A DNA stretch of 64,000 nucleotides from Paraspadella gotoi (GCA_051294375.1 CM119265.1:7698629-7762628), one strand, 5' to 3'. Positions 1 through 64,000 are shown, numbered from the stretch's first letter. Translations and numbers: made by a program. The notes: a model not told the origin generated them from the letters alone.

Positions 1-225
1 ATGTGGGAGAAATTACCATATTCTCTTTTCCGATTTATCTCCAGTTTCCTGATTTTTCTTTGTTCCTTTTTTTTGTTCCATTTTTTTTAAAGAGAAAAAC
101 TAAAAAAAAAAACCTCGTTATTTTTTCTCTTTTTTTTCTTTTCTTCCCAAAACGATAATGTTGTCTTTGTTCGCTTAGTCTGGAAATGCATAAGAGATGG
201 GTATTTCAATCCGTATTAGTTTTCC

Positions 226-324
<99 letters not shown>

Positions 325-556
325 GACTGTCGCGGTTTTTCACTAAAATATTCAACGCGAATAGTGGAAAACAAGTTTTTCGGCCGAATGGTGATTGAAA
401 CTTTTCTTTTCGCTCTTATTCTTCAATTTTAGATTCTCTGTTTTTTGAAAGATCACGAGTTTTGCAACTTTACATGGCCATTATAATTTAAAATTGGCGC
501 GGGAAATTAGAGTTTCGGTTTTCCTTTTCCTCCTCCTCTTCCTCCTCCTCCTCCAG

Positions 557-3500
557 CCCCTCCCCGGCGCCACAGAATACCCTTCGAAGATGAAATTCGT
601 CTACGAGCAGACCCCGCTCCAACACCCGCTCCTCGAGATCGTCAAGCCTTCTTCCTTCCGCCAACTGGAGCGGCTCGTCAACGAGACCCGGGGAGAATTG
701 GCGGCCGCCAATGACGAAGCCTTTGAGCCGGAAGTCGCCACCTCCGGCTTTTTGGAGAGACGCGATTCCGGCATCCACGAGCTGTTGCGGGACGCAAGCG
801 CTGGCACGGTGGCGTTGGCGACGTCGACCTCGGCCGATGACTTGGATCACGGAATGGAAGAGGAGACGGATGTGGAGGAGGAAGAGGCCGAAGTTTTCAG
901 GGCGCCGGCGGCAGATTCGATTTTAGTCTACGACGACGACCACGTTGGCGCCGCCCCTAAGAAAACCGCTTGCAGCACCGGCGCGCCATCTCTGGCTAAA
1001 GGCGCTGAGAACGGAACCCTGGAGGATGCCATCGATCCTCCCTCGGCGTCGTCGTCTACGACCTCGATCGTCTCGACGAACGTGTTGTTGATCTTCGAAA
1101 AACTGATTCATCGGTATCCCTTCATGATGGAGGCGAGGAGGTCAAAGTTCGTCCTGACCCAAATCGGGGAGGAAGTGGCTTTCGTGCCTCGATCAGTCGG
1201 GGGTGAGGGTCTCAGAAAGAGGGCGGGGTCAAGAGAATACAGAAGAATGTATTAAATTTCTTTTTCATCGTTCCTCAGCCAAAGACAAGTGGTTCTATCG
1301 ACGTAAAATTCTGGAGAACGTCCACACGGGGGACGTGCTGACTCTGGCGTGGCGAGTGGAAGGCCTCGAAGTGGTCGCGGAACCTCGCGTCGACGGCAAC
1401 ATCTACCAGAATTGGTTCCTCGACGCTAAAGGGTCCATGTCTCCCGAGAGCATGAGCCATTTGCGCATGACCGTCCGCAAGCGGTCGTCGAAGGCGGCCG
1501 GGTTCTTGAAGATCGTGTTGGAGGAACCGCGGACGAAGGCTGCGGCGGCAGAGCGGCAAGATCAGTCGTTTTCTATGCTGCTTCACGTGGACGAGAGAGA
1601 GGTGGGAAGAATTGAGTTGAAGGTGATATGTAATTCGATGAATGTAGTCTCGATAATGTTAAAAAAAAGATGCTATGCCAACTCGATTTATCGGTTTATA
1701 TTTGTATTGTATATATATATTGTAAATATTACTCACGTAATTTTCGATCAAACCACTGACTCCATCTCTTCATCCGAAAGAATTTGCCCGAGTCCGTGAA
1801 GCAGCTTTCCCGCGTCTTCTTCGTCCGCGACTCCGCAGTCGCAGCTTCGCTTCAAAACCGACATTCCTCGACTCAATTCTCGCAATCGGCAGCTGCGGCG
1901 GCGGCGGAGACGCTGCCCGCCGGCGCAGTGGAGGCGACGATCGCCAATCGCTATTTTCAAATTGGTTGTAAGAGGAAGAACTTTGTTTTGACGTCCGCGG
2001 AGGGCGGGAGGGTCGTAGGTCGGCAGCCAAAGGCGGAAAACTCGGGTGAGCACCAGGGCATAATTGGAACATAATTTATAAAAAAATATTACGATTTAAA
2101 CCTAAAATGGATTTTTGATGATACATTTTAAAAATCGGTAAAAATAGCTCTTACTATATAAAAAACTATTCACTATATAGTATATAAAAACTTTGTCGAT
2201 TGCAAATTATCTATAATTTAATATATATATTAACTCTATTAATATATTAATTTAGAGAGAGAAAAAAATTTGATAAAATTTTTTTAAGAAAAGATAGTTT
2301 GAAATAAAAACAAGTTTAAGCAATCAATGTCGGATCTGCCCATGATAATTAATATGATAACTATCAGATGATAAATCANNNNNNNNNNAGGGCGGGAGGG
2401 TCGTAGGTCGGCAGCCAAAGGCGGAAAACTCGGGTGAGCACCAGGGCATAATTGGAACATAATTTATAAAAAAATATTACGATTTAAACCTAAAATGGAT
2501 TTTTGATGATACATTTTAAAAATCGGTAAAAATAGCTCTTACTATATAAAAAACTATTCACTATATAGTATATAAAAACTTTGTCGATTGCAAATTATCT
2601 ATAATTTAATATATATATTAACTCTATTAATATATTAATTTAGAGAGAGAAAAAAATTTGATAAAATTTTTTTAAGAAAAGATAGTTTGAAATAAAAACA
2701 AGTTTAAGCAATCAATGTCGGATCTGCCCATGATAATTAATATGATAACTATCAGATGATAAATCACGATAATTCTTTCAATTTGTGATCCGAACTGATC
2801 ATAACAGATCATACCATGGTACAAATAATTTTTTAACTAGTATTATTTTTTTAACTTGCATTATTTTTTCTTGCATTATTTTATCAACTTCATCAATATG
2901 AAGTTTTGATTCCATCGAAACTTTATATCCAGCGCAATCACCCACTTTCCTACCCACACACAAAATTTCCTTCCAATCCAACCATCCAATCACGAGTAAT
3001 TGAAGTTTTTTGCTAAGAAGGACGGACAGACAGACAGACAGACAGACAAACAGATAGACAGACGGACGGACATAATTATTTTTGCATAATTTATCAGTTA
3101 GAGAATTGACAAAGTTTTTGTTTGCAACGAATTTTATTTATTCGTTGCAAACAAAAACTTTGTCAATTATCTAATTAATAGTAACAACGAAAAAGAAAGG
3201 ATTACTTCAACATAATTTATCATAATTCAATGTTCTGACATAATATAAGTGAATTACCGACAAGATTGAGGGGGCGGACCAACGGATCGACAAAGTGAAT
3301 TATAGAGTCGGAATCTGCTGATAAAAATAAAGAAGTGGCAAATTAATAATACTTAATAATTTAATATATAAGTTAATATTTAAATATTCAAGAAAAAAAA
3401 ACCATTTTAAAAACATTTTTTACATATTTTCAGCACTGTGGACTTTCAAAAATGAACAATTCTTGAGAGCATCTGATAATCATGCAATGACATTATGTAA

Positions 3501-6500
3501 AAATATCTATGGTGAGGAAATAATTATCTGTGAACCCATTCGTGATACTGATGATCAGAAGTGGTCAGTATCCGAGAAGGGAACTATCTCCAGTGCCATC
3601 CGCCCTGAGTTCCTTCTCAGCTATGACGTTAGAGGTATATTAACATTGTGGCACAGGAAAGAGAAGCCAGCACCTGGATCACATCACTCTTTTGTCTTCA
3701 AAGTTTGGGTGGATGATAATGAGGTTAATAAAAAATTTGACTGATTAATAGTTACAAATATATCTAATTGGTTTTGATCTCAAGGTTCCTTTGCACATGG
3801 AAAATCTCCCCTGTCTCCAATTTATCCACAGTAACATGTTGAACATGGAAGTTTTTCCGACTCCAGAAACAAGTATGGCTGATAGAGTTCCCCAAATTTC
3901 GCAGCATACTTTTATATCCTCTGTTTCTTCTGAGTCTGCCATAAAAGAATTGGAGTCCATTAAAAAGATGTCAATGGGACAATTTGATCGGATAACTTAT
4001 AAAAAGGAGATGGCAAATCTAAACAATGCCATCACTGAGCTGGGGCAAGCTGACACTCAAGCTGAAGTCGGGAAATGGCTCATGACTCAGTGTCATATGG
4101 AGCAGGAATTGGATGAATTAGAAACACGAGCGTTTTTGGAACAAAGTGCGAAGATGGAGATTTCAACTGATAACCAGGGCTGCCAGAGCTCCCCACCAAC
4201 TACTAAAAGGATGAAACAAAAGGTTTCAGCTCATACAATTTCCGCAGAATGCTCAGAAGCTCGAGTAGAAAAGTTGCCAAATATTCCAAGTACATCCCTA
4301 ATGTCAAAAACGGCTTTCACTGATAAGCATTCCAGTTATGCTATTCCACCGATAAATCAAATGGACAGGGTCATTTTGAAAAAATATCCAAGCCAAATAA
4401 ACACACCAATAATTGATACACAGAGAGATGTTATTATAGAAGATATTGAAGAAATGAAAATGTTTAAAGAAATAGTTTCTGTAGGTGATGGTAATTCTGA
4501 TATGGAAGAAGCAATAGTTGAAGCTGCTCCAACTGTTGTTTGGAACACAACAGTTGGGCCTGAATTGAATGGAGATAACCCGGTTGAAGATCCTTACAAT
4601 GCTGCTTTATCAGAATGTTCTTCATCGACTTCTGTGGCATCTGCAACAGCAGTAAAAATTTTTGAAAAAATGGTCCATCGTTTCCCATTTCAGCTTCAAG
4701 CAAGAAGAACTAAGTTTGTATTGGGACAAGTTGGTGAGTGCGCTCAATTCGTGGAAAGAAGTGAAAGCACTGAACAAAGTAGACGGGACAGTAGATCCTC
4801 TTTGTCAATAAATATCCCAGCATGTGATCAATGGATTTACCGAAACCATTTTATTGAAAATATTTATACTGGTGATGTTCTGACAGTCGAGAAGAAAATA
4901 GATTTTTTAATTCAAGTTAAACCAAAAATGCAAAATAATTCTATGCAGAAATGGTTCATTGATTCAAAAGGTTTGGTTATTCCTGAGAGTATGATCCATC
5001 TTTATATGACAGTACAGTGTCGCAATTCAAAACGGGATAAATTTATCAATATACAATTGAAAGAAAAAAAAGAAAAGGGCTCAAAGGAAAGGCAAGATCA
5101 AACTTTCACTTTGATTTTTCATGTTAATGAGGAAGAAGTAAGTAAATTTATGATTTTAAGTGAGATATTGTTTTTATTTATCCTAAATATTTCAATATTT
5201 TTAGGTGCTACCAGATACTGCGAAAAACATACCTCATATGTCTATTATTTATGATTCTTCTATCCCTTCAACACTTCTGGGATCATGTGCCTCTTTTACT
5301 TCAATGGCATCAGATGCAACAACCATCACAATTTCATCACATATACTTCAAAAGGATTCCCCAAAAGCTTTAATAAAAGCTGTTTTAGCCAATCGACCCT
5401 TTCAGATAATCTGCAAAAGGAAAAACTTTATTTTGTGTTCAAAGAATACAGAGGCTTGTTGTCAACCTCCTACATCAGAAAAATCAGGTACAATGTTAAT
5501 TATTATAATATTCATTTAAACCTCCGAAATATTAATTTTAAGGCTCATAATTTTAGGTCTTTGGTTGTTCAAAGATGAAAAATTGATCAATATTGAGGAT
5601 GGTCTTGCTTTGACTTTAATTGAGCGAAATGGGCAAAACTTTTTGAGCTTACAGCCGGAACTCATATTACAAGAGCAAAAATGGGAACTATCTGAAAAAG
5701 GAGTCATTTCATCTAACAAAAACAAAAATCTGATTCTAAGCTATAATACAAATGGAGAAGTAATAGTTTGGAATAAAAAAACAAAAATATCATTTGGATC
5801 ACACCATACATTTACATTTAAAACATGGATGGATGACTGCGAGGTAATGAAAGTTTATAATTACAAAAGCCAAGAAAACCCTAAAGTACAGTATCCTTAC
5901 CCTATAGTGGTGTAAACTTTTCTTTTAGGTTTTCCCTGATGTTGAATCTATTCAATGCTTAAAGTTGATCTACAAAAATGATTTAAATGCCGAAGTATTT
6001 AATGCTGCTTCCACAAATGTTGCTTGGGCACCTCATTTGGAAGTTGAAGATGTTTTTATGTCTACTTTTTGTGATGAAACCGATGTACCAATATCTGAAT
6101 CCACAAACAAGCTATCTTTAACCAAAATGGACTCCCTTAACCAATCCTATAGTATTTCAGAAGATGGTTATTATTATGATACCGACGAATGGAATAAGGC
6201 ACAAACTGCTGTAAAAAATAAAAAAGAATGTATTACAAATATTTTTACAGAACACTCTGGTAATATGCCGTACATGGAGAAAAATGAATTTCAATCCTTG
6301 CCTTCTTCAGTTGCTCTTTCAAAAACTTTTGCAACAAATGAAATTTCTGGATATATAAAACAAACATTACTGCAGAATAATATACCTTATAAAAATCAAC
6401 AATTAAAGCCAAGTATAGCTTTTAATGAGAAGGTTTCAACTGAGATTATTCCACAAATATTATCATCTGATAAAGTCATTCCAAAAAGCATACCAAATGA

Positions 6501-9500
6501 AAAAAATCCCAGTCCCAGAAAAAGGAAAAATGATGAAAATCACGAAAGGACTGAAGCACTTGTAAATAACAACCATCAATCTGTAATCAAAATTGCAAAT
6601 ATTGATACAAAAGCTTTAGATGAAGAAAGAATGCCAATTAAAAAAAAATCTGATAGAAACATTGAAAATATTGAAAAATTAAAAGACTCAAATGAGTTTT
6701 CAACTGTTGTGAAAGTTCAAGATATCGCAGCAGAAAAAATACAAAGCCAAATTAAAATGGAAGATGAAGCAAGATTTGAAAATACTGAAATTTTACAAAA
6801 TCCAAATCAGTTGACAGTTTTTAAAACAAATATGGACAATCTATGTGAAGAAAGAACATGTAGTCCCATCAGGCAAAGTGATACTGTGCTTGATAAAAGT
6901 GAAATATTCATGGACCCTAATCATTTATCTGTGGTCTCAATGACGATGACAAATATTCTACCCACAGAACGATCTCTAAGTCCAACTCAAGTAAAAAATG
7001 ATGCAAATCTGGAAGGAACTGATAAGTTCCTAAGCCCAAAGAACTCATCAGTTGTCCAAAACGATCACAGTTTACCAGTAGAACGATCCTTTAGCCCAAC
7101 TAAAATAAACAGCGACATAAATATAGAAAAAACTGACATATTTCTTGATTCAAATTACTCTTCTCGCATCCCAAAATCAAATTATAATCATGTACCTGAA
7201 GAAAAAAATATTAGTTCAACTAAAATTGAAAATGAATTAAAATTTGAACTTTCTGAAACAATTGAAAACCAAAATTCATTATCTGTTATTAAAGGTACAA
7301 AATCAAATATTTCTCTGCAAGAAAAAAATTTAAGTTCAATAACGAGGAAAAATCACTCAAATCTTGAAATAATTGAAGCTTTTCAGAATCCTAATCACTT
7401 GGTGGTTCCAAATAAAATAAATTCAAACCAAAGAAAATCGCATGCAAAATCTGAAACGACATGCTTTCAAAATGAAAACTTGGAAGAAAATTATGGTTTA
7501 AGCAATGAAAAGTCTGAAGATATTAATATTGATGTATTGAGCATAAGTGATGAAAATTTTACCATGACTTCAATTACTGGAACTTCCATAAAAAGCAAAG
7601 AATCTCATGTTACACTTCCTACATTTGGAGAAAGTGAAGAATTTGTCAATACATTTGTTAATGGAGATGATTTTATATATCCAGACCTAAAAGATTCAAA
7701 ACCACATTTATTTGTTGCTAATAAAATGGCTGACTTGACTGGTTTTGCCCCTGACAACCGAGGAGAAAGAAGCACTGAAATGGTCATTTCATATAATTCA
7801 TGTAAAAAACAAACGGAATGCATTGAATTAATAAGAATGAAAGAGAACGGATTGGTTCCTGAAAATATGAAAGAATTTCAGATGGCAGCGGTATCTAAAA
7901 ACTATGGCAGATTATATTCTCTTTCGGAATTTCGAAATAGTTTTCCTTTTATACTAAGCAATATTACTTCAGGGCTAGCCATGATGCCTGCCCACGCTTT
8001 GGCTCAAAATATGGTGGAAGAGGAAACAGAAAAAATTCAGTTAGACTTGGATAAAATAACAGAAGAATCTCATATAAATGAAAATGTATTTGACAGGTAA
8101 CTTTTTGAAAATATGTAATTTGAATACAAATTATAAAATGATATGTGAATTCATTAGTATGAATTTTTAAAACTATTTATTCATCTTTTCTTTTTTGAAT
8201 AATTTTTTTTATTTATTTAAAATTTTTTCTGTATATTTTTTATTTTTCAAATCCAATTTGAACATGTTAATTTTTGTAAACCTATTTTTAACAGGAGTTC
8301 AGCTCTTGATTTGAAAATTGCAAAACTTCCTAAATAAATTTTTAAAATAAATTAAAGTATTAAGAAAAGGAGGGAAAGGGAGCGAAAGAGAGTGAGAGAA
8401 AGAGTGTGGAAGAGAAGAGAGATATCGAAAGATAAAAAAAGAGAGAGAAAGAGAGACCACAAAGCTTCCATCATTGGTTGTAGAAAATATATACTGCTTA
8501 TAAAATTTAGAAATAAAAACATTTAATGTATTATAATTGAATAACAGAGGTTTTTTTCTTTTATAGAAAATATTTTGGTCGTAATACACATAAAACAGAA
8601 ATACAAACATCAGACTGAAATATAATTTATATACACTCTTTATTTTGTATTATTGAATTACGGTCCAATACATAAGATAATAATCATTTTTACAGGACAA
8701 AACATGGATTAAAAATATTTATTGGAAATTTGGCTCCCGATCAGTTACAACCTGATGAAAATGGAGTCGTTTCAGAAGCTTCAGGAAGTATATTTGAAAA
8801 GTCTGAAAACCAAACAGTGCCCTTAATAAGGGAAAAACTTGATTCAATGTTAGTTAATGAATCCTTTGAACAAATAAGCTCCCAACAAAAAAGTGAGTTT
8901 AGAAAGATAGATAACCAAATATCATCTATCATAACAGAAACTAACATCATTCTGGATAATGAGATAATTGAAGAAGTTAATACTGAACAAGAAGTAATAT
9001 TTACTAAAACAGAAAATCATACAATGGCTACTGTGACTGAACAAACAAGTGAAATGATGAATGGCGTTGCTGAAAAGATTTCTCTAAAAAAGAATAATAT
9101 GTTTATCACTTCAGAAAATCAAGCTGTCTGTAAAATTACTGAAGGCGTTAATTTATTGCAGAATCAATTACTTTCTGAAAAAACTTGTAAACCAACAAAA
9201 ACAAGTGACGACCACAATGAATCGCTATTTTGTGTAAGTGAGCCAATTTTACAAAAGGCATCCCTATTAAGTATGAATAGTGATAATGTTGTATCTTCCA
9301 AGGCTTCAAACATAGCTGAGGATCCTATTTTAGTTGAAAATGAACATTCGATGCAGAAAATATTAATTGAATCCCAGGTTTCAGTTCCAAAACTGGAAAC
9401 TGAATCTGAGGTCAGTTTGGTTTCAAGCGCGGTAGAAACTGAAAAAATTATTCCCTGTCACAAAGGTGGAATAAAAAGGAAAGCTAGCTTTGCTAAAGCT

Positions 9501-11211
9501 GATGCTTCATTATATGAGTCCGCTCCTGTACTCACCACAGCTATAACTGATGTCAAAGTCCATTTCTCTCACTCACCAAATTTTGCGAAGTTAAAAACTG
9601 GCTTCATTCCAACTTCCAATTTTGTTGCAACCACTCAAATCAGTCCTCCCACTACGAATGTCTTAACTTCTTATAGTCAGCCAGTGAAGAAATTTAATAC
9701 TGCTGAAATCCATGAAGAGCACACGATGACTGATATTGTTATAGAAACAATGGTGCGCCCAATTTTTGAACAAATAGGCCGAGCTATTCAGTCTGACACA
9801 GTTGAAATACCAGAGGATCAAATTTGTCAAGAATTCACATCAACTAGTGTAACGTCACTTGAATCACAAACAAATATATACAGTGAAGCCGCTAAAAAGA
9901 TTAGAAGAGAGATGGCTGACAGAACCTTGGTTGCCTCTTCTCAAGCTCAAAATCACCTTACCCAATCAGAAGATGTAACAGAAGCATTAGCAAAGATTGA
10001 CGCCAGTCTCATCAACTTAAAGAAAATGGTGTCACCAGAAGAAAATAGTGGAATTTCTGAGGTAAAAGAGACTGTACAGGAAACGACAAAAATTATGGAA
10101 ATGCCAGAAAGATTTGAAATGTACACTCATCCACGGTATGGTCTTCGCCTCAATTGGAATGAGAATGGAAAAAATATTCGTGGGAAGAGAAATCTCAAGA
10201 TTTGTGTTAACGAGGTTAATCAAGGGGAATGGACGGAAATATTGACGAGGACTGTTGCCCAAAATAGGTAAAAATTTAAAATTCTTTTGTTTAATAAGAT
10301 CCTCATGGAGTAATCTAATTATTTTCTCACTGCAGCTCCTACATCATCATTCCTAAAGATGACCTAGTGCCCGGCACAAACTACAGCGTGGAGATGTCCT
10401 CAACCGAATGCAATAACATTCTAGTATGCCGCTCATTGACTCTTCCTCCAGATCCTCCTGACGATGCCACCAGCATGTCCTCATCTCGTGGAAATTCTCA
10501 TCACATTCGATGGAGCCATCCTCGTGGACGCCACGACTCATATCGTCTAACATTTCGAGCAGCTGACAGTGATGATGATAACCGAGAGCCATTGGGATCC
10601 TGGGACGTTGGGGGCGGCGAGACCAAGTTTATTGTTACCAAGGAGACTGTCAAAATGTTGACCAGGGGCTTGGAGCGAGGCGCTGGGGATGATGGTGGAA
10701 CATCTACATCCGCAGTTGCTGGTGAAAGTCTCAATGCTTCTGCAACCCGACGGCGGCCTCGGAAGTCACAAAATCTCGTGGCAGAACTAAGGACAATAGT
10801 GGAAAAAGAATCAATGGGAACTGACAGAGGAGGAGAAGTTGTCAGCGATGCTGTCGAGTTGACACTGAAGTAAATTACTTTATCTTAATTTACTTTTTAT
10901 ATTTTATAATTTAATTACTACAAACAGTTATGTTTACTAATAAAAATATATACTTGTGTTATTTTTATTGTTTGTACACTAGGTTGACACGCTGTGGAGA
11001 AGAGGTGAAAGCAAAGACTGCTGATAGTTGGAAGTGGACGCCTACATCAGTTCTTGGTGCCTTTGGGGTGCTGGCTGGTGCCGCAGCTCTCTACTACTCG
11101 GTGGTCAAGGATGATTCCATTCCGCCTACACCAACGCCACCGACATCAAGAGTTCTTCTTAAAGTACCCATGAGTATCAGTAACGTTGGAAGTAAGATTC
11201 AACCAAAATAA
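557..11211 (+). CDS. Giant multidomain membrane-anchored protein (4 ricin-B/beta-trefoil-like repeats, ~37-aa repeat region, 2 FN3, C-terminal TM); 5' end lies upstream of the window
   Basis: Eleven phase-compatible GT-AG exons: 557-1202, 1279-1601, 1781-2045, 3434-3723, 3785-5137, 5205-5487, 5557-5843, 5929-8096, 8696-10267, 10336-10869, 10983-11211 (7,950 nt, 2,649 aa plus TAA). QxW motifs (YQNWF, DQKWS, MQKWF, EQKWE), FN3 motifs (LVPGTNYSV, IRWSHPRGRHDSYRL), TM VLGAFGVLAGAAALYYSVV. AATAAA at 11251. Confidence 0.8.
2389..2766 (+). repeat. Exact tandem duplicate of ~2001-2378 across a 10-N gap (assembly overlap artefact)
   Basis: Identical sequence on both sides of the N run at 2379-2388. 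Confidence 0.85.
2900..3175. mobile_element. Probable non-autonomous DNA element (DINE/Helentron-associated or MITE-like) in an intron
   Basis: (GACA/GACG)n microsatellite at ~3020-3072 next to a perfect 29-bp inverted repeat (3104-3132 / 3140-3168, 7-nt loop). Confidence 0.45.
4658..5843 (+). other. Second pair (a+b) of ricin-B/beta-trefoil-like domains
   Basis: IFEKMVHRFPF...DQWIYRNHFIENIYTGDVLT...MQKWFIDSKG and NRPFQIICKRKNFIL...EQKWELSEKGVISS align by eye with the first pair, and three intron positions are shared. Confidence 0.6.
6757..7410 (+). repeat. Coding tandem repeat, ~36-38 aa unit, ~6 degenerate copies
   Basis: Recurring ExxxxFxxPNxLSVxxxxxxxLPxERSxSPT pattern (EERTCSP, TERSLSP, VERSFSP, EEKNISS, QEKNLSS). 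Confidence 0.7.
10101..10869 (+). other. Two fibronectin type III-like domains
   Basis: LRLNWN...LVPGTNYSVEM...TLPPDPP...IRWSHPRGRHDSYRLTF matches the FN3 W/Y and LxPxTxYxV signature. Confidence 0.7.
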
Positions 11212-11618
11212 ATCTCTCCTAAGTTGTTATGATGTATCATTAATGAAATGAATAAAAATATGAATCAATTGTGCATGCTGTTTAATATAAAAACAACGGG
11301 AAAGGTTCTCAAATTGTTCCAATTTATTATCAGAATTTTCGTCGGTAATGTTTATTTCCACCCAGATTTTGTGGAAAAATCAGTGAACAAAGAAAGAAAT
11401 AAAGAAAGAAGAAAAAAAGAAAGAAAGGAAGAAAGAAAGAAAGAAAAGATTGAAAAATTAAAAAACATAAGAGAAAGAAAAAAATAGAAAGAAAAAAAGA
11501 ATTAAAAAGTTAAGACGATTAATTATACGGCGCTAAAAATAAAGAATTCTTTAAATTTAAGATAAAAAAAACGTTTCATCTCAATTGTAATAAGCAAGAT
11601 ACAGAACCAGTATAAAAC

Positions 11619-14600
11619 TTAGGTGAGCTTGAATGTTACAACTTTTGGCTTTACATGTAGCTCCATTTTTTTCTTCTCAACAATATTTTTAACTTCGTCC
11701 CTCCAGTTTTTAGGGTACATGAGCATGGGAGGCGGCTGCCCAGGCATTTGGGCATTTTGCTCCAATCGATCCCTCATCATCCTTGCTCCCCTTCCCATCG
11801 TCTCATAGCCTCGTTTCTCATTTGCGGGTTCTTTCCCAGTTGATTGCGAGGGAAAACTAGATGAGGCACTTTTGCGTTGACGGTTTTGGATGGGGATGAA
11901 TCTCGTAACCAAAAATTTATCGGTATTGCTAGAATCACTCTTTTGAATTAATGGTTGGGTATTTGGCCAAAGGCTTGCTTTTTCCTTGTTCAAGATTGTC
12001 GTGAGAGCTGATTCTGGAATTCGCGGTAATTTTTTCTTTTGTAAAAAAAGTTCATTTTTGGATTGATTTTCCGTTTTGAAGTTGAGCTCAGAATTCGCGC
12101 GAGTTTTTTCATCTCGAACGCCAAATTTTTGAGATTCTAATCTATACAGTCTCAACGTTCTTAATTCCTTTTCTTTCTTTCTGCCCAGAACTTGTTCCTT
12201 GATTTCTTTTTTGATTTCCGTCAATTCTTCTTTATCGATATTGACTGAGATTGAGTCGGCAATATTTTCGGTCATGCCGTTTGAAGGTGGTGGCCAAGAG
12301 AGTCGTCTTGGGCTACTTTGTTCTAAGGAGCGGCCTTGCGGAGAATGGAGAAAAGAAATTCTTCTTGGTTCATCGCCACCCTCTCGATCAGAGACGAAAT
12401 TATCTTCGTCGCTTGAGGAGCTGATGGAGGTTGCGTTTTGACTCTTGGCCATTATCTCATTACCGTCGTCGTTTGGGTTGATTGTCTCATCGTCTGGGTC
12501 AGCTTGTTTTATCACGTTGGCATTGGACTGGATAATTGACGTGGAATTAGCCGAATTTAGACGGATTTCGCTGCGTTCGCCAACAATTGGTTGTTTGAAT
12601 ACAGAAATAAAATTGGGACGACGAAGTTTTGTTTCAAGAATCAAATTTGCTTCTTGATGAAGTCTGTGGGCGGGATAATCTGACATATCGGTTTCTTTAG
12701 CAGTTTTTTTGTCGGGATTCTCGGGTGACAAAAGATTTTTTATTATTCTTTTATTGGCTGATCCCATTAATCGCATCCTATTAGCCCTTAACACTGTGTG
12801 AGGTAAAGTATTTTTTGTTACACTTATTTTATTCTCACTTTTTTCATCCGAATCATTCGAATTAATTGGTCCTTTCAATTCGTAATTCCAGTCAAGCTGC
12901 TCAAAACTAAAAATCAAGATGAAGTCTTGTAAGTGAACAATCAGTCTTTGAAAGCCACAGGGAAACATATCCAATATAGGCATTTCTGTGTAAGTGCACC
13001 GAATAGTTTTTATGCAGAGCCCCCTAATCACATCAAAAATTCTAATTCGGCCATCTCCACAGCCAGTCAATACGCGTAAATACATGTATTGTAAACTATA
13101 GACCATTGAAGGATGCTTGAAGTCTCGAAGGGGCTGATCATGCTTGCCTTGCATGCTCCAAACTAAGGCATGGGTGTCAAGAGAACTGCTTATTAAATGC
13201 CATTTATCCATTTGTATTCCAGTGATAGTGTCGTGATGTCCATTTAATTTTTTTTGTTGCCTTCCACTGGAAAGATTCCAAATTTTTATTTGTCCATTTG
13301 TAGTCGCGGTCACACAAACATTTTCTTCTTGATCAATCTTGACGGCTGTGACAGACCTGATATGCTTAAAATTGTGTAAAATGCTTTTATCCCACAAATT
13401 CCATATTTTGCAGGTTCTGTCAGACGATCCGCTTGCGAAGATATTTCCATCAACATAGAGACAATTGATAGTATTTCCGTGCCCCATGTAAATCTTTTTG
13501 CATTTTCCGTCCTTTATCTTCCACATTCGAATGGTAGTGTCATAACTGCCACTCAAGAGCAATCCGTGCTCCTCCATCAACCAAAGGCATCTTACTGATC
13601 CCGCATGACCGAAACAACTTTTGGCGCTGATCCGTCCGCTTTCCAAAGACAGGATTTTGATCGGCGCCGAACCTTCTCCAATCGCCATCATCTTCGATCC
13701 ATGTTTGCTTTCGGTATGAACGACTCGGTTAGGCCTATCGCTAGTATAAATAATTAGCGGACTGGCCGGGGAACAAAAAACGTTTCTCTCTTCCATGATC
13801 ACTTTTCTAGTTTTGACGCCGCGATACGCCGAACGGAACCCGATGGCTTCGTCTCCTCGCCCGCCGTTCTCCCCATCTGCTTTCGACGATACCGTTTTAA
13901 CCTTCGTGTCCGGCACCGGAACCTCCACGTAAGCGGCGTAATCGACGGCCGGCTCTCCGCGATGGATGACGGAAGCGTCGAAGCAACTCCCGCCCTGAGC
14001 CAAAAGCTTGATGTAGCAATCATCGTTGGAGCGGCGTTGCTTTCTTTCCGCCATCACTTCCAGCGTCAACGCCTTCCAGTGTTGGCTGACCTTGGCGCAG
14101 TTGAGGAGCCATTTGTAGCTGAGCTCATTGAGGATCCGTTTGGCGACGTGGACGGGAAGTTTTCGGATAAAATCGACGCCGGTATTTAAGGGCAAGGGTG
14201 GGAACGCTGACGCCGCCAACGACGCTGAAAACTCTTCAGGTTGGAACTTGAAGGGTTTGTTCTCGGGATTTTTAGTGAGTAAATTAACTTCAGATTCTGA
14301 ATTGAGGCTCAAACTTTCAAGGGAACTTTGGACGCTAGTGTCGTCGATAAATCTGAAATGTAAGAAAAAAATGATTTTAATTTAACAGGACAATTAACAA
14401 CAACAAAATACTAAAATTAAATATTGATTTTGTCTTTTTTTTTTTTTTTAATATTTTATTCCTTTCATCATTAACCCCAAGACTGTCAAATTACAAATAG
14501 GATGACGAAGACGACGACAACAAACAACGACGACAACAACAACGACACGATAACGACGATTCCTCACCTCAAAAGATTCTTCCCCTTTGCCAGCGTCCCG

Positions 14601-15499
14601 TCCTCGATCCTCGATTTAACAGTCGACAAGAGATTCAAGTCCGGATTAAACTCAATCGGAATTTCTTTCGATTTTTCGTAGAATCGGATTTTATCCTCAA
14701 CCGTGGGCGGCCTCTTCGACGGCGCCGTCCAACGTCGATGATTTTCCGGCGACAAAGACGCCGTCGATGACGCTTCCATCTTCGCCAGCACCCGGCGCGT
14801 CGCCTCGGCGAACGTTTGCAGTGGAGTTGTCTTGCAGCAGCGAAGGACGCCGAGCATGAATCCGTAGCGAGCGCGAGGGTGAGAAGCGCGGAACCAGCGG
14901 AGCGCGGCGCTGATGGCCTCGTCGAGCGCCACGGGCGGCACGGCAAAGGATTGGGCGGCGACGAAAGAGTCGACGGCGACGCCCGGGTAGAGTTTCGCGC
15001 GAGAATAGACGAGGTCTTTGGAGGAATGAGGGGAGAGGGCGAGGAGAAGGTGGGAGAGCAGGGAGGAGAGTTCAATTCGAGTTGGAGGCGGTTGAGTAGA
15101 AGGAGGAGATGATGGAAGAAGAGGGGCAGAGAGGATAGCAGGAGCTGAAAGGGGTTTCGCTCCAGGAGGAGGATGAAGGCGGCCCCGCTCTTGCCAAGCC
15201 TCCGCCCTTTCGGCCGCCGCAGCGACGTCGCTCTCCGCCGCTTCCTGCTCGACCACGCCGAGCAGCGAGAGCAGGAAAGTCGTTTGAGTTCGATCCCCCG
15301 TTCGGGTCAACCAGAGGCGCGTCTCGTCCACCACGCGGCGCAAATGACATCCGTCGCACGCGTTGCATGGCAAGGATACTTCTGTGGGTGATGGTTGATC
15401 GACGGTGGCGTTTGAGCTGGAATTGGCGTTGGCGCGGCCGCAGAAGGTCAGTTCGCTCGGAAGAAGGACCGTCAACGGGGAGAAGTGGGCTACCGCCAT
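11619..15499 (-). CDS. FBXW10: F-box/WD repeat-containing protein 10 (FBXW10/CDRT1-like), 2 coding exons, ~1,221 aa
   Basis: Exons 15499-14568 and 14352-11619 joined by a phase-2 intron (GTGAG...TTTCAG). N-terminal CxxC and KDLVYSR, F-box DFIRKLPVHVAKRIL...CAKVSQHW, family motif MEERNVFC, WD40 repeats GHAGSVRCLWLMEEHGLLLSGSYD and DKWHLISSS...WSMQGK...FKHP. These closely resemble vertebrate FBXW10 as I recall it. Confidence 0.9.
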
Positions 15500-15754
15500 A
15501 ACGTTATATTTCCTTGATCGCCACGCTCCTGATTGGAAGCGAAAAAAAAATACGAGAGAGTATTTAAGATTCTTTTCTTTTTCATTCTTAATTCTTTTCC
15601 CTTTTTTTTTCTAGTTTCTAGTTTTAAATTAAATTTAATCCTTAATTTTCGATGTAAATTACGAAATGGAAGCGAATTCCTCCGCAAGAAGTTAATTAGC
15701 GTCGCGCGTTCGTTGGTTCGGCTTTCTCGGCTCTTGGCTTTTCTGCCTTTCTCT

Positions 15755-15812
<58 letters not shown>

Positions 15813-15954
15813 CTCTCCTCTCTCTCTCTCTCTCTCTCCTTCTCTTTTTCTCACTCTTCGGCCCCTCTGAAAAAAAAATCCCTTTGTTTCCAATGAAGAG
15901 CTAATCCTCTGGCAAAGTCACCTCGAAACGACCCCCTTTCGTCCCCTCCACTCT

Positions 15955-16089
<135 letters not shown>

Positions 16090-16213
16090 TTTTCATCTTG
16101 CGTCCTTACCGTCTTAATCCATCGGATATTTGATGTCGCGAGACTCTCACTCCTTTTTCTTTATCATTTCTTTTTTTAGTTTCTTCGTTCAATTTCGTAT
16201 AATTCTCTTCCCT

Positions 16214-16414
16214 TCAGCCGGGCGAGTATTTTTCGAACAGGCGGCGCCAGCGCCTCCCCAGTTTTAGCGGTGGCGTCGGTACAACCTCTACAAGCTCCTT
16301 GTCAGCCAGTTGAAAACGTGTATTTCGCCTTTGTCGTCGTTCGATCGCATTGATCCATTCTGCCACACTGGTGGTCTTCGCCTTTCGGGAATCACTGCTG
16401 TTTACGACCGTCTC
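16214..16414 (-). CDS. Candidate small ORF exon upstream of FBXW10 (ETVVNSS...FEKYSPG*)
   Basis: Strong acceptor (CTAAT branch point, pyrimidine tract, TAG) at 16415. Only one frame is open (66 codons plus TGA). A possible start ATG|GTAAAC lies at 16773-16771. Confidence 0.35.
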   Translation of the reverse strand, partial: ETVVNSSDSRKAKTTSVAEWINAIERRQRRNTRFQLADKELVEVVPTPPLKLGRRWRRLFEKYSPG

Positions 16415-16966
16415 CTAGAGACGAGATTAGAAGAAAGAGAAAAGATAAAGAATATTATTTTTTTTTAAAAATTCATCTTGTTTTTTTCTCATTAAAAAAA
16501 AAGTCTCTATCAGAGATCGGCTCGCTCGAACGAATAGAGTTAAACAAGTTCCGACCTTTGGTCTTTCTTAATAAAAAAATTTAAATCAAAGTTTCTCATT
16601 ACTTTTCGTGATTACGAAATTCGTATAATTTCTATAACGATTAACGAGTTCCTTAACAAAACTGTATTTATTTTTCATGTGAAACATTAATCATCTCATC
16701 GGTCTAAACTTTGTCATAATCGAACGACAAGAGAAACCCTGACGTGCGCTCTTGTCCACTTTCGGTTTACCATCTGTTGGTCAAAAAATTCGGATGGCCA
16801 ATTTGTTTTGTTTTTTTTTTGGGGGGGGGTGGCATCGTCGTCGTCGTCGTTGATGGCGCGGTTCGAAAATTAGTAAACAAACAGAACGGCATCGACGGCG
16901 TCACAGGGTGTAAAGCTCGGTTCGGTGACGAATTATAAACAAAACATAAAAGATAGGCTTTTTATG

Positions 16967-17087
<121 letters not shown>

Positions 17088-17407
17088 CGTAGTTAACTAG
17101 TAATAGAGTATTTATGTATACTAATGCTGTCTACATATAAATGCTGAAGACATTAGCAAAAAATAAAAGAAAAATGTGTGGAGTCGAATTGATTAATTTA
17201 ATCTACGTACGTACAATCTCTAAACTTTTGGTTTTGTTTCTGTTTTTACATTTGTTTTGTTTTTTTTATCAATGCTATTTTGTTTTTTTTGTTTTTTCGT
17301 TCTCTCTCTGGCGACGAAATCAAAAACAAGTTGAGCCGTGACCTTTGGAGAGGGAACAAAAACTTTGCCGCGGTCGACTTGTGAGAAAAAGAGAAAGAGA
17401 AAGAGAG

Positions 17408-17493
<86 letters not shown>

Positions 17494-17584
17494 GAAATCA
17501 CATCCGCAAATGTTTCTTAAATATAGAATTTAAAATCTACAACTGACTTCTCCCTCTCTCTCTCTTCTCTTTCATCTCTCTCTC

Positions 17585-17621
<37 letters not shown>

Positions 17622-19009
17622 GTATTTCTAGCCTTCAGAATAGATTCGTGTCGCATAAAACTGAAACCGGTTCTGGTTGAGGCAGTGAGTCTGTGGAAGT
17701 GGGTGGCCGCGGACGGCGGCGGGGGGAGGGGGCGTGGCTACCAGATTCTGCAGATTGAAACCGAGAGAAAAAAAAATTGAAATCTGCCTTGAAAGGCCGC
17801 GGTGGTGAGACAGAGTGGGTCGGTGACGGCCAAGTTCGGCCAAAGTGAGGTTTTAAAGAAGAGGGAAGTCGGCGACAGTGTAGAGGGAGAAAGAAGGATA
17901 ACAAAGAGAAACAGGCGAAAAGGGAAAGAAACAAGTGAAAATGGAAAGAAGCGATGATAAATGGAGAAAAGGAGATTTCTTTCGGAGCGAAAATTACAGG
18001 AATCAAAAGGTCAGTCGAAAGCGAAAGGTTCAACGCGAAAGAGGATTTTCGTTTAATCCCGCGACTGCTGTAAATTACACTAGATTAAAGGAGCTGCGCC
18101 ATCGATCTTCCTTTACGCTCGCGAGACTAAAAAAGTCGTAATCTTATTCGTCAAAATGTCTACGGCCAGTATCGATCTCGAGATTTTCTGGCCGCGGAAG
18201 TTTGACGGGGATGATTCGCCAAGTATACGGGTGTCTGACTGAATGACCGACCGACGAAGAGACTTTAATCTGGAGACGGACTCACTGAACTAAAAAGGAG
18301 AAAAAGTTTTGAGTAAAAAATAGATAATTTGATGGAAAACGTAATCTCTTACGAATGAAACGATGCCACTGAAGTTTGAACTAGTCTGGTGCGTGAAGGG
18401 AGAAAAAAGAATATGAAAGCTTCTGAGGGATGAATGTCAAAGTGTAACATATTACATTGGTTGTACCAATTGGATACACGATATAACAGCGTATGTACAA
18501 CATGAAGAAGAATAAAGCTGTAGAACTTTGAAGGAGAACAACGCTGCAGAACAAAGACAAGAGAACGAGGAAGATGAACAACGCAGAAGAACGAGAGCAG
18601 CTTTGTAGACAGAGAACTAAACAACGAAGGAGAATCGCGCAGTGTTCTCCTTGAAACGATCGGGCCAAAAAAAAAATGTTTCGCTTCAGTTTTCGACTCC
18701 TTTTGTTGGAAACTTTTAATCAGACTTTAACGCGCTGACTTGGCTGCGCCGCCGCCGCCGCTGCCGCTCTCACCGCCGCCGTGAATGACAACGACGACGA
18801 AGACGACGACGACGACGACGACGTGTTTGGAATGGACGCCGCCTCTTCTGACGTCAATCACGTGGCCACCGGAAGTCCTTCTAATTCCTTATTGCGTTTG
18901 CTTTGGCAATCTGCCTTTCAGCTTATGTCTTTTCTTGTTGAGCAAAATCAATTTCCCTTCGCCAATCTCTCTCTCTCTCTCTCTNNNNNNNNNNNNNNNN
19001 NNNNNNNNN

Positions 19010-28722
<9,713 letters not shown>

Positions 28723-29219
28723 AGATGTTATGAGCGAAAAATATTCGCAGCGAGAGGTATTTTTATCTCCCTTGTTTAACTTAGTCGTACGTCAGGCAAA
28801 ATCCCGACGAAGTATACAGTTTGTATTTCCATAAATCCGGGAAGTAATCATGTAAGCGAAGCTAGATATCAGACGTTGGAGATATAGAAGCTTCGACGTG
28901 TGAGGTAGAGGAGGAGGGAGGATGACGGGAGGGGTGTGAAGAGAAGAAGTGGAAGAGACAAGTTTTGGCGATAAGGATTGCGATTTTATTCTTTGTTGAT
29001 GGTATAAGAAAGAAGAAGAAAGTTTGAGATTAGTTTATCAAAGAAAACGTAAGACGAGTGATTACTAGATAAGATTATGCTCAGACGGATTGAAGCGAAG
29101 CAGGATAGGAGAAAGAAGAGAGAGGAAGAGAGAGAGAGAGAGAAGAGAGAAGAGGAAGAGAGAGCAGAGAAGGAGAGAGAGAGAGAGAGGAAGAGGGAGA
29201 AAGAGTAGAGAGACGAGAT

Positions 29220-31904
29220 GTGTAAACGAGCGATGACTCGAAGCGATTGCTTATTTGGTTTCTTTCCAGAATTGGAGCGATTCTCGAAAGACAAATGCGG
29301 AAAAGAAGGAAAAAGAGGAAAAGAGGAGTGGTCATTGGCGAGAGAGTCGAAACTTCTAAACCAATTTCGCCTATTAACTTTTTCTTTTCCTCCCATCCCT
29401 CCTCTTTTCTAACGGGTTTTGTATTTGGAAATAAGTAGACATATTAAGAAATATATTTATTTTAGTTTACGTCTTAAACTTATTTGAATCAATGCAATTT
29501 CGCATTGTGTCATTGTAGAAATTATAGAATTGATACATTGTATCATTTTTTTCGCGAGGATTTTCGGTCAAATACCTTCTCAACCACTTCGAAATTCTAT
29601 CCAAGCTTTTTTTAAAACGCCCTCACCCTTAACCAATTCCTGTCCATTATTAATTATGTTTTCTGAATCTTCTCCCGATAGAAATAACTTCCCCTTCCAC
29701 CTCCCCTCCACCTCCTCTTCCACTCTTCACATCCACTCTTCCACCCTTCCACCCTTCCACTCAAAACACCCTTCCCCCCTTACCCCACCCTCTCCATGCT
29801 TTCTATTGATCAAGTCCTTCCAACGCAAGTTAGAGAAATATGTGCTCATCATTATCTATTCATCTTCGTCTATTGTCAATTGTCTCTCGTCTTCTTCTGC
29901 TCTCTCTTCCCTTCACTCTCTCTCTCTCTCTCTCTCTGTCTCTGCTTTCTTCTCTCTCTCACTCATCTCCTCTTCTCTCTCTCTCTCTCGTCTTCTCTTT
30001 CTTCCTCCTCTCTTCCGCTCTGACTCGATCCAAATTCTTTCCACTCTCAATTTTTTTTCTCTCCGCCTGACTCCCCCGGGTAGAAGAAAGGCAAGATAAA
30101 ATTAAAATTTGAATAAACAATCGATTTTGGTTCAAAACCCACCCGGCACGGTCGAGAGAAAAGAAACAAAAACAGAAGAAAACAAACACGAAAAAGAATA
30201 CAAAAATCTTTGAAGCAAGACACGACAAAACGGAAACGAGAACGGCCTAAATACAGAAGACTAGAAACGGTATAGAATAACAAGCTAATTGATGTGGAAC
30301 GATCAAGGACAAAGAGTTTTCGTCTTTTGGTGTTTCGTGTCATGATTTATCATATATTTTGTCATCGTATTCATCAGTTGTGCACTAGTCGAGTCTTTCG
30401 TTCTTGTTGTCATTGTCATCATCTCGTCGTCCCCGAACAGAAGGAAACTCAATTTTTAAAGAAGAAAAACGAAGAAAAGAAAAAAGAACAAGTAAAAAAG
30501 TTAATAGGAAATTGTTTTGGAAAGAAAAGAAATGAAATAGGAAGAGAAAGAAAGGGAAAAAGAGTAAAATGAAGCACAGGAAGGAGATCCAGAAGGAGAG
30601 AGGTGGTGAAGAAAGTTAAAAGAAGAAAGAAAGAAGTTGAAGAGAGCAAAGACCAAAACAAATTGAATGAAAATCTCTAAACTATTTAGTAGTAAAAGAA
30701 AAGACAATTACTCTTGATATTTTTTCAAAAAATAAAACCTGTACCAATAGCTCTGTACAGTTTTCAATAGGTATATAATTAATTATAAAACATTCATCGT
30801 GCGTAAGAGCTTCACGCTGCGCAAGGTCAAGGATAAATTGGAAAATTCTTTTGTCTGACCTTTTTTAATGACGTAGATCGTCCGATCCCAGTTCTCGACC
30901 TGTTTCACATGCCACGTAGCAATTGCACTAAGGTGACGAAAACGTCGATTTCAAGGACGAAATTCTCTCTCCTCTCTCTCTCTCCCCTTCTCTCTCAAAA
31001 TGGTCTCTTTTACTCAGCTCGTCTCGCCTGCTCGTTCGCTTCTCGAAGGCTCTCTCTCCTCTCTCTCTCTTTCTCCGTTCCAGCCCCTCTCTCTCTCTCT
31101 TTCCTCGTGTGAAAAATAAATTATCAGCTTACCTGTTCCAATATATTGACGCAACAAAAAATGTAAAAAAAATATATTAAATCGATGGAACCTGAGGGTT
31201 AAAAAAAATCTATTCTAGGGCTTCTTCGTTCTATGCGATTTATTTACTGGAATGAAAACATTTGTAATATATTTTTTTTAAATTGCGCGCGCTACGAGAG
31301 TTCTACCTAACTAATTCTTTGTAACAATTAACGCTTGCGTGGCTGCGACGGGGTCATGGAGACGTCACAAACGGTGACACTTCACCGTCCAAAAAAAACA
31401 TGAACGACTAAAATAGTTCTTAATCTCGACTCTCGCTCCTCACATATCAGACAATTCTGATAGATTTACCAAATTAGCAAATCCTTCGGTTCAATGATCC
31501 AAGTCATCTCTAAAATGATTTCACGATACCGACAATTCTGATCTCAACGAACCCACCGAGGTGAGGTGGGTCTATTGCATTGGGGACTTTGGTTGGTGTC
31601 CGTGAGACGGATGGACGAACGTTAAAAGAAATTGCAATGGAGGATCAACGGAAGTCAGATTGGGTCGAGGGGCGAGGGATTGAGTTAAGGGGGTGTGGAT
31701 GGGGGGCTGAAGAGAGGGAAGTCTCTGAAAAAGGGGGGGGGTCGTTAAGGGGGACGCCATTGTCGCCCGGCGGACAACGAGAGCCGCGGGAACGGAACGA
31801 TCGCGCATGACTTTGACAAGGCGATGATAATTGGAATTCTAATTTTCTTTAAAAATTGTCCATGGAGGGTGGAAGCGAAGGAAGGTGAGCAGGAGGTGAT
31901 TTGG

Positions 31905-31959
<55 letters not shown>

Positions 31960-31961
31960 GA

Positions 31962-31994
<33 letters not shown>

Positions 31995-32202
31995 AGAGTG
32001 GGGGGGACTGCAAGAACCGGAGCAAAATGTCCATCTCTTTGGTTTACGATTCCCGAACGCACCGTCCTTTCAAATCGCTCTCGTTTCTCTCCTTTTTCCT
32101 TTTTTTCCCTTTTTTTTTCTTTACTTTTTTTTTCCACAAGACCGCTTTTCCCCCCTGCTTGTGCTCGAATGACAACCAGCGCCCAAGCTGGGATTCTTTC
32201 GG

Positions 32203-32244
<42 letters not shown>

Positions 32245-32561
32245 CTCCTCTCACTCTCTCTTCTCTCTCTCTTCTCTCACTCTCTCTCTCTCTTCTCACT
32301 CTCTCTCCTCTTCTCTTCCCTCTCTCTCTCTCTCCTTCTCTCGTCTCTCTCTCTCTCTTCTAATACCCAAAGAGAGAGTCCCGGCGTCATGGTGTGGAAC
32401 TCTTTCGACCAATCATAATCTTTGGAGAGCATTGAAGCGAGCTTTCGAACCAATCATAATCGAGATCGAAAACTCAACGTTGACGACAGTCTCGTCGATG
32501 ATTTGTCCTTTTGACGTTGGAAAGAGAAGAGACCGTTGATTGCTTTTTCTCCGGGGAAGGG

Positions 32562-32615
<54 letters not shown>

Positions 32616-33845
32616 GAGAGAGACGAGAGGAGAGAAGGGAGACGTCTTTTCCCTTTCTTTCTCTTCCTATTTCAATTTCTTTTTTTCAAACAATTTCCTA
32701 TTTAACTTTTTATCCTTTTGTCTTTTTTTTCTTTTCTTCGTCTTTTCTTCTTAAAAATTGATTTCCTTCTGTTCGGGGACGACGATGATGACAATGACAA
32801 CAAGAACGAAGACTCGACTAGTGACAATGATGAAGACGATGACAAATGATAATGATTAAGGACCTCATGACATCTACGAAAACAAAGAGAAAACTTTTTG
32901 TCCTTGATGTCGTCAATGATTGTTGTTATTCTTACGTTAGTTTCTGTTTTGGCCGTTTCGGTTTCTGTTTTGTCTGTCTTTGCTTCAATTTTCTTGTTTC
33001 TTTTTCTGTTTTTTTTTCTGTTTTTGTTTCTTTCCTCGACCTCGTTGTTTGGAACCAAAATCGATTGTTATTCAAATTTAATTTTTCTTGCTTTTCTCCG
33101 GGAGAGGCGGAGAGAAAAAAANNNNNNNNNNNNNNNNNNNNNNNNNNNNNNNNNNNNNNNNNNNNNNNNNNNNNNNNNNNNNNNNNNNNNNNNNNNNNNN
33201 NNNNNNNNNNNNNNNNNNNNNNNNNNNNNNNNNNNNNNNNNNNNNNNNNNNNNNNNNNNNNNNNNNNNNNNNNNNNNNNNNNNNNNNNNNNNNNNNNNNN
33301 NNNNNNNNNNNNNNNNNNNNNNNNNNNNNNNNNNNNNNNNNNNNNNNNNNNNNNNNNNNNNNNNNNNNNNNNNNNNNNNNNNNNNNNNNNAGGGAGAAGA
33401 TTAGAAAAACTTAATAATAATGACAGGAATTGGTTAAGGGTGAGGGGTTTTATAAAAGCTTTGATAGAATTTCATGACAGGGTTGAGAAGGTATTTGACG
33501 AAAATCTCGCGAAAAAAAATGATACAATGATACAATTCTATAATTCTACAATGACACAATGCGAGAATTGCATTGATTCAATAAGTTAAACGTAAACTAA
33601 AATAAATATATTCTTAAATGCCTTAATGTTCCAAATACAAACCCGTTAGACAAAGAGGAGGGATGTGGAGGAAAGAAAAAGTTAATAGGGAAATTGGTTA
33701 AGAAGTTTCGACTCTCTCGCCAGATGACCACTTTTCCTCTTTTTCCTCTTTTTCCTTCTTTTTCCGATTTTCTTCGAGAGTCGCTCCAATTCTGGAAAGA
33801 AACCAAATAAGGCAACGCTTCGAGTCATCGCCGATTCACATCTGA
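29220..33845. repeat. Inverted duplication: ~29220-30565 is the reverse complement of ~32640-33845
   Basis: For example gactcgaagcgattgcttatttggtttctttccagaattggagcga (~29235) versus tcgctccaattctggaaagaaaccaaataaggcaacgcttcgagtc (33781). The arms differ by small indels. Confidence 0.75.
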
Positions 33846-36800
33846 TCTCTCNNNNNNNNNNNNNNNNNNNNNNNNNNNNNNNNNNNNNNNNNNNNNNNNN
33901 NNNNNNNNNNNNNNNNNNNNNNNNNNNNNNNNNNNNNNNNNNNNNNNNNNNNNNNNNNNNNNNNNNNNNNNNNNNNNNNNNNNNNNNNNNNNNNNNNNNN
34001 NNNNNNNNNNNNNNNNNNNNNNNNNNNNNNNNNNNNNNNNNNNNNNNNNNNNNNNNNNNNNNNNNNNNNNNNNNNNNNNNNNNNNNNNNNNNNNNNNNNN
34101 NNNNNNNNNNNNNNNNNNNNNNNNNNNNNNNNNNNNNNNNNNNNNNNNNNNNNNNNNNNNNNNNNNNNNNNNNNNNNNNNNNNNNNNNNNNNNNNNNNNN
34201 NNNNNNNNNNNNNNNNNNNNNNNNNNNNNNNNNNNNNNNNNNNNNNNNNNNNNNNNNNNNNNNNNNNNNNNNNNNNNNNNNNNNNNNNNNNNNNNNNNNN
34301 NNNNNNNNNNNNNNNNNNNNNNNNNNNNNNNNNNNNNNNNNNNNNNNNNNNNNNNNNNNNNNNNNNNNNNNNNNNNNNNNNNNNNNNNNNNNNNNNNNNN
34401 NNNNNNNNNNNNNNNNNNNNNNNNNNNNNNNNNNNNNNNNNNNNNNNNNNTGTTCATTGCTTCACTTTTTGAGCGGTTGAAGTTTCATCGCCTCGCGCCT
34501 TTGGCTCGAGATCGGCATCTCGCGTCAAGCGATTGGAGAAACCGCGTAAATCTGTTTTTATATAAATCAATCAAACAATCATTCAATCAATCAATCAATC
34601 ATTCAATCAATCAATCGGACATTGGTTCGCCGACGAAATGCAAAGAATCGAGGAAATTAGAGAAAGCTTGGTTTGTGATTGCTTGTACCGAGGATGATTA
34701 AAAGATGGGAGTGAAGTTTAAAGCTGAAAATTAAAGAGCGGTTGATTGGACAGTGCTTGGTTGTACCAGTGAGGAATGGAAGATGGTAGATGGGGTCTTA
34801 GAGATTAAGAAGACATTTATCGAATGACTCGGGAGTGGATGGTATCGAAAGACAGACGGACCAAATTGGACGAGCGCAATGTTTGACTTTAATGATCGGT
34901 AGACTGGATCGGTCTTTGGAATAGTTGTGATCACTATCGGTCGGTCGGTCGGTCGGTCGGTCGGTCGGTCGGTCGCGGTAAGTTGGAAAACGAGCGATCG
35001 ATTGACAAAGTGAGTCACGCGTCTTCGCGAAGTCGATCGCGCCAAGTGAAGCGAGGAAGGTTAGGGTCAGTTCAAATGAGAGTGAGGCTAAGGGTAAGTG
35101 AAGGTTTTATTCGTTTTGTAGAGCGAAAGTCTAGACGTCAGCAAACGGGTGTGAGTGATAAAAAAATTTTCGGACAGTTTAGACGATGTAAGAGAACGTG
35201 AGTGTACGCGATGTGAAAAGCCGGGGCGACGTGAANNNNNNNNNNNNNNNNNNNNNNNNNNNNNNNNNNNNNNNNNNNNNNNNNNNNNNNNNNNNNNNNN
35301 NNNNNNNNNNNNNNNNNNNNNNNNNNNNNNNNNNNNNNNNNNNNNNNNNNNNNNNNNNNNNNNNNNNNNNNNNNNNNNNNNNNNNNNNNNNNNNNNNNNN
35401 NNNNGAGGGGGCGGAAACGACGAGGGTAAGGGTTAGGCTGGAGATGAGGGTAAGGCTTTTTTAACGAAGGTAAACGCGAGCCAGACCTGAATTTAAAATC
35501 GCTTGCGAAGGCAGAGAGAAGAGAGCGGACATAAAAAAAATGTCGGGAGCCGAAATATAGGAAAAAAAAAAACTGGAAATGAGTAGTAGGTTGCTATAAA
35601 AAAAAAGAAGAAAAAAAGCTCATATGAAAAAAAGAGCAAAAGGTTGAAATAAAAAAGCGAAAGACTGAACTCAATGGAGCAAGTGGCTGCTGTAAAAGGA
35701 GATAAAAAGAGCAAGAGAATAAAAAGNNNNNNNNNNNNNNNNNNNNNNNNNNNNNNNNNNNNNNNNNNNNNNNNNNNNNNNNNNNNNNNNNNNNNNNNNN
35801 NNNNNNNNNNNNNNNNNNNNNNNNNNNNNNNNNNNNNNNNNNNNNNNNNNNNNNNNNNNNNNNNNNNNNNNNNNNNNNNNNNNNNNNNNNNNNNNNNNNN
35901 NNNNNNNNNNNNNNNNNNNNNNNNNNNNNNNNNNNNNNNNNNNNNNNNNNNNNNNNNNNNNNNNNNNNNNNNNNNNNNNNNNNNNNNNNNNNNNNNNNNN
36001 NNNNNNNNNNNNNNNNNNNNNNNNNNNNNNNNNNNNNNNNNNNNNNNNNNNNNNNNNNNNNATGCGAATAAAAAAATTGTGAAATCGATGACTCTTACGA
36101 AGACGACGACGACGACGATGAAGACGATAATGACGACGACGACCCGAAATAAAGTGATTCGGGAGGACAAAGTGGAGCGGGCGTGAAAAGTGGAGGGATG
36201 AAGTGGAGCAGGGAAGATGGTGAAAATATATAGTGGAGCACTGGAGCAGACTCGAGAATGGTTGGAGGAAAGAGAGAGTGGGAAGAGAGGGAGGAAAGAA
36301 GGCGAGATGGGAAGGAAAGGAGTTGAGATGGGATNNNNNNNNNNNNNNNNNNNNNNNNNNNNNNNNNNNNNNNNNNNNNNNNNNNNNNNNNNNNNNNNNN
36401 NNNNNNNNNNNNNNNNNNNNNNNNNNNNNNNNNNNNNNNNNNNNNNNNNNNNNNNNNNNNNNNNNNNNNNNNNNNNNNNNNNNNNNNNNNNNNNNNNNNN
36501 NNNNNNNNNNNNNNNNNNNNNNNNNNNNNNNNNNNNNNNNGGAAGGAAAGGAGTTGAGATGGGATGGGAAGGAGTTTAGATGGAAGGAAAGAAGTTGAGA
36601 TGGGAAGGAAAGAAGTTGAGTAAATGAGAGAAGAAGAAGAAGAGAGAAAGTATTAAAAGGAGTAGAAGGAAGGAAAAGAAGTGAAAATAAGCGAAAAGAG
36701 GGAGAAAAAGGAGAAGGGAAAAATGAAAGGTGCGAAGAAAAATTGTATTTTTTGATAAAAAGATAAAGTTAGAACAAGAGATTAAGTAATAAAAAAAGTA

Positions 36801-37631
36801 TAAGATAGAGAAGCTTATACTCCTATAAAAACCCGGAAAAAATCGATTTTCTTCTCGCGACTCAAAAACTCAGTTTCCCAATTATTTCGAAAGGATTTAC
36901 GGAAAAGTCTTTCAATTTAAAAAAAAAGAAAAAAGAAAAAAAGGGAAATAAAATATCCGCGCGGATTTAAAGAAAATTCAGCGGAAAATGTTTTGAAAGA
37001 GACCCCCCAAAAAAAACAAGCTCGCGATTTTTGGAGAAAAACTTTGGCGATCCCGATACAGATATTATACAGGGTTTGGGTGTCTCTATACGTGCGTGTA
37101 TGCCCGTGTGTCCGTCCGTACGTCCATCTTTTTCTCCGTTCAGCCCTCCAATATCAGCAACAAATCCAACGAAGCATAACTCTTTTNNNNNNNNNNNNNN
37201 NNNNNNNNNNNNNNNNNNNNNNNNNNNNNNNNNNNNNNNNNNNNNNNNNNNNNNNNNNNNNNNNNNNNNNNNNNNNNNNNNNNNNNNNNNNNNNNNNNNN
37301 NNNNNNNNNNNNNNNNNNNNNNNNNNNNNNNNNNNNNNNNNNNNNNNNNNNNNNNNNNNNNNNNGACGAGACGCAATTTTTTTCCCGTTATGGTTTCCGG
37401 ATCACGTGATTTCGAGTTCGCGAGAGAAAGGAAGAGACAAGGAGAGGAGAAGGAGAAGTCACGAGTGAAAAGGTGGGATTTGGTCACGGAAATGTGAATC
37501 CTCCCTTTTTTTTTGTGAATGATCTCGATCTATTTGGAAGAAAAAGATGAAAATATCACGATTGAGGACAGAATATTCCTAGGAATTATCAGTATATATT
37601 TATGTCGTGGTGAACCTAAACCAGGCCAACC

Positions 37632-37676
37632 GAGAACCGGAACCGGAACCGGAACCGGAACCGGAACCGGAACCGG
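37632..37676. repeat. (GGAACC)n hexamer repeat
   Basis: About 7 tandem copies; a degenerate copy lies at ~44556-44625. Confidence 0.85.
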
Positions 37677-38413
37677 TTAATTGAGAAAGACAACCGCGAA
37701 GAGTTACTCTTTTATGTACGAGCTTCGCTGAAGCTGGGATTTATTTTTAAAGTCGTCATCGTCATCGTCGTCAAGCAGAGAACTCTTGAGCTGGATCCAT
37801 TCCGTGCTGGCGTTTGGAACCCCCGCGAACTTTAGACCTTGAGGCTACCGAGCAACGAGTCTCTGGTTATCGTCGTCGTCGTCGTCGTCGTCGTCTCCAC
37901 TAGCTGCCACCACCCGAGTTCTCATTCCGGCGCTAATGCAGTTTTGATCCCCCCCAAAAAAGCAATTGCACTCTCTCCCCCCGCAGACTCGCGACGACGA
38001 AGCCGAAAACGAATATAACAAAAAACAAACAAATGAGCAACCGNNNNNNNNNNNNNNNNNNNNNNNNNNNNNNNNNNNNNNNNNNNNNNNNNNNNNNNNN
38101 NNNNNNNNNNNNNNNNNNNNNNNNNNNNNNNNNNNNNNNNNNNNNNNNNNNNNNNNNNNNNNNNNNNNNNNNNNNNNNNNNNNNNNNNNNNNNNNNNNNN
38201 NNNNNNNNNNNNNNNNNNNNNNNNNNNNNNNNNNNNNNNNNNNNNNNNNNNNNNNNNNNNNNNNNNNNNNNNNNNNNNNNNNNNNNNNNNNNNNNNNNNN
38301 NNNNNNNNNNNNAGAGAAGATATTTGGCCTTTAGTTTAGTTATAAATTCGATCACGTTCCTCAACATCGGAAGGATAAAAAGAAAAGAGGCTCTCTGACA
38401 AAAAAATTCGTCC

Positions 38414-38447
<34 letters not shown>

Positions 38448-38777
38448 AGCCTTCAACTACACTCACGACCCACTTCACGTCACTTCCGGTCGCGAAGCCT
38501 CGCACGCCCCTCGGCGCCCATGGAGACGTCACCGTCACCGCGGCCACGCCCACCCACGGCGCCGCTGTCATCGTCAACGCCGTCTCGATTACAGTCGTTT
38601 TCCTTTTTCGGTCGTCACTTGATTGATTGATTGATCGATTCCATGATTAACTTCACTTTTAATTTCACGTTCACATCCAACGTAATCCCTGGCGTTTGTA
38701 TTTTCGCAGTAGTCACCTTCGTCGCGATCACCAGCGATTTGCCATCAAAGTAGTAGTCGTCGTGGTGGTCGACATCT

Positions 38778-38810
<33 letters not shown>

Positions 38811-39427
38811 TTCCAATTTCATGGGATTCGCTCTTCAAGGTCTCCCTCACTTTTTTCCCCCTTTTCCAATTCTCAGCGCGAAATTTTCCTTTCGAATATC
38901 TTTTTTTCCCCTTTTTTTTACCTTATTCTTTCTTTTGAGTTCTTGTTTGTTTTTTTTTGGGGGGGGTTATTTTATTTCTATCATTGTTTTGTATTAAAAT
39001 AGTTTTCTCGTCGGAAATCACAACGACGGCGATTAGGATGATTTTAAAATCGAAAAAAAAAANNNNNNNNNNNNNNNNNNNNNNNNNNNNNNNNNNNNNN
39101 NNNNNNNNNNNNNNNNNNNNNNNNNNNNNNNNNNNNNNNNNNNNNNNNNNNNNNNNNNNNNNNNNNNNNNNNNNNNNNNNNNNNNNNNNNNNNNNNNNNN
39201 NNNNNNNNNNNNNNNNNNNNNNNNNNNNNNNNNNNNNNNNNNNNNNNNNNGCCAATTTCCTGCCAACATGAAAGCAATCTGGAAGGAATGGTAAATATGA
39301 AAAATTTCTGAAAATAAATTTAAAAAAAAATAAATATGATAATATCTGAATCCCATGATTTTTGACGCCATTCTATCCCCACTCTTAACCCTTACCAGTT
39401 GCACCCAGTCATTAATTCAATCTCGCG

Positions 39428-39560
39428 CTTTTTAGTTGCGCCGTGAGTACTCGCGGAGCAACTCTATAAGTCACTTTTCGGTCGGTCTGTCGGTCTGTTG
39501 GTATGTTAAGTTAAAAATGCTCATAACTGTTGGTATGTTAAAAATGCTCATAACTCGCCT
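39428..39560. mobile_element. Possible HINE/DINE-like element end
   Basis: T-run followed by hairpin agttgc...gtgagtactcgc...gcaact, a (GGTC/GTCT)-type microsatellite and a duplicated tgttggtatgttaa...aaatgctcataact segment. Confidence 0.35.
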
Positions 39561-39914
39561 GTAGCTGGTTGCTCATTTGTTAAGACATGAAAAAACTTCA
39601 AAGCGACTACTAGCGCCGCCTTTTGTTTTTTAAATCAATCTTATTTAAATCATAAAAAATAAAAGACGTTATTTCAATGCAGGACGTGTCGAAAATACAC
39701 GGAATATACACGGGATAACGAAGTCACTTCGACGCAACACAACATTTGAATTTCCGTTCTTCTTTCTTTTTTATTTTCTTATTTTTTAAGAGAGCTTAAG
39801 AGTAGGGGGGGCGGAGAGAGGAGAATGGAGGAACTCAAAGGGAGAATACGATTTCACCATTTCTCCATTTCTCTCCCCTCAGCGACTCGGATTTTATTTC
39901 CTCAAATGAATTTC

Positions 39915-39950
<36 letters not shown>

Positions 39951-40234
39951 NNNNNNNNNNNNNNNNNNNNNNNNNNNNNNNNNNNNNNNNNNNNNNNNNN
40001 NNNNNNNNNNNNNNNNNNNNNNNNNNNNNNNNNNNNNNNNNNNNNNNNNNNNNNNNNNNNNNNNNNNNNNNNNNNNNNNNNNNNNNNNNNNNNNNNNNNN
40101 NNNNNNNNNNNNNNNNNNNNNNNNNNNNNNNNNNNNNNNNNNNNNNNNNNNNNNNNNNNNNNNNNNNNNNNNNNNNNNNNNNNNNNNNNNNNNNNNNNNN
40201 NNNNNNNNNNNNNNNNNNNNNNNNNNNNNNNNGA

Positions 40235-40265
<31 letters not shown>

Positions 40266-41024
40266 CGAGGGAGAGAGAGAGACCGTGCTTAAGTTTCACA
40301 ATTTTGTTCCGTCAATTATTCAAATTTTCTCGCGTCGTCGAGTTTCATATTCGATTCCATTCGATTTGGAATTTTCCGTCGACACATTTCTCGGAAATGA
40401 GGATAAAAATTAATCGTCGCAAAGAAATCGGCGATATCGAAAAAACTGGAAACTTGAACAATTTTCGTTCGATTCGGTGGGTTTTTTTTTCTGGAGAAAT
40501 GTTTCATAAAGAAACAATTCTTTGAATATTTACTGTAATCTGATAAATAGCGAAAATAAATTAACACGTTTTTCGCTACTGATTTAATTTGCGGTCCATT
40601 TTCAATAAGCAATTTATGCTCGGTTTTATTTTCAAGGAAATATTTGCCTCCTTCTCCCTCTCTCTCTCTCTCNNNNNNNNNNNNNNNNNNNNNNNNNNNN
40701 NNNNNNNNNNNNNNNNNNNNNNNNNNNNNNNNNNNNNNNNNNNNNNNNNNNNNNNNNNNNNNNNNNNNNNNNNNNNNNNNNNNNNNNNNNNNNNNNNNNN
40801 NNNNNNNNNNNNNNNNNNNNNNNNNNNNNNNNNNNNNNNNNNNNNNNNNNNNNNNNNNNNNNNNNNNNNNNNNNNNNNNNNNNNNNNNNNNCGCGCCACC
40901 ACTAGCGCCACCTCCGCCGTCACCGAAGGTTAAACTCTCCGAGGTCGACGTCGACGCGGCATCAAGGTCGCGGGTTCAGATACCTGACGAAAGGAACGAA
41001 GAGAAAAGAGAGAGTTCATAAAGC

Positions 41025-41060
<36 letters not shown>

Positions 41061-41288
41061 ATCTCTCTCTCATTCTCTTCTCTCTCGATTCTCTCTCGTC
41101 TCTCTCTCTTCTCTCTCTCTCTCTCTCTCTTTCTCTATCTCTCAACCTCTTTATTCTCTGGAAGAGGGCTTAATGGGAATAAAGTACCTCTGGGGGGGTG
41201 CTGGCTAAAACGCTAAGGGTTGAAAGGGCGAAAAAATATCTTTCTCTCTCTTTTCGCTCCTCTCTCTCTCTCTCTCTCATCTCTCATC

Positions 41289-41332
<44 letters not shown>

Positions 41333-41374
41333 TCAATAATCATGAAACAAAAATCACAATTCGACCATAAAAAT

Positions 41375-42864
41375 TGTTCATTTGCTTACTTTTTGAGGCG
41401 GTTGAAGTTCATCGCTCGGCGCCTTTTGGCTCGAGATCGCATCTTCGAAGCACGAGAGGAAACCGCGTAAATCTGTTTTAATATAAATCAATGCAAACAA
41501 TCATTCAAATCAATCAATCAAGTCATTCAATCAATCAATCGACATTGGTTCGCCAACGAAAATGCAAAAGAATCGAGGAAATTAAGAGAAAGGCTTGGGT
41601 TTGTGATTGCTTGTACCGAGGATGATGTAAAATATGGGAGAGAAATTTAAAAGCGTGAAAATTAAAGAAGCGGTTGATTGGACAGTGCTTGGTTGTACCA
41701 AGTGAGGAATGGAAGATAGTGATGGGGTCTTAGACGATTACAGAAGACATTTATCAGTAATGAACTCGGTGAGTGGACGTGGTTTCGAAAGACAGCGGAC
41801 CAATTGGACGAGCTGCATGTTTGACTTTAATGGATCGGTAGACATGGATCGGTCTTTGGATGATAGTTGTGATCACTAACGGTCGGTTGCGGGAAGTTGG
41901 AAAAACGAGCCGATCGATTGACAAGGTGAGTCACAGCGTCTTCGCGAAGTCGATCGCGCCAAGTGAAGCGAGGAAGGCTTAGGGTCAGTTCAAATCGAAG
42001 AGTGAGGCTAAGGGTAAAGTGAAGTTTTAATTCGTTTTTGTAGAGCGAAAGTCTAGACGTGTCAGCAAACAGGTGTGAGGTGATAAAAAATTTTTGGACA
42101 AGTTTAGGAACGATGTAAAGAGGACGTGAGTGTACGCGATGTGAAAAGCCGGGGGCGACGTGAAAGTTAAGTGGGGTGAAAGTTGAGGTTTGTCATCGGT
42201 GACTTTGAAGGCTCCCGAACGTCTCACGGACAAAGGAAAGAAGGCTGCCGGAAATTCACATCCAGAAGTGTGAACAAACGAGAAAATTTTGGCGAGGAGA
42301 GTGGAATCTCGAGAAGATTAGGGAGGGGCGAGAGGTGGGGGAGTGTGGAGGGGGCGGAAAACGACGAGGGTAAGGGTTAGGCTTGGAGATGAAGCGGTAA
42401 AAGGCTCTTTTTTAAGCGAAGGTAAAACGCGGAAGGCCAGAACCTGAATTTAACAAATTGCGCGTTGCGGAGGCAGAGAGAAGAAAGCGGGCCATAAAAA
42501 AAAATGTCGGGGAGCCGAAATATAGGTAAAAAAAAAACTGGAAATGAGTAGTAGGTTGCTAAGAAAAAAAAAAGAAGCAAAAGCTCCATATAATAAAAAA
42601 AAAGAGCAAAGGTGGAATAAAAAGCGAAAAGACTGAAGCTCAAATGGAGCAAGTGGCTTGCTGTAAAAGGAGATAAAAAGAGCAAAAGAATAAAAAGGAG
42701 AATTAAAAAAAGTGGCTAGAGCGAGGACAAGGGGCGGGAAATGGCGGGTGGGGGGGGGGGGAGCGGACGAAACAGTGAAGAAAAACTTTAAATGGTTGAT
42801 GAACAACTCGTTCCATGCATTGGAGAGAGGAGGAAGAGAGAGAGAGAGAGAGAGAGAGAGAAGA

Positions 42865-42895
<31 letters not shown>

Positions 42896-44124
42896 AGAGA
42901 TCGAAAGAACGATCTAAAACAACGTGAGCGAAATGCTGAAATAAAAAAATTGTGGAAGATCGATGAACTCTTAGCGAAGAACGAAAGACGAAACGAACGA
43001 TATGAAGAACGATAATAATGACGTACGACGACGCCGAAATAAAGTGGATTCGCGGAGGACAAAAGTGGAAGCGGGCGTGAAAAGTGGAAGGGATGAAGTG
43101 GAGCAAGGGTGAAGTATCTGGATGAGGATATATAGTAGAGACACCTGGCAGGCAGACTGCCGAGAATGGTTTGAGAAAGAGAGAGTGGGAAAGAAGAGAG
43201 GAAAGGAGACGAGAAATGGGAAGTGAAGAGGAGTTGAGATGGGATTGGAAGGAGATGAGATAGGAAGGGAAAGGAAGTTGAGGATGGGAAGGAAAGGAGT
43301 TGAGATGGGGAATGGAAAAGGAGTTGAGGAATTGAAAGGAAAGGAGCCGGAGATTGGAAGGGAAAGGAGCTTGAGATGGGAAGGGAAAGGAGTTGACAAT
43401 GGGGAAGGGAAAGGAGATGAGATGACGGGAAATGGGAAGTGAGTTTAGATGGAAGGAGAAGTTGAGTATGGGAAGGAAAGAAGAGTTGAGTAAGATGAGA
43501 GAAAGAGATAGAAGAGAGAAAGTAATTTAAACAGGAGTAGAAGGAAGGTAAAGAGAAGTGAAAAATAAGTCGAAAAGAAGGGAAGAAGAAAGGAGAAGGG
43601 AAAAATGAAAGGTGCGAAGAAAAATTATGTATTTTTTATGAAATAAGAAACGATAAAAGTTTAGAACAAGAGATTAAGTAATTAAAAAAGTATAAGAATA
43701 GAGAAAGCTTATACTCCCTATAAAAACACGCGGAAAAAATCGATTTGCTTCTCGTCGGACTCAAAAAACTCAGTTTCCCAATTATTTCGAAAGGATTTAC
43801 GGAAAAAGTCTTTCAAATTTAAAAAAAGAATAAAAAAGAAAAAGGGAAATAAAATAATCCGCGCGATTTGAAGAAAAATTAGCGGAAATGTTTTGAAAGA
43901 GGCCCGCAAAAAAAAAGCAAGCTCGCGATTTTTGGAGAAAAAACTTTGGCGATCCGGATACAAGATTAATTATACAGGGTTTGGGTGTCTGCTATACGTG
44001 CGTGTATGCCCGTGTGTCCGTCCGTACGTCCATCTTTTTTCTTCCGTTCACCCTCCAATATCAGCAAACAAATCCAAACGAAGGCATAACTCTTTCCCCC
44101 CCTCTCTCTCTCTCTTCTTTCTTT

Positions 44125-44176
<52 letters not shown>

Positions 44177-45038
44177 CTCTCTCTCTCTTCTCTCCTCTCT
44201 CTCACTCTCTCTTCCTTTCTCTCTCGTCGCTCGCTGACCTTCATCGACGAGACGCAAATTTTTTTTTCGCCGTTATGGTTTTCCGGGATTCACGTCGATT
44301 TCGAAGTTCGCGAGAGAAAGGAAGAGACAAGGATGAGGAGAAGGAGAAGGTTCGTGATGCAGTAAGTAGAGAAAATGAGTGGGATTTGTCCACTGGAAAT
44401 GTGAAATCCTGCCCCTTTGTTTTTTTTGTGAATTGATCTCGGTCTATTTTGAAGAAAAAGATGAAAAATATCAGCGAATTTGAGGAGCATGAATATTCGC
44501 TAGGAATTATCAGTATATATTTATGTCGTGGTGAACGCTAAACCGCAAGCCAACCGAGAACCGAACCGGAACGCGGAACCGGAATCCGGAACCGGAGCAA
44601 AACCGGAAACCGGAACCGGGAACCGTTAATTGAGAAGACAGACCGCGAAGAGTTTACTCTTTTATGTAACGAGCTTCGCTGAAGCTGGGATTTATTTTTA
44701 AGTCGTCATACGTCATCGTCGTCAAAGAGAGAACTCTGAGCTGGATCGCATTCCGTGCGGGGCTTGGACCCCCCGCGAACGTTTAGACTTGAGGCTACGG
44801 AGCATCGAGTCCTCTTGGTTATCGTCGTGCGTCGTCGTGCGTCGTCGTCTCACTAGCTGCCACGCACCTCGCGAGTTCTCATTCCGGCGCTAATGCAGTT
44901 TTGAATCCCCCGCGACAAAAAGCAATTGCACTCTCTCCCCCCGCAGACTGGCGCGACGTACGAAGCCGAAAAACGAAAATATAACAAAAACACAAATGAG
45001 GCAACCGGTTGGCATCGTGGAGAAAGGGAGAGAAGAGA

Positions 45039-45088
<50 letters not shown>

Positions 45089-48085
45089 AGAGAAAGAGAA
45101 GAGAGAGAGAGAGAGTAGGAAGAGAGATTAGCGTAAAAGTTTAAAAAAAATAAACAAATATTGTATAAGATTAAAAGATGCAATGAATTAATTTCGACGA
45201 TGAATGTCCTTGGCTCGGATAGAGGGAGAACTGACGGATGGACAGTAGAAGAAGATGTTTGGCCTTGTAGTTTAGTATAAATATCTCGATCACGTTTCCT
45301 CAACATCGAAAGGATAAAAAGAAAAGAGGCTCTCTGAACAAAAAAAATTCGTCCGTCTGCTCTCTCTCTCTCTCTCTCTCTCTCTCTTTAGCTCTTCAAC
45401 TAACACTCACGACCCACTTCACGTCACTATCGACGGTTCGCCGAAGCCTTCGCACAGCGTCCCTTGCGCGCCCTGGAGAGCGTCCACCGTCCACCGGCGC
45501 GCCACGCCCACCCCTACGCGCCCCGCTGTCATCGTCAACGACCGTCTCGATTACAGTCGTTTTCGTTTTTTCGGTCGTCACTTGATTGATTGATTGAATC
45601 GAATTCCATGATTAACTCACTTTTAATTTCAACGTTCACATCCAACGTAATCGCTGGCGTTTGTATTTTTCGCAGTAGTCACCTTCGTCGCGATCCACAG
45701 CGAATTTGCCATCAATAGTAGTAGTCGGTCGTGGTGGTCGACATCTTCGTCACCGTCGTCCGTCATAATCGTCTCGTCGTCGTTCGCAATTTCATGGATT
45801 TCGCTCTCAAGGTCTCTGCTCACTTTTTTTCCCGCCTTTTTCCAATTCTCAGCCGCAAATTTCGCCTTTCGAAATATCTTTTTTTTCCCCCTTTTTTTTA
45901 CGTGCTATATTCTTTTCTTTTGGAGTTCTTGTTTGTTTTTTTTGGGGTGGGGGGTATTTTATTTCTATCATTGTTTTTGTAATTAAAAATGAGTTTTCTC
46001 GTCGGAAATCAACAACGAAACGGCGATTAGGATGAAATTTTTAAAATCGAAAGAAAAAAAGCAACTGAATTTTACATTGCTACAAAAAAACTGGGCCCAG
46101 ATGAAATTTCGTTGCCCATTTCTGCAACCTAATGAAAGCAATCTGGAAAGGATATGGTTAAATATTGAAAAATGTTCTGAAAATAAATTTAAAAAAAAAA
46201 TAAATTGATAATATCTGATCCCATGATTTTTGAAACGCCGATTTCTATCTCCCACTACGCACTCTTAACCACTTAACCAGTTACACTTTAACCTTCCAGT
46301 CACCCCTCATTAATTCAATCTCGCGCTTTTTTTAGTTGCGCGGGAGCGGAAGTACTCCGTGCGTGGAGCAACTCTATAAGTCGACTTTTCGCGTCGCGTA
46401 CTTGTCCGGTCTTTGGTATGTTAAGTTTAAATTAATCATAATGTATGCAGTGATAAACCATAATCGCTCTGTAGCTCGGTCTTGCCTCATTTGTTAAGAA
46501 CATGAAAAAACACTTCAAGCAAAGCGACTACTTAGCCGCCGCCTTTTGTTTTTTTTTTAAATCAATCTTATTTTAAATCAATATAAAAATAAAAGACGTT
46601 TCATTTCAATGCGGAGTACGTGTTCGAAATACACGGAATACACGGCGAATAAACGAAGTCAGCTTCGGCAGCAACACAACATGTTGAATTCGTTTTCTTT
46701 CTTTTCTTATTTTCTTACTTTTTTAGAGAGCTTAAGAGGTTAGGGGCGGGCGGGAGAGAGGAGGAATGGAGGGAAACTCTTCAATAGGGAGAATACGAAT
46801 TCACCATTTTCTCCACTTTACGCTCTCTCCTCCTCAGCGACTCGGATTTTATTTTCCTCAAAATGAAATTTCTATGTCTGCCTCTCTCTCTCTCTCTCTC
46901 TCGTCTTCTCTGCTCTCTCTCTCTCTCTCTCTGCTCCTCGTCTTCTCTCTCTCTCTCCTCTCTCCTCTCTTCAACTCACGTCCTATCTCCCTCTCATCAT
47001 GTCCGCTCGAATTATTTCTTTAGCTCGCGCAGCTGATTCGTAAAAATATAAGAATAAGAAAGATAGAGAAAAGAGAAAATAACAGAGAGAAAAGAAGAAA
47101 GAAAAAGAGAGAAAAGAAAGAAGAAGAAAGAAAGAAAAGAGTAAAAGAAAAGAAAGAGAAAGAGAAGAAAGAAAGAAAGAGAAGAAGAAAGAGAAAAAAG
47201 AAAGAAAAGAAGAGAAGAAAGAAAGAGAGAAGAAGAAGAAAAGAAAGAAAGAGAGAAAGAAAGAAGAAAGCGAGGGAGAGAGAAGAGAACCGTTGCTTAA
47301 GTTTCACAATTTTGTTCGTCAATTATTCAAATTTTCTCCGCGTCCGTCGAGTTTCCATATTCGAGTTCCCCATTCGATTTGAATTTTTCCGTCGACACAT
47401 TTCTCGGAAATGGAGGATAAAAATTAAATCGTCGCAAAAGAAATCGGCTGATATTGCGAAAAACTTGGAACTTTGAACAATTTTTCGTTCGATTCGGTGG
47501 GTTTTTTCTTCTGGAGAAAATTTTCATAAAAAACAATTCTTTGAAATTTTACTGTAATCTGATAAATAGCGAAAAATATTAACACGTTTTTCGTATGATT
47601 TAATTTGCGGTTCCATTTTCAATAAGCTAATTTATGCTGGCGGTTTTATTTTCAAGGGAAATTATTTGCCCATTTCCTTCTCTCCCTCTCTCTCGTCTCT
47701 CTCCTCTCTTCTCTCTCTCTCCTCTCTTCTCTCTTCCTCTTCTCTTCTTCCTGCTCTCTCTCTCTCTCTCTCTCTCTGGATTTTCTTCTGGTGTTGACGT
47801 CTTTTCCGCTTTCCAGTTCCCAAAGCTTCTCGCCGACGGACGCTTTCCAGCCAGGAGTTGCAGCCGTCAGTTCGCGTCTAACAACTCAACCTTTCACAAA
47901 CTCACTAACGCCATAATAAAAAAAAAAAACAACGCGCCACCACTAGCCGCCACATTGACCCGCGCCACCACTAGCGCCACCTCCGCCGGTCAACCGAAGG
48001 TTAAACTCTCCCCGAGGTCGACGTCGACTGCGGCATCAATAGGTTCGCGGTTTCAGATACCTGACGAAAAGGAACGAAGAGAGAG
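41375..48085 (+). repeat. Indel-rich second copy of ~34451-41005, filling the N runs of the first copy
   Basis: Collinear throughout, e.g. tgttcattgcttcactttttgagcggttgaag (34451) versus tgttcatttgcttactttttgaggcggttgaag (41375). Confidence 0.85.
43205..43490. repeat. Degenerate purine-rich minisatellite (~20-bp ggaaggaaaggagttgagatg unit)
   Basis: Repeated unit, also seen flanking the N gap at 36310-36620. Confidence 0.6.
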
Positions 48086-48090
48086 AGAGA

Positions 48091-48163
<73 letters not shown>

Positions 48164-48476
48164 CAGAGAGAAAGAGAGACGAGAGAGAGAGAGAGAGAGA
48201 GAGAAGAGGAGAAAGGAGNNNNNNNNNNNNNNNNNNNNNNNNNGAAATCGTTATTTTCGTTTCAAACGCATTTTTTAAAATCTTTTCATAAATTCGTCAA
48301 AACGACTTTCATCATTTTTTTCGCTTATTCGTTTACTCTGTCGCTCAGAGCGTTTTCCTGAACTCACCTCTTAGCCTTCTAAATCTCTTCACCTCTGAGC
48401 GTGAATTGTGTCCGCCTGGGTGTTGGCCAGCTTCCACCTCCTCCTCCTCCTCCTCCTCCTCCTCCTCCTCCTCCTC

Positions 48477-50156
48477 TTATTTGGGCAAACAAGTGACGAG
48501 TCCTTCGGGGAAATCCATCGGCAGACAAGTCTTGTTGTCGACCTCGCAGGGATTTACTTCCAATGCGCAGGGATCGAGGTACTGGCATTCCGATCCTGGT
48601 TCAGAGTTGGATTAACATTCAATTTTAGATTAGAATTTATTATGTTTTAGATTAGGTTTAGATTAGATTTAGAGTGCAAATGGGATAAATCATGTTTGAG
48701 AGAGATAAGAAAAAATAGGAAGCAACTTGTGAAACTATAACTATAACAAGTCATAGTTGTTGGGCTTCAAATCACGCGCGATACATCCTCAAACATTATT
48801 AGCGTACGTACCCGTTCGATTCGGCCAACACTTGCACACGTACTGCATCGGATATTGCGAGTTGCTCGAGCAAGGGCAGGAATTGCAACGACCTCGACAA
48901 CCTGAAGAACCCAGAATTCACTGTCAAATAGCAGCCTCCCCCCCCCTCGCATCGCGGTCAACCATCGCCCCAAACCAGCCCCTCCCCCCATATTCGATCC
49001 ATACCTCCCTTTATTTCTCTCCCCCTCACCGTTTCTGTATATCTCGAAAATGATGATGGTGATGACGGCGACGACCGTGAGAAGGACGATGATCAATTGG
49101 ACCAGGATGTGAGGGTGGACGCAGTGGAGGGGATCCCAACACTGTCGTCGAAAGAGAGAGAGAGAGAGAAGGATTGATTATAGATTCTCAATTCCTTTGA
49201 CGACCCTCACCCGATTTCCTCTTTTAACTTACCTTCCGGTTGCAGTAGTAGGCGTGGCGTCGTCGCCGCTTGAAGAGCCGCTTGTCCTCTATCTCGATCG
49301 ACTGGACGTAATCCTTGGCTAATTGGGAGGAAGAGGGGGGCTATCAAAATTTACCGGGTGCCAAAGTTAATTTATCAAATTGATAAAAATTAATAATCGA
49401 ATTTCTTCATCCAGCTTTCTTTTTCTTCCCAATTTGAACTTCGCTCTTCCTCCACCTTCCTCTCGCATCCCGTCACTCCACCCACCTCCGCTACCCTCGA
49501 CCCCCCACCCCCCGCACCCATTCTCACCGACTGGGGTCACGTGACGACGCACGACGACCGACATGATGTTTTCGCTGGAGGCGGCCGACGAGGGTCCTGT
49601 GGCCTGCAATTGAATCGATCATTGGAGCGTCGTCTTTGTAGTCATTGACGTAATTATTACGGTTATTTCCGTCTTCGTTGTCCTTGTTACTGTCTAAGTC
49701 GTCGTTTTTTATTGTCGTTGTCGTCGTCATTGTCGTTGTTAGGGCCATATGAACATTATGCCGTATATATGGAAAAGAGGTTCATTATGCATAATGCATA
49801 ATATTGCATACATATGTATATATATATAACTATATATATCATATTTCCTAAATCATAAATTATCAAATTCATTAGTAAAGACGCCGAACCTGCGACTGCG
49901 GATTCCCCGATCGGCCGCCAGACTTCGTTCCCGACCGTCCACTCCAAGAATCCCGGTTCGATTCCCAGTTCCGGTTTTTTTTTCGTTTCCATGGTTTTTT
50001 GAGGCGGCGAGGAATGAGGGCCGTTTCGAGGGGATTATTGGGCCAGGTCGTTTCCGTGGTGGTGGTGGTGGTTGAAGGATAGTTTGCTGACGAACCATTT
50101 GGAGGGATGGAGTCGTTGCCAGGGTTGTTGCCATCAGAAGGAGACATTAGGTCCAT
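48477..50156 (-). CDS. Type II single-pass membrane protein with Cys-rich/EGF-like ectodomain, 249 aa, 6 exons
   Basis: Exons 50156-49890, 49603-49528, 49318-49233, 49141-49030, 48901-48812, 48595-48477, all phases compatible, AAAAATG start. Basic stretch KRRRR precedes TM ILVQLIIVLLTVVAVITIIIF, followed by CRGRCNSCPC...YVCKCWPNRTGSECQYLDPCALEVNPC...TCLPK*. Confidence 0.8.
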
Positions 50157-53100
50157 TTTTTCGCCGTTAAATTACGTTTTTTTAGTTCAGACGTTGGTTT
50201 TCATATTCGTTTTCTTGGGACGCCGAATTGTTTGACTTGGGTTAAACATTGAAAGCGTCATGATTCGGGGATATTCTCGACGAGCCGCTGGAAAACCCAG
50301 CGGCGTCTTCATTGCAAAATGAACGATGGCTAAATCATCGAGTGGCGTTTAAAATTTGATCTGAAAGAGATGAAAGCAAGATGAAACAGCAGCTGATAAT
50401 AGATGGGTGGAATATATATTTGGTGTTGTCGGAACGAGTAAGAGCGATCAGCTTGTCGACTGAGTCGAAATCAGAACCGGAAGGGTTCGAGTTGAAAGAG
50501 AGAGAGAGAGGCATTGTAAGATGAGGCGAAAGCGGTGTCGTCAAAGAGAAGTCAAAGAGAAGGAAATAAGGAAGGAGTGAAATGAGGAAAGAAAGAATAA
50601 AACACTGACGCAGTGAGGGGTTTACTCAGATCTAGTGTAGGAAGGAAAAAAGAATGAAAGAGTAAGATTACTAAGAAGGAATGAAAGATTTAAGGAGTGA
50701 ATTGTTTAATCAAAGAGTGAAAGAAGGAAAGAAATAATAAAATAGCGAAGGAATGAAAGAAGAAGAGAGAGAATGAAAGAGTGAAGGAGTGAAGGAAGAA
50801 AAGAATGAATGAAAGAGAGAAAAAGTAGAAGAAGGAAAGAAAGAAAGCATGAAGAAGTGAAAAAAAAAGGAATGAAAGAATGAAGGAGTGAATGAAGAAG
50901 AGAGTGAAGGAGTAATACACGCAAAGAAGCAATGAATGAGTCCGGAAGCGAAAGATAAAAGGATAGAAAGACAGAATGAAGGAGTGAAAGAAAGAAAAGA
51001 AGGAATGAAAAGAGTGAAGGGTTTTAGTCTCGGGCTTTGAATTCGTCTCCGCGGAAAATCGGCTTATGTTCGTCGTGTTGCTTCATCGAATCTCCTTCCC
51101 TCGACTTGTTTTCCCGGAACCCTTTTTTTTTTCTTTCAGCATTTTCATAAGGAAAGAAAAAGACAGCGGGGAATAAAAAGAAAACTATTCGCGAATATTT
51201 CGAAGAATTACATATACTTAAATATATTTAAGTTTTTTTTTTTTGTTAAAAGAGCTTCCCGACATTTTTGTTTTTACTTTTTTTTCGCTCAGAAGGTTTC
51301 GGTATAAAGTTAAGTAAAGCGTTCAATTTGTACATTCCGCGAATAATTTGTTGGACTAAAAGTATCGACTTCTGAAGGATAACATAGAACTAACAACTTA
51401 TCCCATTTGCAAATCGTTTAATATTACCGCTCATCAAAGTAAAAAATAGTAATAGAAGCAATGGACGACAGCTCATATAAAAATGATTTCATACAACACG
51501 ACTTGATGCCCACCCAGACCCTCACTTTCAATTTCCTCCGCAATTTGTATCTTGATTTTTTCCGCCTTCAAAAATCGTTTAAAGTTGGATTTAACGTATT
51601 TCCCATTTTCCAGAAGAAAAAAAAAATAATTTTTTTCTCGTAATTTATTAATTTTTTTTTTTCGAGCGACGACTCGTTTATATTTTGATTAATGACGAGA
51701 TTTTTTGACATCCGGACTTTTTACTTCCGTATGAGGGCTTTTTAAAGAACTTTCGAAGGTATGGCAAAGACGATGACGAAGAAGACGACGAAAACGATGG
51801 AGACGAAGATGATAGGAACCAATTTAAAAGTAGGAAATGACGTGAGTCATCAATTTTGTCAAATAGAGTCGACGTCGTCATCGGGAAACCGTAAAAAATG
51901 TTGAGAGAGGTCAAAGATTTTTGAGACAAGATTCGAACGACGTCTGGCATCGTCTCTCTCTCTCTCTCTCTCCCTCTCTCTTTCTCTCTCTCTCTATCTC
52001 TCTCTCATTCTCTCTCACTCTCTCTCTCTCTCACACTTCCTTTCCAGTCCCTCTTCGTCTCTAAATTTCACTTCTTCCTCTCTTTCTTTTTCCTCACAAA
52101 CCCCGTCTTGCTCTTCCTCATCCTCATCCTCCTCCTCCTATTCTTCCTCCTCCTCCTCGCCCGATCTTAAATTCAGATTAATGGCCTCACCTTTCATTAC
52201 TTCTCTTTATCATGTGGCCCCCGACGGCTTTTCCCTCGTCCCCCGTTTGTCTCGTCGTCGTCGTCGTCGTCTTCGTCGTTGTCGTCGTCGTATCAAATCG
52301 GAGTTGCTATCCTCTTCGCATCTCAGAGAAGACGCTTCCCCGATCTGTCTCCCCTATCAAACGTGTAGTATGTAATACTGTATATGTATGTAAGCTAAGC
52401 ATGTGGCATGCTTACTAATAAAAACATATATTGTAAATACGGCAAAGATATTAAATTGTTACAACCAATATAGAAATTATATTTATTTTAAGCCCATATT
52501 CATCGTCTTACCTTTTCGCTTTCTGCTCTTTATCTGGGGGCCCCATTTCTGCCCCATGTCCGACCACCCCCTTCACCTCTCCCCCCTAAACTCGGTACGA
52601 CCCCCACCTCCTCACCCCCCCACGCCTCTCGCCTCCCGTGTTTATTATAAATCTCCTTCTATTACGAGGCCTCTTAATCGGTGGCCTCTCGACCGCGGCG
52701 CTTTTGATCCGACCGTCGCGCAGTTTGAGGCAGGATCACAATCACGCCTCACTCCCGAAGGCAAAGAATCACAAGCATCCCGCCTATCACACCTGTCACT
52801 TCTTTCACTCCTAATACTTTTGCAGCAGCGCGTCTCTTTAGCTTTTACTTAACATCCAAAACCATATACCGTGAAAAAAAAACCATTTTAATCCGGAAGT
52901 GGTAGCTTAGAATTTATCGATTAAATGAATGAGAAAATATTACACTATATTTTAAGTCATTTTATTCGAATTCTAAACATTGGTCTCATTCCTTCGCTTT
53001 CAATCCATCCAACTGTCAGTCACTCCATCAATCCCCAATTTCTCGACACTCCATCAATCCTATCACTCCCCGCCACTCCAGCGCCGCCTAAGCAGAGTCT

Positions 53101-53210
53101 AATCTCCCCTTCATCTATCGGCGTCGATTCGTGAGCTGAATGCCTGATTTGACTTCTTCTTCGTCTCACCGTCTTTTTTTTTCTTCGTTGGCTTCCTCAC
53201 GCTCTCTCTG

Positions 53211-53301
<91 letters not shown>

Positions 53302-53538
53302 GACTATGTAATCTAAAACAACTTGAAATAACTACGAAGCCGAAAGCAACAACTTTGAGACCCAGGAGACAGTGAGAGACAGAGAGACAGAGAGACAGAG
53401 TGAGGACAGCAAAGAGGCTGTTCACTACGAAAAGTAGTAGTACCTTCAAAAACTCAAAAATCTAAAAGCGTTTAAAAAATAATTAAGAAAAACTCGAGGT
53501 GTTAATGAAATTGGTACAACCCATATACATACCCATTA

Positions 53539-53791
53539 CTTGGAATCAGGCGGTCACGGGGTTTGGGATCAAGCGGTCGCGGGGTCTTGGCCTCAGGCGG
53601 TTCCCGGGGTCTTGGCATCAGGCGGTAGTGGGGTCTTGCCATCAGACGGTCGCCAGGTCTCAGCATAAGGCGGTTGCGTGGTCCTGGAATCAGGCGTTCG
53701 CGGGGTCTTGGCATCAGGCGGTCGCGAGTTCTTGGCTTCAGGTGGTCGCGGGGTCTTGGCATCAGGCGGTCGAGGGGTCTTGGCATCAGGC
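53539..53791. repeat. 24-bp minisatellite (ggggtcttggcatcaggcggtcgc), ~10 copies
   Basis: Direct tandem units that translate as GSWHQAVA repeats. Confidence 0.9.
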
Positions 53792-53992
53792 TCGGTTTCT
53801 AAGGAAAAAGTGGGAAGAAGAGAGAAGAGTTCCCTTGTTTATGCTGATCACATCTTTGAATCTCAGAACGAGGTTTTTTTCTATCTCTCTCTCTCTCTCT
53901 TTCTCTCTCACTATCTCCCGCCCTTCTTCGCCCCCTTTTTTCTCGCTCCCCTTTCTTTTCGACTGCGCGCAAAAGCGACTGCAAAACCCTCC

Positions 53993-54071
53993 GACTCATA
54001 GTGAGAGCGAGACGCTCATAGTGAGCGCGAGACGCTCATAGTGAGAGCGAGTCGATCATAGTGACAGCGAG
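53993..54071. repeat. 20-bp tandem repeat x4 (gacgctcatagtgagagcga) with internal palindrome
   Basis: Four adjacent units with no spacers. Confidence 0.85.
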
Positions 54072-54333
54072 AGGGATTGTTGATTGTTTGAAAGGCGAAG
54101 GAATGCGTCGAATGAATTCTGATGTCGCTGGTGAGAATCACTCTCGAGGAAGAGGACGTGCAAAAGAAGGGGGGCGGGTGAGACGTGAATTCACGATGTG
54201 AATCAGAGGGTGAGAGAGTGCGAATGAAAATAAGAGACGATCGCGTAATGAAGCGATAAGCGAACTTCTTATCTCCATCAAGGAGGAAACAATAGACGTG
54301 GGAGGGAATCGCGACAAGGAATTACGGAATCAA

Positions 54334-54459
<126 letters not shown>

Positions 54460-55179
54460 CTGGAAAAAGAGAGAGAAAATTTTAAAAAATGACATGTGTT
54501 TATGTTTTTTTTTGAAAAATCCAAAAGATTGCTAATTCTTCGTGCCCTTTTCAGCTTATCATTGATAAGCAACATTCGTCTCTGTCAAACTAAAAACCTA
54601 AAAACTTATAAACCAAAAAAAACTTAAAAATAAAAAAATAAAAAAATCAGTATCGTTGAAGCCATTTCTCGGAAAAGCTCGACCTCACTCTTCTCCGCTC
54701 ACCGACTCAACCTTGCCCTCTTCGCCCTTCACCTCTTCTTCATTCCCCCCCCACCCCCTTACATCCCATCCCAACTCCACCCGCCACCATCTGGGTTTTT
54801 ACGAGGGTTCTTACCTCGAAAACTCCGTCGTAACTCATCGTCATGTGCGGCGCTTGAATCTGTCACCCGGCAACTTTTTCACCCCGAGACATCGTGAAAA
54901 GGCGCGACGATGACGACGACGATGACGACGACGCCGATGACGAAATTCGGATGTCAAAAGAAAACCCTTTCACTTTTATTTTCTGAAAAAAAGTTGGCTG
55001 AATGATACTATGAAATTTTTATATAACTTTAGTAGAAAGAAGCACAAGCACAAACAAGCACAAGAAGAACATTTCTTATTCTTAACTGAGCGAACAAAAA
55101 AAAATCCTTTCGACAGACGTAATATTGATAATTGTATAAATCTTTACAATCTTCATTATAATTATCGCCATACTTTGGC

Positions 55180-55397
55180 AACGGGGAGACATTTGTCATG
55201 CCCGGGGTGTGAGGCATCTCACGACACATGGCGCTGAGGGCTTTGAACCTGCACTTACCAGTGACCACCCAATGTCAAGGGCGTGCTAATGCCAACGCCA
55301 TCACACTTAACAAGCGTGACCGTGGGGGTTTGAACCCGGAACTCACGGTTGGAGTACAAGCCAATGGGACGAACTGAGTTTTACCAAGCTATATAGG
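55180..55397 (-). mobile_element. Possible tRNA-derived SINE
   Basis: The minus strand has A-box-like TAGCTTGGT and B-box GGGTTCAAACCC, followed by a GC-richer body in AT-rich context. No clean cloverleaf. Confidence 0.35.
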
Positions 55398-55708
55398 AGA
55401 CGATTTTAGTATTCGCCACAATATCCTTATTATAAATCAAGACCCGTTCGATTTGGAGCTTTGTCCTAAACTTAAACCAAAAAAGCACTTTACGTTAAAT
55501 TATTGAAATACAATTCGACGGTAGAAAGTTTAGTTTCCGTAAAAGCCGGTCTACATTTGGGGAAAAGTAATATGGCTATACAAGGGATTAAAACAATTTT
55601 TAAAAAAATTTACGAAGAAGCGAATAAAATGAAACAAGATTAACAAGTTATTCATCATCTTAACTAAAAAAAAACCTTCGCAATTTTTTTTCCATCGGAA
55701 ACATAAAA

Positions 55709-56708
55709 ATGACGCCGTCCCGACGCCGACCAAAGATTCCATCCCTCATCTTCTCCGGCGTCGTTTCGGCGCTGGCGGCGCTCGCTACGGCGTCGCTGGT
55801 CAGCGCTGTCAACCCGTCCCTCCAGTCTTTGACCACGTTCTACGTCAGCGCCGCCTGTCGTTCCGCCGATGAATCGCGCATCGTTTTCCCTCGCTCTCTC
55901 ATCACCGTCTACGGGATAGCGCACTTTGAGGGCGGCGTCAGGGGCGTGGCTTCCGGCGACGCCCGCTGCTTGTTCGTCACGCGGTCGCCCGATAATGATA
56001 CGACGTTGACGACGAAAGTGAAGACGGAGAGAGGGGGGAAGATCAATAGGGTCAGGATCCTAAAGTTTTGGCGGTGAGTTGAGAGAGAGAGACACACAGA
56101 GAGACAGACAGAAACGAATAACGTGTCCAGTGTCCACCATCTCTCCCTATAAAGAACTCCACCTATGCCCGCCATCGACTCCGAAACTCTCAAACGAGGA
56201 CGCCCGCGCCGCCTTCGTTTCCGCCACCGCAAGAGTCTCAACGCCTTCGAGGAGCTCGACGAGGCGGAGACGGCGGCGGCGGCGGATAAGCCGTTTCTTC
56301 CCGGCGTCGGTTCCGCCTTGGATTTTCAAAACGTGCGCGACGATCTGAGCCGCGACAAGCGGTTCAGGCGCAGTAGGCGTGGCGGGCGACAGGGCCGCGT
56401 CAGGCGAGCGCTCTACTACGAGATCGAGGATCTGGCATTCACGATCGCGTCGGAGAAAATGTCGGGCGACTGTTTTCAGTGCGACGGGAGATGCTTGCCG
56501 AAGGTCGAAGGGTTTTCATTGTTGATGTTTTGTTGGTTTTCCTTTACGTTCGCGGTTTGCTATTGAGTCTGCTAGTGTAGTGATCTTGGTTGCTGTTGTT
56601 TACAGTGTTTATTGGAATTATCAAGTGCTTATAACGTTTAAAATGAGAGAAATTCTACTCATCGTTAATTTAAAGTTTGAAACAATCGGGCCAACCATCT
56701 TTATTTCT

Positions 56709-56746
<38 letters not shown>

Positions 56747-56750
56747 TCCT

Positions 56751-56803
<53 letters not shown>

Positions 56804-56985
56804 CTCTCTCTCTCTCTCTCTCTCTTCTCCTCCATCTTCTCTTCTCTCTCTCTCATCTTTTTCTTTCTCTTTCCATCTTTCATCAGACGGTCATATGTAA
56901 TCACATCTACGACTGCAAAGACAAATCCGACGAAATTGATTGTCCCGACGGCTTGCCCGTGCTTGTTGAATCGGCCTTTATCGAA

Positions 56986-57037
<52 letters not shown>

Positions 57038-60000
57038 AGAGAGAGAGAGAGAGAAAGGGAGAGAGAGAGAGACGAGAAGAGAGAAGAGAGAGAGAGAGAG
57101 AGACCAGTATTTATTTCGCCATCTTTTCCAGACAACGCGTTCCTGAAAGCGAAGCGCTATTGCAAGCCCGAAGTCTACCAATCTTGCTTAGATCTTGCAG
57201 AGTGTATGGAGGAAGAGAGTTGCAGAAGCTTTGCGGATGAAAAGGGGCTGGAGGAGGCGAATAAAAAGTTGAAGGAGTGGAAAGGTGCGGCCGGGGGTGT
57301 TTCCTGGGGACGAGGGTGGGGACTGGCGTGGAACGGATAAGACGGTCGGACTTACAGAAGAGAGTTAATATAAAGAAGGTTAATTTCGTATTGGGTTTGC
57401 CAATTTTTACAACTTTTAACAACATTTTTAGAAAATTGTATTTCGTTTACACCTCTTCTCTCAATTCAAAGAAATGCCCTGCGATATCCGTAGCAAAACG
57501 ATCTCAAACGCAACAAACCTGAATCCCAAAATCTCCCCACGACCTCAGAGAACTTTCCCTGCGGCGAGTCGCCCTGCAAAGATACCGGCGAAGGCCAGGG
57601 CCTCGACGATGCGTTTGGCGTCAATAAACAGGAAGCCTACTCCGATTGGGTCATCCCCTTCATCGCCAGCTTCATCTGCTTACTCCTCGCCGCAACCGCT
57701 GTCACCCTCGGCCTACTGCTGTGGCGTCGGCGTCGGCGACGCGAGCGTCAAATCGCGGAAAGCGGCGAAGGCGGCGAAGGAGGCGAAGGCGGCGAAGGCG
57801 GCGAAGGCGGCGAAGGCGGCGAAGGTGGAGGAGGAGAAGCCGGAGAAATTAAAAAATCTTTGACGGTAGATGGCGTTTACGAAAGGGTTATTTTTAGCTG
57901 TGGGGATTTTTTGACCTATTTTTCCAAGTCGGGATTTTTTATATTTAATGATTTGATTCCCTTTTAACTACGTAGAATAATTTGTCAAGGACGTTCGCTA
58001 GTTTGTTCTTTAAATGAAATTGACGGATTGTGGGTCAGGTGGTAGTGGACGCCAACACCAACCAGAGCAACAGCGCTCTAGCGATGGAGTTGGGCCCGTT
58101 GGACGACTTTGGCGTCGGCGTCGGCTGCGGCGGATTCGATGCTGCGCTGCCGCCCGATCGCGGATTTGAATTTGACGAGAAGCTGAGGCGGGAATTCGTT
58201 AAAACTGGTGGGGAAAGTCGGAATAAGTTTATTTTAGAGGCCTAGCCTTTCTTTCACCGGAGTTCTCTTAAATTATATGAAATTGGTACAACCAATATAA
58301 AAATTATCCATTCATTTAATAAATAAGCTATCTTGCCCCTGACTTTGGACAGGCTTTGGTGGTTTAAGGCCTCCATCACTCTTACAAGATAATGACATAG
58401 CAGGTCCCTGCAAGCTTTCAATCAAGACTCTCTCACAGTCTCGCCTATTCACTCCCAGAGTACCTGGCTTCCCTATCAATGAAGTGGAAAATATTTCAAA
58501 GAATGTTTCAATTGTATGAAAAGACCACTCCCTTAAGTATTATTACAAAGTATTAGGTTTATTTTGAGAATGTAATTTCTGTGTGATATGTTTAAATAGA
58601 TTTTTTCACCGAAAAATATCAATCTAACTAATCACGGAGTTCGTATTTCATTTCGATTCATTTCGATCTTCCCGCTCGTCAAAAAGATCGAGAGAAGCTG
58701 GGATACCTCGGATCGGAGACTGCGAGGATCGTCGTGGGCAGCGCCGTCGGTTGTCCCGTGCCGCTCTCGTTGTGGAGGGACTTCACGGACACTAAAGAAG
58801 TCGATCCGGTGAGAGGAGGAAGAGTAGGAAGAGGAAATGAAAAACTCTGACATCCTTGTGATCTGTCGTCGTCGAAGGCGATATAAACGACCCAAGAGTT
58901 CCTTCAAGCGTACGCCCGCCTCTCCCCGCTCCCCAGAACCGACTGACCCTCATCGACCTGTCTCTCTTCGTGATGGAGCACGCCGATCCCGGCCTCGATG
59001 TGGAGAAGGTCGCTCAACTCTTTCGTCGAGATTATCCTCCCGGCGTCGAACACGACGACGTCCGCGCCGCTTTCGCCATCGCCTGCCAAGACGGCGCCTT
59101 TTGTCGCCTCCAAGAGCTCGAGGACGTCTTCGAGCTGCTGCAGCGGCGGCGGACCGAGAAGGGTCGGCTGCGGCGCTCGGTGAAGGCGGGAAGAGCGGCG
59201 GTGAACGAGAACGCGGCGGCGGCTGCGGCTGCGGCGGCGGCTGGAGTCGGCGATCGGACGCTGATGGAGGAAGAAGAACGTTTTTTCGGTCGTTTGTTTG
59301 TTTTTTTTGTTTGCTCTTTCATTTTCTAAATCTTTTATAATTTGAATCGTGACGCAATTTGAATATCTTTATAGCGAGGACGCCGTCTCGGCCGACGACT
59401 CCCCGACCGATGACGACGACGACATCGATTTTACCGAAAGCGCCGGCGGCAGCGGCGCCGATCGTGGCGGAGATAGATTTCGGCGAGGCGTTGGGCGCGT
59501 TGGGCGCTTTGGGCGCTATCGATGCGGTGGAAGCGGTTCCCGTAGTCGGAAGGAAGAGTAGAGGGTGAGGAAAATTGACGAGTCATGGAGGACGATACGG
59601 AGAAAAGATTTCATCAATTTGTCGAGAAGAAATTAGAATGTCAAATGTTTGTTATCTGTATTCGTTTATCTCGGTCGACGAGGAGCAACGAGGAGGAGAA
59701 GCTTCGACGGGCGCTCGCAGCCGCGGATTATCAGAACGAGAAAAGTCGAAAGAATCTCGAAAGTGATTTAGATTTCAATTTTTTTTATTTTTTTTTATGA
59801 CATTTGAAAAAAACAAATTTGATAACAAAATGAAAATGAAAGAAGCAAGCTAGCATACTCGAAACGACAGCGTTCCTTAATTTCCGAATCCCACCTTCTT
59901 TGACTTACTTCCGCTCAGTCGCCCTCGACGAATTTAACTCTTCAACTCCGGCCAAAAAGTCCGCGCAGACTTCCCCGTTGGCGACGGAGGCGGAGGCGAA

Positions 60001-63000
60001 GCTCGACTCTTTCGACGACGTCGATCGGCAATTGCAGATTGAGGAGGCGTTGGTGGAAGAGGCTTTGACGTCGGAGGATTGGGAGCGGTTGGAGCCGTTG
60101 TTGGAGCCGAAGGCGTTGACCGCGCATTCCGAGTATCGGCCGATGTTGTACAAAGTGAGCCTCTTTGATTGATTGATTTAGATTGGGCGGCGACTACGAC
60201 GGTAGCGATCCAAAAAATATATTTCGCTTGTTAATCTTCAATGTAGATCAAGAGGCAACAATTGGAAGTGACCAGCGCCGTGGTGGTCGCGCAAGCGGCC
60301 GTCAAGAACCTCAAATCGGGAGATTTGGCCGAGATTCGATCCTACAAAATCCCCGACCCTACCATCTGTAAAGTCATGCAGGTTCTTTTAGTTTTTACCA
60401 TGTCCCAAGTACATTGCTTTTCGCAATCAGCCATCATGATCGCGTCTTCTTTTTGACAGGGGGTCATGGTGCTGACGGGTTACGCGCCGGCGCAGTACAA
60501 CGATTGGTCGGAGATTCTAAAGCAACTGAGTGATACTTCGAACAACAGACTCGTCTACCGAGTCGGTCGCGTCAAATTAAGGGATCTTGTTGACGCGAAG
60601 ATCGAGACTTCCGGTTCGCTTTTGCGTTTTGGCTTCGTCGTTGCTTGTTATCGTTGTTACTTAAAATTTTAATTCAATTTTTCAAAAACGGATGGCGGTG
60701 TTCCAATAGTTATAGCTTCTAAATTAAAAATATTGGCTTAATTTTAAATAAAAAAAAAAATACATGGATTAGTATTTAAAAAGTTAATTAACAGAAACGG
60801 TTTCAGGTGACATATTTTAAACCCAAGGTTTAATCTTTTTATCAAGCCATGAACCGGCGAAGCCGTTCAGGCTTGATATTGATTCGGTGACGCCTTCTGT
60901 ATGTGACGTAAGTCGTGCGTGCGTCGTCGTCGTCGTCGTCGTCGCGCGTGCACGGCTAGTGTGTTAAATTAAATAAAGCTGACTCGGTCTTATAGGTTTC
61001 GGCCTGCTGACTTGTACGCGTTTTTTTTAAAATAAAAACTTATTATGAATGTATGATAAAGGTTTGTACAAACGTGGTGGCATTATGTAAGTTAGAAATT
61101 TAGATAGTGGCTTCTCATCTATAGATAGTCTGCATACTTTTCTTATTAACAAGTTGGATTTAAGGTATTTTTTGTGTTGAAGTTTCCACACTTGTCATTA
61201 TGATTTACTGCAATATGCAAGGAGATTATTGTACTCATTATCATATCGAAAATTAAGTTATATGAGAAAGTGCTAAATCTAGCATTTCGATATTGCAGTA
61301 TAGTAATATTGAAGATGACAATTCAAAAAAGATTTTTTTTAGAATCTGCTAATAAAAATGGGAACTATCAAATAACTACTTTTTAATGAGAAGCTATATC
61401 TTATTTTAATCACATAATAAAAATAAAATCTTTTAGCAAGCTGCGGATTGGAAAAGATTGGAAATACTTCAAACTTGTAAACCATGTCAAACATTTTTTG
61501 CCGTTTCCTTGATTATTTCACTTTTATTTCATTTATTCTTTTATTTCAAGAACAACGAAGTTCAGTTTCTGTCACTGAACTGTACAGTCGGCCTCAAGCA
61601 GCTGTCCAGCCTTCGTCTCTCTTTCTCTCAAGTCTTCTCTTTCTGTCCGTCTTTTCTCTTTCTGTCTCTTTTCTGTTTTACGGCTCCTTTGCGTGATCAG
61701 GGTTCTTTTTTCTGAAAATTATGATTATCGTTTTTTTTCTAAAAACTTTTATTCGGGGCTTTTTTCTCAATACAAAATCCCCAATTACACTCCGATGATT
61801 TTCGTGGATACATTTTAAAAAAAGTGAAAGATAACTTATATGTGACACTGCACTGTGTCAACAATGAAATCGCTAATGGTGACTTATTATAGTACTGGCA
61901 GCACTTGTCGGCCGAACAATAATGCACTTACATTTAAAAAAAAATAAAATTTTGTAATTTATTTATTAGGTTGTAACTTTTTGAACCGGTTGGCCCAACT
62001 ATTGGGCAAATTAATACTAAAATAGAGAGTTTGATAGAGAGATATACAGTCAATTAGAACATTAACTTGTTTTGTGTTACTTCTGATAATTCTATCACTA
62101 TTATCTAAATTATAATAATCATTTTTAGTGTATATATTTTCATCCATTTTATCTCTTTTTTTTAAATAATAATTATTTGAGTTGTGAATAGACTAATTTA
62201 TAAATTAGATTAAATTATGCAAATATAAATTTAGAACATCCGGTTTTGGTTTCTTCCTATAAAAAGAACAATCAAAATTTCATTCAAGATTAAAATTTTT
62301 TAAATGAGGGAAAAAATATTTTGGAAGTCAAAAATATCATAGGTCGTTACGTGAGTATTATTCAACGACTATGTATGAGTTGTTGTATCATGATAGGGAT
62401 CTATAATTTTGGATCATTATTAGTTGGAACGAACAGTAGTTAGCTTTATCATCAGTTTTTTTCTCTTCTGAATAGGGGTAGCCCTCTCAATGGGGTTATG
62501 AATGCAAAAATTTAGTATTGGGAACATGCTCAAACAGAAAATTTATGATTTTTAAGTTGTTAACCTTTTCAATGTACAAAAAGATTTTCTTATATTTTTT
62601 TATAGAAAGGGAAAGACTTCGGTCCCTACTCATATGTCGTCCGGAAATGAGTTCAGCTCTGCCAGCGGCGGTTCAGCCGGCGGTCCAGCGGCTGTCCAGA
62701 CTTTCTCGGTTCTCTCTTTCTTCCCTCCAGTCTCTTCTCTCGTCTCGGTCTTTTTTTCCTTTCAAAGAACTTTTATTATGCGCCATTGTATTCCGCGCTT
62801 TTTTCTCAATAGCAAAATCCCAATTGTACATCCGAGATTTTTCGTGGATGATCTTTTCCCTAAAACTTCTGATTGCGCTTTCGTTGGCGGGAAAACGTGT
62901 CCAGCCGCTCTCCTCTCTCTCTCGTTCGTCTCTCTCTCTCTCCTCTCTTCTCTCTCTTTTCACTCATGACACGCATTTGTTTGTTTTATTACGCATGAAT

Positions 63001-63287
63001 GAGATGACTATTCATGCGCTAGTCGCATCATGAATGACTATCATCATGGCTTGTATCCTTATGTCGCTTTTAAGATTTTTATTTTAATGTTTTGCTTCAG
63101 TTTACCAGCCAGACTGACCGACCAAAAGCGATAATTTCTGTCTTTCCTTCCCAGCGAAATTCGTAGAGGGCGTCTCGATCGGGGACATTCGCAAAAAAGT
63201 CGAAGACAGTCGCGTTGTTCTTTGATTGGAACAAATCGATTCATGCGCCGATACAACCTGCGCCGGGAGACGACGAGGCGGACGTGA
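55709..63287 (+). CDS. Type I membrane protein: signal peptide, LDLa, TM, cytoplasmic EF-hand-like region and dynein MTBD-like domain (~950 aa)
   Basis: Exons 55709-56073, 56155-56503, 56887-56986, 57132-57284, 57549-57865, 58039-58207, 58687-58808, 58937-59288, 59375-59564, 59683-59762, 59919-60154, 60247-60381, 60460-60613, 63155-63287. All junctions are GT-AG and phase-compatible. The last exon needs two 1-nt indel corrections. Confidence 0.7.
56471..56946 (+). other. LDL-receptor class A module (split by an intron)
   Basis: Spliced CFQCDGRCLPK|TVICNHIYDCKDKSDEIDCP has the DCxDxSDE signature. Confidence 0.85.
60836..60960. mobile_element. Possible HINE/DINE-like element end in an intron
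   Basis: T-run, hairpin atcaagcc(a)tgaaccggc-gaa-gccgttcaggcttgat, then a (GTC)n microsatellite. Confidence 0.4.
61555..62875 (+). repeat. Two diverged copies of a ~250-bp repeat (~61555-61810 and ~62645-62875)
   Basis: Shared segments gctgtccag..., aacttttatt, ttttttctcaata(g)caaaatcccaatt and gattttcgtggat. Confidence 0.6.
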
Positions 63288-63314
63288 AGAAGAGTGTGGG
63301 CGTGGCAGCGGGGC

Positions 63315-63399
<85 letters not shown>

Positions 63400-63667
63400 A
63401 GGTCAATGGCGGAGGCCCCGTCAATGATAAAAGAAATGGGTGGACCTTAAAAAAAGACTTCTGGGAACTGTAACGGAGACCAAATATTTTTAACGTATCT
63501 TATTGTATTTAAAGTTGAATTACAATCACAGTATCACCGAGATGCGAATGTGTAGTAATTATTAGAACGATTGTAACGATATGAGTTTTTTCGTTCAGTT
63601 TAATAGATTAGGTCGAATTAGCTTTCTTCTGAAACATTTGTGTCCCTCTATCTCTATTTTTTTTCTT

Positions 63668-63721
<54 letters not shown>

Positions 63722-63910
63722 ATCTCTCTCTCGCTCCTCTCTCTCTCTCTCTCTCTTTCTCCCTCCTTTTATCCCGTTGATTTATGTTCGAGTAACGCCC
63801 TGGCTTCACATCGACGGGCGACATCGTCTGTCGCCCGTGTTTTTAATTTTCTTCCACTTTTTTTTGTGTTCCGGCTTTTTTAATGCTTTTTTTTTTTCTT
63901 TAGCAGGGCA

Positions 63911-63989
<79 letters not shown>

Positions 63990-64000
63990 GTCTCTCCGTC

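Follow-up and report, generated by a model that had tools for sequence, protein, structure and literature searches.

A predicted membrane protein of Paraspadella gotoi whose tail ends in a tip resembling the microtubule-binding domain of dynein

Background

The tip of the dynein stalk, the microtubule-binding domain or MTBD (Pfam PF12777, MT; PDB 6RZB, 3J1T, 3ERR, 5AYH, 3WUQ and 6KIO), has so far been known solely from stalks driven by ATP, and the heavy chains that carry it are soluble proteins of about 4000-4700 aa. For the yeast dynein MTBD, PMC7042235 names six salt-bridge residues, K3117, E3122 and R3124 in H1, R3152 and R3159 in H3, and R3201 in H6; it also reports that K3116 is dispensable and proposes a mid-H3 lysine as a substitute in Dictyostelium. 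This numbering is tied to that of the dynein-1 chain 6rzb through E3289, K3298 and R3382 in PMC4987762. According to PMC6629372 the MTBD is primed for binding, and a change of stalk register moves H1 and CC1 only. Motor-less MTBDs have been engineered (SRS-MTBD and yeast MTBD-WT; PMC6629372 and PMC7042235) and these tips bind microtubules without a motor, with a Kd of 6.7 uM for the yeast fragment of 137 residues and a Kd above 200 uM for a locked low state. Such constructs were cut from real dyneins in the laboratory and retain every contact residue, whereas the tip described here is natural, diverged and predicted to be membrane-anchored. Literature searches at the level of titles and abstracts, mostly outside the subscription journals, brought up no protein of natural origin in which a dynein MTBD is motor-less or bound to a membrane.

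On the extracellular side, the protein described here is close to the single-pass receptors with LDLa modules (LDLR, LRP2, LDLRAD3), with which it shares a signal-like start, a six-cysteine LDLa with a DxSDE motif, and a single transmembrane segment (TM) followed by basic residues; it differs from them in having one LDLa only and a tail of 550 residues that ends in a dynein-like tip. The LDL receptor family is defined by EGF and YWTD repeats and an NPxY tail motif, and none of these was present in the model sequence or in Pfam scans of the exons. With the dynein heavy chain it shares the CC1-H1 sequence and register, the H1 Glu and Arg, and an H6-like motif at about the same distance, but an AAA+ ring, a linker, a dynein tail and a long antiparallel stalk are all absent, and the dynein-like part forms the C-terminal end of a predicted membrane protein about 950 aa long. 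Judged by its predicted sequence, the protein is neither a dynein nor a member of the LDL receptor family, and it places a known domain in an architecture absent from the literature searched.

Results and discussion

Gene structure and transcript

The window, which is the whole stretch of 64,000 nucleotides analysed here, has the look of a eukaryotic genome, its exons being short and GC-rich and its introns rich in (AG)n. Starting from the ATG at 55709, the gene comprises 14 exons separated by 13 introns, every one of them GT..AG. No stop interrupts the frame up to and including residue 908, and the predicted protein has about 930-960 residues. The exons are as follows.

Exon 1, 55709..56073, plus strand: start Met, predicted signal peptide at aa about 13-33, extracellular region with C50 and C87 (X9 contig 55667-56072; hydropathy).
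Exon 2, 56155..56503, plus strand: basic region with furin-type R-X-K/R-R motifs, then the first half of the LDLa module (X9 contig).
Exon 3, 56887..56986, plus strand: second half of the LDLa module (loose ends of X9 contig; PF00057, E 3.6e-4; PDB LRP2/LDLR, E 0.0012).
Exon 4, 57132..57284, plus strand: four-cysteine extracellular segment (joint 57284/57549).
Exon 5, 57549..57865, plus strand: juxtamembrane stalk, predicted TM at aa about 356-381 with a poly-Arg stop-transfer after it, and the (GEG)n spacer at 57758-57836.
Exon 6, 58039..58207, plus strand: predicted cytoplasmic linker, whose donor removes the TAG at 58245 (joint 58207/58687, in X9 only).
Exon 7, 58687..58808, plus strand: predicted cytoplasmic linker (X9 joints).
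Exon 8, 58937..59288, plus strand: degenerate EF-hand-like helix-loop-helix pair at aa about 530-590, then a long helix and poly-Ala.
Exon 9, 59375..59564, plus strand: Pro/Thr/Ala-rich low-complexity linker (X9 joints).
Exon 10, 59683..59762, plus strand: short charged helical segment (X9 joints).
Exon 11, 59919..60154, plus strand: acidic helical region preceding the dynein-like tip (X9 joints).
Exon 12, 60247..60381, plus strand: dynein-like segment from the end of CC1 through H1 into H2 (14 of 33 residues shared with 6rzb; E 1.6e-4 with a profile; four homologous exons).
Exon 13, 60460..60613, plus strand: putative H2 end, H3 (DW motif) and H4 (joints; assigned by spacing, with no dynein match alone).
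Exon 14, 63155..63319, plus strand: putative H5 and H6, with a frame shift near the A run 63193-63198 (joint 60613/63155; gap letters; codon usage; H6-like motif).

Nine public runs match the stretch, and one of them, X9, alone contains a third of its words. None of the runs carries an RNA label on record, and X9 is treated here as RNA on the ground that GT..AG introns kept in the DNA runs X1 and X3 are missing from its contigs. Runs X10 and X11 yielded nothing over the gene, which speaks neither for nor against it. Spliced contigs of this one RNA-like run, from one study, back all 13 introns: ten joints are directly visible in X9 contigs over the region 57110-63315, none of them in X1 or X3, and introns 1-3 are based on X9 contig pieces and loose ends, not on direct joints. 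In the region 55000-56700 one X9 contig covers 55667-56072 and then 56154-56503, continuing into the exon at 56887, and the upstream contig has the predicted length of 1218 nt (observed 1218 nt). A sequence-only reading of the window had proposed a 14-exon phase-compatible model, of which the exon count and the 13 introns stand, in frame to residue 908, while the last exon is one base out of frame in the window. That reading had named transcripts ending at the TAG at 58245, with the MTBD exons in a separate gene, as one result that would refute it; the TAG as transcript end is ruled out, as the TAG is within the intron 58208-58686 that X9 contigs splice out.

The same reading had placed the TM exon and the dynein-like exons in one gene, and the X9 joints do join them, over two contigs that meet only inside the GEG repeat. 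One contig ends at 57757 and the next begins near 57796, at or inside the 9-nt GEG repeat of the TM exon, and no single contig, whether from X9 or from DNA, bridges this repeat. The DNA contigs break at the same place, and the two X9 contigs, of similar depth (552 and 620), have their facing ends within a single exon, so that the TM-side and MTBD-side exons likely belong to one transcript in this one run of one study.

The reading frame of the last exon

From the acceptor at 63155 shown by X9, the window reads KFVEGVSIGDIR and stops at the TGA 63223-25, which gives 930 aa. The tail motifs quoted in the sequence-only reading fared unequally here: the AEIRSY and DWSEIL stretches are in frame, but KSKTVALFFDW is in another frame of the window than the spliced one, and that motif frame ends at 63317-19. 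The gene end at 63287 had to be given up since it is the stop of the third frame and of neither the spliced nor the motif frame. In all three runs that cover exon 14 (X9, X1 and X3, from three studies) the sequence differs from the window by five gap letters each, net -3, and the window's form was absent from all listed pieces of these runs. A codon-usage score trained on exons 1-13 is highest for the spliced frame (0.27) up to the A run 63193-98; beyond the run the motif frame scores best, at 0.25 compared with -0.25 and -0.80. The duplicated blocks of the window show 588 gap openings against 344 mismatches, and this excess of gap openings points to a noisy assembly. The one-base frame offset in the last exon is therefore probably an assembly error, or else a rare allele. 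The window allele also carries a 2.24-kb intron insertion, and because an X1 DNA contig is without it, the window appears to be a distinct haplotype.

Extracellular part and membrane anchor

The predicted signal peptide, LDLa module, TM with RRRRRR and (GEG)n spacer of the earlier reading were all recovered. The start is hydrophobic at aa 13-31 (Kyte-Doolittle 2.14), which by hydropathy fits a signal peptide, and exon 1 gave no Pfam match and no usable Atlas match. Five furin-type R-X-K/R-R motifs, at aa 138, 188, 191, 194 and 203, are located within aa 138-206. The LDLa module has six cysteines (C228-C257) and the acidic DxSDE motif, and it matches the PROSITE-type pattern at aa 235-257. Together, LDLa and furin-type motifs suggest an animal gene. 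Its second half, encoded by exon 3, matched LRP2 and LDLR modules in the PDB (E 0.0012) and PF00057 in Pfam (E 3.6e-4), the latter at 21.1 bits for a half domain, which is below the cut-off of 24.1. The four-cysteine segment of exon 4 had no Pfam or PDB match. The TM at aa about 356-381 reaches a Kyte-Doolittle value of 2.42 and is followed by RRRRRR, and the (GEG)n spacer is present at 57758-57836. By the positive-inside rule basic residues beside a TM mark the cytoplasmic side, and because six arginines follow the TM the protein is predicted to be a single-pass, type I membrane protein.

The EF-hand-like pair

Exon 8 is predicted to form a helix-loop-helix pair with short paired strands, as in EF-hand pair proteins (troponin C, calmodulin, ALG-2, S100, EH domains), and such proteins dominate its weak fold matches, none of which was significant; against the PDB it returned chance rows only. 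The canonical EF-hand loop of 12 residues had no exact and no one-mismatch match in the model protein, and the two matches with two mismatches compare with 1.27 expected. In contrast to the EF-hand pair proteins, both loops of the pair in exon 8 are without Asp or Asn ligands at positions 1, 3 and 5. Thus the EF-hand-like segments that had been proposed stand as a predicted fold without a canonical loop, calcium binding and calcium control of the tether are unlikely because the acidic ligands are absent, and we rule out Ca2+-sensing EF-hands.

The dynein-like tip

Exon 12 alone, 45 aa long with predicted helices at 2-20, 24-31 and 38-44, a pattern that fits CC1, H1 and H2, retrieved dynein MTBDs from the PDB in eight of ten rows at E 0.1, and 14 of 33 residues are shared with the dynein-1 chain 6rzb. 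When a profile of exon 12 and its four homologous exons was used, the best match was the dynein-1 MTBD at E 1.6e-4, and dyneins made up the first 19 rows and 30 of 39 overall, including dynein-2, yeast and axonemal chains in the same register. This profile match covers about 30 residues (profile positions 4-31), and its top rows are near-copies of one dynein-1 sequence. At the level of sequence, the CC1-H1(-H2) part of the tail is homologous to the dynein stalk tip. Fold searches with a model of the 45-aa exon returned no dynein and nothing useful. Pfam MT (PF12777), the check proposed for the C-terminus, matched no exon and no member of the alignment in scans of single exons or intron read-through, and exons 13 and 14, each alone, had no dynein match and no PDB match.

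Helices 3-6 were assigned by motifs and spacing only. Exon 14 contains an H6-like [RK]xSx8W motif with the same spacing as the dynein segment R-x-S-x8-W, a motif that occurs in 6 of 306 comparable stretches of the window and in 4.7% of Markov shuffles. From the H1 Glu to the H6 Trp there are 92 codons and one further base, while 6rzb has 89 residues over the same distance; with the DW motif of exon 13 as anchor for H3, the loop between H2 and H3 accommodates the three additional residues. A heptad signal is seen only at aa 809-836, and as the open frame continues for no more than about 30 codons beyond the H6 Trp, CC2 could have at most about 30 residues. Aa 810-922 have a net charge of +7, whereas elsewhere the tail is neutral or acidic. 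The absence of AAA modules claimed earlier was borne out: three loose GxxxxGK[ST] Walker A matches occur in the six frames of the window, none of them in the gene, and Pfam scans of the exons found no AAA family. A piece of a dynein gene is ruled out by a frame of about 930-960 aa with a signal-like start, a TM and no AAA motor.

Homologous exons

A HMMER search with exon 12 over 1.84 billion representatives gave five matches. The top row, a jellyfish PHD protein (P0002), matched through a simple repeat and was dropped, which leaves four of the five rows. These four are single-exon fragments from ENA contigs, 48-66% identical to exon 12 and 69-80% to each other, and in each the last Gln is followed directly by a Val, which is what a GT donor at this position would encode. 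Exon 12 is thus conserved in other eukaryotes, with an apparently shared intron site. Being single exons, the four fragments could also come from a divergent dynein. The H1 Glu is invariant in all five aligned exons and the next basic residue is R or K in all five; the invariant columns of the family also include G, D, A, Y, P, D and P, which are not tubulin contacts. Word-indexed searches for a full-length relative, over proteins of up to 2000 aa, gave none among 412 and 17 candidates, and the one hit among 1137 was a fragment like P0005; given their length limit, these negatives carry little weight. The viral and prokaryote collections gave none among 35 and 126 candidates, and exon 11 did not align with P0007. 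A match in metagenome contigs (L001) was false: this long ORF is bacterial and, judged by eye, looks like a glycoside hydrolase.

Tubulin-contact residues

About three of the six salt-bridge positions are kept: E840 (E3122), R842 (R3124) and a Lys in H6 at the R3382 position of 6rzb, the last depending on the frame. Of the other three, the K3117/K3299 site is S835, with S or P in the homologues, and the two H3 sites, placed with the DW motif as anchor, appear to be S873 and S880/D881. K834, the equivalent of K3116, is invariant. In comparison with dynein MTBDs, then, the K3299 site and apparently both H3 arginines are missing, and so is the CC1 proline, whose position is S821 here. Because CC1 is short and has no such proline and there is almost no room for CC2, the tip would have no register control. 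The earlier view of the C-terminus as an established dynein MTBD holds for the CC1-H1(-H2) homology, about 30 residues at E 1.6e-4, and is weakened by the missing Pfam MT match and by the loss of about half of the salt-bridge residues.

What the protein may do

The reading that we prefer, to which we give an even chance, is that the tail likely ends in a dynein-derived MTBD without a motor or full stalk which would act as a static, ATP-independent tether of low affinity between membrane and microtubule and would grip by clustering. The signal peptide would deliver the protein to the surface, furin-type cleavage in the basic cluster would leave the LDLa and Cys-rich stalk on the membrane, and the LDLa would bind a ligand or partner. 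Inside the cell, a long flexible acidic spacer and a calcium-blind EF-hand-like pair, serving in folding or pairing, would lead to a complete six-helix tip at the C-terminus. With no ring to slide CC1 against CC2 the affinity would not cycle. Holding power would instead build up where many weakly binding copies cluster, and binding outside the cell could bring such clusters about. That the isolated yeast MTBD of 137 residues binds without a motor (PMC7042235) is counted here in support of a tether made from a motor-less tip. A ciliary or mechanosensory role, as suggested in the sequence-only reading, is a candidate use of such a tether. A wider and more speculative proposal, about which we are doubtful, is that animals have conserved, undescribed 'dynein-tip receptors', furin-processed single-pass proteins with an LDLa outside, that would clamp the membrane to the microtubule lattice at dynein's site without motor or ATP; ligand clustering would switch the anchor on, and it could compete with dynein and kinesin. 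If a natural, expressed membrane protein does carry the tip alone, it would fix membranes to microtubules in a way not seen before and would show, as an experiment of nature, what the tip does once its register is no longer set by a ring; even without microtubule binding it would document the reuse of a dynein domain outside dynein.

The main rival, possible if on the unlikely side, is that the dynein-derived tip no longer binds microtubules and has become a protein-interaction or folding module in the tail of a signalling receptor. The loss of the H3 basic residues and of the K3299 site would be expected from this, as would the invariance of family columns that do not contact tubulin, and there is no stalk to hold the high-affinity register, the locked low state having the Kd above 200 uM given in PMC7042235. 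However, the H1 Glu and the basic residue after it are kept throughout the aligned exons, the H6 position of R3382 is again basic, as is the region by net charge, and K877 in mid-H3 could substitute in the way that the same paper proposes for Dictyostelium. A more sceptical reading, which we regard as improbable, is that only a short H1-like motif resembles dynein while the rest of the tail folds differently, so that the MTBD label would be over-read from about 30 residues. The significant match is indeed confined to profile positions 4-31 with near-copies of one dynein-1 sequence on top, and Pfam MT as well as exons 13 and 14 alone were negative, but dynein-2, yeast and axonemal chains score in the same register too, and the DW and H6 motifs are found at the expected distances.

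Very improbable, in our estimate, is that the window's frame is real, so that the allele ends at the TGA 63223-25 before H6 with a truncated, non-binding tip, or that the two halves of the gene are separate transcripts. The letters of the window do stop at 930 aa, the 2.24-kb intron insertion does make its allele a distinct haplotype, and no contig runs across the GEG repeat. Against a real frame stand the five gap letters, net -3, in X9, X1 and X3, with no listed piece in the window's form, the switch of codon usage at the A run, and the many indels elsewhere in the window; against separate transcripts, the DNA contigs break at the very same GEG repeat, which indicates a graph effect.

Repeats and an insertion in and around the gene

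The last intron of the gene under study, between exons 13 and 14, carries a polymorphic insertion of about 2.24 kb (60836-63082). In a DNA contig of the public sequencing run X1, position 60835 was linked straight to 63076 without this insert. TTTTTAT is present at each end of the insert, and this flanking pair resembles a 7-bp target-site duplication. Several high-copy repeats lie within the insert. Intron 6 has a very high-copy repeat at 58276-58542, for which the summed contig depth in the DNA runs was 1e5-1e6 and the flanks were many; the repeat is probably a short mobile element. Upstream of the gene there is a degenerate tandem repeat array (53539-53791), and two short high-copy repeats (55171-55400) lie directly upstream of the transcript start (~55667).

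Large duplicates and other reading frames

The window also has two pairs of large tandem duplicates and long GC-rich ORFs of other genes:

8153-17496 and 19010-28723, large tandem duplicate pair 1
34451-41014 and 41375-48093, large tandem duplicate pair 2
449-1796, + strand, long GC-rich ORF of another gene
14567-15610, - strand, long GC-rich ORF of another gene

The duplicates are 80-90% alike and gaps far outnumber mismatches, a pattern that points to error-prone long-read assembly or uncollapsed haplotypes, and frameshifts in the window are therefore to be distrusted. An ORF at 10319-10870 (+) is by eye like a fibronectin type III repeat, and a degraded copy of it lies near 21308-21806.

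The match of the exon profile (exon 12 and four homologous exons) to metagenome contig L001, positions 224-1882, was rejected as false; the ORF there (552 aa, secreted) is bacterial and by eye looks like a glycoside hydrolase.
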